The notes under the pieces are model-generated. The model was not told where the DNA came from. It saw only the letters and a list, made by a program, of their open reading frames with translations, and searched no databases. Position numbers and translations under genes: made by a program. Positions 1 to 64,000 of a stretch of 64,000 nucleotides of DNA are shown one piece after another; positions within the stretch are counted from its first letter, which is position 1; each line of letters opens with the position of its first letter. Origin of the DNA: Mytilus trossulus (taxonomy: Eukaryota); NCBI RefSeq assembly GCF_036588685.1, contig NC_086381.1, positions 22,134,001-22,198,000 of the forward strand, in the 5' to 3' direction.

Positions 1-700
1 ACCGGACACATTTTTTGAACTAGATACCCCAATAACAATTGTGGCCAAGTTTGATTGAATTTGGCCCAGTAGTTTCAGAGGAGAAGATTTTTGTAAAAGA
101 TTACTTTAATTTAAGAAAAATGGTTAAAAATTGACTATAAAGGACAATAACTCCTTAACGGGTCAACTGACCATTTCAGTCATGATGACTTATTTGTAAA
201 TCTAACTTTGCTGAACATTATTGCTGTTTACAGTTTATCTCTATCTATAATAATATTCAAGATAATAACCAAAAACTGCAAAATTTCCACAAAATTACCA
301 ATTCAGGGGCAGCAACCCAACAACAGGTTGACCGATTCATCTGAAAATTTCAGGGCAGATAGATCTTGACCTGATAAATATTTTTACCCCGTGTCAGATT
401 TCCTCTAAATCCTTTGGTTTTTGAGTTATAAGCCAAAAACTGCATTTTACCCCCATGTTCTATTTTTAGCCGTGGCGGCCATCTTGGTTGGTTGACCGGG
501 TAACGCCACACATTTTTTAAACTAGATACCCCAATGATGATTGTGGCCAAGTTTGGTTCAATTTGGCCCAGTAGTTTCAGAGGAGAAGATTTTTGTAAAA
601 GTTAACAACGACGACGGACGCCGGACGACGGACGACGACGGACGCCGGACGCAAAGTGATGGGAAAAGCTCACTTGGCCCTTCGGGCCAGGTGAGCTAAA
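1..700 (-). mobile_element. Non-autonomous Helentron/Helitron-type element (HINE-like), truncated by the window edge
   Basis: Terminal hairpin AGCTCACTTGGCCC-TTC-GGGCCAGGTGAGCT (~668-697) next to a GAC/GACG microsatellite (~607-650), then ~500-bp internal repeat units (GGCCCAGTAGTTTCAGAGGAGAAGATTTTTGTAAAA at ~63 and ~565). Reverse-strand homolog of 12340-13617. Confidence 0.8.
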
Positions 701-2040
701 AAAATAGGGATATATTCAAACAATGTTGGTTGAAAGTCAACCATACTAGCAAATGGATATGACAATTAAAAAAGGGCCTTCTTTTTTCTTTAGGGGTCTC
801 ATCCCATATAGAGCTATATAGAGAAAACTAGCTCTAACCCTAACCTAACCATAGCAGTGTACCACGATTTCCCGAGAAATACAAGAACAACGTAATATCT
901 CAATCAAAGTGATGGAAATCACTCATGGAAAGATTAGAAATGTAAACAAATTAAAAAAACTTATTTTATTGAAATGAGGATTCTTTTTTGATTGCAAAAA
1001 TATATATTCCCTTCTAATAAAAATTCAAATGACTAAAATAGACATTATAATTGATAGGGAATACACTAATAAACAATGGTTTGTTATAATTAAACGTTTT
1101 CAAATTTTAAAACTGTTTCAAGCCAAATCCTGATAAAAAATAAGTTAACTAATCTAAATTCTTTATTATTGGAAATTTATTAAGAAAATTTTAGGCCTTA
1201 CTTTGCTGTTGTTTTCTCTATGGTCGGGTTGTTGTCTCTTTGACACATTCCCCATTTCCATTCTCAATCTTACTTGAATACCTTTTATATATTCATATTC
1301 ATATTCATATTTCATTTTTTTTAAAGATCTTGTTAATCCATTAATCATTTATCTTTCAGACATAATTTATAGAATCACTTTATGTAATGTAGATCAAAAG
1401 AAATAGGCAATAAATAAATCTATCATCCTTGTATATATCAAACATCTAATGTAAACATTTGTGCATTCAATTATGAGGGTAAATATTTGTATATTGAATT
1501 GTATATTGATGGGTATGTATAACTATGTAAGACAGAGGTTGAAAGATAATGACCAGTGATATTGTCACAGTTTGCCTAAAATAAGTGGAGAATAAAGGCT
1601 TTTTCCCCTGGAGAAGAATCCCAATTTGAAAAAAAATTGCTTAAACTTATTCCCCAAAAGACAACTTTTTCCCCAAACAGTGCAGTCCCAGTAGTAATAG
1701 TGCATGAATTCAAACTGAAAAACACTCATTTAAACAATTTTCTTGCCTAAAATGACTATATGTGCACATTTGAGGGTCTATTTATGTATCATCACTGATA
1801 AAAGGAGGTCTTATTTTAAAACAGGGTTTTACTCTTGAAAATGGGTCTGTAAATTGAAGTGGTTTATTTTAAATTTCCCAATTTGATGAAAATGACGCAT
1901 ATTTTCCCAATAAAAACATTTGAAAAAAGGGTAGAGGTAGTTTTGAAAAAAGCCAACAATATCAGACAAGACAAGACAAGTACTTTATTAGAGTCTCACC
2001 TCAAAATTGACATACATTTATACATTAATAATTACATTAG

Positions 2041-2322
2041 ATGTATGTTTCATTATAATACGTTATTCTGATTGGCTAATTGCACATCACATGTTATTCC
2101 GTAAGCAGTTGCATGAGACAATAACATTTCATTCATGATGACACGAGGTCCCACAATAAAGTGCACAGGTGAATTTAAAAATTTAACTTCATGAAAATCG
2201 TGTTTTTATAATCCTAGCTAAAAAGTGTAATTATAAGTATTGATTCCGCGCTTCATACAAAATGTACTTCGGTCAACGCTTTTACACCCAATAAATTTAC
2301 AAAAAGAAGTATTCAATTCTTA
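2041..2322. repeat. Probable short non-autonomous dispersed repeat
   Basis: Resembles a mollusc interspersed repeat family recognised from memory. Internal near-direct repeat AAGTATTGATTC/AAGTATTCAATTC. No second copy in the window; superfamily unassigned. Confidence 0.35.
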
Positions 2323-2407
2323 AATAAAATAACAATAATATTTAAAACAAAATGAGCCACTCTAAAAAGAGTTATGAGAGACTATAAAATTTCTAAAAAA
2401 CACATTA

Positions 2408-2760
2408 TTATCTACAGGTATATAAAATACCTTTTCTTTTTAATAATACATCATAGCAGATTTTGGCTAAAAAGTAACACACATTTTCACCAGTGAATAA
2501 AAATTTGAATTTATCATCATCAGACAAATCAACAAAATCACAATTATAAGAGCTAGCATGTCTAAATAAAATAGCTCGCAAATCTGCATATACTGGGCAG
2601 TTAATTAACACATGTTTCTCATCTTCAATAATATTATTTTTCTTACATTAATTGCTCATTAAAACATAATCTATTGTCAACCATAATGCCTTCATATCGA
2701 CCAGTTTTTATTCTCAGAGGTGCAACACCACATCTAAATTTAGCATATATGCACTCTTAT
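2408..2760 (-). pseudogene. 3'-terminal fragment of a degenerate non-LTR retrotransposon ORF2
   Basis: Minus strand reads AKFRCGVAPLRIKTGRYEG...IEDEKHVLINCPVYADLR, the C-terminal Cys/His region typical of APE-type LINE ORF2. The frame is disrupted. Confidence 0.7.
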
Positions 2761-2905
2761 ATTTTCCAGGCATATTAATACATAAATATTTTTCTCTATT
2801 AAATAACCTTTTTTCCGTTAGAAACAATATTACTGTATACGATACTATTTGTTCCAGTGGAAATACTATTCCATGATATTTCTTCCAATAGGAACTTTAA
2901 TATAT

Positions 2906-4331
2906 GGCACTGGCTACGGTTACATGGAAATGTAACAATAATAAAAATATTATTGTTACATAGGAGACTAAATGCCGGAATGCAAAGGCGGATAAAGAAC
3001 CGATTAATTAAGAATGTAACAATAATTACTGAGCATGCTGAGGCTACAGTTACATGGCGTTATTGTTACATGAAAAACAGCAATCATTAAACTTAAATCT
3101 TGCATAGTTTTGTTGCCTTAATATTGCATATGTACGAAATAAAACTTGTAATAATGATAAATAATAAATATTATCGTTAACAAATGGTGTTTAAACTGTT
3201 TTTTCTAAAGTATAAATGGTTTTGGTGTTATAAAGATACTACTTTTGATAAGTAGTGCCAAAGGCGAAAATATAGACCAATGGTTTGTTGTTGAGAACTC
3301 AGGCTGAGAAAAGTGTCCACTTTAAATATTTAATTGCACACCTACTCGTATTACTGTCATTATTCAATGCACAATGGATGAAGAGATTCTTGTGACCAAT
3401 TTTGTTGTGGGTGAAAAATTTAAAACTTGGGATTCGTTTCACGACGTTTGAAACAAAACTGAAACAATATCAAGACACAAATTTCATTCAGCTTTACAAA
3501 CGCAGTTCTAAAAAAATTGATTCATCTATAACAAAGTTTGCTAACTGTGAAGTAAAATACTGTGAACTTCGGTATACATGTATCCACGGAGGACGTAATT
3601 TCGTTTCAAAATCAGATGGAGCTCGATTAAACCAAAGGTAAGTTATTTTAACCTATAAACGAATATCAATGGGTCAAAATATTCATTTCATTTCATAATT
3701 CAAAGTTTGAATTGACACAGACCAAGTCTCCAACTCTTTTTTGCCATCTTTCAACGACATATTTGCTACATCTACATCATTTAAATGCAGAGGGTCTAAG
3801 ACCCATTACGCATGTAAGTTAAGTCATTCAATATGGTGCTCATTAAAAACATTTTTATATGTGAAATTAAAATCAAATGTTTGTTTTATGACAAAAAGGG
3901 ATATCGCAGAATGGAACTGTACAGTATGTGATACGGACGTTCACAGTGCGGCATCACTGGTGTGTGATGGCTGCATGGAGTGGTTTCACCAAAAAAGTGT
4001 CGGACTCAGAAATGCTCCAAAAACCACTTACTGGATATGTAGAAAATGTCATTGCAAATAAATAATTAAAGAATTTATATTTAATAATTGTATGTATTGT
4101 AAATATAAAATAAATGTCTTTAATTTTTATTATCTAGTACATTTTAATAGACCCATCGTATATTGCTATTTTTCATGTAACAATAACGCTATGTAATCGT
4201 AGCCTCAGTAATTATTGTTACATTCGTAATTAATCGGTTCCTTACCCGACTTTGAATTCCGGTATCTAGTCTCCTATGTAACAATAATATTTTTATTATT
4301 GTTACATTTCCATGTAATCGTAGCCAGTGCC
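2906..4331 (+). mobile_element. Mutator-like (MULE) DNA transposon, internally deleted and non-autonomous
   Basis: ~180-bp imperfect TIRs (GGCACTGGCTAC at 2906; GTAGCCAGTGCC ending 4331) and an exact 9-bp TSD TTAATATAT (2897-2905, 4332-4340). Inside: a frameshifted N-terminal remnant (MDEE...VGEKF / KLKQYQDTNFIQLYKRSS...YCELRYTCIHGG, ~3374-3637) and a C-terminal PHD finger (CTVC...CDGCMEWFH...WICRKC, ~3910-4061). No DDE core. Confidence 0.85.
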
Positions 4332-4540
4332 TTAATATATTATGATGGAACCTATATTCCGTGACAACCATAACCATGAATAAACTCTAGTCTTACTTTA
4401 AAGTATGGGGACCATTTAAGTAAAAGAAGGCCATTAAAAGGTTGTCATATCCTTAATTTGGAATTATAAGTTTGACTCCAAATTTCAAAATAATTTCAAA
4501 TTTCAAAATAAACATGTAATCCTTAGGTGCAAAACTCTTT

Positions 4541-7500
4541 TTGACGCTTTCAGCTATTATTCTTGTCACATATGCCTCTGTCATCTTGTGCATACCAAGA
4601 CAAAAACATCATGAAAAACTGTCAACAGATGAGTTCAAAACAACTTTCTATATCAAAGCTATGTCATGGAAAGACATCACCCCAAGCCTTTGTCTTCAAG
4701 CACAAAGACTAAAAATTCCAATTAATAAGAACAAACTGCCAAGAATCCTGAAAACATTTTTGCTACTTACACTTATATTATCAAATGACATTCATCAAAA
4801 TCCAGGACCCATAAAATATCCATGCGCAATCTGTAATAAATCAGTCAACAGCAACCATAGAGCTGTATCATGTGACAATTGTCAACTATGGGTTCACATC
4901 AAATGTGGTAACATAAGTCCAGAAGATTATAACAAACTGAGTAAATGTGAGAACATAACATGGTCATGTCCAAAATGTAAAATAATTTTAACTGGTACAA
5001 CAATCGAACAAAATAAGCATACAGAACCAATAGTAAACAGCAAAAACAACAGCTTAAACACCTCCAGTACATCAACCGGAAGTGATAGATCAGAGATGAA
5101 TAATGAAAATGATAAAGGATTACTTACCATACTTACAATGAATTGTCGTAGTTTGCGAAGTGAAGCTAAACGAAACATGCTCCAGACAATAATTGAAACA
5201 CATGAACCACACATAGTTCATCTGCAAGAAACACATCTTGACAAAACCATATCAACAGCAGAAATATTAGACCCAGAACAATATGAGATAGTCTGTAAAG
5301 ACCGAATAAATGAAAAAGGTCATGAAGGCGGCGGCATAATTAATGCTGTACGTAAGAACATTGTATGCAACGGAGAAGACACACTAGACACTAACTGTGA
5401 AATAGGATGGACAAAGATACAACTGAAAGGCTGTAAAGCCCTCTACACTGGCTGTTATTATCGTAAACCAGATAATGACCCTACCCCATTACAGAACTTG
5501 AATACTTCAATTAGTAGATTAACGCATAATAATACTCTGCCTTACATAATACTTATTGGAGATTTCAATTTACCAGATATTGATTGGGATGAAGAAGACT
5601 CAAATGGAGGATACACCATCAAATCAAGCCATAACTATTCCAACAAAATTAATAAACTAGCATTAGACATTGTTGAGGAACACTGCTTGCAACAATGTGT
5701 CACAGAACCAACCAGGGAAAAGAACATTCTAGATCTTGTTCTCACAACTAATGATAATCTAGTACAGAAAATGAGCATTACTGATGGAATGAGTGATCAT
5801 CAGATGATAATTACAACTGTCAATGCAAGACCAAAGGTAATTAAGAACAAGCCCAGAAAAGTCTATCAATATAAGAAGGGAAATATGGAAAAAGTTCAAG
5901 AATATTTGAACAGCAAATATGAAAATTTCAAGGAGAAGATAACTGAAATGAACATCGAAGAGTACTGGACTCTATTTAAAACTCACCTTTTTCAAGCAAT
6001 GGACCTACATATACCATCCAAAAATCTGACATCGAGATTTAACTTACCTTGGGTGAATCAACACATCAAGAAGATGATACGTAAAAAAGAACGACTATAT
6101 AAAGTTGCAAAGAAATACCAAACTAAAGAGCACTGGGATAAATTCAAGCAATATAGAAAAGCAGTAAAGACAGAACTTGATATATATCACATAAGAAGTA
6201 TATATTTGATATGTTAGAAGTAAGTCCATCAACATCAGAAGCTTCAACAAACACACAAGACCAATACAGAATAGGGAAAAAGTACTGGAAATACATCAAA
6301 TCTAAAAAGAGAGAAACAGTGGGAGTATCAACACTCAAAGTTAATGGAGAAATATTAGACAACAGCAAAGGAAAAGCAGAAGCACTTAATGAACAATTTC
6401 AATCAGTATTCACGATTGAAGACTTTCAAAGCTTCCCTAAGATAACTGAAAATGAAACATCAAAAATACCAAGCCTACACATTAGTACAGAAGGGTTAAT
6501 CAAACTACTAAAGGGAGTGAACCCAAGCAAGGCAAATGGTCCAGACAATATATCGTGTAGAATATTGAAAGAGTGTGCAGAGTCAATATCACCATATTTA
6601 CAGTTAATCTACACCAAAACACTAAAAGATCAAAGTGTACCACAAGACTGGCTTATTGCAAATGTCATCGCACTATTCAAGAAAGGGGATAAGAGTCAAC
6701 CGGTCAACTATCGACCAGTATCCTTGACATCAGTTCCATGTAAAATAATGGAACATATTATATTTAAACACATAATGAACCATCTTGAGAAGTATAATAT
6801 ACTTGTGGACTTCCAGCATGGCTTCAGAAGCAAAAGATCGTGTGAGTCACAACTAGTCATAACAGCAGAGGATATAACTAGAAATCTGGACAATAACCAA
6901 CAGGTAGATATGCTCATATTAGACTTTAGTAAAGCATTCGACACAGTACCACACCAGCGATTGTTGAAGAAACTAGCATCATATGGTATCGATGGAAACA
7001 TACTTGCATGGTTAGAAGCTTGGCTGACAAAAAGAGAACAACAAGTCACACTGGAAGGAGAAAGATCAAGTACTGCTAAAGTAACATCTGGCGTACCACA
7101 GGGAACAGTTTTAGGACCATTGCTGTTTCTCCTATACATAAACGACATCGGGAATGACATAACATCAAAAATTCGCCTGTTTGCAGATGAGTGCCTACTC
7201 TACCTAGCAATCTCGTCAAAGGATGACTGCAAACATCTACAAGAAGATCTCGACAAAATGGTAAAATGGACAAAAATTTGGCAAATGATATTCAATCCTT
7301 CAAAATGCTATGTCCTTACAATAACCAAAAAAAGGAAAACCATCAACTTCAACTACAACATTAATGGTCATATCCTGGAATCAGTTGCATCAAACCCATA
7401 CCTAGGAGCTGAACTCACCAACACCCAGATGTCATGGGACAAACATGTTAACAAAGTTGTCACCAAAGGAAATAAAGCACTAGGCTTCATACGAAGAAAT

Positions 7501-8214
7501 GTGGGATCATGTCCAGAGGAAGTTAAAAAACATGCCTATCTTGCCCTTGTCCGACCGCACCTTGAATACCCTTGCAGCGCATGGGACCCTCACCTACAAA
7601 AACATATTTATCAGATTGAGATGGTCCAACGCCGTGCAGCACGCTTTATCAAAAGCAATTACTCAGTAGCCTGGAACAGTAACAACTCTTCTAGAAGAAT
7701 AAAATTTAACACCACTAGAAATAAGACGAAAAGTAGCATACATGTATAACACTCTTTCATAAAGCCATCCATGAAAGAGTTGCTATATCTATTCCAACGC
7801 ACATTATAAAACCAAGAAGAACGTCGAGACTCCATCAACCGAAAAACTAAAAGATATGTACAAATAAGGCCAAATAAAGATATATACAAATACAGCTTTT
7901 TCCCTAGGACCATCAGAGACTGGAATACACTACCAGATGAACTATTAGAGATCGAGAGCAGTGAGGAATTCAAGACCAAACTCACCAAGCTCCTCTGTAG
8001 TGGCTAGCAACACAGACAGTCGATACTGGTAGAAAATGTTTTTAACCTGCACCTGTATATAAATTTTTAGCACAATTTTGGAACAATTGGTTGTAAATAT
8101 AGAAAGTTTATTGTCATGTTGGAGGACGCCAAAAGTTAACCCATACTTGAGTGATGGGTCGAAGTATCCTTTTCAAGTGACGACATAGCTCCGCTATGTC
8201 GTAGATGTAGATGT
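4541..8214 (+). mobile_element. CR1-group (CR1/L2/Crack-like) LINE: 2A-like motif, PHD, APE endonuclease, reverse transcriptase; decayed
   Basis: ORF 4541-6217 has DIHQNPGP, a PHD finger (CAIC...CDNCQLWVHIKC...WSCPKC) and APE motifs (LQETHL, GDFNLP, LDLVL, SDH). After a frameshift, ORF 6211-7749 has RT motifs NYRPVSLTS, QHGFR, LDFSKAFD, GVPQGTVLGPLLF and FADE. A second frameshift lies near 7660. The C-terminal YKYSFFPRTIRDWNTLP is followed by a (GTAGAT)n tail ending ~8214. The 5' end is uncertain. Confidence 0.9.
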
Positions 8215-9104
8215 TCAGTCCAACTTCTGTCCTGACTCGTGACCTCGAACTTTGACCACAAGATTTCTTGGAAAATTCGTCTTTCCTTACAATAAAAAGT
8301 CCCAAAACCTTAATCCCATACAAAGTTGATATCAATTGACATAGACTATCTTACAAATAAGCAAAAGTTTCTCAGAATGCCTTACATAAAATCACAACCA
8401 TGTGGCTCAGCTTACGGGACAAGCTACCCAGTGTTTACCTTTTTTAAAAGAGCAGACGAATTGTTTTCGAATCCGGATAATCTATTTACTTTTTTATCCA
8501 CCTTTAAAATTCATATTTCAATTTTACATTTTTTTAAATAATACCTTTCAATCTGTTTGTCTTGTTGTCATGTTAAAAACAAAATATACAATAAATGACA
8601 TTCGAAACTATCGAGTACCTGTTTGGAAAAGTTCCGAAAGGGGTCATGTGCTTTGACCTGACCGCAGTTGATTGATGACTTTAACCGAGATTTTTTAGAT
8701 CATGTCAAACGGCATCGAATCAAAATAGGAACGATTTGAAGATTTAAGATTTTTCTGCTCTCGGCAATTTAGCCAAATAGTAAGTGCACAGTTGAGAATG
8801 ACGAAGTTATGCACAGATTATTTTAATATGTGACAACAGGCACACAAATAAAAAGTAGGGCAACAAACAAAACAGTTATTTTATCGTGTATAGAAATACA
8901 TAAACATGTACTTTAGATCAGCTGATATTCGAATTAATGCATAAAAAGGTTTGTGTTAACGATCATCTTATTACGATTGCACTTATATATAAATATGTAC
9001 ATAATAATGTTATATAATTCTGTAAGAGTCCTTAACTTAGATTCTGACCTCAGGATATAGACATTTACATGATATTATTTCTACTGCAAACTTTTCATGT
9101 CTGA

Positions 9105-9235
9105 GTTATGAGAATGGTCATAATTTACGGAATTGGTTATATACAGGACTTGTTTTCACAGTAAGTTTGTTATGAGAATGGTCATAATTTACGGAATTGG
9201 TTACATGCAGGACTTGTTTTCACAGTAAGTTTGTT
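9105..9235. repeat. Local tandem duplication, 2 x ~64 bp
   Basis: GTTATGAGAATGGTCATAATTTACGGAATTGGTTA...GGACTTGTTTTCACAGTAAGTTTGTT starts at 9105 and again at 9169. Confidence 0.85.
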
Positions 9236-9266
9236 CATCTAAAATAAATCCAATCATGGTGTTACT

Positions 9267-9428
9267 AATACACCTTATCACTAATTTTTTTTTACTGGAT
9301 ATCACACAGGTTCCAGTAAAATTTGGCGTCACAAAACAAAACATCTGACGCCACAATGGAAAAGTGATTGTTGTATGCGTCAAAAGTTCAAGCGGCTGGG
9401 TCAGCCGGGATTAGTGATAAGGTGTATA
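9267..9428. mobile_element. Short inverted-repeat element (MITE-like)
   Basis: TACACCTTATCACTAAT (~9269) is inverted as ATTAGTGATAAGGTGTA (~9410-9426). Confidence 0.55.
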
Positions 9429-9853
9429 ACAAGTAGCTTACATGTTGGTCTATTTTAAGTTTATGAAGCTATTTTTATCTTGTCTGCTGGTCCTTAGAAT
9501 ATAAATTTTATATAAAACTTAAACACAATACTCATTATTACAAAACATAGCCCTCATTGTAATTTGGTTGGTTTTACTTTTAGAGTTCATGAGTAATGCA
9601 TCTTTATGAATAAAAAAAAAGCTAAATCTGTTGTTTCTGTAGCTTTAACATGTTAAGTTTGCCTCAACCAAATGTTATGGAACTCAAACAGTCTATAACA
9701 GTAATCCATATAACCCCCCTCATATATATCATGTATATATACAAACTTTCTAATTAAAAAATAATATACTTTAAAGTTTTGAATCTATATAAAATCATGA
9801 TTATGTCAGATACTGCTTAGCAGCAATATTTTATTCTTTTACATTTATTTTAG

Positions 9854-12800
9854 ATGGTTGTGATTACATGTAACTGTTTGAATGTTAAACTGAGCAGCAA
9901 ACAAAACCCCAACACAGCTGTATTTGAATTCTTGACAGGTAAATTTAATTTTACACTGTAATTCAGCAACATGCAAAATTAAAAGCAAAGCAAAGACAGA
10001 ATAATGTGCCCTGATAGTCATGATAGTGAAACTTCTCTTTCTGCAAAAACACATTGTGAACTTTCCCCTTAAAAATATGACTCTGACACCATATATTTAT
10101 CTAGTGCAAAGCAGAACTTATAATATTCATATCATATATTCTCCTGATTTATCTTGATATGCATGTAATATTTGCCACTGGACATTTAATACCATTTATT
10201 TCACTTGAACATAAGTATATAGTCATAGTACATGTTTTGTAAAATTGTATATTTATATATATGTAAATATACAAAGATGGTAAATGATGGCACAGTGCAA
10301 AATTTTTAATTTATTCTGTTAGCTGTGAACATTTAGTAGAATTATTATAATTATCTTACACATTTTATGGAAATTATATACAGTATTTAGATTATTTTTT
10401 TTATGTTATTGAGGAATTAGTGTCATTTTAATCGAATTTGTATGTATTTTTTACAGACAGTGGATCAGAAAACACACCATTTTACCCGAATAAAGTGTTA
10501 CTAGTAGAAGTTATTGACCCAGGAATTACTATTGTAAGTGTAAAGACCTATTTTATCTTATAGTCAAGTGGTTTGTAAGTATACAGCACTGATGAACTAT
10601 TTAATTGTAGTCAAGCTAATATTTTGTATAATTATTGTTCTCTGTGATGATGGTGAAAATTTGTTAATTTTTAGGGGAAAATGTAGAGGTTAATTCCCTT
10701 ATAATGAAAAGCTTAAATTTTGAAATAAGAAAAAATGTTGATTTAATTTTTGTATTCACCATTTTCAGTCATGTCAGCGTTAATTATTAATGTTAAATTG
10801 ATAAACTCTAAATTCAGAAATTCATGAGAGATTTTTATTTATGGGAATAGTTCAATTGGGTTTAAGTATTGCAATAATTAGAATTTACATTTTGATGTCT
10901 GGTAAATGCATCTGTGGAATTTTCATAAATCACAATAACTAATCTCATAAATTGTCCATTCTTCATAAATCATAATAATACATTCTTGCTATAATTTCTT
11001 AATTATTAGAAATTCTTTAGGACTTGTTAAATGTAAGATTATCAAAAAAACTTTATAAAATAATCACTAATCATAGTACATATCTTCCTCCATCTGCCTT
11101 ACATATGTAAGTACTCTATAATCAGCACACATTCCTGTCTATTTTGATTTTAGTGTTAAAAAACACTGAAATTTCAAGATGGAGCTCAGTTTTAAGGAAT
11201 TCTATATAGAAAGTATTATTTAGCTGCATATAATTGTAAAACTTTCCTCAAAACTTAAAATATGTTTATTAAGAAAATTACTGAAAAATACATAAGTTTC
11301 CTATGTCATGTATGGCTTACATGTTTCATTATCTTATTTTCATGCATTCTAGTTAAATGACAAAAAAAATCTGTTGCATGAATCATCTTTCAATAACAAA
11401 TATAAAAAAAGAAGATGTGGTATGATTGCCAATGAGACAACTCTCCACAAGAGACCAAACGACACAGAAGTTAACAACTATAGGTCAACATACAGCCTTC
11501 AACAATGAGCAAAGCCCATACCGCATAGTCAGCTATAAAAAGCCCTGAAATGACAATGTAAAACAATTCAAACGAGAAAACTTTGGGCCTAATGCTATTC
11601 ATATGTTTAACCTTTATCAGGGAAGTATTTCATTTTTTTTTGGAAAGAATACTGAAACTTTTTCTAAATATCATTACAATTATTTTTTCCCTAGGAGCAA
11701 GATTACCTAGTTCATCGACAGCCAATTGGAGAATGGCTTGTTCACAGCTGCTTGAACTGTGGACTAGATGTCTATGCAACTAAACCAAGATCTTCAAGAT
11801 TACTAATCAATCAAAAAGTGCAGGTATGGGTAAATTACTGATCAACTTAACATTGCAGATTATATGTTATCGATTTTAATGGTGTTGGTTATCCATTCAA
11901 TTTCAGAAATAAAATCACAATTCTGCAAATGTTTGTTACACTTTTATAACATGGATAAAAGTATTTCAAGAAGCATTACTTTAAATGCAAGTAAATGAAT
12001 TGTACAGTCATATAACTTATATGAGAAGATGGGGTATGAGTACCAATGGGACAACTCTTCATCCAAGTCACAATTTGTAATAGGAAACCAGTTTAGGTCT
12101 AGATGCATTCTTCAACACAGAGCTTATATATTGTATATACATTGTAGTTGTTGTGGCATACATTTTGTAGTGGCATGGCAAGGCAGTTTAAATTGTAACA
12201 TCATCTTTATTCAAACATGACATAAGGGACCTTCCCTTACAAAATACCAGAGCCTGTCACCATGACAAATAGTGCACAAAATTTTAAATTGTGATATTTC
12301 ATCCCCCCTAAAAAAAGTCACATGCTGTGTTGTCTTGTTATAGCTCACCGGGCTCGAAGGGTCAAGTGAGCTTTTCCCATCACCTGGTGTCAGTCGTCGT
12401 CCGGCGTTAACTTTTACAAAAATCTTCTCCTCTGAAACTACTGGGCCAAATTAATTCAAACTTGGCCACAATCATCTTTGGGGTATCTAGTTAAAAATTT
12501 GTGTTTTTTGACAGGGCCAATCAACCAAGATGGCCGCCATGGCTAAAAATAGAACATAGGGGTAAAATGCAGTTTTTGGCTTATAACTCAAAAACCAAAG
12601 CATTTAGAGCAAATCTGACATGGGGTAAAATTGTTTATCAGGTCAAGATCTATCTGCCCTGAAATTTTCAGATGAATCTGACTACTCGTTGTTAGGTTGC
12701 TGCCCCTGAATTGGTTATTTTAAGGAAATTTTGCAGTTTTTGGTTATTATCTTGAATATTATTATAGATGGATATAAACTGTAAACAGCAATAATGTTCA

Positions 12801-15800
12801 GCAAAGTTAGATTTACAAATAAGTCAACAGGACCAAAATGGTCAGTTGACCCCTTTAGGAGTTATTGTCCTTTATAGTCAATTTTTAACCATTTTTCGTA
12901 AATCTCCATGATCTTTTACAAAAATCTTCTTCTCTGAAACTACTGGATCAAATTAATCCAAACTTGGCAACAATCATCTTTGGGGTATTTAGTTTAAAAA
13001 TTGGGTTTTTAGAACCCAGCCAATCAACCAAGATGGCTGCCATGGCATAAAAAATGGAATATAGGGGTAAAATGCAGTTTTTGGCTTATAACTCAAAAAC
13101 CAAAGCATTAAGAGCAAATCTGACAAGGGGTGAAATTGTTTATCTGGTCAAGATCTATCTGCCCTGAAATTTTTAGATGAATTGGACAACTCGTTGTTAG
13201 GTTGCTGCCCCTAAATTGGTAGTTTTAAGGAAATTTTGCTGTTTTGGGTTATCTTGAATATTATTATAGATAGAGATAAACTGTAAACAGCAATAATGTA
13301 CAGCAATTTAAGACTAAAAAATAAGTCTGAATGACCAAAATGGTCAATTGACCCCCTAAGAAGTTATTGTCCTTTATGATGAATTTTTAACGATTTTCAT
13401 AAAATTTGTAAATTTTTACCAACATTTTCCACTGAAACTACGCGGACAAGTTCATTATAGATAGAGATAATTGTAAGACGCAAGAATGTTCAGTAAAGTA
13501 AGATGTACAAACACATCACTATCACCTAAACAAAATTTTGTCATGAACTGTCTGCTTCCTTTGTTTAATTCACATATACCAAGGTGAGTGACACAGGCTC
13601 TTTAGAGCCTCTAGTTTTTACAAAGAATAATGATTCTCCACATGCTACAGGATCTTTAAGAGTTTTTTTTTTATTTTTTAGTATGATCCTGCAGTTATAG
13701 ATAGATTACATCACCACCCAAATTATTCTGATGTATTTGAGCTTGTGCTACCAGAAAAAGATACCCCATTCCAGACTATACCTGGTAAGGCTTTTAGATT
13801 GAAAGATAGAAATAATATAGTTAGATTTAACCCAAAGATGATTATGGGAGTTCATTGAGATTATGTAGATACAACTCAACAGTTGTTGGTCATTATTTTT
13901 GTTCAGTTCTCTGACTTTAAATTTTGCTGTAAGACCCATCAACACATTTGGCGGTTTGAAGTTTTTATAGTGGGGAAACATAATGTGTGATAGGACAGTG
14001 ATTTTAGAGCAAGATTTTAAAAGATATCAATTATTCTTTGTGCCCCCGCTGTAGCAGAGGGGGCATATGATTTATCCTTGTCGTCCGTCTTCAAACTGTA
14101 TGTACGTAAGTAGCTTCTATACATCCACATATTGGTTCCTGTTCTCTAACTTTAGTTTTCTTCAATCAAATGTTATGAAATTTATACAAAATGCAAGCCG
14201 GGGCATCATCTGTGTCCCATTTATTAAAAACTGAGTTATTGAATAAATGAACAGATAAAATTTATGTTTTGTATCTGTACAAAGTATTATTAAATGTATT
14301 TAATATAAAGGTTTTTTTTCTGGCAAAATATTTTTTTTAAATATTATGTGTTATATTTCTGCAACAGTTATATTTTATCTTTATTTTAGATCGATCATCT
14401 GGACAATTTGAATCTCTACAGGGTGAAATAAATATGGTGCAGGAACAGTTGACAAACTACCTAATACAAGAGGAAAATGAGATGGAAAACAGAATCAAGT
14501 AAAACATTTTAGAAAGATAGATTTTTTTTATGATCATAGATAAACCAGTAACTGTGAAAAGTCTCACAGTTTTATTTGACTATTTATCTTATAGAATACT
14601 GGTCTGGAAATACTTTCTTGTATATCAAGGTTAAAGATCAGTTCATAATCTTGGGTTTTGTCTTAAAAACAAAACATATGTAACTATTAAAGTATGCTTA
14701 TTTTGAAGAATTATGTTATGAACACTAGGACCAGTTACCTTTACTTACCTTTACTTTCTACTGAATTATAAAGATGTTCACTATATATACAAGCTATATA
14801 CAAACTTACACACTATTAAATTTGGCCCTTTATAGCTTAATGTTCATGTTGTTAGGTGTGAGCCAAGGCTTCATGTTGAAGGTCATACATTCACCTATAC
14901 TGGTTTACTTTTATAAATTGTTATTTGGATGGAGAGTTGTCTCATTGACACTCACACCACATCTTCCTATATCTATTTAAATATTAACTATGTAAGCATG
15001 AGAAACATACATTACCAATGAACCAAACATATTGACACTTATTCAGTAAATTGTTCAGGAGCATTTAGATTTTATTTTGAAATGGTATACTTTGGATTCA
15101 TTTATTTTTGTGGGTATCAATTTTCGTGTATTGAGGAAAACTTACATTTTCTAGGATATTTGATTTCCTGGTTTAGCAAATCTCTGCATACAAAACATGA
15201 GGAAAATTTGTAACTCCTTTAACAGGTGATTTTGTGGTTCATCTGTACTCCTGAAAAATTGGTATCCAACAAATAATAATGAATACACAGAACCTGGTTT
15301 CTTTTCAAAATGATTCTAAATCATACTTAGTTTGGTTGATAAAATTAAATATTGTAAATCAAGAGGGTCATAAACTTATGAAATCATTACTTGCACATGT
15401 AACTCAATCTCATTAAAATTCGATGTTCTGATAAGCTACCCTCCACTAAAATCAGATGTTCTGATACGTTACCCTCCAGTCCAGTGGAGGGTAGCGTATC
15501 AGAACATCGGATTTTAATAAGATTGCATATAACTATACACTACATCTTTAAAAAAGGGGGGAGGTGTCATTACTCTTGCATAATAATTATGTTAAATTAC
15601 AATGTATGTGATATTAACAGAAGTTTGACATAGAATAACATCTAGGTAATGTTTTGAAATGATTACTCTTCATTGTGAATTAAAAAAAATATATCTTGAG
15701 AGAAATTGTACTGATTTTCCAAATCCCTAATGTCTACTGTGAATTCAGTAATTTTTCGTGGGTACCAATTTTTGTGGATTAAGAAAAAAATGCATATTCA

Positions 15801-18800
15801 TGGATATTTAACTTTGTGGTTTTACTGCAGTCTGTATACAAACCTATAGAAAATTCCTCATTTGTTGAACATTGAATTTCGTGGTTTATCTGTTCCCACG
15901 AAATCCACGAAAATTGGTATCCAACGAATAATAAGGAATCCACAGTATCTACACAAAATAAAGTGAAATGCCTTTAAACATGTTTAAAACAAATTGAGGC
16001 ATGCAATATAGACATGAAAGAGAAATAGTATATAAGTTTTGTATTGTAGACACTATGAAGAAGAGCAGAGAATACTGTTCCAGCAACTGCAAGAGAAAGT
16101 ACGGAAAGATAAGAAAAAAATGATAAGGTAAAATACAAATTGTAAACAAAATATACTAAGTAAAAAATGTTTAGCATTATTTTATGTAGCAGTTCCTTAA
16201 AAATCACAAATAATGTATTTGTATCCATTGTTTAACAAGTTTTGCACACAAATATTGATAATTTACAGCATTCTATCTACTCTATTGACCTAAAGGTGTA
16301 ATACCACCAAATCATGGTAAGTCACATCCGGTTGCATACGAAAGTAGGTCTAAAAAAATATTCCCTTGAATTTGACCGTTGTAGGTAATTAATCCTACAT
16401 TTTATTGCATTAAAACTATTTCTGTGTCATAAACATATGTCTTTGGTATTTCAAAACACCATTATTTTTTATTTGTGATTCCTATAGAAAATTTTGTAAT
16501 CTTGAGGTTACATGGTGACTAAACCTTGTACACAGATAGAATAAGGGGAGAAATCTGATTGGTTAACTTCCAATGATGGTTATTTTCTTATATGCAATTA
16601 TATGTTATGTGAAACTTTTTCTATAGAACTGGACAGGATAAAACTTTACTCATGCCAAGTATTTCTTTATTTGAAACAAAGATAAATTCTGCACAATTTT
16701 TTGAAAAGTGCAAATTTAACAAAGACTAATAGGGAAAAATCAATGGTGGTATTACACCTAAAGAGCATATCAAGTGGCTGAAGGCACTATTTTATCATTC
16801 TGATACTTGTAATTGCAGTGTTCTCCTAGAGGCACAAAAGCAAAAGATGAAAGTTATTGGTGACAATACAGGTAAGTTGTTTCAGATCAGAATAGTTTTA
16901 CAGCTATTTTGTCTTTGTAAATACAAATATCAGTTTTGGTGATAAATTACTATTTAATTAATAATTTTTTGTGGCCTTCAATATAATTTTTTTTTTTTAT
17001 TATTGACAAGTTCTTCTGTTTAAAGTACAATCCATATAATTTGGATAGTACTTTTTCTATCAAAGAATCACTGCTAATTTTAAATACATTTTTGTGCAAT
17101 TATTACTAGTAAAACTAATACACTTAATATAAGATTTTACATTCTACACTTACGGTTTTAGTTCTATTTAGTTATTACAATATATTTACTTTTACTTTTT
17201 AGGGTCAAAAAATGTTTCAAAGACTCCAGAAAGGTTAAAGCCAAAAGCGATGTCACAGGTATGTCTTGTTGTTAAAAACTTTTATGGAATAATTATTTTT
17301 TTTTAGTTTGCAAGTCTACCATTTGGAAACATGTACTTGAGATCTTAAATGGTTAAGGAAAGGGATGATAATTTCATACTGTAAAGATGTAAATAGAAAA
17401 AAAGCAACGTATTTAATGATGTACTGTGGAAAAAAAAAATTTCATTGGTACCAATGTTCACTGATCGATGAAAAATCATATTTTCATGGATATTTGATTT
17501 ACTGTAAATTCAGAAATTATAGCATACATTTATTACTACAATTTTGTCATTTTCGACTAAAACACGATTTTAATTTTTGCGATATTCAGAAAAATACTGT
17601 TTGAATCATATAAAAAAAAATCAAGTTTTAATTATTACGATTATAAACCTGCCACATTTTTCGCAATAATAGGAACATTGCAATAATTTCTCAATTTACA
17701 GAAGTATTTTACCAAAATCTCCATACAAGCTAATTAAAAACTTGAACGTCCTTGAACTGTGAATTAAAAAAAAAAGGTATTCAAAGAATGATGATGAATT
17801 ATACTGAATTATACAGTATACTTCAAGTAAGCCTCAAAAAAGAATATGGGGATGTAGGATTGGAATTTTTCTGACATAATTGGTGGGTCATTAATGGATG
17901 TACATCAGTTTAAATTACTCAATGAAAGTATTTTGTTTGCGAAGGGTTTTGCAAGTCTCCTACTTCCATCTTGAAGGGAAGAGACAAGCATTTTGACATT
18001 AAATATTTTTTTATGATTTTCAACCAGATGATAACTTCTTTTTCCACCTATGACACAAATACAGAGAGATAAGAAGATATTGTTAAATTTCTTTTTAGAA
18101 AACGGCTCTTTCAAGGGCCAAATCAACACCAGTCCCAAGAGGACAGTCATTGGAAGATTATGATCAAAATGCTGATGGTTTGTAATTCATTTAAATTAAA
18201 ATTTCATTTAATGAAGAGAATTAAGTTCAGGAAATAATCTTTTTTTTTAATAAGTATATAAAGATTAACTGAGGTTTATATACACTTTATTATACATATA
18301 TACTGTATAACTTTAAGATGCACATAATCTTTAAATATAAATAACTTGAAGAGATATATGTCTTTTGTTTGTTGAAACATATTTGTTTTGACATCTTTGT
18401 AAAGACTTTTGCACCAAACTGTATATAGACCATGAAAATAAGGTGGTTTGAAATGACCTGCTACAAAGGTTTTGACTTCTAAATTTGATTTTGCTGTGTT
18501 TTACCAAAGCAATTTGAATTTATTCATTGTACAAATAAAAACAGCACTTCATAAACATAAAATACTATTTTGGTGTAACTATTTTCCAAATAAAAGAAGT
18601 TTTTTTGAGTTACAGCACTTACTAACATGACTAACCGATTGTCTTTAGAATTCAAAAATTTAAAACAATGTGGATAAAATTATTTGAATTACTTCCCTTT
18701 AATAGGTATGTTTATGTTTGATGGAGGTGATGTTGACAGTGAGGAACACTTTTATCAGTCAGATGATGAATCGGAATCTGAAGAAGGAAGTAAGTTCTTG

Positions 18801-19989
18801 AATATGATACAGGTGCTAAATATAGAATTATAAGAACTTATCACTTGGAATTGTTATAGAAAACCTATCAGGGTTTTTATAAAGGTTCTGTTTAGTTTTG
18901 CTCAACAACTCTTAAAATTTTTTCTATGAATGATAAAAAAGTATATGATGTTTAATTCATGAGAAAAATCAATACAATATAGGTCTAGTCAATTTCAAAA
19001 CCAATCAACTGGAACATTTACTGGAAGTTTATACAGCGTAACAAATATCTAGGTTACCAAGTATGCTATGATTGAATGATAATATTAATTTATAAACTAT
19101 ATTGCAGGTGATAGAGGAGAAAGAGATGCCCCTTCAAAGAAAAAGAATAAGTTAATATATTCAGCATCTGTGCCAATCTCAGTCCCCACTTGGTGCCCCG
19201 GTATTAGGGAATCTGGTGACATAGAAGAGTTTGATGAAGATGGAGTAAGTCTAATTTCCATAGTCACATGATATAAAAACTAAATATATTTTCAAACAGA
19301 TATCAAAACGTTAACCAAAAAAAATACCAGACTCCAACCTAAATTTAAATCAGAAAGTCCATCATTAAATGTCACAAAATCGAAACCTCAAACACATCAA
19401 ACAAATGGAAAAAACAGTCATATTTCTCGGTAAGGCATTTCCTTATGTAGAAAATTGTGGATTAAACCTGATTTTGTAGCTAGCTGAACCTCTCACTTGT
19501 ACAACAGACACATACAAATCCATTATAAAGACAAAAATGTGTGAACAAAACAATCAGACATAATAGGGTACAACATTCAACATTGTGTTATAATCTTAAT
19601 CACTATAAAAACATCACTGAACTTGGAAATATGATATATAAAGCAGGGCATGGTGTCTTATGGACACAGATTCTTGTTACTTGTATTTCAGATATAATAT
19701 ATTTTGTAAATAGGAATGAAAAGCTATGATTTTATTTATGATTAAAAACACTCACATTGATTTGAAGAAGAAACAAAATTTGCACTTTTTGATGACAGAT
19801 ATATTTCTACAAATGTTTGAAAAAATAAAAATCTATGTATTTGTATTATTTCAGTCACTACCCACTGACCCAGAAAATATTGCAGCATCTATGCAAGCCT
19901 TGGCTCAAAGCATACACAATGATGAAAGATACATCTTTGGTGAAAGACCAAGACCTAGGTTAAACACTGGTGATTTTACCAACCAATAG
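9854..19989 (+). CDS. AKT1S1: PRAS40 / AKT1 substrate 1 (Lobe) orthologue, mTORC1 inhibitor; 12 coding exons, 374 aa
   Basis: Exons 9854-9938, 10457-10533, 11695-11823, 13682-13784, 14390-14498, 16050-16127, 16819-16871, 17203-17258, 18099-18177, 18706-18789, 19108-19244 and 19855-19989 all have GT-AG boundaries and join in phase (1125 nt). The protein has a TOS-like FMFD, YSASVPISVPTW (human YAKSLPVSVPVW, S183 region), IAASMQALA, and the Akt site RPRLNTGDF (human RPRLNTSDF, T246). A possible non-coding first exon ends at the GTAAGT donor at 8780. Confidence 0.9.
11405..11590 (+). repeat. High-copy SINE-like dispersed repeat (family A)
   Basis: AAGAAGATGTGGTATGATTGCCAATGAGACAACTCTCC...CAACAATGAGCAAAGCCCATACCGC. 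Homologous copies at ~12025-12125 (+), ~14820-14977 (-), ~56700-56777 (-) and ~61171-61459 (-). Confidence 0.75.
12340..13617 (+). mobile_element. Non-autonomous Helentron/Helitron-type element (HINE-like), apparently complete, in a PRAS40 intron
   Basis: 5' TAGCTCACC...GTGAGCT hairpin and GTC microsatellite; ~500-bp internal units starting ~12411 and ~12913, plus a partial third; 3' subterminal AGGTGAG and hairpin AGGCTCT-TT-AGAGCCT-CTAGTT. Same family as 1-700. Confidence 0.8.
15400..15535. mobile_element. Palindromic MITE-like element with one arm internally duplicated
   Basis: TAAAATTCGATGTTCTGATAAGCTACCCTCCACT occurs twice in tandem, then inverted as AGTGGAGGGTAGCGTATCAGAACATCGGATTTTAA. 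Confidence 0.6.
15735..15947. mobile_element. MITE with TACTGTG...CACAGTA termini
   Basis: TACTGTGAATTC...GTGGGTACCAATTTT versus AAAATTGGTATCCAACGAA...GAATCCACAGTA. Diverged copies at ~15088-15290 and ~17422-17820; the latter appears to carry a nested insertion. Confidence 0.7.
16295..16758. mobile_element. Non-autonomous TIR DNA transposon, Kolobok-like
   Basis: TIRs GGTGTAATACCACCA / TGGTGGTATTACACC, flanked on both sides by TAAA (4-bp TTAA-like TSD). Superfamily is inferred from TSD and termini only. Confidence 0.6.
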
Positions 19990-20716
19990 CAGTGTTTTAT
20001 GTATTTTAATTAGAAATTATGGATTGTTGATCTTTCAAATAATTGTTTTATTCCTGTCTATTATCACTGCTTTCTGAACCTTGTTTTGATTAAGAACAGA
20101 TCTAAGCAAAAATCTTTAAGTTTATTTGAATGTGGCATTGTGTATAGATTATTGTCGATGTATGGTCTTTTTTTTGGTCATATGGCCTGTAATTTGAAGT
20201 TTTCATATTGAAGATGATAATTTACTAGGGATATAACTTCAGAGAAACAATACTTGCTTGCTTTTAAGGAATATGTTTTTGATTTTTAGTATACATAAAT
20301 TGATAGTTAGATAAGTGATGATTATGTATTGAAAAAAAATATTGGACATGGAGGTCAACTAGCTCATAAAATTACTCATTTTAATCATAGGGCATTTTTA
20401 ATTTTAGTTTTGTTTATAGTAAATGTACTTACCAGGAGCTTCTTTTGAAATTAATTGATTTGTTGTTTTTATCAGTGCCTTGTACTACATTGTATTTTGA
20501 TTTTACAAATGGAAGCAGGTGCTTGTTTTAACATGGCATTACACATTTTGACAAACAGTGTTTTTTTTAGTCTATATTTTAGCTATTGCCATGGTATAAA
20601 CAATCAAATGTAAGTTAATGACAAAAATCTTTGTCAGAACAAATTATGTTTCAATAATAACAAATACTGTTCTTCCATCAGTACACAATATATATCAATG
20701 ATGATAAATACTGTTA

Positions 20717-21072
20717 GGGCTGTTCCATTAAAACATATGTCAGTGGCAGATCCAGGAATTTTCATAAGTGGGGGCCCACTGACAGACTTAAGAGGGGGCT
20801 CACTCCAGTCACACTTCAGTGATTCCCTATATAAGCAACCAATTTTTTTCCCAAAAAGGGTGGGCCAGGCCCCTGCCTCCCCCCTAAATCCGCCTCTGTA
20901 TATGGTACTCAGGAAGGCACTTTAAAAATAGGGTAACCACCTACAGAGACAAATAATTTTGCACTTGCATTTCCACTATGTAAAATCATAGATGACATCC
21001 ACCCATAGTTGAGATTTTGAGATTTGAAGGGCCTTCTCTGGACCCATGTATGGTTTTTTTATGGAACAGCCC
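20717..21072. mobile_element. PIF/Harbinger-like MITE containing a nested short element (20741-20898)
   Basis: TIRs GGGCTGTTCCAT / ATGGAACAGCCC with TTA and TAA flanks. The nested GC-rich element runs CAGTGGCAGATCC...AAATCCGCCTCTG. Confidence 0.6.
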
Positions 21073-24000
21073 TAAATGATTCTAATTTGCTTTCTTGTTT
21101 TCTTTTTTTTTAGCTGAATTTTATCTGACTTTTTTATTGATATTCCTTATTATGTGAATATGTCCTTTACAAATATAGATAAAAGGAGATATGAGGAAAT
21201 ATCATGATAATATAGTATATAAATGCATTGTATTTTAAATGATTTATTCTGTCTGCAGGTTGTAATGTTTAACATGTGATGTTTTTTTTTAAATAATCCT
21301 TCATTCAAATGTTTAATTTGATCTCGGTTGTAAAACCAAATTCAGTTTACAGGTACTAGTCATATTATAGATGAACTAATCTAGTTTTATTTCATTGGGC
21401 ATACCTAAAACAAGTATTTAGAATAGGGATTGGCAGTTTTTAAAAATACAAATCATGATATTTAAAAAAAAAAATGGAATCTAAGCAAATGCTGGATAGC
21501 TATTCTTTTGATAGGTTTTCTTTTTAAATCACAATCTTTAAACAACAAAAACAGATCATTTGTGAAGTTATTATACTGTTTTTATATTGAAATCATGTGT
21601 AAATTTTACATTGTTCATTTGGATGAGTGTCTTAGAACTCACAAGAGTAGTTCTAGAATTTAGTAGTACCGGTTTTAATTTATTGAAAAATTATGTTTGT
21701 GTAAGAGACTTGGTTGATGGTGTCTTCTTTCTGTATGTTTTGGGGAATTTAGAATCTTTCATATTATGTGGTCACTATTGTTGATGAAGACTTTTTGATT
21801 AACTGTATGTTTATTATGGTTAACTTGTATTGTTTTGTTGACTTGCTGTCTTATTCAGACAATTATTTCATGTTTCCTTGTATTGATGTATAATATGAAG
21901 ATGTATTAAACAAATATCCTTGAAATGGTTTGATTGCATCCAGAATTTTTAATAAGAACATTTTTCTATGCAATGGATCCTTAACTTCCTATTTCTGTGT
22001 ATCGCAACTCTATATTTCCTTTTTTCCCAAAAATATTGGTATGATTATTAAGATGCTGTGTACCAGTTTTGAATATAGGCAAATTGAAGCTTGCTATATA
22101 GTATTGGAGCTATCCTATTGGTGAAGATTTTATGTTTGAGATCTACATATGTAATGTTTGTGAAATTTTGTTGATGGTTCACTGTCTCGCTGTCTCATTG
22201 AAAATTATCCAACATTTTCTCTGTATTAGATATCCACAGTTTGCAGTAATGTACAAAAATATTCTTTGTTACCTATTTAGGTTATAAAATGTATATACAA
22301 TACCATGAGAAAACTCCACCAACTAGGGGAGATAATTCACAAAAAATCATTATATAGGAACACTTAAAATAGCAGATTTCCTCAAGTAAGTGACCTAGAA
22401 ACAATCTTTTACTTTAAACTTTTTTTTACAAAGCAGGTTCATCATTCTATGCTTGGAAGTTTTCAAATTCAAAATTGACTAAATTCAACAAATAAAACTT
22501 AATAATTTTATATTGCTTGAAATGTTTTTGTTTTTTAACAAGGGCAGTCATTCAGGTATGTTGTCAGAAAGACATTTTTGTGTTATTATCTAGTCCATCC
22601 ATTGATTTCCATGTAAATTGATTTTTTCATTTTATATATACAATGATGTTTAGAAGTTTGCCTATTTGTACAGTTATAACTTTGCTGTTGGATAAATGAT
22701 ATTACATTGTCTGAATTTGTAATGAAATACTTGTATTAAATATTGCTCTTAGAAAAAAATGTTAATGAATCATATCAAATTAATGAGTTTGATTATAAGA
22801 TGTTATAACTGCTTACATCAACTTCAACATTGTCTCATCTGCAATCATACCACATCTCCTTATTTTTATGCTGATTAATTATTGTTAGTGATTTAGATTT
22901 AGAACTATGTGATGTTCTAGGAAAGACATCCACGGAAGATGCTTTTATGAGTGACGTTCTTCCTATGGAAGTTTATTTTACAGCTTGTTGTAAGAGTTTA
23001 ACTTTTAATATAGTATAAATCTAGATTAAATTAAAAAAAAAAAATTCCATACTCTGTATTCATCCCTGAAACAGTTCTGACAGGGAATAAATGACATTAC
23101 ATATACATTTAGTTGATGCTTGTGATGAAGTTAGTTTAACAAATTAGATTTTTTTTTCTTGTGTACTTCCAAAGGACAGTCACAATTTTGTTTTGTTTAC
23201 TTAGATATGCCATTTATCTGTTATATTTCCTAGACTTTGTAAAATTTTACAGCATTCTGTATAGGCCTTCTATGTTTAATCAGCCTGTTTATAAAGTTGA
23301 AACTATCAAATAACATCAGTTGGCTAAAGTGCTTCAACTGGATAATGAACAAATCAACATACTAAATATCTGCCATAACTGAGGTAGGCATACAGACCCC
23401 TCCCTTATAATGTTTGAATATAGTTCAGCTTTGTCACCAAGACTTTCAAAGCCCTGATTGACAGTGCTGATCCAGTCCAAGGAGGGAGAGTAGAACATCA
23501 AGGTTCAAATTTAACTTCTTGGTGTATATTGATATGGATGTTATTTGGTGGAAAATACCTGTATAATTATGTAACTGAACTATTAAATTGGAAAACCTAT
23601 CATTGCAATCTAATTATAGATGATCATCATTAGTTAGTTTATATTTGGTGCTCTTTGTTGCGATTGTATGTGAAAATTATTATACATATATCATGTTTTC
23701 TGCTGGGAAATACTGTAAAATCAAGAAATTATTGTATGCATTTATTAATGATATTTCTCTGAAGACTGAACTAAAATGGGAGGTTAATTATTGTAATTTC
23801 AGGAAGAGCTTCATATGTATCTGGAGTCGGTTTCACAAAGAAATTTACGACTAAAATTGACTGTAAGTATACTGAATTGTACATGAATTCAATCAATCTT
23901 AGTCATAAGTCTTTTTGTGATATCGACTCCTGATATCAGAATGCATGTTCTTCTTAAATTTTGTGAAAATCACCCAGTTGCTTTATTTGCATTAATAAAA

Positions 24001-24751
24001 ACATGCAATAATTTTTGAATTTACATTATAACATTTGCTGAATTTAGATTCATGTTTAGGGTAATGAAAAATACAATTGTTTGCTCTTTTCATAGATGGA
24101 GCTGAATGAATGTCATAATTTGTTTAAGGGGCTTAGCTAGAGCAAAAAAAAAATAATATTGTATTAACTAGAAAATTATATAGAAATGTTTTATATGCTT
24201 ACCTTTTTAAGAAGTAAAACAAGGATAGCTGTTCATGATATTTTTATATAATGTTTCATTTTTGCATCTGTTTCAGGACAGTTTGACTATTCACAAGGGA
24301 ACTCTTTATTTTTATTTAATAGAAATATAAAATTGATATCTGTTTTCTTTTTTATAGATAGGATACCAAAATTAACATCAATTAATTTTAATGAAATCTA
24401 CCAATAAATTATAAATTTTCTATTGTAATTTGTAAAGTATTAATAATTTGTTTATAAGTATTGATTTTATACAAGGGTTAACCAGAATTTCAAAGCTACC
24501 CTATTGATAAGAAAACTCAAATTAAGTGCTATTTTTGTGAGTGTTTTTAAAAGATTTTAACTAATTGGTGTACCTGTTTTTGTAGGAAAAATAAAATTTA
24601 TTTTAAATGATAAAGAGAGAGAGAGTGAAGTAGAACAGCTAACATTGTTAGTTTAGTATATACATAATACATACATATGTTTTGACGGAGGAGAAACAAA
24701 TCAGCATTGTAGAGTATTTAAGAGTTATTTGCATAATGTTTGTATTTTTGA

Positions 24752-24999
24752 GGTTTGGTTGTCTTGCTTGCTTTGTTTGCATAAATGTTTGCTCAAGCAT
24801 TGTAATAAAGATTGACATCTGAAATCGATAGGTAGGTTGGGCTACAGATTGTATACATTATACTTATAAATGTTATAAATTGTTAAGTATAATGTATACA
24901 AGCTGAAGCTATGCCTATTTTTTTTTATTGCAGATGTCAATCTTTATTAAAATCCTTCAGCAAATATTTATACAAACAAAGCAAATTAACAAGCAAACC
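24752..24999. repeat. Imperfect ~250-bp foldback palindrome
   Basis: Arms pair as TTGCTTTGTTTG..ATAAAT..TAATAAAGATTGACATCTG / CAGATGTCAATCTTTATTA..ATTTATACAAACAAAGCAA. An inner pair TTGTATACATTATACTTA / TAAGTATAATGTATACAA is exact. Confidence 0.75.
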
Positions 25000-26596
25000 A
25001 TCGAAACATTTGCATTACAAGCATTAGGAAAACCGCTGAAGTTTAACTTTCAATTATCAATATATTTCAATATTCTATGTTTATAAAAGAATACACACGT
25101 TTTTGTCTTGATTCTCAGATATGTTAATTTTTTGTTGTTGTAATCAAACAAAAATCTGTCATGGTTCATAGACATCATCCGGTCAAGGGTAATCTTTTCT
25201 ATGTTTGTGCTGACCACAGAGTGGTTATGTTAATAATGGATAACTTATTTGAATCCATTTCACAGATCTGATGACTTAATGAGAAAGTTAGACGGACAAA
25301 ACTATTTCCTGTTTATCTATTTCCATGCCTTAACAAATAGAAACATAAATACTGGTTTTAGTATTAATTTTTAAAGGATGACACTTTCATGTTAGATAGC
25401 AAGATTGCTTATGTTTGAATATAATTGTTTTGTTCTAATTTGATAAATTAGTTCAGTTTCTGATCATCCTATTTTCAAACATCAAATTCTTCTTTTTGCA
25501 GAACGAGGTGATCAGAAAGTGTGCTCCAACCTCAACTACATTTATTTCTGAATCTGTTCTGAATAAAAAATACTTTAAAAGAGTAACATGTAGAGATTTT
25601 ATTAATTATGTTTTATGTTATAATTTTACCTTGTTTTAAGAGAATGTTTATGAAGGAACATAAAATAGTCATTGATGTATTGCACATGGTTGTGGTACGT
25701 GATTTTCTCAATCAAATAAATTGAATGGAATCATTGTTTTTGTTGTTTTTCCTTTTATTTTCAAGTGTAATTAATTAAAGGTAAAAAGATTATAAAGATT
25801 ACATTGGATTTTTGTTATTTTCATCATCTCCTGTCATCTGTAAACTATTACACATATCTTACCTGAAAATGATAGACCAAATCTAACCCAACATGGCCAA
25901 AATAATCATTTGGCTAGTTTAACTAGAGTTACTGCCCTTTAATGACTTTTGTTTTGCATTTTTACAAAATATCTAATAACTAGGATAGATAGATAGATAA
26001 AAACTGAAATAAGCAAAAGTGATCAGCAATACAAGTTCTACAAACAAATCAACATTACTGACATCATCTAATGACTTCTTATTGAAGTAATTGCTCTTTG
26101 ATGATGAATTATACTTTATTTTGAGTTCCTTTAGTATTATTTGCCTCTCTTTTACCCATATGTAGTGTTTTTGCCTATAATCTCGAAAACTATACTAAAT
26201 AGATACACATTTTCAATAACAAAATTGATAAGCAAGAGACGAACCACAAATAATATTTATGGCCAAAATCATCAATTGACTAATTGGACTTACTCCTATG
26301 TTTTGGTAATTTTTGTTTTTTAGCCTAAGTTTAATTATTGCAATTTCAAGAAAATTTGCAAGAAATGACTATTCAGGTGCAGATATGGAACTGAATAAAT
26401 TCGAATCCATTACGAATGACGGCTTTGAATTAATCTTATAGTAAGGTAAACAAGGTTGATATCTGCAGAATATCTTCTGTATGAAAGACGTATTTATAAA
26501 CACATTGACACATACAATAATAACCTATCGCATATTTAATGAGGAGGCCTTTAACCCGAACTACAAGAAAGTGAAAATGAAGTCAAGAACAAATGA

Positions 26597-26739
26597 CCTG
26601 GCCTTGAAGGCATAAAACTTTGCTCAGTGCTCCGAGCACAAAAATCATGCTCGAAACATGAAATCCAGCAATTTGATTGGTTGACTTTCGAGTCTGAGTA
26701 CAAAAATCATACTTGAAAGTTTTATGACCGTGAGGCCAG
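26597..26739. mobile_element. Short MITE
   Basis: Termini CTGGCCTTGAAGGCATAAAACTTT / AAAGTTTTATGACCGTGAGGCCAG; internal GAG(C/T)ACAAAAATCAT repeats. Confidence 0.55.
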
Positions 26740-27462
26740 ATGTAAGACAGACATATACTCCACTCAGCTTTACCCATATAAGAACTTGTAAACTTTCACC
26801 CCTGATTTATCAGTATTAATGAGATCATATTCATAAAAGTTCCAAATTACTACATGGACATGATAATGAAGTTCAGGTCAATTTGCCATATTTCCTTATA
26901 GCACACAGTCTTGTATATATACCACCTTTATACACAATACTTGAGTCGCATAACTTCACAGGCTGTGAAAAGGTAGTGGACATATACACATTAAATAATG
27001 GCAATATTTGTATGCCGAACTCTGTACTCGGATTCTTCGTTAAAAAAGTTACCAAGGGCAAATGATTGACTCTCTAGGATTAGAAACAGGCTTCCCTGAT
27101 ATTTTTTTTCTACATGCTGAAGAAAAAGAAGTATACTTATTAAAACTATGACGATTGTGCATATACAAGCTGAAAGTTTAAATTTTTTATATACTTGATA
27201 GCTCGGAATTCTGTTTGTTCACAGTAATTTTAAAGTAGTATTTGTCGTAATATATGTACGTAAATGCGAATCTTGAAAAATCTAGAAAAGAAAAGGGGGT
27301 AGGATGTTGAAACAGAAAAATCAAACATATCTACTGACAGTTAACAATTTATTTTATTTAATATTCAACTAAAATCAGAGAGAGTGTTAAAAGATTTTAA
27401 AAGATATTGGAGTATACTTTGAAACGAAATATATTAAAATATACACAATTAAATCAAAAGTT

Positions 27463-29580
27463 CTATTTCCCATGGCGCATAATTTCAAACTCTTGTTGTA
27501 CTCGTTGCCACCCATAGAAGGCTTGCAAAACTTTCACAACTACAAGTTTTGCAGAGCTTGCGAAGTTTTCATGGTTATTGAAAACGAATTCAACCATTGT
27601 TTTTAAATCAAAATCTATAAACGTCAGTGTTTGGTGTTCAAATTTGTCTTTCGGTCCAGTGCTAAATATATCTTTCAAACTATTGGCACTTATTCTATGC
27701 TTTGCATCTATTCTTTCATCTGTTAAATCTACAAAACCACATAATCCCCATTCATGAGTGTCGAATTTCAAGTAAACTGTTGTCAAACAAATAGCATCTA
27801 AGTCACTTCCTGAAAGTTCGAGCCCAAGTTCCTCTTTCAGTCCGCGTGCTGCAGTATTGACTAAGTCAACATACGTTTCACCGTTGTGTATCTTGTAGTC
27901 CGGTTTAGATGCACTTTCGACGGCTCCACAAGTGAATTTTCCTGGCGCAGCCATTCCTTCTCTTTGAACACGACGTGGAAATAAAAACTTTTGAGGTTTA
28001 CCGGGACCTTCATTTGTAAGGACTGCAACATGCAGACCAAACGTGTTACTAAAATATGGATGCACGTCCGCCTTTGAGGGAAGTTCCTCAATCTTTTGCT
28101 GATTTGAAAAATCAATCCATATCTTTCTCATAGCCCTATGATGAATATATTCAGACTCTTTGAATTTGAATTCAATTAGTTGGTTTTCTTCTTCACCGGG
28201 TCTTGCAAATGCCAATCCCTTCAAAGCTACAGTAGGATTGTTGTCTATTACTTTTTTCCTTGCCATTGTCATAAATTCGTCCAGATTATCTATATAATCT
28301 TCCTCAAGATACCACTCATCTGGTCTGTCTCGATATGGAGCCTTTTCCACTTCAATGAGACATTTCAAATCCGAATGGTCGTATCCAGTTGGTCTCATTC
28401 CAGATTCATAGAAACCGATTTGTGACGCTTCTTTGTCAGTACACGAGTCAGCAACAAATATATCAGTCTTATCCATGAAGCCCCAACTAAAGAATTCGGC
28501 TTCGGTCTTCGGATCAGTAGGTAGTAGATAGGGATTATTTTCCAAACTGAAGAAATCTTTCAAAATTATTTCCGCTGTTGGCCTCAAATTTGGAATCTCT
28601 TGATGACACTTTGAAATCACATTTTTCAATGGACCAGCTAGAGTTTTAGGCAAATGAGGAAATGGAATGCTTGCTTGCTGATTTGTAAAGTCAGCAAGCG
28701 TATTCGTCGACATTGTATCATAAGGTCGTTCACCATTCAACATGAATGTCAATACATTCTTGAAGCAATATATGTCCGCCTTTTTATAATCTTCCAATGA
28801 CCATTTACGACCTAATACTTCAGGTGCACCCCATCTTACATGTGCAACGCTGGAACTGGCTATGGACCCGCTCATCCCCGATGACATCCTCTTATCTCGT
28901 GGAGGATTGGTGTTGATTTCATTACCGTGTGTTGCCAGACCAAAGTCTGCCAGTTTTACGACGACTCTCCTCGGGCCAACCTCCAGAAGAATATTATCCG
29001 GTTTAAGATCGCGATGAGCGATGTTCAGGTTATGGAGATAGTTCAATGCACTAATGATCTGCTGTCCAATATTCCAAACCATATCGTAGCGAAGTCCTTT
29101 CCTTTCATGAACTCTCATCCCATCGACATACTTTAATAGGTTTTGATCTATATACTCCATAACCAGAAACATTATTTCACTTGTGTTTCCGTCACTTACT
29201 CGTATATTCATTTCTTGCGATTTTGTTTGTGATATATACCCATATCCTCGATATGCTATTATATTTTCATGGCTCAAGTCCTGCAGTATCTTTCCCTCTC
29301 GAATTTGTGATTTTGATTCTTCTTTAAATATTTTAACAGCAACCTTTGATCCCCCATATCTGCTGGTATATACACATCCAAAATGTCCAGACCCAATCTC
29401 TGCCCATTTTTTATCTAGATCATTCACGTCGACACGACGAACGATTCCTTTATTTTCCTGAGTTTTCGTATAGCCTTTGATGGCATCAAGTAGCTCTAGT
29501 GCTTGATCAATATTCTTTTCGGTACAGACTTTCCCGGTTAATGATTTAAGAAGACCTTCCAATTTATCAAATAACTCCAT
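27463..29580 (-). CDS. Protein kinase fused to a C-terminal divergent NUDIX-like domain; uninterrupted ORF, 705 aa
   Basis: Kinase motifs intact: IGSGHFGCVY, VAVK, LVMEY, HRDLKPDN, LADFG, RWGAPE, DIYCF. The C-terminal half has FGLHVAVLT...LFPRR...PGKFTCGAVES...AARGLKEELGL (Nudix-box-like) and later DKFEH. An in-frame TGA four codons upstream fixes the ATG. AATAAA lies on the minus strand at ~27348-27358. A likely 5'-UTR splice acceptor lies at ~29643. Confidence 0.85.
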   Translation of the reverse strand: MELFDKLEGLLKSLTGKVCTEKNIDQALELLDAIKGYTKTQENKGIVRRVDVNDLDKKWAEIGSGHFGCVYTSRYGGSKVAVKIFKEESKSQIREGKILQDLSHENIIAYRGYGYISQTKSQEMNIRVSDGNTSEIMFLVMEYIDQNLLKYVDGMRVHERKGLRYDMVWNIGQQIISALNYLHNLNIAHRDLKPDNILLEVGPRRVVVKLADFGLATHGNEINTNPPRDKRMSSGMSGSIASSSVAHVRWGAPEVLGRKWSLEDYKKADIYCFKNVLTFMLNGERPYDTMSTNTLADFTNQQASIPFPHLPKTLAGPLKNVISKCHQEIPNLRPTAEIILKDFFSLENNPYLLPTDPKTEAEFFSWGFMDKTDIFVADSCTDKEASQIGFYESGMRPTGYDHSDLKCLIEVEKAPYRDRPDEWYLEEDYIDNLDEFMTMARKKVIDNNPTVALKGLAFARPGEEENQLIEFKFKESEYIHHRAMRKIWIDFSNQQKIEELPSKADVHPYFSNTFGLHVAVLTNEGPGKPQKFLFPRRVQREGMAAPGKFTCGAVESASKPDYKIHNGETYVDLVNTAARGLKEELGLELSGSDLDAICLTTVYLKFDTHEWGLCGFVDLTDERIDAKHRISANSLKDIFSTGPKDKFEHQTLTFIDFDLKTMVEFVFNNHENFASSAKLVVVKVLQAFYGWQRVQQEFEIMRHGK

Positions 29581-30991
29581 ATTTCCTCTCCTTCATTTAA
29601 ACTTCCTGATAGGAAAATTGTACACGAAGAAAGGTCAATAACCTGAACTAAAAATAAACATTATTCGTTCTTATACTTGAAAATATTTATTTAGTTTTGA
29701 ATACTATGTCCTTAATATTATTTCACTTGATTTTAATTTTCCTTTTTTCGTCTTTTTTATTTAAAGAAATGTACGACCGTTAAACAACACGAGAAAAAAG
29801 AAGAAAAACCAAACAGTAATTTAAAAACAAACATGACAAATAAACTTAAACACACATTAAACAATTACCGTTTTACACAAATACAGTCACGAGTTGGCTA
29901 TGTTTTACGCCTAAAGATAATTTTAAGATATATTAAACTTTTGGGTCGAAAATTTAAAGTACCAGATTGAAAGGGGTTGGGCTATTTATTGATATCCTGA
30001 TATTGTCAAGTAGACATAGTTATTAGTCATATTCATATTCTACAAAACAGAAATACACTATCGAATCCCATAATAGAACTCATGAAGCAGAAAACAAGTT
30101 AATACTAGAACATGAAGTTTTTCTTTCCAAATGTCATGCACTAAAAGAAATTGAATAACAAAATTAACGAACTCTTTAAGAAATTTTTTACGGAAAGTCC
30201 CTACGCAAATGGCAAAATCAAAAAATCAAACGAATGGATAACGACTGACATACTCCTGACTTGTGACATACATTTTCTAATGTAGAAAATGGTGGATTAA
30301 ACCTGGTTTTATAGCTAGCATAATCTCTATATATTGACAGCGATGTGTTAACAAGAAAAACAGACATTATAGGTAAAAATGTCAAAAATAGGAGTATAGC
30401 AAGTAACATTGTTTTATAATCTTCATCACTATTATCAGAAACAAATATGTAAAAACTATCATCCAAATAGTTTTAAAATAGTGCTTTAATGCATAAAATA
30501 TTTTAAGATAATGTTTATCTCTATTTTGAAAGTGTTACAAATAAAATATAAGAAACAAAATATTCAGAAGTTGAACAAATAAAAAATGTTATTTTAAATC
30601 CAATTACTAGTATCACTAATTCACTAATGGAGAGGGAATATGTTTTGCAATATTTGTAAACGTAGATAACGCATAAACTGAAACCTTTTTTTCAGCTCAC
30701 AGTCAAGATCGAATTCAGTTTCAGACAAGTTAGAGAGCAAATATAGATTAATACCAAAATGTGTATAATAAACGCAGTGGTTGCTCTGAAGGTCCGACAG
30801 GCATTTTTATGTGCAATCCATGGTTTTTACCGAAGTATCCGTCTTTGAAGAAAATAATAAACATTATCCAGACGATGCCGTTGTTAAAAGGGTATATCAC
30901 ATCCCATAAGTCAGCACTCATTTTCTGAAAATAAAATATCAGACGTACGGTCCAGTATTATATTACATCATTGGCTCTACACATTTTATTA

Positions 30992-31040
30992 AGAGCGTTA
31001 CTGATGATGGTATATCTAGAAAAGTGCATTGGACGCATAC
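30992..31040 (+). ncRNA. Degenerate type I hammerhead ribozyme motif
   Basis: GCGTTA-CTGATGA-TGGTATATCTA-GAAA-AGTGCATT-GGACGC. Core boxes are intact and stem I GCGT/ACGC pairs, but stem III is mismatched. Confidence 0.45.
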
Positions 31041-31162
31041 CAGTTAAATTTTCTGTATCTGAAACTTTACGATCATTTGAAACATTAACGTTTGGCCAAC
31101 TTAATTTTACGTTTTTGGTTTTCTGTGATCTTCATCTTGATTATGCTTTGAAGCTGTCCTGT

Positions 31163-33502
31163 TGGAGCGCCATTTGTCAGTTTTGTATTGACGAATCACA
31201 CATCTTGCGTACCAAATCATTAGCATGATATCGATTTCTTTTTAATACTAATTTTATATGATTTGCTAAATATTTTTTGAAGTTTCTTAAACGTTCAAAG
31301 AGTTTTCGATTTTTTTCAGCTGGAATATACATGATATAAGATTATTATGATCTATCTTAACGATCGGGCGTTGCTGAAAATGTGTTTGATAGTATCATAA
31401 ATAGTAAAAAAGGCACCCTTTTAAGAAGACCCTACCACCAGACAAAGCTAGATAAACAACTACATGTACGTCAAAGAGAAGCTATTTGGTACACACTTGA
31501 TAACCCAGAAGTCAACAGCAAATGCTTCACAAGAACTATCATCGTATTAGATAAGGGCAGAAATAAAACAGCTCTTATGTACCATAGGTCAACAAAAAAC
31601 CCCTCCTACTAGTTTTGTAGGATTCATTCAACGTACAAAGAACATTTTATTTTGGACACACTTATGAAATAAAGGCAACAGTAGTATACCGCTGTTCAAA
31701 ACTCGTAAATCTATAGACAAAAAAACAAAATCGGCGTAACAAACTAATGGAGCGCCATTTGTCAGTTTTGTATTGACGAATCACACATCTTGCGTACCAA
31801 ATCATTAGCATGATATCGATTTCTTTTTAATACTAATTTTATATGATTTGCTAAATATTTTTTGAAGTTTCTTAAACGTTCAAAGAGTTTTCGATTTTTT
31901 TCAGCTGGAATATACATGATATAAGATTATTATGATCTATCTTAACGATCGGGCGTTGCTGAAAATGTGTTTGATAGTATCATAAATAGTAAAAAAGGCA
32001 CCCTTTTAAGAAGACCCTACCACCAGACAAAGCTAGATAAACAACTACATGTACGTCAAAGAGAAGCTATTTGGTACACACTTGATAACCCAGAAGTCAA
32101 CAGCAAATGCTTCACAAGAAGTATCATCGTATTAGATAAGGGCAGAAATAAAACAGCTCTTATGTACCATAGGTCAACAAAAAACCCCTCCTACTAGTTT
32201 TGTAGGATTCATTCAACGTACAAAGAACATTTTATTTTGGACACACTTATGAAATAAAGGCAACAGTAGTATACCGCTGTTCAAAACTCGTAAATCTATA
32301 GACAAAAAAACAAAATCGGCGTAACAAACTAATGGAGCGCCATTTGTCAGTTTTGTATTGACGAATCACACATCTTGCGTACCAAATCATTAGCATGATA
32401 TCGATTTCTTTTTAATACTAATTTTATATGATTTGCTAAATATTTTTTGAAGTTTCTTAAACGTTCAAAGAGTTTTCGATTTTTTTCAGCTGGAATATAC
32501 ATGATATAAGATTATTATGATCTATCTTAACGATCGGGCGTTGCTGAAAATGTGTTTGATAGTATCATAAATAGTAAAAAAGGCACCCTTTTAAGAAGAC
32601 CCTACCACCAGACAAAGCTAGATAAACAACTACATGTACGTCAAAGAGAAGCTATTTGGTACACACTTGATAACCCAGAAGTCAACAGCAAATGCTTCAC
32701 AAGAACTATCATCGTATTAGATAAGGGCAGAAATAAAACAGCTCTTATGTACCATAGGTCAACAAAAAACCCCTCCTACTAGTTTTGTAGGATTCATTCA
32801 ACGTACAAAGAACATTTTATTTTGGACACACTTATGAAATAAAGGCAACAGTAGTATACCGCTGTTCAAAACTCGTAAATCTATAGACAAAAAAACAAAA
32901 TCGGCGTAACAAACTAATGGAGCGCCATTTGTCAGTTTTGTATTGACGAATCACACATCTTGCGTACCAAATCATTAGCATGATATCGATTTCTTTTTAA
33001 TACTAATTTTATATGATTTGCTAAATATTTTTTGAAGTTTCTTAAACGTTCAAAGAGTTTTCGATTTTTTTCAGCTGGAATATACATGATATAAGATTAT
33101 TATGATCTATCTTAACGATCGGGCGTTGCTGAAAATGTGTTTGATAGTATCATAAATAGTAAAAAAGGCACCCTTTTAAGAAGACCCTACCACCAGACAA
33201 AGCTAGATAAACAACTACATGTACGTCAAAGAGAAGCTATTTGGTACACACTTGATAACCCAGAAGTCAACAGCAAATGCTTCACAAGAAGTATCATCGT
33301 ATTAGATAAGGGCAGAAATAAAACAGCTCTTATGTACCATAGGTCAACAAAAAACCCCTCCTACTAGTTTTGTAGGATTCATTCAACGTACAAAGAACAT
33401 TTTATTTTGGACACACTTATGAAATAAAGGCAACAGTAGTATACCGCTGTTCAAAACTCGTAAATCTATAGACAAAAAAACAAAATCGGCGTAACAAACT
33501 AA
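31163..33502 (+). repeat. Tandem array, 4 x 585 bp, near-identical, ABAB pattern
   Basis: Units start with TGGAGCGCCATT at 31163, 31748, 32333 and 32918. The only difference I found is C/G/C/G at 31536, 32121, 32706 and 33291. Confidence 0.95.
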
Positions 33503-33765
33503 AACTGAGGGTTACGCATTTAATAAAAGAGGAGAACAACGAAACAACTTTAAAATGTAACACAGACAGAAACGGACTAAGCATTAGACAAAATCCAATG
33601 ACAAGTATAACATCAACATCAAATACATAAATTTGGGATAGAAAAGTATCGTGACACGTCTTATAGTAATGTGAACTCACACTCAAATATAAGAGAAAAC
33701 AAACGACACAATGGAAACACAACGTTAACATGTAACACACACAGACACGAACTATAATATAACAA
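33422..33765 (+). repeat. Dispersed repeat (family D); its 5' end is captured in each tandem unit
   Basis: AAATAAAGGCAACAGTAGTATACCGCTGTTC...AAACTGAGGG. A homologous copy lies at ~59790-59950. Confidence 0.7.
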
Positions 33766-34869
33766 TTGAACACCCATAAATTAGTTCGGACGGAAAGTGT
33801 ACTGTTACGTTCTGCACATCCGACGGACATATTCCAGGTCTTACATTTCGCAATTGGGGTACTAAATTATAAACTGGGTGCCTTTGATAGCTTAACACAC
33901 CACTGTGTTGATGCCACTGCTGGTGGACGTTTAGTCTCCAAGGGTTTTACCAGCCCAGTAGTCAGCACTTCGGTGTTGATATGAATATCAATTATACCAA
34001 CTTTTATTAATTTACTGATTGTAAAAGTATGAATTATTCGAAATATTCAGGATTTTCTTACCCCAGTCATAGATGAAAAAACCTTAGCCGTATTTGGCAT
34101 AACATTTTAGAATTTTGGGTTATCAATGATCTTCAACTTTGTACTTGTTTGGCTTTTTGGTTATTTTGGTCTAAACGTAACTAGATAAGCCTGATATCTT
34201 TGATAACCGTTCCTATTAGAATTTCTTGACTTGAGCGAATAATTGTATATCCAAGGTCGATTTTTGACTGCCATGTGCAACTTAAAACATAAACAGTAAA
34301 ATCGACTGTAAGTTATATTTTCTTACTAAGACTGTGTTCATCTCATAATTGCATATACAAGGAGTTCCAGATGTTTTCAATTTAAACCTTAGCTTATAGA
34401 TACAAACACAGATTTCATTACATTTTGTTAACTGCAATGTACTAAACATTCTTCATACAAAAAATCAAAAAACTTTAGATAACAGTAGTTCATCGATGTT
34501 TTTCTGAAATTTATCTTCATTAGGAATGCTCAAAATCAATATTTGTAAGCTAAGGCTTTTTTTTTTTTAGATCCGATACATTTTGGAGTTATATCAACAA
34601 AAGAGATTAAAAAAAATATAACTAAAAGGGATACAAAAAAATAGGACCAAGGCAATCGAAGACAAGCTTTGCTTAAGGGACGTGAAACCTTAGTTTCCTA
34701 ATTAGTATGGGTTCTTAATTTCTTGAACGGACAATTTTAGAAAAGTTCGTTAGTAGTTGCGCCAGTTCTGAAATATTGACAACTGAAGAGAAATAACTTT
34801 GTAGACTGATAGTTCACCATCCAAATTTTCTGATTAGGTTGCATCATTATATACACCAGAAAAGAACAT

Positions 34870-35170
34870 AAACTAACATCAGACATGGCTTTCCTCGCCT
34901 CATTTGTAGACTTATACCTCGAATTTGACATTAGCGGTGATCTCAGTACAAGATTCTATGACAAACGAAACCATTTCAATTTTGAAATTATCTATTTCCC
35001 CTACCTTAGCAGCAAGATATTAACTTAACCTGCATGTATTTCCCACCTCATTTGATATTCAATAGCTTCCACTTTCTTTTCATACTTTATTAATATCACT
35101 TGTGTCTGAACAAAAAGTAAGGAACATCTTGTGCTTTTTATCAAACATTTAATCGAAGACACCAATACAT
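34870..35170 (+). pseudogene. Degenerate Penelope-like RT fragment
   Basis: Reads ASFVDLYLEFDISGDLSTRFYDKRNHFNFEIIYFPYLSS, homologous to the RT fragment at 58247-58660. Contains stops. Confidence 0.65.
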
Positions 35171-36429
35171 TATTGATAAGAGAGAGGCGAAAGGTACCCA
35201 GAGATACATTCAATCATTTTAGTCTAAAACAAAACATCATGGCTTAAAAGAAAAAAGACTTAGAGACATACAATATTACACAAAACACAAAACATGAAAC
35301 TAAAGACTTAGCAACACGAACCCACCAACAAATGGGGGTGATCTGCAATGATAAGCAGATCTTGCTCCAAATGTGGAACCCGATGACTATTTCATATCAA
35401 TTTCACAAATAAAAAACGATGTTTATCATCTTAATTACATTTTATAGTGATCTTTGTGAATGATCATCTTTCATGTTTAGCCCATTTTGGTAATACCCTT
35501 GTGGAGTGGGTCAGTACTTGCCCATCCCGCCATAGTGTTATTGTGCTGTGGTAAATTTTTGTATTCTTGTCATTTATTTTCACTTACATTCTTTGTCTTT
35601 ATGCCACTTTATTTTTCTTTGTTGACATAATTTTGTTTTTATAGTGATTACGTTTTTATCACAACGTTGACTACTGTTCCTCACAATTTCGACATGTTCT
35701 CCAAATATGTCTGATTGTTTTGTTTACACCTTGTTGTCAATATAATGGAATTGTACGCCACCGTTATACTAGAGAGAGGTTGGGCTAGCTATGAAACCAT
35801 GTTTTCCCACCATTTTCTGTAATAAGTGAGGAAAATGACAGTTTTTGCCATTCGTTTGATGTGTTTGCAATTCTATGTGATAACGAACTTTCCGTTTTGA
35901 TATTTTCTTTGAGTTCGGTATTTTTGTTATTTTGACTTTTTTCATTCGCAGTGGAATCGACCCATTGCTATTAAAACATGAAATTAAATATTTATAAATT
36001 TCAATCTTCCGATTATAATTAATTAATTTAATAATGACCAATTTACGAAAGTTGGTTTTTAATCATTTAAGAACCAGCTTCTGAGATAATTGTAACCTCG
36101 TGGACAGATAGGCCATACCCAGAGATAGCAGCCAAGCAAAAAATGAAACAACGCTTCATACATTGTAGAGAAAGAGAGTTTTTTTTCAGATTGCCATTCA
36201 TCTAGAAGGCTCATAGACAAAATTTGAAAGCCAATGATGTATCAGAACTGAGGCAATTGATGTGCTTTATAACCAAAAGGGACCTTTGAAAATTACAAAT
36301 TGATCTCAGGTCAGCATTACCTGAGTTGAAACCTTAGTTTTTTAATGATTTCTTAATGTGTTAAAGGGACCATTTTTGGTAGGTTTGCTATATAAATCAC
36401 GTGATTTTTATAGTATTAACCACTCGAGT

Positions 36430-36737
36430 AAATTTTACGGACGCCATCACGAGTTGGTTGACCGTTATGGAATAACCGTTTCACAAATGATATCGGATAT
36501 GTTCCTTACGTCGTAACTAACGGGTGCCATATGTGGAGTAGGATCTGCTTACCCTTCCGGAGCACCTGAGATTTCCAGTGTTTTTGGTTGGGTTCGTGTT
36601 GCTTATTCTTTAGTTTTCTATGTTGTGTCATGTGTACTATGGTTTTTCTGTTTGTCTTTTTAATTTTTAGCCATGGCGTTGTCAGTTTATTTTCGATTTA
36701 TGAGTGTTACTGTCCCTCTGGTATCTTTCGTCCTTCT
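36430..36737 (+). mobile_element. 3' end of the Penelope-like retroelement family
   Basis: Nearly matches 58600-58975 (GGACGCCATCACGAGTTGGTTGACCGTTATGG...GGTATCTTTCGTCC). Other copies at ~35184-35385 (-), ~48145-48243, ~48560-48830 and ~52315-52495 (-). Confidence 0.75.
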
Positions 36738-39700
36738 GTTAAAAATATTTCCACAAAAAAAACGAGAGAAGGTGCATGCGCAAATAAGGTTGCAGTTTCG
36801 TGATATAGCGGCATAACCCGTAATGTGAATTCGAAATGTATCTCAATCTGAAATCATATTCTAACTGTAAATTTACAAAGCAGACACACATTCTACTATC
36901 TAAACAAATCTCATAGCTGAAATGGTATTCCGGGTCTTACTTCCTTATCAGTATAATTCATTACAATAAGATAGCTGCTAACGAACCAAGATTTCTAAAT
37001 ACATGTAGCTAAATTGCTATCATGATCCTGTTGTGTAAACATTGTATAAGGATTGTGACACGAATCAACCACGACACATTCATGGTGTTCAGTTCTTGGT
37101 ATACTAAATTAAAAAGAATCTGTTTCTCTAATGACTAAAAGATATTTTTTTCTTTTTTGTTAAACGACAACCCCCTTCACATTTCACGAAGTTGTCAATT
37201 TCATTAACACCTGTTAGCATATTTTGATTCATCCAGTTAGCTAAAGAGGTTATGACTCTAAACACCATCCAATGATCTTTTGATATCACCGGCAACCACA
37301 CGTTGATAATTTTTTTCTATACAATGGGTTCAGATAGGGATACATTTCTATAGAATTAGAGAAATATTGATATATGCTATGTATCTAAACTCACCATAGA
37401 TACCAGTAAAACTTTTTTTTTTTTTTTTACGGTAGACGTGCTTTTCGTCTATGAAAGACTCATCGTTAACGCTCGAGACAAAATAGTTCATAAGGCAAAA
37501 TAAAGTATAAAGTTGTATAGCATTGAGGAACCACACTTAAATATCATTGGATAGATCAAGTACACACAACTGCTAACTACTGGACTAGGGAAATCCTCTG
37601 GATTTATTACTGTTGACCATCACTTTTTGACACTAAGTAAATACTTTTGTCTCTTATAAAGGCTGAACGTATAAGAAAATATTAATGAATGAAATCCAAG
37701 GACAAGTGTATTCTCTTCAATCATTATTTTAGTTTGAATGTCAATGTTTTACGCACTTGCTATGCAGTTGAGACATTTAAAAACCGGAGCCAAGATGACG
37801 AAATAGAAATTAAAAGATATAATTTAATAGTGCAGAATTAAACTTATAAAAGTTCAAAGCAATAAGTATTCATCATTTTCTAAAAAATTGTACACCGAGG
37901 ATATTTATATATATCAATTTTATTACGAGTTTTGATTAGACAAGATAAAAATATCAAACTACAATTCCTTATTATATATAAAGAGTAAAGGAAATTAAAC
38001 TCCCAAATATCTTACGGAATTCTATCAAACATACTAAGTCAACACCCATTTTAATGCGTAGTAAACGTGAATAATGTTATTCTCATTTTACCCTATCAAA
38101 CATATCTTCACATCTGTAAATAACAGTATCAATGTTTGTCACTTTAAAACGAATGCATTAAAGATAACTTCCTGATTGGTTTTATCACAAGAAGTTTCAT
38201 CACAAAGGTACTGCATATTATCATTATTACTTTAATGCAACATAATAAATGCTTTTTTATATAAAGTTAAAATGTTTGCACAATTTTCTTTACTTTATAT
38301 CCGTTTTCATTGCTATTGCTAATGCTATTTGCTATTATTAACCACTGTATTCATGCGTTTGAAAATATAATACTTGAAAACGGAATTTGAAACGATTGGT
38401 GACCTTCTGCCGTTGTCTGTTCTATGGTCAGGTTGTTGTGTCTTTGACACATTCCCCATTTTCATTCTCAATTTTATTACGAGTTTTGATTAGACAAGAT
38501 AAAAATATCAAACTAAAATTCCTTTTAAATTTTCTTGATGATAAGTACTATAGGTACATTTTGTCTTTAGTTGTTTAATTGTTAGCTTTTCCTTTCTATG
38601 TAGCATAATTCCAGCGGCACTAGATATACTACAAAAGTCGAAATTCAATATGATATTAAGCAATTTTGCCAACCAAAAACACTCTTCTCTCCACACTGGT
38701 GCTCTAAACCAAAATATAAAAAACCCGAAAAATTATGAAAAATTCAAAAGTAATAACCCTTGTTCCTGCAAAATATATATAATCGATGAATTGAATTTTG
38801 TAAACTGGATTTTTATAAATAAAAACATAATCGAAGTAGATCTTCACAAATCAAGTACTTAATTTTATTGTGAATAATTCGTTTAATAATATTCTATTGT
38901 ATGAATTGAATCAATTTATTTGCCTAAAAGGTAAACGTGAATTTCTTCAAGATGGAGATAATAAACAAAATTGTTTTACACTCTGTAAACCAGGTAACAA
39001 TTATTTTCTCTTTACGAATGTGCATCGAGGACCAAGGTGCAGAACAATGCAAAATTCGACACATCAAAGCGGTAAATGTACTTTGACAAATAAAATTTTA
39101 ATCGTCGTGATATGAATATGCTTTATGTTAATTGAAACATCTATGGTTTGCAAATAGATAAGAGAATAGATATGAAGTATGAGAGAGCTACATACAAATA
39201 AATCTATGTTTTGTGATCTGCATGAACGCATACTGTAGTAATATCTGAGAGATACAAAACCTATTTTAGAATGTGCATCAAGGATTGAAGTGCAGAGCAA
39301 TGCAAATCATGAAACACCAAAGTGGTTGAAGTACTTTAATTGTCAAATATAATGGTAATGCGTCGTGGTATCAATTTCAAATTCAAAATAGAAATAGGAA
39401 AGATGTCAAAGAGCAAAAAAAACTACCAAAGAGCAGACTATAGCCGAAGGTGTTCACCGGGTTGCCTCTAAGTGAAGTAGTGTACTATTTAAAAGAAAAT
39501 GGACGTCACATTAAACTCCAAAACATATAGGTAAACTAAAATTTAAAAAAAATACGACTCGCAAAGTCTGAAGGCTTCTGACTTGGGACTGACCCAGAAA
39601 TGCGACAGAGTTAAACATGTTTTGTGAGATCTCAAACCTTCCCTATACATCTAGCCAGTGTAGAATAAAGAAACACATAACAATACGCACAGTAAAACTC

Positions 39701-40856
39701 AGTTTGAAAGAAGTCTGAGTCCGATGTCAGAATAGGTGAAAGAAGAAACTAAGCAAAATGGCAATGATGCATACATTAACAAAGCATTTACTGACATGCC
39801 AGCTCCAGATCTCGATTAAACTAATTGAATAATTATGTCTTCATATAAGTACTTATTTTAAAAATATTTGTTTTGTTTCCTATTCTTTGTATACTGTAGT
39901 GAGTTACGATATCTGTTGGATATATAGATTTATGGTCCCTTTTTCTAACTTTTTCTGCCTATCGAATTAATCTTTAAAATTAAAAACATCAAATCGTCTT
40001 CTTTAAGGTCCTTTAACAAATTATATATGTTCAAAATTAGTCTTATAACAGAAAAAAATATGTGTTCGTATTTTATATCCGGTTACCTGATATATATTTA
40101 GTTCCACACGTTAAATGCGTAAATAAAATGGGAATTCTACACCGCAAAATGACAAGTGCTTTTTAATGAAATAAATTATTTATGATTGCAGTGCAACAGG
40201 GGTAACAATGAATGTCTAGATTTTCATACTACGGATTCTAGATTCAATTTCAGAAATGATGTAAGCTTATTGTGTCTAAGTTCACAGAAGCGCAGTCATT
40301 CAGGAATAATAAACAGTCGCAAATAAAATTAACACATATAAAATGTATTTCAGCCTCTATATCATAAAAATTATTTTTGCAATCAACATGATCAAAAGAT
40401 ACAGTGTTTTTAAATAATTTACCAAAATGTAGACAAAACGCGCGTCTGGCATATTAGATTAAAAATGTACACCACTGGGTCGGTGCCACTGCTTGTGGAC
40501 TTTTCGCCCTGGAGGGTATCACCAGCCCACTAGTCAGCACTTCGGTGTTGAAATGAATATCAATTATTTGGTCAATGTTATAAAGGAGAAGGTCCGGTAA
40601 GGGCCAATTTTGGCCTCTAATTTTAGGTTGATCTAACGAAATATTTTGAACACTCTTTAAAAACTTAAGTGTCTATTTCAATTGATTCAATTAGTTAATG
40701 TGAAAGATTTCAACTGATTTAGTCTTTAAAAACGTTCCCAATTGCGTTATAGTCAGAAGATATACTTATACAGACTGTAGAACATTTAAGATTCTAACCC
40801 TCATTTGCACAATTTCTTAAATTTCCCATTATATTTACAGACTTTGAGCGGGAACA

Positions 40857-43800
40857 ATGCCTTGCTGTACAAAAGTTCTCGGGAAAATCCAAGCGAAACA
40901 GATCGAACAAGATGATCTTGGAAAAGCAAAACAATTTAGATTATTCAGCATTGCTCGTCCATACATGCGAAGTTTCCACTCATCGTGGTTTTGTTTTTTC
41001 ATCGCTTTCACTTCATGGTTTGGGTTACAACCATTACTCCCCACTATAAGAAAGGAACTCAACTTATCAAAAACCGACCTTGCTAACTCAGGCATTGCTA
41101 GTGTAGCTGCTACTGTGGCTGTTAGGGTTATTATTGGACCTATGTGTGACAGATATGGACCTCGAAAAACAATGTCTTGTCTTCTAATTTCTGGTGCTGT
41201 ACCTATGGCACTAGCTGGGTTAATCAAAAGTGGCACAGGTCTGATTATATTGCGATTATTCGTTGGAATATTAGGTGGAACATTCGTTCCGTGTCAGTTC
41301 TGGACTACAGCAATGTTTAGTTCTAAGATTGTTGGAACTGCTAACGCCATAGCTGCAGGATGGGGAAATCTAGGTGGAGGCTTTACTTTTATATTAATGC
41401 CGGGATTATTCCGGTTAATGGAAGTATTTGGAGCACATGAATTTCTGGCATGGAAGATAGCAGTCGTTATACCTTCAGTTATATGTGTTCTCATAGGTAG
41501 GTTGTACAAATTTCAATATACAATGAACATGAATGCATGGGCAATTAAAATTTGAGCTGCTGAACTCACTATTCCGTAAAACAATAACAAAACATATGAT
41601 TAATTTGACTATTTTTTTAAATTATCATTGGGTATATTTCAATCAATCAGATTCGTATAGAAAAATTTGCATGTTTTTGGAATTTTGGGTCCTCAATGCT
41701 CTTCAACTTTGTACTTGTTTGGATTATAACTTTTTTGATCTGAGCGTCACTGGTGAGTCTTATGTAGAAGAAACGAGCGCCTGCCGTATCAAATTATAAG
41801 CCGGTACATTTAATAACTATATTCAATATACTTTCAAAGTAAACTGAAAATAACTGATCAAAAAATGATATTGCACGGTTATTTTCAAAATATCAGACAC
41901 AATCGGAACAGCCAATCAAATGAATTAGTGCTCTACATCTAGGTTATTGACAATAATAACATAACAATCATAGTCTTTGTACGAAGTTGATGCAAGCATA
42001 TGTTGACCAAGAGAAGTATATTGACACAGAAACTCGCCCCGAGCCAATTTACTTCTTTCATGTCAATATATTATCGTATCGACGGCATGTAAAGGTTACA
42101 AACTGATATCAGAGTATACCACAAAATGTTATTTTGTTTTCATTTAATTTAGAATAGGCTATTACCTCGGCGTAATAATATGAGCATTGCAACATTGGAA
42201 ATGTTCGAAAAACCCATGCGAATTTCCCTCTTCTTTAAGATACAAGCATACTTTTTAGACTGTCTTCCAAATATGTTTACTGTTCAGTCTTGAAAAAAAA
42301 CTAACTAAAAAAAGAGAGGCGGAAGATACTAAAAGAATATTGACAATCGTAAGTCGTAAACAAACACAAAACGCCATAGCACAAACCGAAGAACAACAAA
42401 GGCCACAAGAGTCTATAGAGCATTAAAACTAAAGACTATGCAACAGCATCAAAACAATGAAATAAAACATACAAAACCATAATCGGTTTTAACATGAGTA
42501 GCAAATGAAAAACTATCGATTTGATTAATGTACAAAACTATTATCAAATTGAAAGTAATTGCTTGCTATTAAAAAAATTTGTGTATTTTTTTCAGGGATT
42601 TTAATACTGTTCACTTCTGATGATTGTCCAAACGGCCATTGGGACAACAGAACATTACCACCATCAGCCAAATTACCAGAAAAGAAAACAGATGAAACAC
42701 AAGGTGTTGCGAATTTAGGATTTAAAAATGACTCACAGACAGAAGAGATGTCAAAGGAAGGTAAGATATAGAAAAAAACATCAAAATATTTTTTTACCGG
42801 AATTATCATATATAACAGGCTTTGAGAGGAAAAATGTTTTTTGAAAATCAAAGCCATACACATAGAAGAAGATAATCTTAGAAAAGCAAACAAAATTAGA
42901 TCATTCATCATTACTCGTCTAAACATGCATAGTCATAAATGCTCTCTAGTTACACATGTTACATGTACGATACTGTTGTTAAGTCATTAAGGATTGCATA
43001 TTTCGACATTGCTAAATATATAACTTCCCCCGACTAGCAATTACGAACACCTATGTTACTAATCTTTCTGATTTCAACTGAACCTGTTCTAAATTGTCGA
43101 AAAAATATACTGTCAGTAACAACAAATCTTTGGATTTACAGAAAATGTAACGTAGAATATCATATACTTTAAATTTTAAGGTTTGATGAAAAAAAAGAAT
43201 AACCGAAGTCATTCTTTGATGTTTTACGTTTCCACACTATAATATTTCTAATAGAGCATTTGCATTATTCACGTATCAGGATACGCACACGGATCGACGT
43301 ATACGTATCGAACAAATTTGTTTACAATAATGATTTCACCCCGATATCAATAAAAATTAAATGCATTATTAGATATTTTCATCGGGACCAACTTGACTTT
43401 ATTTATTCTTTCCTCATATACGTGATATACGATACGTCGATACGGATACGCCAGCAAATACTTGATTAATGGAAATGCTCTATTATTACTGATGACGTAT
43501 TTTCACCAAAAAAGTCCCGCGTGTTTAGAAGATAAGTTCAACGCACTGTGCAGAACATACACACAAGATCTATTGCGTACCTTCTTTTTGTCCTCATTAT
43601 GTATGCAGTTAGTGCTACCAGACTTTAAACAAATAAAAATCATTCAGGTCCAAGTTTAAACTAAACAAAATAAATGACAGAAGACCTGTCTTTAAATTTG
43701 AATGATGCCCTAGAAAAACCAAAGTTCGTAAACACAAATTATGTAATATGTACGATAATACTTTTTTTTGTAACAAAAGATTAAATGAAAGAAATGATGG

Positions 43801-45537
43801 ATTTCAAAACTACATGAATTATCTTTGACTTTGTCATAATTATACATTCACTGTTTACCTAATTTGAAAATAAGAAAATGCCTGTACCAAGTCAGGAATA
43901 TGAAAGTTGTTGTCCATTCGTTTGATGTGTTTGATGTGTTTGAGCTTTTAATTTTGCCATTTGATTAGGGACTTTTCGTTTTGAATTTTCCTCGGAGTTT
44001 AGTATTTATGAGATATTACTTTTAAAAAAACTTTGAATTTTTCAAAATACCAGGTATTTTTGTCCCCACGATACATATATGACATTAGCTGTATTTATTA
44101 GGTCCTCAATGATATTCAACTTCGTACGCAAAAACGAGACTATCAAACCTGTTTATAACAAATCGACATTACATCGATGCAAGCCCACACGAGAATCATA
44201 CCATTTAGGAGATAACTGTATTGTATTTTAAGCTCCGACGGCATCAATCGGGGATTTGATAGTCGCAAATTAAGTTTACTGGCGACGCGTTAGCCGTCGG
44301 AGCTTAAAATACAATATTGTTATCTCCATTCTAATGTATCTGACAGAAAACAACGTTAAAACATGTATTTAAAATCTGTCATATGCCGTCTGCGCTTGCG
44401 CGTACGTTCCATAGCAACAATTGTCAATTGATGCCATGTAAATAATTGACGTTATCCAATCAAAATGAACGTTACAAACGTTGTTGCATTAGAATTCACA
44501 ATATGTGTTCCAAACCAGATTTATAGTTATTTATTCGTTTTTAATTTATTATCAACTTGGATTTATACTTACGTTAATCAGTTTGATCCTCCTCTGAAAT
44601 TAGCGTATGTTATAAATTTTTATTTTTTATTTATAGTTTTAAAAATTATTCAAATTGTTATTAACTACATACCAAAACTTATTTAAACTAAAATACAAAC
44701 TGCCATTTACTTTCAGTCGAAAAGGAAACAAATGTTGACAAACTTGAAGAGCAGACGTCTCCAATAGAACAGAGAGAGGACAATAAAGAGCCAACCAGCC
44801 TAGTTGGCAAGTTTTGGGCAGCTGTTACGATGGTGGTTTTAGTGATGCAGTACGGAATGTGTTTTGGAGTAGAAATAGCTGTCAATACCGTTATGAACCT
44901 TTATTTTCTATATAGATTTAAAAAGGAGGACTGTTTGAAGGATATCAATAATCCATTTAATAAAACAAACATGACTACACCAAGTCTTGTCCGACTGGAC
45001 GACACTAACGAATGCAGCATTCTTGATCAGGATACAGCTAGTTTGATTGCATCCTTATTTGGTCTAATGAATCTGTTTGCTAGGGCAATGGGTGGGATTT
45101 ATTCTGATGTTTTGCGTCAACATTTAGGAATTGCGGGTCGTCTTACAGCCCATTTCACTTGTCTTGTAGGAGAGGGCGTAATGCTAATAATCTTTAGTAC
45201 TATGACTACTATACCCAACGCTATTGCTGTCATGATATTTTTCAGCGTGTTCGTACAAATGTCCGAAGGGACAACCTATGCTATCGTCCCTTATGTACTT
45301 CCATTACACATTGGTATTGTAGCGGGATTAGTGGGAGCAGGTGGGAACGCTGGCGCTCTGATATGGAATACAATATGGCGACAGTTAGTGGAGGACGATC
45401 CAAGTAGGTGGTTTTGGCTTATAGGATTAACCGTTTTATCCGGAAGCGTACTGACGCTTTTAGTTGAGGTACAAGATCAGCGGATCTGGGATGTATTTGT
45501 TTGTGGTAAACGTCGTAAAAAGAAGTACAACTTATAG
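40857..45537 (+). CDS. NRT2: NRT2/NarK-family (NNP, MFS) nitrate/nitrite transporter, paralogue 1; 3 coding exons, 541 aa
   Basis: Exons 40857-41496, 42596-42760 and 44717-45537 are GT-AG and phase-consistent. Motifs: ARPYMRSFHSSWFCFF, conserved Arg in VRVIIGP..DRYGPR, FVPCQFW, signature AAGWGNLGGG, DDCP.G, QYGMCFGVE, second Arg in NLFARAMGG, and GLVGAGGNAG. Confidence 0.92.
41640..41820 (+). mobile_element. Retrozyme-like dispersed repeat with a degenerate type I hammerhead, in NRT2-1 intron 1
   Basis: GAGCGTCA-CTGGTGA-GTCTTATGTAGAA-GAAAC-GAGC-GCC-TGCCGT. Homologous relics at ~37430-37476 (-), ~40428-40580, ~54762-54825, ~59620-59790 (-), ~33880-34205 (core deleted) and at the start of each 585-bp unit. 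Confidence 0.65.
43271..43450. mobile_element. Small CGTATC-rich inverted-repeat element
   Basis: CGTATC...ATCGACGTAT..CGTATC versus GATATACGATACGTCGATACGGATACG. CpG-rich against an AT-rich intron. Confidence 0.5.
44205..44496. mobile_element. Hairpin-type non-autonomous element in NRT2-1 intron 2
   Basis: ~35-bp inverted repeat GGAGATAAC..TATTGTATTTTAAGCTCCGACGGC / GCCGTCGGAGCTTAAAATACAATA..GTTATCTCC, followed by a second short pair ATTCTAATG / CATTAGAAT. Same architecture as 63722-64000. Confidence 0.65.
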
Positions 45538-46848
45538 AAATTTAAACAATATTTGATGGATTGTTTTTTTCAATTCATTATTATTTCAATAAATATGCAT
45601 CTATATATTGTGTCAATTATATAAATATATAATATGTATATAAATTGGTTTTAAGAATAAACAACGATGTAGTTGTATCAATGTAAAGTACAAATGTACA
45701 TTTTCTTAAATTGATGACATACAAACTTATGATTACATGAAGAATAACTGTCAATTGGATATCATATGAATAATAAATACACATTGTGTTCGATTATATT
45801 ATAGGTTTGATAAAATACAAAGCGAATAATACAAACTACATGAAATACAAGAAAAGCATATGATTGAACTTTCAAATTATGATAGGAACCTTTTTCTCTT
45901 CAACATGTATTTCTGTAGCAATACAAAAATAATATTTTTTTTCATTCTTCAGTTAAAACAGCTGACCCAATAGTCATTAAATGACACCCATACGATGCGG
46001 AAATGCGGCACGACAACGTATTAGCGTATGCAACTCCAATTAGAACAGATTAATAATAAATGAAACTTTTTTTCTTTGGCACTACAACAAAGGTAGTGTT
46101 CAACGTTACATTTTATCATTAAATTGCAAGTATGTTGTCCCGAAAAGGGAGACATTGTTCTCGCTATACCTTCATTACTGCATTTTGAATCTAAATATCA
46201 TAGCTTATGGTAGATTCAAAAATTCAAAGGTGGACATACTATAGTTCTATCTATGTTCAATATTTATTCCAAAACAAGTAATTAAAATTCAAACCAATGT
46301 TCCTTTGATATATTGAATATAACATAATGCAAATATTCAAACAGTCATGCAGTTAATCGACAAAATAAGATAAAACAAAATTTCACACTCTATGTGAATC
46401 TAATCATTATTGTAACGACACTCTGATTTCCAAATAACACTAATCACTCATACTTGCTGAATATTCCTGCAGTCATTTAAATCAGAGTTTCCTAAAATAA
46501 ACCCAATACTCATGTCCTTAGTATGTCGTCAATAACATATTTTAAGTTGTCTCTGAAGATTAATTGCAGAATATATTATGGTCATACATAATTTATGTTT
46601 GTTATGCATATTCTTCAGCATCTGTACATCGGAAATGGATCAGTCATGTGCATGTACATCAATGCATTTCAGGTGCAAGAGGATTATGTGCCCTTTGCCA
46701 TGAATCATGAACTCTGTTGGATGTAAGGATTTGCAAATCTGTGGATAGAGGTTTTATATAAAGAAGTATTATATTAAACGATTTATATTGGAATACGCTG
46801 TAGCATCAACATCTTTGTTTTCATATTTAAGCAAACTATGATAGATGT

Positions 46849-47745
46849 AAAATTGAGAATGGAAATGGGGAATGTGTCAAAGAGACAACAACCCGACCAA
46901 ATAAAAAACAAAACAGCAGAAGGTCACCAACAGGTCTTCAATGTAGCGAGAAATTCCCGCACCCGGAGGCGTCCTTCAGCTGGCCCCTAAACAAATATAT
47001 ACTAGTTCAGTGATAATGAACGCCATACTAATTTCCAAATTGTACACGAGAAACTAAAATTAAAATAATACAAGACTAACAAAGGCCAGAGGCTCCTGAC
47101 TTGGGACAGGCGCAAAAATGCGGCGGGCTTAAACATGTTTGTGATATCTCAACCCTCCCCCTATACCTCTAACCAATGCAGAAAAGTAAACGCATAACAA
47201 TACGCACATTAAAATTCAGTTCAAGAGAAGTCCGAGTCTGATGTCAGAAGATGTAACCAAAGAAAATAAACAAAATGACAATAATACATAAATAACAACA
47301 GACTACTAGCAGTTAGCTGACATGCCAGCTCCAGACTTCAATTAAACTGACTGAAATATTATGATTTCATCATATGAACATCAGGCACAATCCTTCCAGT
47401 TATGGGTTTAGTATCATACCACTATAACATATATGAGAAGAACATAACCCGTGTCATGCCAACAACTGTTTTTAGAATAAATGTGTTTAGTTCCGATGCA
47501 AAGACCTTATCAGTGACTCAATATTAACGCCAAAATATGCAATCTTTAATGACTTGACAACAGTATCGGAATGATGTCCCTTTTAATAAGTCTATTCAAA
47601 GGTTTTGTAAGTTTCTGAGGTGAATACTGACACCTTTGTGCTTTATAAAGAATATTTCCATAAAAAATTGGATGTGAAATACCTGAAAGTATTAAAAGTC
47701 TGCATGTTGAGCTATATTTACGAGTGATGTCTTTATACCGATGAT
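46849..47745 (+). repeat. Long copy of high-copy dispersed repeat (family B)
   Basis: AAAATTGAGAATGGAAATGGGGAATGTGTCAAAGAGACAACAACCCGACC... Near-identical reverse fragment at ~54086-54214; others at ~1203-1271, ~38397-38477 and a diverged copy at ~39390-39845. Confidence 0.8.
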
Positions 47746-48838
47746 AAATTCTTGTATAGGGAACAAATTAGATAAGTATTTTCATGAGTGTAATGATACT
47801 AATAAGAAAGAAAAAACTATATCATACAGAGATAGAAAACATAGGTAGAAAAAAAGAAGTTTAACTATAAATGTCCTCCGTCTGCATCGGACTACTAGTA
47901 TTTCACATTGGAATACAATACATTTTGGAATTGAATTTTTATTTCCTTTGTAAAAATATGACAGTCATCATAATTTATTTTCAGTCGAGACTTTTGAAAT
48001 TTATAGTACTAATAAAACTGAAATAAATTTGCAATAATGTTAAGGGTATCATTTCATTCATCAATACTGGCTAATGAATGTATCTTATAAATAACAACAT
48101 TATTGAGCCCAATTGAATTGCCCAATTTGATGCGACTGTCATATAAGTTGTCTGTTTGTCTTTTTCATTTTTAACCATGTTTTTGTCAGTTTATTTTCGA
48201 TTTATGAGTTTGAATGTCCCTCTGGTATCTTTCGTCCCCTTTTAGAGGTTTAGCTAGCTATAAAACCAGGTTTAATCTACCATTTTCTACACAAGAAATG
48301 CCTGTTCCAAGTCAGAAATATGACAGATTATATTTAAATATGAAAGGTATAAGCACTTTTCGTTAGACATATGCTGCATTTCAATAAACATCTCAATTGA
48401 CACAATACCGATATCCCCTTTTTGCCGCTGAACACGAGCAGATTGCATTTTCATTAATTATGATATTACAAATATTCATATTTACTTGATTCCTAGTAAA
48501 CAAATGAAAAAGCTGTTATAAAATTCGTTTTATCAAGCTTATTTGCTACCGTACCATTTAATGTGACCTACCGAATAAGACTGCTCACCAAATTTTTGAT
48601 ATAACATAAGCAACACGACGAATGTCACATGTGGGGCATAATCTCCTTACCCCTTCCGGAGCACCTGAGATCACCCCTAGTTTTTGGTGGTTTTTTTTTA
48701 ATCCTTTAGTTTTCTATGTTGTGTCATGTGTACTATTGTTGTCTGTTTGTCTTTTTCATTTGTAGCCATGGTGTTGTTAGTTTATTTTAAATTTATGAGT
48801 TTGACTGTCCATTTGGTATCTTTCGTCCCTGTTTTAAG

Positions 48839-49619
48839 CACAGGCACTTGTCTCAAATTTTTTTTCCCCTATATACCTTAATATAACACAAGGTACTTAA
48901 CTAAATTTTTTGAAAAATGACACCCAGTCCCGAATTCACGTTATTTTGTTTATTTCTCGGTTGTCAAACCTACTTAAAGTTAATATGCCGTAAATCTAAA
49001 TTGATTTATCTACACAATGGTATATGACACGACTATCATTGTTGTCGGGATCATTGGTAGCAGGCCTCAGAAGTCGGTCAACGGGATGTTTTTTGCATTC
49101 GTCTCAATTTTTGGCAACACCCAGCCCGCAGTGATTGAATTATTATAAAAAAATATTAAAATAAAAACTGTTACGTTATGTTAATTATGTGAAACAAACC
49201 CAAATAACTTTGTTATGAAACACACGTGTACACAACGACACTAATGTAGAGTTATAAATTGACCAAAATTTCCCACATTTATTTTTAGCCAGACGATTGA
49301 CCAATGAGAAACCAGTATAAAATTACATGCGGACCGGGTGTTGCCAAAAATTGAGACGAATGCAAAAAAACATCCCGTTGACCGACTTCTGAGGCCTGCT
49401 ACTAATGATCCCGACAACAGTGATAGTCGTGTCATATACCATTGTGTAGATAAATCAATTTAGATTTACGGCATATTAAGTTTAAGTAGGTTTGGAAACC
49501 GAGAAATAAAAAAAATTACGTGAATTCGGGACTGGGTGTCATTTTCTAAAAATTTAGTTAAGTACCTTGTGTTATATTAAGGTATATAGGAAAATTTTTT
49601 TTTGAGACAAGTGCCTGTG
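48839..49619. mobile_element. Foldback DNA transposon with ~295-bp TIRs and an 8-bp TSD (P-element-like termini)
   Basis: CACAGGCACTTGTCTCAAA... / ...TTTGAGACAAGTGCCTGTG with an exact TSD GTTTTAAG (48831-48838, 49620-49627). About 190 bp of AT-rich non-coding spacer. Confidence 0.9.
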
Positions 49620-52600
49620 GTTTTAAGAGCGTTATCCATTCTGTATGTAAGTTGAAATCACTTGTTTTATCAATTCAAATCTGTAATTATTTATATTGGA
49701 ATACCGTTGTTATTTAAAACACAACTTAGATTATAAGGATTATATCGTTTTGATCACTCGAAATTCCCTCGAGATCAATGCGACTTTAATGTTATTTTAG
49801 AAGCAACACAAGTTAAAATAGTGTGCATCCCTCCAGAATAAAGAAAAAAGACGATAAACAAAAGGTAAGAAATCACGCGAACTCCAAACGGTAAAACACC
49901 GGGAATGTATAAAAAAAAGAGTGTTGCTAAAAATAAAATAAAATAATACCGAACCCCAAGGAAAAGTACAAACGGAAAGTCCCTACGAAAAGGGCAACAT
50001 CAAACACATCAAACGAATTGATAATAAATGTCATATTCCTGAATTGGTACAGGTATTTTCGTAAGTAGAAAATTGTGCATTAAACCTGATTTTATAGCTT
50101 ATTATCATTGTTTCTAGAAAAAAAAGTTTCTCCTGACAAAACTCTTTATTCGAGGGGAGATGCCTGGTATCAAGGATTTTGCTGAAACAGCGTTTTTCAA
50201 ATCCCATATCTCCAGGTGTGATATAAGTGTCGACGCAAATAATATGTAGCTAACTTGGTATCTTAAGACTTTCACGAGAGTTGTTTTATATGGAAATGCA
50301 CGTACACACCTTACATTTTACCTTACATTTCATGTTTTATGACATAACCAAATCAATATTTATTTACCTTTCGAATAGTCCGATAACTTCCTTGTTAATT
50401 TCGACATTAAAGGAATGTTAAACAATATAGGTATATATATATACTTTATTCCCTACTTTCGTATAACCTTTTCCTTCATACAAATACATGTGTTTGTTTG
50501 AATGTTAGTAAGTGTGTTTTGTTTTATATGTTTTTGCATTCTCAATTTAGATATTTGATGGTGTTTATTCGTGCATTAAGACAAGTCGAATGACATTTAA
50601 CTTATGCAATCTGGATGATTCAGTAATTATTGTCATTAAATTTTCGTTATCTATCATACTTATGAATTGAAAAGTGTTTCCTATATTTCTTCCTATTAAC
50701 AGTAGAGGAAAGGAGTAACGAATGCAATAAGCAGCAGTAAAAACAAACCAAAACTAACAATGTAAAGCCGATAAAAAAAGAGAAGTGAAACGCTGGGAAT
50801 CAGAGACATACAAAACAGTTAGACCAAATAATATGATACATGAGGCGAAACGGTCAGGAACCATCCGAACTTAGCAATTTCAACAGACTGAGAGTTACGC
50901 TTCAACAAAAAAAAAGGTTTATCTCATGTATAGATCTACCTTTAAACAACATTCTTAATCATAAACAAGGATTTATACATTGTTTCAAGTGCGGTATATA
51001 TATCCATTTATATATATTGATCTTTGGATTATTCAATGGTTGTCTTTAGGCGTTCCAGAAAAAGAAAAGACAAGAAGTAAAATTTTTTTTTTTTTTAATT
51101 TGGTAAGTAGCAAACTAAAATTTTCGAGAGCAACACTTCTTGTGGTCTTATAGCACATCTCTTTTTAAAAGATTTTCAGTTTTAAAGATACGTATTCCTA
51201 TTTTATTCGAATGTTTTGTATTGATATTGCATATCTCTAGTTTGTCTACCATAATCTCCTAGGGCGTTGCAAACTTCTAAACTAAATCCTCCCGTGAAAG
51301 TATGGATATCCAACTTTATACTCCTCATACAAGTTTTTTTTCTGATTAAGGATGATTGGGAATTAAATTGTTAGAGTAAATTGAAGATGATTGTAAAAGA
51401 CTGGAAAGAAAAACAATGATGTGAAGGTTTTCTCCAATTTAAAACATACATCTTAAATAGATTTATGTAAGACTATTCTCTAAGTCATATCATTTCTATA
51501 ATGCTTCTCGCACTGTATAACTATTCTTTCTTTAATTTTCAAATTTTGACTAGAAAAATATAATGGTATCGACCACTTTGCATTCTTAATGAATCGGGAT
51601 TTGCAAATTCTCAAAAAATTAATAAAAAAACCAAGCATGCGAATGTTGAAATCTTATATCATGCAATGTACAGTACTTTTCAAATAAAATAATTGAGAAA
51701 AAATGTAATATAGCATTTCAAAGCAAACACTATTAAACCACATATAAATTGAGCTGTGAAATTCTTCACTTTAGCAGGATGTTGGACTCCTTAGATAAAC
51801 TGACAAATCATTGCACATTTTGATTTTTTGTATCCACATTACAACTATACTGTTCTGTTTAAATATAAAAAGACAACTTTAATTGGTGTGTATAAAAGCA
51901 TAATTTGTTTTAAATCCGTATTTTCAAACACAATCCCTATTAAAACCAATTTGTGGTCATGCTTTTGGTTTGGGTATTTTGAGGTGTAAATCCTGTTGCT
52001 TTACATGCTATTTCCCTTTCCCTTTTTGTCAAGATAAGTCATGAATATTTCATGTAAGAGAAAATTCAAAAAAAAATTGATATAATAGCAATAATTATAA
52101 TGATAATACTATTGGTAATAATAACATCAATAATAAAATAATAATAATAATAAAAATACGTAGACTGACAATAATGATAATACTATAACTAAATAGATTA
52201 GTATCTGTTATGAGTCATTTTTGGCATTTAAGACGCAACTTGTAAAACAAAAATTGGTTTTCACTTTTATTGTGTATATACGTATAAAAGTAGGAATAGA
52301 AAAAAAATATAAAAGAGAGCCGAAAGATAACAGAGGTACTGTCAAACTTATAGATCGAACATAAACTGTCAACGCCATAGCTAAAAAAGAAAAATACAAA
52401 CAGACAAATAATAATGCACAAGAAACAATAGAGAAAACTAAAGACTACGCAATACGAATCACATCGAAGGTGCTCCGGAAGGGTGAAAAGATCCTAGTAA
52501 ATAGTTTTTTTTATATACCAAAACCATCAAACAGTGTTCTATTTACATTCAAAAGAAATTGAATACAGTAGAAAGACGATATTTACAAGAACGACCAAAG

Positions 52601-53094
52601 CGAGTAAAGCCCAGCACAAAAAAAGCTGGAACCTATAACATTCAACTGGGTTTCCAGATTACGATAAATTTGATAAATGTTAAGGCCGGTAGAAATTCAT
52701 TTCGAAATATCTTTTATAAGCAAGCTATAACAATTTTCCATTCATTTTTATTGTTGCGATTATCAAAAACGTTGCGTCCTGATTTTGTTGCAATCAACAT
52801 ATTTCATTGCATGTTTTAAAAAGAAAATTACATGACACAACCTTCCTAACCTAGGATTAATGCGTAGGGCACTGCCACTAATTCTTGTGCCAAGATGAAG
52901 TCTTACAAGACCATCGACAGACCATTACACAACATGGTGTATGCTAAGATTAAAAAAACACTTATGAACTTATATATAAAGCTAAAGTAGTATTGTAAAA
53001 GAGTGATCTTCCGCGTATTAAATAACTATTGCTTACCAATTATACTCGGTGTCTGTTACCAAGAATCTAAATCAATTAGGTCTCATACTACTGA

Positions 53095-53330
53095 TAGGTT
53101 TAGTTAGCTATTAAAGCAGGTTTAGTTAGCTATAAAAGCAGGTTTAGTTAGCTATAGAAGCAGGTTTAATCCACTATTTTCTGCTCAAGAAAAGCCTGTA
53201 CAAAGTCAGGAATATGAAATTTGCTATTTATTCGTTTGATGTGTTTGAGCTTTTGATTTTGGCATTTGATGATGGACTTTCCTATTTGAATTTTCCTTGA
53301 AGTTCAGTAGTTTTTGTGATTTCACTTATT
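53095..53330 (+). repeat. Dispersed repeat (family C) with a local 3 x 22-bp tandem expansion
   Basis: AGGTTTAGTTAGCTAT..AAGC x3, then GCCTGTACAAAGTCAGGAATATGA...TTCGTTTGATGTGTTTGAGC. Other copies at ~19305-19610 (-), ~30160-30450 (-), ~35770-35940, ~43870-44022, ~49945-50098 (-) and ~59040-59182. Confidence 0.7.
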
Positions 53331-54870
53331 ACCAATATTGAAAAATCGTTCAAAAATACATAATCCTAAATAATTTTCAAAGTTATATCGCTCGTCGATC
53401 GGTAAATTTTTGTGAGTGTACTATCTCTTTGAGATATTTTCTAATGTCACACTGAAGAAGTGTCAAAAATCTGCCTAGAGTATTCATAAAAAAGGACCGA
53501 AAGGAGTTGATACACATGATAAATATGACTTGTTTTATTTCACAAAATCTACAGTAAGTACAGGCAACTGATGCATAATAGAACGTTGTGAGGCATGGCA
53601 GGATCCCGACAAATAAACGTGATATGTAGTCCATGTTTCAGAAACAAAATAATATTTTTGAATTTAGATGAGAAAGTTTTTCCTAGTCTGCCGAAGATAG
53701 CAACAGAAACCAAATACTTGAGTTTCATTTGTGCACAGGTGTGTCTGTATGTTAAGAATAAATTGTAATGAACATACGGCCATATTAACCCAAAGGTTAT
53801 GATCAATCCCAAGTATTTTCATATTTAAAATCTTCTTTAGAAATTACAAAGGATATTACATTTGTTTTTAACGGCATATTTAAACAATACTTTACAGTTT
53901 CCTATAAAGTATTTTTTTTTATGAAAATATACTGTTTAACTTCAAAGTAACCAATTCGACCGTATTATTTATGAATTGTTAACTTACACACAAAAGATTT
54001 CCATAGTTATTAACAAAAAGTATTACGTATACTTATACAAGAGCATAATAAGACTCGGTTTAAGATTTTAAACTCCTAAAATTGATGAAGGACGCCTCCA
54101 GGTGCGGGAATTTCTCGCTACATTGAAGACCTGTTGGTGACCTTCTGCTGTTGTTTTTTTATTTGGTCGGGTTGTTGTCTCTTTGACACATTCCCCATTT
54201 CCATTCTCAATTTTAACTATACACCGTTCGGTGTTCAATACTAATAAAACATGCCATGCAGTTATTTATAAATGATCACTTGAGAACGAAATGTAGAACA
54301 AAGCACCATGGGTACATATCATCCGCATTTAAGTTACATACACCCAAACAAATATGACAAACGACAATTGAAAAAAAACAGTCTGCAAGAACTTAATTAC
54401 AAGCCCTTCTTCCAAATAGAAAGTGTGCTTCATTTCGATCACCGTTATGAAAAAATTAATCAAAACAAAACATTGGCTCAAATAAAAATCTAAACTTTCA
54501 TATAGATCTTCACATAATTTGAAGTTATTCTGTTACATCTTTGGTTTTTTTGGTAAAAGTTTTTGCGACGTATATACGGAAATGATAGGTTGAATAGAAA
54601 AACTACAGACTGTACTGTCTTCATCAACATAAAATGTATCCGAAAAATCAAACATAGAATACTCATATGCCATAAGGAATAAAGCTATCCTTTCTATACC
54701 ATCTAAAGTATGTTTTCTTTATAATAGTTGTCACAAATTCTCTAGCACTACTGACAAATGTCATGTAGACGACGATCGAGTCTGACAAAAAATAAATTAT
54801 AAGCCTGGTATCTTTGAATAACTTCTATAATAATACCAATGCTTCTAATTTTAGATAACACTCAAAAACC

Positions 54871-57800
54871 ATGTCGTGTTGTACAAAAATTATGAGAAAA
54901 ATTCAAGCCAAAGAGATAGAAGTAGATGATCTTGGTAAAGCAAAACAATTTAGATTATTCAGTATTGCTCGTCCACATATGCGAAGCTTCCATGCCTCAT
55001 GGTTTTGTTTCTTTGTCGCTTTCACGTCATGGTTTGGTATTCAACCACTACTCCCTACAATAAGGAAAGAGCTTGAATTATCTAAAACAGATCTTGCTAA
55101 CTCTGGAATTGCCAGTGTTGCCGCTACAATCGCAGTTCGAGTGATAATTGGACCGATGTGTGACAAGTTTGGACCTCGAAAGATAATGTGTAGCCTTTTG
55201 ATAACAGGTGCTATACCAATGGCACTAGCTGGCTTAATAAAAACTGGAACGGGTCTTATTGTATTACGATTATTCGTTGGAATATTAGGTGGAACATTTG
55301 TTCCGTGTCAATTCTGGACTTCAGCTATGTATAATTCTAAGATTGTTGGAACAGCTAATGCCATAGCTCGTGGATGGGGTAATCTAGGGGGAGGATTCAC
55401 ATTTATTTTGATGCCAGGATTATTCCAGTTAATAAAAGTAATAGGAGCAGACGAATTTATGGCATGGAAATTAGCAGTCGTGGTTCCTTCATTAATTTGT
55501 GTATTAACAGGTACGTAAAATATGTCTTACATCAACAAGATATTTGGAAACAAAGATTAAAACTGTGATATATATACTAAACAAAATCTTAATCACTTTA
55601 ATCTCTTTTTATTCAAGAAGATTGCAAAACTATGCTTGTGTTAATCTCAACAGAAATCTAACAACATTTCAAATAATCGTCATTGAAAAATTTCAGAGTT
55701 CTGTTATGATCGAAATGATATTTTGTTTTGTTTCAAAAAGCGAAAATTATGTTTTGTATTATACACGCATTTGTGTCTACTCAGATGTGTAAGCATTTTG
55801 CAATTGAGCGGAAATCAAACCGTTGTCTTTCTCGTTTGATTAGATTTGATTTTTATATGTTTGCATGTCAAGGTCATTGGTAGTTTGCTATGTAGTTATG
55901 GTAATGTTCACTGTTGGAGGAAGTGCGATGAGCTATTGTTGCTAAACTCAACGTCATGTTGTCTCTAATAGATTGTTGTCACTTTATGAATCATACACAG
56001 GTTCTTAATTTTATAATGGTAACATTCAAATATTGGCCTATTTTATTTATATCTCTGATAAATTTAGACTTAGGACTTTCTTGCTGTCATTGCTATACAA
56101 AAGTGTCTATGATAACTTTGTAAATGACCAGACGTAGTAACACAGAAACACGCATGTATCCTTTGGCTGTAATTTTCCTTCTATTTTGGAACACAATGCC
56201 ATTTTTAAACTTTGTATTTGAATCGTGGGACTCATAGTACCTTTACCGATACACATTATTATATAAAGTTTGATTCTTAAAATAAATATCTGTAAATTCT
56301 TTAATCATAAACTGAGTGATGATTACCGAAGTTCGTTGCAACCGTATACCATTTGTTAAGTGCTATCAACATTAAACAACTAAATTATTTTTTTCAGGCA
56401 TTTCTATAATTTTCACATCTGATGATTGTCCTCAAGGACATTGGGACAATCGGCTTATGCCAACCACACTAACATGTTCTACAGACAAAACGAAACAAAC
56501 GCAAGGAGTCACCAACCAAGGATTCGAACACACTTCAGATGAAGACGGTAATGCAAGTAAAGGTAAAAACCTTCATTCACAATAGAAAAAGACTAGAAAG
56601 CAATAAAAGGACGTAAAAAATGTACAAGAATAAAAAAAAACATATATCAAGCTTTAATTCTAAGATTCATAAGAAGTGAAGGTTCCAACTTCTTCTGGTC
56701 AAGTTAATTTCTGTGTCATTTTGGTCTGTTATGGAGAGTTGTCGCATTGGCAATCATACCACATCTTCCTTTTTATACTTAGGTGTATTTTGCTATTCAT
56801 TACTCGTCCCGTTTGGTCATATAGATAATCAGGATTTCGAGGATTAAATTTTGGCTTTCATTTTGAAGACTTAAACGCTACTTGTGAAGGTTCTTCGAGG
56901 AAAGTGCTTTGAAATTATCACAATTATAGATTATCATTCTTATGTGTGTGTGTTTTTTAAAATCGGTTTGATATGTTTTGAAGTTATTAGTTGGAGAGTA
57001 ACGTTTTACAATGTATTTTTTTTAAAGATTTTGTGTTCGACAGGAACCTCCATCGGATCGTCACCATAGTTATAATTTTTTCATCGATTAATAATTATCT
57101 AAAATACAATACGTATACCTGTAAAAATATGTTTTCTCTTTTTTACAGCTGTAAGTGAAACACATATTGACGGAAAGAAATTTGAGCCTTCATCATCAGA
57201 AATTCGAAACAACAATGAAAAACACATATCTAATCAAAGCAACAGGTTTTGGTCAATAATAACTATATTGGTTTTGGTGATACAGTATGGGATGTGTTTT
57301 GGTGTTGAAATTGCTGTCAATACCGTTATGAACCTTTATTTCTTGTACAACTTTAAAAAGGAGGGTTGTGTAGAATGGAGTAATTCATTCTCTAACATTA
57401 CAATCACAACAATGAAAAGTGAAGTTAAAGAGGCGGACACAAATGAATGTAGTATCCTAGGTCAAGATACTGCAAGTTTAATTGCATCATTGTTTGGTTT
57501 GATGAATCTATTTGCTAGGGCAATGGGAGGAATATACTCAGACATAATGCGAAAATATTTAGGTATAGCTGGTCGTCTTGTTGCTCAATTTACATGCTTA
57601 GTATGTGAAGGTATAATGTTGATAATATTTAGTCAAATGTCTACTATATCAACGTCCATAGCTGTAATGATATTTTTCAGCATGTTTGTCCAGATGTCAG
57701 AAGGAACAACATTTGCTATTGTACCGTATGTCTTACCTTCTCACGTAGGAATTGTTGCGGGGTTAGTTGGAGCAGGAGGAAATGCAGGGGCTCTTGTATG

Positions 57801-57972
57801 GAATACATTATGGCGTCAGTTTGTTGAACAAAATCCAAGTCAGTGGTTTTGGCTTTTGGGCATTATAGTTTTATCCGGAAGTCTGTTGACTTTTTTAATC
57901 GAAGTTCAGGAAAAAAGAATTTGGAATGTATTTTTGTGTTGTAAACATAAGGAAAGAAAATACACCATATAA
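54871..57972 (+). CDS. NRT2: NRT2/NarK-family nitrate/nitrite transporter, paralogue 2; 3 coding exons, 542 aa
   Basis: Exons 54871-55510, 56398-56562 and 57149-57972. Intron positions and phases, and the lengths of exons 1 and 2 (640 and 165 nt), are identical to paralogue 1. Same motifs, except signature 1 reads ARGWGNLGGG. Confidence 0.92.
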
Positions 57973-58239
57973 ATCATAAATAAGCCTGCCTCTACTGAAT
58001 GAACATTAACATTTGTACTTCCTATTTTTCTGGGTTTTTTTCTTTCCATCCTCTGTCTTTGTCTGCGAATGGTTGATAAACAATCACAACTGTTGATATT
58101 AAGAATCACAAGAACATATTAGTTAATGTGAATGAACATTGTCTGTAGTCAGTAGTTTAATGATGTTCAAAACACATTAAACCGTAATTTACACATTTAG
58201 GTATACAAACAAATCACATGAACTTTTCTTTTACTAAAT

Positions 58240-58977
58240 AATTCAAAATTTGGTGACCAAGCGGAACACATCAATCTCATCGAACTAGAGATAAAGGATA
58301 CTACAGATACAGTTAAGTCGGCTTCATATCTTGACTTACATCTAGAAATTGACAATGAGGGTCGGTTGAAAACAAAACTTTACGACAAAAGAGATGATTT
58401 CAGCTTTCCAATTGTGAACTTTCCATTTCTAAGAAGCAACATTCCAGCAGCACCTGCATACGGGGTACATATCTCCTAATTGATACGATATTTCCGTGTT
58501 TGCATTTCCTATCATAATTGTCTTGATAGAGGGTTGCTGCTCAAAAAGAAGCTATTAAATCAATAGTTCTAAATGTTGAAGTTGAAATCATCCTTTCGTA
58601 AAATTTATGGACGCCATCACGAGTTGGTTGACCGTTATGGAATAACCGTTTCACAAATGATATCGAATATGTTTCTTACTACAATCTCCTTCCCTTTCAT
58701 GAATGTGACCTACCGAATTAGACTTTGTACCGGATTTGTTATCACATTAGCAACACGATGGGTGCCACATGTGGAGCAGGATTTACTTACCCTTCCGGAG
58801 CACCTGAAATGACCCTTAGGTTTTGGTGGGGTTCGTGTTGTTTATTCTTTAGTTTTCTATGTTGTGTCATGTGTACTATTGTTTGTCTATTTGTCTTTTT
58901 CATTTTTAGCCATGGCGTTGTCAGTTTGGTTTAGATTTATGAGTTTGACTGTCCCTTTGGTATCTTTCGTCCCTTTT
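58240..58977 (+). mobile_element. 5'-truncated Penelope-like retroelement (RT C-terminus plus 3' end)
   Basis: ELEIKDTTDTVKSASYLDLHLEIDNEGRLKTKLYDKRDDFSFPIVNFPFLRSNIPAAPAYGV...YGRHHELVDRY is a PLE RT palm/thumb region. It has stops and no following GIY-YIG domain. Confidence 0.8.
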
Positions 58978-61900
58978 TTAAAAGAACAACCGGATGCGTT
59001 GACGTCACTGGATCTTGACGGTTCCGTAAGACTGTTTAGAAAATGACTGTACCAAGTCAGGAATATAACAGTTATTATCAATTCGTTTGATTTGTTTCAG
59101 CTTTTGATTTTTGCCATTTTATCACGGACTTTCTCTATGCCAAATTTTCCTTGGAGATCAGTATTTTTGTGATTTTACTTCTTAAATGCGGTGCCATAAT
59201 TGAATTTTGATTTTTTGTTCGAAACAGTTCGTTCATAATACCGAGTCTTTGTGTATGCAAAATTGATAGGAAATTGATGTGATATACTCAAGAGAAATTG
59301 TCCTGCTTTTGATAGGTAAAGTAATATCTATTTTTTTCACGTTTTCACGTTTTCATTTCATAGCTTTTAAATTATTTTTAGTTTAATTCACCAAAATTAA
59401 CGGGTGGGCATTCCGTGTTTGTTATTCAAAAGTTGATTTAAAGCATGGTTGTTGAGTATATAACTTGTTTAAAATGCGATGCAAGTAGTGAAATTTAATG
59501 ATGTACATCCTTTAACCCTGCAGTCATTTTCAGTGAAAATTTTTAGTTTTTCTAAGGTTTCAAAGCATATCTATAGACATCAAAAACGTTATTTTGTGCA
59601 ATTCTGGTAAAATAATTATCAAAGATACCACGCTTATAATTTAACACACCAGACGCGCGTGTCTTCTACATCCGACTCACCAGTGACACTCAGATCAAAA
59701 TAGTTAGAAAGCAAAACGAGTTCAAAGTTGTAGAGCATTGAAGGCCCAAAATTCATAAAAGTTGTTCCAAATACGACTAAGGTGATATATAAAGGCAACA
59801 GTAGCACTCCACTGTTCGAAAATCGCAAACCGATTGAGAGAAAAAAAAATTAGTTACAAACTTAAACTGAGGGAAACACATCAAATATAAGAGGAAAACA
59901 ACGAAACAACAAACATACTAAAGTACAACAAAAAACAATGGACACTGCAACCGGTTCAAATGCTTTACAAGATAATTTGGATATACGTTATAAGATGCAT
60001 TACCACCAAATCGGGTCGATCGAAAGAGCATACTGGAAAGAAGTACATTTGTAAAACAATATAGTTTCTACGCAAATGTGTAAATGTCAAACAATGTAGA
60101 ATGTATTTGATAATTTAGGTATCAAATGAAAGATGCAAGACTAATTCTCTTTTTATAACCCTTATTGTCTGACTAGTTTGAATAATACAAAAATGTATGA
60201 ATGAGTTATAAAATTAATGCTATATTGTTCGTGTCTTAAAAGAACCTAGTTTGGTGTATACAAATATTTAGTTATCCGTACCGTCTGATGTGTAAATAAC
60301 GGTTTATTGATCTCTAAACAAATGATTGAAGTGAAAAATTACCGTGCCTATGAATGGAGCTAAGACTAGGTTGTGTGCGGCTATCTAAAAATTGAGGGAG
60401 TTATCTCGCACAATCAAGAGAAATAATTGAAGATTAATTGCAGCAGAACTTAAAAGATACAGCAGAGCATACATCTCAAGGACGGAGAATTTTCTACGGC
60501 CCCACAACAGCATGGGGGACAAACTCCGTTAACTTAAAAACAAGTATTCTTTGCAAACATGATTTGAGTAGACTTTATAAGTTGAAACACCGCTAAATCG
60601 GTCCCAGTCGAAAAGAAAATACTTGCAAATAGTACGTAGTTAAACCAAAATAGTTCCTACGCATATATGTATAATATATTATAAGCTTATCATATCTCTT
60701 TTCAATAAAACAATCCCACTCAAGTATCAAATCCAACAAACACATGTTTCTAAGCGGTAAATGTCTGTTTGAGGTACTGTTCAAATTTCGTCAATACACC
60801 GGAAATATAAACAACTGTTATACAAGTGTGATAACACTGACTTTTACATAATTTCATTCATCATGCCTCTCGAAAATGCCTGTACCAATTGGGGAATGTT
60901 ATTACTGTATGACAGTAGTTTTCTATTCGTTGCGATACAGTCTAACTTTTGTTTTGTCTGTTTTATTGGATTTCGCCGCATTCAATTGCAGAAGGTTATT
61001 TTCCTTACATAGTTATTGATAATTTTGGTCTGTTACCTTAAGGACGCTTAACCATGAAAATGGATTAAATAGTCACCCTGTTTGGACGAGCTAACAAAAT
61101 TAATCAACAACTAACAAAAAAAATATAATAAAAATATATGCTATCATCAAAAGAAACTGAACACATTATTTATGTATGTGCCTGTCCGAAGTCAAGAGCC
61201 TGTAATTCAGTGGTTGTCGTTGGTTTATGTGTTACATTTTTGTTTTTCGTTAATTTTTTTATATAAATATGGCCGTTAGTTTTCTCACGTGAAATGTTTT
61301 ACATTGTCTTATCGGTGCCTACTATAGCTGACTTTGCGGTATGGGCTTTGTTCATTGTTGAAGGCCGTACGGTGACCTATAGTTGTTAATGTCTGTGTCA
61401 TGCATTCGGTCTCTTGCAGACAGTTGTCTGGTTGGCAATCATACCACATCTTCTTTTTTATACTTATAGACATATAATTACTCATAAAAATAAAATTACT
61501 CAGATAAATAAAATAAATTTAGATAATGAAAGTGTTATTATCTAAATTGTCAAACTGTTCAAATTTTCTAAGTTTAGCATTACATGAGCCTACAAACTAT
61601 GAGCAGATAAATAAATATCACTGACAGGTTCACTATATCTACAATTGAAGATATTACTTGCCCATTATGCTTTTTCAAATAACTCCAGCGCTATAAATAT
61701 ATCGTATCGACTTGTAAGTGAAGTATCAAACTTCCTTGTCAACAAACATGTGTCGCAAAATTAATTACTTGTCACAAGCTGTATTATAAAGATCATATCT
61801 CTATGTTGTCCGTCCTTGATCTCTTATTTTAAAATTTGTGTAGCAATAAAGTTATAATTGATATTTCTTCATTACTCTTAACTCTTTTGCTTGACATGCA

Positions 61901-62235
61901 TTACACATTGTCATATATTAATAGTTTATGATGATGTCTATTTCGCAGTTAGGTAATTTTGTCCCTGTTGAAATTTATATGTATAAGCCTTAGTGTAGTT
62001 CAAGTATATATTCTAATAATTTAGAGAAAAGTGCAATTAATAGTATGCAACTTTAAGAAGTTAAATACAAAGAAATAAGCTTCAATGTGTATCAAAATTG
62101 TATCAGAATCGGACACGGTGGAAGGTTAAGAAACCAAACTACACCCGGTTCTTATACTATAATGGCGAGTTGACTTAAATTAAGCTATATCGTTAATAAG
62201 GGAGACAAAATACAACTGACGAATTAAAAAGTGTC

Positions 62236-63468
62236 TTAATTTAATTTCCATCCTGCAAATGTTGTCTTTGATCCGTAAGAATCGTTACTTAGAATTTGTG
62301 TAGTGGCTTGACGAAACGAACGAATGAATACGGTGTCACCTTGGTTCAGCGATACGACTAAAGTCCCTGAATCTGAGTCTGTATCGCAGCAGACATTATC
62401 AGTCTCGCCATATGTTCCCCCGTATACTGAATTATTGACTAGAACATTAAAAAATGTCTTTCCATTGTCTCCTGAATAAATTGTCCATGCAAAGACATAC
62501 ACACCTGCTACTGGTGCCGAAAACGCGCCGGTGAATTTGTTGTAAGCATTTCCAATATTAGTTTGGGCGGTATCAAAGACTAGTGTGTGGTGACTGCTCG
62601 GATTGTCCTCATTTTTTGACATGTAAGCAGAGAATGCCACAACTCCAAGATCACTGGCCGGCACTGTGCTTATATCCTGGAGTGTTGTATCTGAAACAAA
62701 GATGATACAAATAAGATTATAAAATTTCTTCAATATGAAGATTCAATCGAGTAGAAAAATCTCCGGTTATTCAAATCTTACAGAAACTAGTAAGTTAAGA
62801 TGACAAAAAAGTGCCGTTAATTAAAAGGGGGTATTGGCAATACATTTTACTACATGATTTAACATAAAAATAACATAAAGATAATATAGTTAATTGATAC
62901 ACTTGCGTCTTTTGTTTGTGTGTATGTGTTTGTGTTGTTTTAGAAACAACTGTATATGTAACCTTTATTATGCCTGCCAAAATTATATACAAAAGAGAGA
63001 AAAAAAATTCCGAAAAAAGTATAAACACAACAAAGAAAAATTAGAAAGATTTGCTAGGATTTGTATCATAGTTAAAAATACTTCTATTAAGAAAACAATA
63101 CTTTTTTGTCTTCTAAAATAAAATTAGTATAACACAAAAATAAATGATCATGTGTGCTAACCTTTAACATTTGTGGTTTGTTTTGGATTTCCAGCTCTCT
63201 TCGGTAAAATGCCCTTATCTGCGGAGCCTTCAGCTGTAAAATGGGTATGGTCTATTCTGGAATCAATTTCCTTTAATTTATCTACATCCTTTCTTAGCAG
63301 TATGTTTTCCGCTCTAAGTGATTTATTGTCGTTTTGTAGTTTCAGGATTTGGGATTGCTGCTGTTTCAGTATCTCGTGTATTTTGCGTATTTCTTCTACA
63401 GTATCACTTGCTAACACCGAATACGAAAGCAATACGAACATAAATATCATAAACATTCTCGATTCCAT
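62236..63468 (-). CDS. Secreted C1q-domain-containing protein (signal peptide, coiled coil, gC1q); 2 coding exons, 253 aa
   Basis: Exons 63468-63162 and 62690-62236 joined by a phase-1 GT-AG intron. Signal MESRMFMIFMFVLLSYSVLA; heptad region IHEILKQQQSQILKLQNDNKSLRAEN; gC1q motifs VAFSA, LVFD...NIGNAY...TGAFSAPVAGVYVF, LNQGDTV and TFAGWKL. Confidence 0.92.
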
Positions 63469-63721
63469 TTTACTTCTAAACATGCAGAAGTGTTGAGATA
63501 AGATAAACGTACACAATTATTATCTTACATGACCCTGAACAGAAACAGAACACCACCATGGTCAACCACATTGGAAGTATTTGATTACAAATTTATACAG
63601 ATCTTTACATTATATATTAGTTTACAATGACACATTTATTGATATTGTATATATAACTTACTTGTCCATGTTACTAAATTTTGTCGGAAGCTGAAACTGA
63701 AAAAGTGTGTTTATATATTTA

Positions 63722-64000
63722 TAGATTATCGGTGATCATCTCAACGAGATTGATTTTCTCGCTTGAGCCGGGACGGCGAAAGCGAGAAACGGAATCGAGT
63801 TGAGATGAACAGTGATAATCTTTTTATCGCTATTTTACCTATGACGACGCTGTCAATTTCGTGTCAATTTCTTGTCAATTTCGTTAGTAACGCCACGTGC
63901 ATGCTTAGTTACTGGCGATAATTTTTCCATCTCAGGCGAGTAGCATGATATGAAAATTATCACAAAAAAAGATCAAAGGAAAAATGCACAAAATAGCGAT
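63722..64000. mobile_element. Hairpin-type non-autonomous element at the window edge
   Basis: GATTATC..TGATCATCTCAAC...TTTCTCGCTT / AAGCGAGAAA...GTTGAGATGAACAGTGATAATC, then ATCGCTATTTT ... AAAATAGCGAT. Confidence 0.6.

Follow-up and report, generated by a model that had tools for sequence, protein, structure and literature searches.

The window, by which we mean the whole 64-kb stretch of DNA analysed here, is without any N and includes a LINE-type retrotransposon. Its reverse strand carries, at positions 27463..29580, a complete single-exon coding sequence for 705 amino acids plus a stop codon, with an ATG start and no internal stops. The gene is single-copy, this being its sole instance both in the window and in the whole assembly. 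From the N-terminus, the encoded protein is predicted to include a helical hairpin (aa 1-45, 29446..29580), a TKL-like Ser/Thr protein kinase domain (aa 56-345, 28546..29415) and a two-part Nudix module, in which an N-terminal domain of the type present in human NUDT22 (aa ~362-508, 28057..28497) precedes a Nudix-fold core with C-terminal helices (aa ~509-705, 27466..28056), all encoded on the reverse strand. One intact reading frame of this length with a short helical N-terminus had been proposed originally, and both the ORF listing and the full-length AF2 model, in which helices span residues 2-14 and 21-43, agree with it. The hairpin is poorly conserved, with 9-28% identity to non-mytilid orthologues, and is longer in most orthologues. 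The proteins nearest to the mussel protein are those of Mytilus coruscus and M. galloprovincialis, which bears out the mollusc origin of the DNA.

Transcript-like contigs from four runs in three studies, runs presumed by guess to be RNA, cover positions 27090..29618 of the reverse strand and extend the gene by a 5′ UTR of ~38 nt and a 3′ UTR of up to ~370 nt. The non-repeat flanks on both sides (26879-27075 and 29637-30030) are essentially devoid of such contigs. A candidate splice acceptor for the 5′ UTR is present close to 29641. One contig (X6 record 31) is colinear with the genome from 27409 to 29483, in agreement with the uninterrupted coding sequence that was initially described. As the contigs are confined to the gene, it is transcribed, given that the runs are RNA as presumed. 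Fifteen of the 25 variants listed in the coding sequence are synonymous and ten are nonsynonymous, and the resulting pN/pS of ~0.18 indicates purifying selection. Absence of transcription or of purifying selection had been named in the original prediction as evidence that would speak against it; the contigs and variants instead indicate transcription and purifying selection.

The kinase domain matches Pfam family Pkinase (PF00069) at aa 60-342 with an E-value of 2.8e-37 and a score of 129 bits (gathering cut-off 31.7). It includes the GxGxFG loop (G63/G65), VAVK (K83), the alpha-C Glu (E95), HRDLKPDN (189-196), DFG (212-214), RWGAPE (249-254), D269 and R333, and the catalytic residues (G63/G65, K83, E95, H189-N196, D212-G214 and P253-E254) are conserved in at least 90% of 48 orthologues. 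A serine-rich insert in the activation loop (aa ~220-246, 28843..28923, reverse strand) is predicted to be disordered, as its length varies in the alignment and pLDDT falls below 50 at aa 227-243 of the full-length model. BRAF, CRAF, ALK5 and CTR1 are the top structural matches, with Z of 27-28; however, scores in this range are obtained alike for BRAF, Csk, ALK5, CTR1, Fes and ASK1, so that TKL kinases are level with TK and STE members. The best sequence match in the PDB is RAF1, with an E-value of only 4.6e-16 that is level with those of BTK, PKR and ULK1. Therefore, while the domain has the features of an active kinase, the HRDLKPDN loop and the W-x-APE P+1 loop in common with the TKL kinases (RAF, MLK/TAK1, RIPK and IRAK), it shows no clear best match to a single named family among them. 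We know of no TKL kinase that carries a Nudix module. The Pfam match and the presence and conservation of all motifs bear out the earlier description of a catalytically complete kinase with HRDLKPDN and RWGAPE segments, and by its sequence the region of residues 56-345 can be assigned as a catalytically complete, active-type TKL-like Ser/Thr kinase.

Residues ~362-705 were assigned to no family by Pfam, NCBIfam or PADLOC, and the Pfam NUDIX profile (PF00293) did not match the mussel protein even at E ≤ 1. Among the homologues, one (P0197) barely passes the cut-off of this profile (21.3 versus 21.1 bits) and further ones are below threshold. A phmmer search of the PDB with the module returned nothing meaningful and did not retrieve NUDT22. 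AF2 modelled aa 346-705 with a pLDDT of 94 and a pTM of 0.91, and the six best Foldseek matches to this model are all human NUDT22 (E 4.5e-11). In an exhaustive VIA-align search NUDT22 scored Z 21.9, with 271 of the 290 residues of 5LOR_A aligned at an rmsd of 3.6, versus 13.9 for the next-ranking structure, the best generic Nudix protein; dozens of Nudix structures scored between 9 and 14. Residues 17-344 of the model align to almost the whole of human NUDT22, both domains included; generic Nudix structures align only from model residue ~164 onward. Sequence profiles also match NUDT22, with E-values of 1.2e-3 (A2) and 1.1e-9 (A3), and these matches span its N-terminal domain. The predicted structure and the fold search thus agree with the original prediction, which had proposed a divergent Nudix fold for the C-terminal part and had named failure to model as such a fold as evidence against it. 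The model points specifically to a two-domain NUDT22-like form of the Nudix fold. The 'extension' that was noted ahead of the Nudix-like core is present as described (NNPTVALKGL...), and is refined by the model to a NUDT22-type N-terminal domain. The structure-based identity of 11-13% and the phmmer search of the PDB do not support a close relationship by sequence, or orthology, to vertebrate NUDT22, and in sequence and profile comparisons the module is much closer to a prokaryote-type clade.

The canonical Nudix box, GX5EX7REUXEEXGU, has seven residues between its Glu and Arg. The mussel module does not match it. Its modified box (aa 547-587, 27820..27942, reverse strand) reads PG-x4-G-x2-E555, then a spacer containing D561, then R579-G-L-K-E583-E584-L-G-L, with 23 residues instead of seven between E555 and R579 and a Gly in place of the Glu that follows the Arg. 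The strings CGAVES (551-556) and RGLKEELGL (579-587), on which the claim of a non-canonical box with a long insert had been based, are therefore read in the sequence as stated. The substitution of RG for RE and the abnormal spacing mean that the module could bind a ligand without cleaving it. These same features, the missing Pfam NUDIX match and the presence of TIRR structures among the fold matches would fit a module that, like NUDT16L1/TIRR, is catalytically inactive and serves as a scaffold or for protein interaction, only localising or dimerising the kinase. We consider this quite unlikely, since E555, D561, R579, E583, E584, D645 and E648 are near-invariant (conserved at 90% or more among 66 homologues, animal and distant, prokaryotic ones included), and since conservation within the protein is highest in the Nudix core, above that of the kinase, a pattern typical of an active site. 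The module thus appears to keep its metal-binding acidic residues, and catalysis is likely.

A search for homologues yielded 74 matches across seven animal phyla. Full-length orthologues in which the kinase is joined to the module were found in several classes of molluscs, a brachiopod, amphioxus, a hemichordate, tunicates, cnidarians and a sponge, and the Nudix core is 55-64% identical to those of the orthologues from cnidarians, sponge and chordates. The named matches from jawed vertebrates, insects or nematodes included no orthologue, and searches queried with P0083 and with alignment A4 added almost nothing further. The database names of family members are taken from unrelated kinases, e.g. 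MAP3K7, CTR1, dlk-1-like and HRR25-like, since Pfam has no family that matches the 340 C-terminal residues. An amphioxus paralogue (P0041) combines a Death domain with the kinase and the module, a layout whose Death and kinase parts recall RIPK1 and IRAK.

In the module tree the animal sequences form one clade (SH-aLRT 95) in which molluscs, cnidarians, tunicates and sponges each cluster and whose internal order is roughly that of the species phylogeny. Further forms with a fused kinase, among them one of the jakobid Andalucia, fall on the animal side of the tree. A monophyletic module tree that tracks the species tree argues for ancient vertical inheritance rather than for horizontal transfer or domain capture in molluscs, and by these sequence comparisons the mussel gene is an orthologue in an ancient, vertically inherited, unnamed animal family that would date back to the base of the animals. 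The original prediction had explained the intronless gene by retroposition, domain capture or horizontal transfer, i.e. by a recent mollusc chimera in which a bacterial Nudix gene came to lie beside an animal kinase. The lack of introns, the retrotransposon in the window and the prokaryotic look of the nearest non-animal relatives of the module are in line with such an event. Nevertheless we regard it as extremely improbable: proteins of just this layout are present in Porifera, Cnidaria, Brachiopoda, Hemichordata, Cephalochordata, Tunicata and several classes of mollusc, the modules of animals form a single clade that branches much as the species do, and the other kinase-fused forms, that of Andalucia included, lie on the animal side. 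Recent horizontal transfer or domain capture in molluscs was rejected in view of the wide animal distribution together with the module phylogeny. After the fusion, the gene may still have been retroposed in the mussel lineage, which would leave the architecture unexplained. The flanks of the gene contain no direct or inverted repeats, and neither a genomic poly(A) tail nor a target-site duplication is clear, signs that would have decayed in an old retrogene. Membership of a characterised, vertically inherited metazoan family had also been named as evidence against the original prediction; vertical inheritance was found, and the family is uncharacterised. Our literature search found no published description of the kinase and Nudix architecture, as the original prediction had stated.

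Outside the animals, the module has distant and rare prokaryotic relatives (22-32% identity), both multidomain and stand-alone, of which some are membrane-anchored or have a hydrophobic N-terminal helix. They have the signature YxHxRA, FSxxFG, RRS, CGxVE, RGLxEELG, HEW and DKxE in common with the mussel module. Some of them also fuse the module to a domain for signalling or effector functions: to TIR in four of 81 proteins (P0101, P0136, P0144 and P0177) and in one more from a genome scan (L006), to a caspase in P0172 and P0191, to EAD11 in P0206 and to HTH in P0135. The proposed resemblance to bacterial Nudix-like domains of multidomain fusions is hence supported; however, their partners are not TKL-like kinases, and the mussel protein itself has the kinase as its sole partner domain, with no Death, TIR or CARD domain. 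Unlike the animal family, the prokaryotic genes are rare, patchy and located in genomic islands: the module was found in only two of 401 genomes of one phylum, and a search for related loci with a single-protein query identified only two bacterial loci. Three relatives that were located to genomes are proteobacterial and of conflict-system type. In Rubrivivax (L003, encoding P0136) a second TIR gene adjoins the fusion, and in Lentisalinibacter (L002) the module gene lies in an island beside a phage-type integrase gene, with an NYN-domain gene close by. An eLife article of 2020 (PMC7159879) refers to Nudix effectors of NTP-dependent conflict systems. Our literature search found no experimental study of a defence or immune function for these prokaryotic relatives.

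There is a precedent for a fusion protein in which a Nudix domain senses the ligand. In NrtR-type regulators a Nudix domain is an ADP-ribose sensor fused to HTH and controls DNA binding. NrtR is among the fold matches of the mussel module (Z 11.6), and an HTH fusion occurs among the relatives of the module, as noted above. However, the catalytic residues of NrtR are largely lost, whereas the mussel module keeps its acidic residues and its output would be a kinase.

In this two-enzyme protein, we propose, the Nudix module would bind and probably hydrolyse a nucleoside-diphosphate-X compound. Candidate ligands are a UDP- or ADP-sugar, or the ADP-ribose-type products of TIR enzymes. Occupancy by the ligand, or its turnover, would be coupled to the kinase in the same polypeptide, such that a small-nucleotide signal may be converted into phosphorylation, or switched off. 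An innate-immune, stress or cell-death setting appears the most likely, as indicated by the prokaryotic TIR, caspase, EAD11 and HTH fusions and by the Death-domain paralogue of amphioxus. We give this proposal about an even chance. For the immune link we draw on relatives that are 22-32% identical and on a single paralogue in amphioxus.

Human NUDT22 (PDB 5LOR, 5LOU and 5LF9) has the same two-domain fold, with an N-terminal domain followed by the Nudix core, and reportedly it is the N-terminal domain that binds the UDP moiety. Like the mussel module it is without a conventional Nudix box (PMC5688067); in contrast to the mussel protein it is a stand-alone protein of ~300 aa and has no kinase. 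Human NUDT22 is a UDP-glucose hydrolase that feeds pyrimidine salvage (PMC10101856), and since it is the closest solved structure, metabolism is indicated as much as immunity. The module could accordingly be a hydrolase of UDP-glucose/galactose (NDP-sugars) as in vertebrates, with a kinase that regulates sugar-nucleotide, glycogen or pyrimidine-salvage metabolism and with no special immune role. Consistent with this are the rank of human NUDT22 as best structural and profile match, the conserved catalytic acidic residues and the single copy of the gene, unlike the typically expanded immune families of mussels. We nevertheless hold a purely metabolic role to be unlikely: identity to NUDT22 is only 11-13%, the clade with TIR, caspase and EAD links is far nearer to the module (with profile A3 the mussel module scores E 1.5e-69 and NUDT22 1e-9), a Death-domain paralogue exists in amphioxus, and loss from the main model lineages would be unusual for core metabolism.

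Many Nudix enzymes are decapping enzymes. The module might likewise strip RNA of the host or of viruses of its non-canonical NDP-X caps (UDP-Glc, UDP-GlcNAc or NAD), a step that the kinase would signal or regulate. Decapping structures (X29, Dcp2, NUDT12 and NUDT16) are indeed among the fold matches; however, they reach Z of at most 13.7 versus 21.9 for NUDT22, and the mussel protein is without an RNA-binding domain. NUDT22 itself was put forward as a UDP-Glc-RNA decapping enzyme, as a proposal only (PMC11253889), and we judge action on RNA to have a small chance of being correct.

Returning to the coupled kinase and Nudix protein, we tentatively suggest, as a possible but less probable extension, that the family would be an unrecognised arm of ancestral animal innate immunity. 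The kinase would be gated by a nucleotide signal, e.g. a TIR-derived ADP-ribose-type molecule or an NDP-sugar, that its NUDT22-like module senses and then destroys, a eukaryotic counterpart of the bacterial TIR-Nudix and caspase-Nudix conflict proteins. Such an arm may have been overlooked because no orthologue is among the named matches from jawed vertebrates, insects or nematodes.

Protein kinases and Nudix hydrolases are each familiar; their union in one conserved animal protein is apparently undescribed. By its distribution the architecture is not a mollusc novelty and would belong to an uncharacterised animal family that extends from sponges to amphioxus. Such a family helps to place human NUDT22, an outlier that is poorly understood, and is carried by tractable hosts such as Nematostella, Ciona and oysters. 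Its NUDT22-type module, its age at the base of the animals and its TIR-, caspase- and EAD-linked relatives make it a candidate link between bacterial nucleotide conflict signalling and the immune phosphorylation cascades of animals.

The intact 705-aa open reading frame of the original prediction was recovered from the ORF listing of the window at 27463..29580 on the minus strand, with its kinase and the quoted C-terminal strings, in sequence free of any N. No second copy was found in the window or in the 1.3-Gb assembly. Pfam matched the protein kinase alone (aa 60-342, E 2.8e-37), and all catalytic motifs of an active Ser/Thr kinase are in place and kept in orthologues: the Gly-rich loop (G63/G65), K83, E95, HRDLKPDN (189-196), DFG (212-214), RWGAPE (249-254), D269 and R333. 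The match and the full motif set bear out the predicted catalytically complete kinase. Its nearest relatives by sequence are RAF1, BTK and PKR, only at E ~5e-16, while by structure BRAF, CRAF, ALK5, CTR1, Csk, Fes and ASK1 tie at Z 27-28; BRAF, CRAF, ALK5 and CTR1 are all TKL kinases. The mussel kinase appears to form a TKL-like branch of its own, an orphan. The structure model of the whole protein (pLDDT 84.8, pTM 0.69) includes an N-terminal helical hairpin and a Ser-rich, disordered activation-loop insert (aa 227-243), and places the C-terminal module straight after the kinase C-lobe.

The C-terminal half had no family match in Pfam, NCBIfam or PADLOC, and phmmer found no match to the module among PDB sequences. 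Folding of aa 346-705 from a 66-sequence alignment gave a very confident model (pLDDT 94, pTM 0.91), whose best six Foldseek matches in the PDB are all human NUDT22 (E 4.5e-11, TM ~0.7, normalised to target length). NUDT22 also led an exhaustive structure search, independent of Foldseek, of 48,161 representative chains (Z 21.9, 271/290 residues aligned), in agreement with the predicted NUDIX fold. Since generic Nudix enzymes (best Z 13.9 or below in the same search) align solely from model residue ~164 on, the structural alignment assigns aa ~362-508 to the NUDT22-specific N-terminal domain and aa ~509-705 to the Nudix core. The kinship to NUDT22 is independently confirmed by sequence profiles, built from a mixed alignment (E 1.2e-3) and from 81 distant homologues (E 1.1e-9). 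Identity to NUDT22 is 11-13%, and the C-terminal half is a NUDT22-like module, not a NUDT22 orthologue. NUDT22 is itself an outlier among human Nudix proteins, without a conventional NUDIX box (PMC5688067), and according to PMC10101856, which cites Carter et al. 2018, it converts UDP-glucose to UMP and glucose-1-phosphate. A metabolic UDP-sugar role of this kind for the mussel module is unlikely in our judgement.

The modified Nudix-like box reads R579-G-L-K-E-E-L-G-L, and the long insert noted after CGAVES is a spacer of 23 residues between E555 and R579, versus 7 in the canonical box. R579 is invariant in 66 animal and distant homologues, in which E555, D561, E583, E584, R460, E465, Y478, R537, D645 and E648 each reach 90% conservation or more. 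No part of the protein is better conserved than the Nudix core, with 55-64% identity between mussel and cnidarian, sponge or chordate proteins; in the same comparisons the kinase shows 33-42% and the N-terminus 9-28%. Such conservation is what a working, metal-binding catalytic site or a highly selective ligand pocket would show. A Nudix module serving as a silent scaffold is improbable, because these acidic and arginine residues and the core as a whole are so well conserved.

A homologue search with aa 346-705 alone as the query yielded 74 proteins, nearly all of 680-770 aa with an identical kinase and module layout. They come from bivalves (Mytilus, Crassostrea, Saccostrea, four scallops, Pinctada and Solemya), the gastropod Haliotis, the chiton Liolophura, the brachiopod Lingula, the hemichordate Glandiceps, Branchiostoma, the tunicates Ciona, Styela and Clavelina, many cnidarians (Nematostella, Acropora, Porites, Exaiptasia, Xenia and others) and the sponge Oscarella. 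No arthropod, nematode, echinoderm or jawed-vertebrate member was among the named matches. The sole vertebrate match, P0073 from the lamprey Petromyzon marinus, is divergent, and its alignment dissolves into unrelated sequence past the RGLxEEL box, as expected if the gene is truncated or decaying or its model is poor. Source annotations call family members "uncharacterized" or give names of unrelated kinases. The maximum-likelihood tree of the module has a single animal clade (SH-aLRT 95) in which molluscs, cnidarians, tunicates and sponges each cluster together, which marks vertical descent since the origin of Metazoa. The idea of a molluscan origin through retroposition, domain capture or horizontal transfer, originally suggested by the intronless coding region, is therefore not upheld: the architecture is not mollusc-specific, and one layout within one clade extends from sponges to tunicates. 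The most that remains of that idea is intron loss, within the mussel lineage, from a gene that had been fused beforehand; no retrogene scars were found at the gene. With midpoint rooting, three further kinase-fused forms (P0083, P0138 and, from the jakobid Andalucia godoyi, P0158) branch on the animal side, and the fusion may be older than animals, with the long branches making this unsure.

Other Mytilus assemblies carry tandem paralogues, 66-72% identical, on one contig (P0005/P0010 in M. galloprovincialis; P0002/P0026 and P0004/P0069 in M. coruscus), whereas the M. trossulus genome has a single copy, which may reflect copy-number or presence/absence variation. Transcription and purifying selection, which the prediction presupposed, are both indicated. 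Contigs from four public runs (three studies), presumed to be RNA, are confined to 27090-29618 and colinear with the genome (e.g. 27409-29483), and the non-repeat flanks (26879-27075 and 29637-30030) are essentially without contigs. With contig sets of 70-270 Mb for a genome of 1.3 Gb, coverage confined to the gene is the picture expected of a transcriptome. Fifteen of the 25 best-supported coding variant sites are synonymous (crude pN/pS 0.18). Contigs stop at 29602-29618, and 29619-29650 (-), ~60 nt 5' of the ATG, holds a polypyrimidine tract with an AG after it; an unassembled 5'-UTR exon and intron may lie upstream. High-copy repeats flank the gene at 26485-26878 and 30031-30424, where summed contig depth runs into the thousands and loose ends and variable joints abound; at the repeat-search settings applied, the two do not match one another. 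Elsewhere in the window, a non-LTR (LINE-type) retrotransposon that looks largely intact lies at 4541-7749 (+), its overlapping long ORFs of 558 and 512 aa coding for an endonuclease/PHD protein and a reverse transcriptase, and four ORFs of 215-235 aa lie in 40857-57972 (+), at 40857, 44830, 54871 and 57268.

Of 1.84 billion representative proteins scanned, just 160 matched, those beyond the animal family being 22-32% identical and mostly 350-400 aa long. The profile of the 81 distant homologues scores the mussel module at E 1.5e-69, versus 1e-9 for NUDT22. Among these 81, Pfam domain partners are TIR in four (P0101, P0136, P0144, P0177), kinase in three, caspase in two (P0172, P0191), and EAD11 (P0206), HTH (P0135) and PilZ in one each; NUDIX itself matches weakly in three, P0197 narrowly exceeding Pfam's cut-off. 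In the stand-alone prokaryotic homologues P0097, P0102, P0108 and P0116 the N-terminus is a hydrophobic helix with basic residues after it, which suggests membrane anchoring. Gene neighbourhoods were inspected at three bacterial loci. In Lentisalinibacter the gene adjoins a phage-type integrase, and NYN and SHOCT genes are close by; a Rubrivivax MAG has a TIR fusion, and another TIR gene lies two genes off (L003 8673-9560 +); and the bacterial genome G076 encodes TIR, a hydrophobic segment and the module, adjoining a HIRAN protein gene (L006 2161-2937 -). Of 401 genomes sampled from one bacterial phylum, just 2 have a module match, a sparse and patchy occurrence of the sort that accessory defence genes typically show. 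The TIR fusions with a second TIR or HIRAN gene may be parts of small defence operons. An amphioxus paralogue, P0041, combines Death, kinase and module.

A constant domain with alternative partners (TIR, caspase, kinase, HTH) is usually a shared ligand sensor or an adaptor-recruited effector. The module could be the sensor, with NrtR, whose Nudix domain is able to act as one, as precedent. EADs are adaptor domains coupling effectors to NTPase-centred conflict systems. The EAD11 fusion favours an effector, as does PMC7159879, which counts Nudix among the effector domains of such systems. One conserved, expressed polypeptide joins an active-looking kinase to an active-looking NUDT22-like NDP-X module. 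The module would bind, and probably cleave, a nucleoside-diphosphate-X ligand, and this would be coupled to kinase output; decapping of NDP-X-capped RNA is an improbable alternative. We hold the whole reading, an NDP-X module coupled to kinase output in an immune or cell-death setting, to be evenly balanced, because that setting would follow through guilt by association.

The literature searched yielded no account of a protein that joins a kinase to a Nudix or NUDT22-like domain. The mussel protein is an undescribed, ancient animal architecture built from known kinds, and its Nudix half belongs to an unnamed clade that bridges NUDT22 and prokaryotic conflict-system proteins.

What the first reader, a model, noticed from the sequence alone, without database searches (positions are those of the whole stretch)
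40857..57972. Two intact tandem NRT2 nitrate/nitrite transporters in an animal genome
Seen: two complete 3-exon genes with both nitrate-signature motifs, both conserved substrate arginines (TM2 VRVIIG, TM8 FARAMGG) and shared intron positions, so they are host genes and not algal or bacterial contamination. Established: NRT2/NarK (nitrate-nitrite porter family) serves nitrate assimilation or respiration in plants, algae, fungi and bacteria. Animals lack the assimilatory reductases, and NRT2 homologs are only patchily reported in marine invertebrates, with no function known to me. No reductase is in this window. Inference: duplication with retention implies an uncharacterised animal nitrate/nitrite-handling role, such as a nitrite-NO store in hypoxia or emersion, nitrite export after immune NO bursts, or supply to gill/gut microbes.
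Basis: partly seen in the sequence, partly recalled or inferred. Interest (0 to 1): 0.72.

Follow-up and report, generated by a model that had tools for sequence, protein, structure and literature searches.

The report
Mussel nitrate transporter gene pair
These are two real, spliced genes of a blue mussel for plant- and fungus-like nitrate transporters, two of six copies in its genome; such genes were first described in bivalves in a 2025 preprint, and in mussels they likely import nitrate and nitrite, possibly as a reserve for making nitric oxide when oxygen runs low.

Summary
Confirmed with one correction. Two open-frame genes (541 and 542 aa, 72% identical, three coding exons, phase-1 GT-AG introns) encode NRT2/NNP-type transporters of a Mytilus mussel; each is identical to an NCBI M. 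trossulus protein. Substrate residues are conserved. dN/dS between them is 0.09 in the core, and both introns of gene B are spliced in relatives' contigs. Correction: gene B's first nitrate signature carries Arg167 where all 154 other motif-bearing homologues have Gly or Ala, so B is not fully intact in this assembly. The genome holds six open-frame copies in two clusters. No assimilatory nitrate or nitrite reductase was found. Animal NRT2 is already reported (giant clam preprint, Nov 2025), where symbiont feeding was proposed. Separate expansions in Mytilus, Mercenaria and freshwater unionids, none photosymbiotic, point to a host role instead. New lead: four tandem aldehyde-oxidase/XDH-like molybdoenzyme genes, a family whose mammalian members reduce nitrite to NO, begin about 87 kb upstream; the linkage is seen only within Mytilus. 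Best guess: epithelial nitrate/nitrite import feeding hypoxic NO production. The substrate is likely; the physiological role is untested.

The parts
40857..41496 (+). Gene A (NRT2-A) coding exon 1: TM1-TM6, R90 (codon 41124), nitrate signature 1 AAGWGNLG
   Evidence: whole protein identical to P0123 = XP_063401048.1
42596..42760 (+). Gene A coding exon 2: end of TM6 and start of the central loop
   Evidence: GT-AG, phase 1
44717..45537 (+). Gene A coding exon 3: TM7 (Y314, F318, G319), Cys341-Cys369 loop with N-glycosylation sequons N350/N353, TM8 R391 (codon 45082), NS2 GAGGNAG, stop
54871..55510 (+). Gene B (NRT2-B) coding exon 1: TM1-TM6, R90 (codon 55138)
   Evidence: whole protein identical to P0002 = XP_063399740.1; spliced in relatives' contigs
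55369..55371 (+). Private Gly167Arg codon (CGT; relatives GGT) inside nitrate signature 1 of gene B: a damaging allele or an assembly error
56398..56562 (+). Gene B coding exon 2
57149..57972 (+). Gene B coding exon 3: TM7-TM12, R392 (codon 57517), NS2, stop
54853..54854 (+). Likely splice acceptor of a 5'-UTR intron of gene B (an AG also lies at 40839-40840, before gene A's ATG)
   Evidence: run X5 record 21 has 25 unaligned 5' bases at this place; inferred

Best explanation
The two genes are spliced, purifying-selected mussel members of the NRT2 nitrate/nitrite porter lineage and likely import nitrate and nitrite across the surface membranes of epithelia such as gill and mantle, where the nitrite would serve as a reserve that host molybdoenzymes and resident bacteria turn into nitric oxide when the shell is closed and oxygen falls. 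Shown: gene structure, splicing of B's orthologue, selection, family placement, six copies, no assimilatory reductase detected. Inferred from family knowledge: a 12-helix MFS rocker switch in which R90, R391, Y314, N171, F143, F318 and F51 (inferred equivalents of NarK R89, R305, Y263, N175, F147, F267, F49) bind a flat anion; plasma-membrane location (sequon-bearing, Cys-flanked TM7-TM8 loop); coupling to Na+ or H+; no NAR2 partner needed, as in fungi. Speculative: the NO sink. The nitrogen cannot be assimilated, so the likely host use is the nitrate-nitrite-NO route. Gene B's allele in this assembly would be impaired if Arg167 is real.
For: Substrate site: R90, Y314, F318, G319 and R391 are invariant in 66 of 66 aligned rows (N171 in 65), including all six genome copies. 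These are the residues Fukuda et al. name as the NarK nitrate site (PMC4432589, passages). Of 72 columns conserved at 85% or more in 32 non-bivalve rows, A keeps 69 and B 68. Fungal NrtA/B are specific for nitrate, nitrite and chlorate (PMC4635503, passages). Selection: core dN/dS is 0.087 for A vs B (dS 1.17) and 0.082 for the youngest pair D vs E. Retention without symbionts: separate clades in Mytilus (6 copies), Mercenaria (5) and unionids (Sinanodonta 4, Potamilus 2). Tridacna copies are gill- and outer-mantle-specific. Physiology: NO accumulates in hypoxic M. edulis gills (PMC6411825, passages). Arctica hemolymph nitrate (33 uM) turns into nitrite (37 uM vs 3.6 uM in the water) under anoxia (PMC7205294 Table 2). 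XOR and AO reduce nitrite to NO under acidosis and low O2 (PMC6129670, passages). Four tandem AOX/XDH-like genes begin about 87 kb upstream of gene A.
Against: No transport assay or tissue expression data for any mussel copy; contigs show presence only. Hypoxia-tolerant bivalves (tolerance recalled) whose proteomes are in the collection (Mya, oysters, Tegillarca, Dreissena) gave no NRT2 hit in the listed rows, so NRT2 is apparently not needed for hypoxia tolerance. Added nitrite did not change gill respiration in Arctica (abstract), and it is unknown whether Arctica has NRT2. The AOX-like array belongs to a pan-animal family with several copies also in gastropods where no NRT2 hit appeared. 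It is separated from gene A by at least four unrelated genes, is absent from the stretches read around the second NRT2 cluster, and the one AOX-like protein listed for Owenia and for Potamilus lies on a different contig from their NRT2. Both proteins fall just below TIGR00886's curated cut-off (304.7 and 300.8 vs 311.7 bits).
Confidence: 0.42

Rival explanations
1. Disposal route: the transporters export nitrite and nitrate (from NO breakdown after immune bursts, or from nitrifying biofilms and sediment water) out of cells and into seawater or urine.
For: NrtA can export nitrate and nitrite under some conditions (PMC4635503), and NarK is a nitrate/nitrite antiporter with the same site. The animal has no assimilatory sink and no FNT nitrite channel was found. 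The carriers are filter feeders in sediment or beds, including freshwater unionids.
Against: Eukaryotic NRT2s are mainly high-affinity importers. Most animals dispose of nitrate without NRT2 (recalled). Giant clams take up nitrate and their copies fall on bleaching.
Confidence: 0.22
2. Microbe provisioning: the host moves nitrate to gill, gut or hemolymph bacteria as an electron acceptor or nitrogen source, the non-photosymbiotic counterpart of the giant clam model.
For: Tridacna copies are down-regulated on bleaching and Bathymodiolus has a homologue. Bacterial nitrate reduction is the authors' preferred source of hemolymph nitrite in Arctica. Denitrifying biofilms on molluscs are noted in PMC6411825.
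Against: The highest copy numbers found here are in Mytilus and Mercenaria, which have no known nutritional symbionts (recalled). Chemosymbiotic Solemya is in the collection but gave no listed NRT2 hit. Surface microbes reach seawater nitrate directly.
Confidence: 0.17
3. Changed substrate or sensor: the animal clade carries another small anion (for example a halide or halogen oxyanion), or senses nitrate as a cue rather than moving it in bulk.
For: Four family-conserved positions differ in nearly all bivalves (R200K, L322I, N326T, F489W). The score is just under the family cut-off. The central loop is long, and the TM7-TM8 loop is extended. NarK accepts chloride weakly.
Against: Every inferred substrate-contact residue is kept in all six copies, and the four changes are mostly conservative.
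Confidence: 0.12
4. About gene B alone: it is a decaying duplicate in this lineage, and only gene A of the pair works.
For: B has three private changes at conserved sites (F154Y, G167R, H415Q) against one in A (Q226N). No M. californianus B appeared. One M. galloprovincialis model of B is truncated (P0166).
Against: The frame is open and splice sites are intact. Orthologues are full-length with Gly167 and spliced. B's terminal branch is hardly longer than A's (0.043 vs 0.034). A single base could be an assembly error or a rare allele.
Confidence: 0.2
5. Contamination or a recent transfer from algae or bacteria.
For: The family is typical of algae, fungi and bacteria.
Against: Shared introns in six copies on two 82 and 104 Mb contigs; orthologues in five Mytilus species; a bivalve + Owenia clade at SH-aLRT 99; host-like GC and animal neighbour genes.
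Confidence: 0.01

Closest known systems
Animal NRT2 clade of bivalves and Owenia (TriNRT2.1/2.2; Uchida et al., bioRxiv 10.1101/2025.11.20.689417; abstract, sections 11 and 12 and search passages read; figures and supplements not seen)
   Same: Same clade (bivalves sister to Owenia), 12 TM, both arginines, variable copy number, no assimilation in the host.
   Different: The host is non-photosymbiotic, so the proposed symbiont-feeding role cannot apply as stated. Six copies here against 0-5 reported. The main text does not use the word Mytilus, although its figures may include it. No Tridacna sequence was available for direct alignment.
Fungal NrtA/CrnA and Corallochytrium NRT2 (NNP family, TC 2.A.1.8)
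   Same: Nitrate signatures, R87/R368 equivalents, short C-tail; Corallochytrium shares the Cys-flanked TM7-TM8 loop.
   Different: Fungal copies serve assimilation and cluster with nitrate and nitrite reductases; none was found here. Overall identity is 34-41%.
E. coli NarK nitrate/nitrite antiporter (PMC4432589, passages)
   Same: The inferred substrate-site residues and glycine spacing match.
   Different: Bacterial respiratory antiporter. No NarK chain came back from the PDB searches, so the residue mapping rests on spacing given in the paper and partly on recall.
Plant and seagrass NRT2 with NAR2 (PMC6695921, passages)
   Same: NS1 A-G-W/L-G-N-M-G on TM5, second signature on TM11, long TM6-TM7 loop; a marine Na+-coupled precedent.
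   Different: No NAR2 match in this genome, though the control rang nowhere so the search is uninformative; no 70-residue plant C-tail.
Sialin (SLC17A5), the nitrate carrier known in mammals (recalled)
   Same: An MFS fold; sialin chains are among the Foldseek hits.
   Different: A different family, 13-15% identity, no nitrate signatures; not an orthologue.

Membership tests
Nitrate/nitrite porter (NNP, NRT2/NarK; TC 2.A.1.8) | MFS fold with 12 transmembrane helices | tested here: met
   PF07690 over cut-off in both. AlphaFold2 model of the gene A orthologue P0001 (91.5% identical): pLDDT 78.6, 12 long helices in two bundles. The listed Foldseek hits are MFS-type transporters.
Nitrate/nitrite porter (NNP, NRT2/NarK; TC 2.A.1.8) | Two intramembrane arginines (TM2, TM8) plus TM7 Tyr/Phe/Gly | tested here: met
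   R90, R391/392, Y314, F318, G319 present in both genes and in 66 of 66 rows.
Nitrate/nitrite porter (NNP, NRT2/NarK; TC 2.A.1.8) | Nitrate signature 1 (A-G-W/L-G-N-x-G, TM5) in gene A | tested here: met
   AAGWGNLG at 166-173.
Nitrate/nitrite porter (NNP, NRT2/NarK; TC 2.A.1.8) | Nitrate signature 1 in gene B | tested here: inconclusive
   GWGNLG is kept but the first position is Arg in this assembly; Gly in 3 of 3 orthologues covering it and 3 of 3 covering runs. Allele or error not resolved.
Nitrate/nitrite porter (NNP, NRT2/NarK; TC 2.A.1.8) | Nitrate signature 2 (TM11, GAGGNxG) | tested here: met
   GAGGNAG in both.
Nitrate/nitrite porter (NNP, NRT2/NarK; TC 2.A.1.8) | Score above the curated cut-off of TIGR00886 | tested here: inconclusive
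   Best model by about 250 bits, but 304.7 and 300.8 against a cut-off of 311.7. All five mussel proteins scanned score 295-309 in two stretches; three non-animal controls pass at 329-401. The model is built for prokaryotes, and long loops split the match.
Nitrate/nitrite porter (NNP, NRT2/NarK; TC 2.A.1.8) | Branches inside the NRT2 tree | tested here: met
   Bivalve + Owenia clade at SH-aLRT 99, near fungi and Corallochytrium (quick tree, no bootstrap).
Nitrate/nitrite porter (NNP, NRT2/NarK; TC 2.A.1.8) | Transports nitrate or nitrite | not testable with these tools
   Needs a heterologous assay; none was found in print for an animal NRT2 (searches).
Eukaryotic nitrate assimilation pathway (NRT2 + EUKNR + NIR) | Nitrate reductase and nitrite reductase in the genome | tested here: not met
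   PF01077: 0 matches (control rang in 11 of 14 genomes). PF00174: 1 match, a sulfite oxidase (Cyt-b5 + Moco + dimer domains; E 4e-54 to sulfite oxidase vs 3e-25 to nitrate reductase). The search is exon by exon and can miss intron-rich genes.
Two-component NRT2-NAR2 system of plants and green algae | NAR2 partner | tested here: inconclusive
   PF16974: no match, but the control rang in 0 of 14 genomes.

The most novel reading that the evidence does not exclude
Mussels run a host-encoded nitrate-nitrite-NO pathway with dedicated importers: six NRT2 copies concentrate nitrate or nitrite from seawater, and the neighbouring tandem aldehyde-oxidase/XDH-like molybdoenzymes reduce it to NO during shell closure. 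The C9 region would then be a loose animal counterpart of the fungal nitrate cluster, serving signalling and metabolic depression instead of assimilation.
Probability: 0.07. Interest if true: 0.85.

Novelty: new member of a known kind. Interest (0 to 1): 0.45.

Why it matters
Animals cannot assimilate nitrate, so six conserved nitrate transporters in a non-symbiotic mussel need an explanation. The one paper found on animal NRT2 explains it by algal symbionts, which cannot hold for Mytilus, Mercenaria or freshwater unionids, each of which expanded the gene separately. Mussels are easy to work with, and the six copies plus a natural Gly/Arg variant in the signature motif make the question directly testable. 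If the NO-reserve model is right, it would give a molecular route for hypoxia tolerance in intertidal bivalves and a host role in coastal nitrogen cycling. The existence of the genes is no longer a surprise; their function is the open part.

Tried and rejected
PDB sequence searches with single exons returned nothing. The profile search returned only SLC37A4, and the listed Foldseek rows held no NarK/NarU chain, so no direct structural comparison with a nitrate porter was possible. The first exon 3 boundary for gene B was one base off and gave a broken frame; corrected. The run search listed no holder on record as RNA. The laid contigs show presence and splicing only, not tissue or level. No read-level check of gene A exists; its expression rests on full-length orthologous proteins from 1947 and 1956 bp Logan contigs, shorter than the 4.7 kb gene. 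The careful tree did not finish in two runs; supports are SH-aLRT from the quick tree of 66 rows chosen by hand from about 266 proteins held, and no topology test was run. dS is saturated for 13 of 15 copy pairs (pS above 0.67), so only A/B and D/E ratios are used. The NAR2 search is uninformative. No FNT nitrite channel was found. No shared neighbours were found between the two NRT2 clusters beyond repeats. Conserved NRT2-AOX linkage outside Mytilus was not supported in Owenia or Potamilus, and could not be tested in Mercenaria, Sinanodonta or Pinctada (no AOX-like hit among the best 120 of 2107). Unkles et al. 2012 on signature mutagenesis is not held (only its title was seen). The Fragum transcriptome paper has no mention of nitrate or NRT. 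The preprint's supplement, which details the animal search and may list Mytilus copies, was not seen. Three look-ups of earlier scan findings returned nothing.
Full report
OBSERVATION. The window holds two same-strand genes 9.3 kb apart. Gene A has coding exons 40857-41496, 42596-42760 and 44717-45537 (541 aa); gene B has 54871-55510, 56398-56562 and 57149-57972 (542 aa). All four introns are GT-AG, phase 1 and at matching positions; the proteins share 389 of 541 residues. Gene A is identical to P0123 (XP_063401048.1) and gene B to P0002 (XP_063399740.1), both named by NCBI as uncharacterized Mytilus trossulus proteins; orthologues in other Mytilus species are labelled 'NRT' or 'NNP family nitrate/nitrite transporter'. 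Contigs from four public runs of relatives (guessed to be RNA; two organisms, three studies) join intron 1 of B in 4 of 4 runs and intron 2 in 3 of 4, at the predicted sites; one 2384-nt contig spans all three exons. Gene A was not checked by reads; full-length orthologous proteins come from 1947 and 1956 bp contigs, which must be spliced.

CORRECTION. Nitrate signature 1 of gene B reads ARGWGNLG. Among 165 proteins held, 155 carry GWGN, preceded by G in 110, A in 44 and R only in gene B. Its three covering orthologues have Gly, and 3 of 3 runs covering base 55369 read G instead of C. By spacing, the site equals NarK G171, one helical turn from the substrate-binding N175. Fukuda et al. list G171 in the signature but not among the glycines their mutant analysis found important (PMC4432589, passages), which fits tolerance of Ala; Arg would be bulky and charged near the pore (inference). 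B has two more private changes at invariant sites (F154Y, H415Q) against one in A (Q226N). It is an impaired allele or an assembly error; these tools cannot tell which.

FAMILY. The best NCBIfam model is TIGR00886 (NarK family), E 9e-91 and 1e-89, but the scores (304.7, 300.8) are just under the 311.7 cut-off, as are all five mussel proteins scanned; three non-animal controls pass. An AlphaFold2 model of the gene A orthologue P0001 has 12 long helices, pLDDT 78.6, with disordered loops at 237-292 and 344-365. The Foldseek rows listed are MFS-type transporters with no nitrate porter among them. In a 66-row alignment R90, Y314, F318, G319 and R391 are invariant and N171 is present in 65; of 72 columns conserved at 85% or more in 32 non-bivalve rows, A keeps 69 and B 68. 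The paper names F49, R89, F147, N175, Y263, F267 and R305 as the NarK nitrate site. My mapping to F51, R90, F143, N171, Y314, F318 and R391 uses the spacing given there and, for the two N-half phenylalanines, recall; no NarK sequence was in hand. Bivalves, Owenia and Corallochytrium share a Cys-flanked loop between TM7 and TM8, with N-glycosylation sequons in the mussel proteins, which suggests a glycosylated outer loop at the plasma membrane (inference).

COPIES AND SELECTION. The genome has six matches to each half: three on C9 (A, B and one 80 kb further on) and three on C2. All six can be modelled as open-frame genes with three coding exons and the same phase-1 first intron; two of the four outside models equal NCBI proteins exactly. 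NG86 dN/dS for A vs B is 0.16 over the whole CDS and 0.76 in the central loop, and 0.087 over 405 core codons; for the youngest pair D vs E it is 0.082; the other 13 of 15 pairs are near saturation. In a quick ML tree (SH-aLRT, no bootstrap; the careful search did not finish) A and B are sisters (98) and the M. californianus orthologue lies inside the A clade, so the duplication predates these species. Bivalves and Owenia form a clade (99). Mercenaria (5 copies, 99) and unionids (6 rows, 100) form their own expansions, and the rotifer protein groups with ascomycetes (100). Contamination is excluded.

DISTRIBUTION. Named animal hits (best 120 of 964 and of 218) are Mytilus, Mercenaria, Sinanodonta, Potamilus, Pinctada (one 424-aa partial), Owenia and Rotaria. 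One search shows that proteins of Mya, Dreissena, oysters, scallops, Tegillarca, Mactra, Solemya, gastropods, a chiton, Lingula and Capitella are in the same collection, yet none gave a listed NRT2 hit. This suggests patchy retention; the search is word-based and one search missed Owenia, so absences are soft.

PRIOR ART. Ocana-Pallares et al. 2019 traced NRT2 with the assimilatory reductases in algae, plants and osmotrophs (PMC6400420, passages). Uchida et al. (bioRxiv 10.1101/2025.11.20.689417; abstract, sections 11 and 12 and passages read; figures and supplement not seen) report NRT2 in bivalves, annelids and rotifers, 0-5 copies, gill- and outer-mantle-specific copies in Tridacna that fall on bleaching, and propose nitrate supply to photosymbionts. 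The sections read show no transport assay and offer no role for non-symbiotic species. Searches found no other paper on host NRT2 in bivalves; the library lacks most subscription journals.

WHAT USES THE NITRATE. No NIR_SIR domain was found (0 matches; control 11 of 14). The only sulfite oxidase/nitrate reductase Moco domain is a sulfite oxidase. No FNT channel was found, and the NAR2 search is uninformative. These searches run exon by exon and can miss genes. So assimilation is unlikely. The known animal sink is reduction to NO by XOR, aldehyde oxidase, sulfite oxidase and mARC, favoured by acidosis and low oxygen (PMC6129670, passages). NO accumulates in hypoxic M. edulis gills (PMC6411825, passages). 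In anoxic Arctica, hemolymph nitrate falls from 33 to 2 uM while nitrite rises to 37 uM against 3.6 uM outside; the authors favour bacteria, allow for host XOR, and found no effect of added nitrite on gill respiration (PMC7205294, abstract and sections 15, 24, 25).

A NEIGHBOURHOOD LEAD. A search for XOR-family domains placed four tandem genes at C9 21.905-22.088 Mb on the minus strand, the nearest 5' end about 87 kb upstream of gene A. They carry GGAYGSK / TxCRAPG / GEPP motifs, unlike the canonical XDH on C3 (GGGFGGKETRS, TAFRGFG; motif names recalled). The four M. trossulus proteins on a contig of this length have the 2Fe-2S/FAD/Moco domain set. The linkage holds in M. edulis (accessions CAG2231198 and CAG2231205 on one scaffold) and at chromosome level in M. 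galloprovincialis and M. californianus. A rough chance of such proximity is 0.0007-0.007 for 1-10 candidate loci, but the test is after the fact. Against a functional cluster: at least four unrelated genes lie between (DUF2045, ankyrin, alpha/beta hydrolase, a kinase) plus a LINE; the C2 cluster has no such neighbour in the stretches read; the family is pan-animal and multi-copy in gastropods where no NRT2 hit appeared; and the listed Owenia and Potamilus members lie on other contigs than their NRT2. I treat it as a lead, most likely chance.

MECHANISM. Most likely each protein is a plasma-membrane MFS carrier binding nitrate or nitrite between two arginines and cycling with Na+ or H+ (a marine Na+-coupled NRT2 precedent: PMC6695921, passages). 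I put about 0.85 on nitrate/nitrite being the substrate of the family in mussels. For the role, I put 0.42 on import feeding a nitrite-NO reserve for hypoxia, 0.22 on disposal, 0.17 on provisioning microbes and 0.12 on another substrate or sensing. Shown: structure, splicing of B's orthologue, selection, copy number, placement. Inferred: substrate, location, coupling. Speculative: the NO sink and any tie to the AOX-like array.

VERDICT. A real feature and a new member of a kind described in 2025. Not a first report, but the function in non-symbiotic bivalves is open and testable. Interest 0.45.

Noticed in passing
G000:C9:21905000-22088000 (L038-L057), outside the window: Four tandem full-length aldehyde-oxidase/XDH-like molybdo-flavoenzyme genes, nearest 5' end about 87 kb upstream of gene A; linkage seen in other Mytilus, not in Owenia or Potamilus.
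   Followed up: partly
window 27463-29592 (-): Single 709-aa open frame: a Ser/Thr protein kinase domain (PF00069, residues 64-346) followed by about 360 residues with no Pfam match, which to my eye resemble a Nudix-like fold (recalled, untested).
   Followed up: no
window 3711-8003 (+): LINE-like retroelement: PHD finger, endonuclease and reverse transcriptase in two overlapping frames.
   Followed up: partly
window 62236-63516 (-), L063:5559-6023, L066:7270-7845: Three tandem C1q-domain genes, each with a coiled-coil-like first exon, lie between NRT2-B and the third C9 copy.
   Followed up: partly
G000:C2:58982000-59056000 (L014-L016): Second NRT2 cluster of three open-frame copies; D and E are a younger duplication (dS 0.37). 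Copy E has Val where most homologues have Phe at position 148. Glycine-rich secreted-protein genes lie about 70-80 kb upstream.
   Followed up: partly
P0009, P0013, P0167 (unionid mussels): One unionid subclade has Asp at 325 and Cys at 452 where other bivalves have Asn and Glu, the same pair of states as Halteromyces and P0018; possibly a shift in ion coupling.
   Followed up: no
window 48878-49545: A long inverted repeat of roughly 280 bp with a spacer of about 110 bp, read by eye between the two genes; likely a MITE-type element. Not run through the repeat finder.
   Followed up: no
window 56703-56781: Very high-copy short repeat inside intron 2 of gene B (summed contig depth about 10,000).
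   Followed up: no
G000:C3:4888700-4893750 (L073-L074): The canonical XDH gene holds three versions of the exon with the TAFRGF motif: possibly mutually exclusive exons or a local duplication at an active-site segment.
   Followed up: no
G000:C9:22051300-22052400 (L054): A short tandem repeat in the fourth AOX-like gene repeats the end of an exon (HLITRVDILYDCGER) several times.
   Followed up: no
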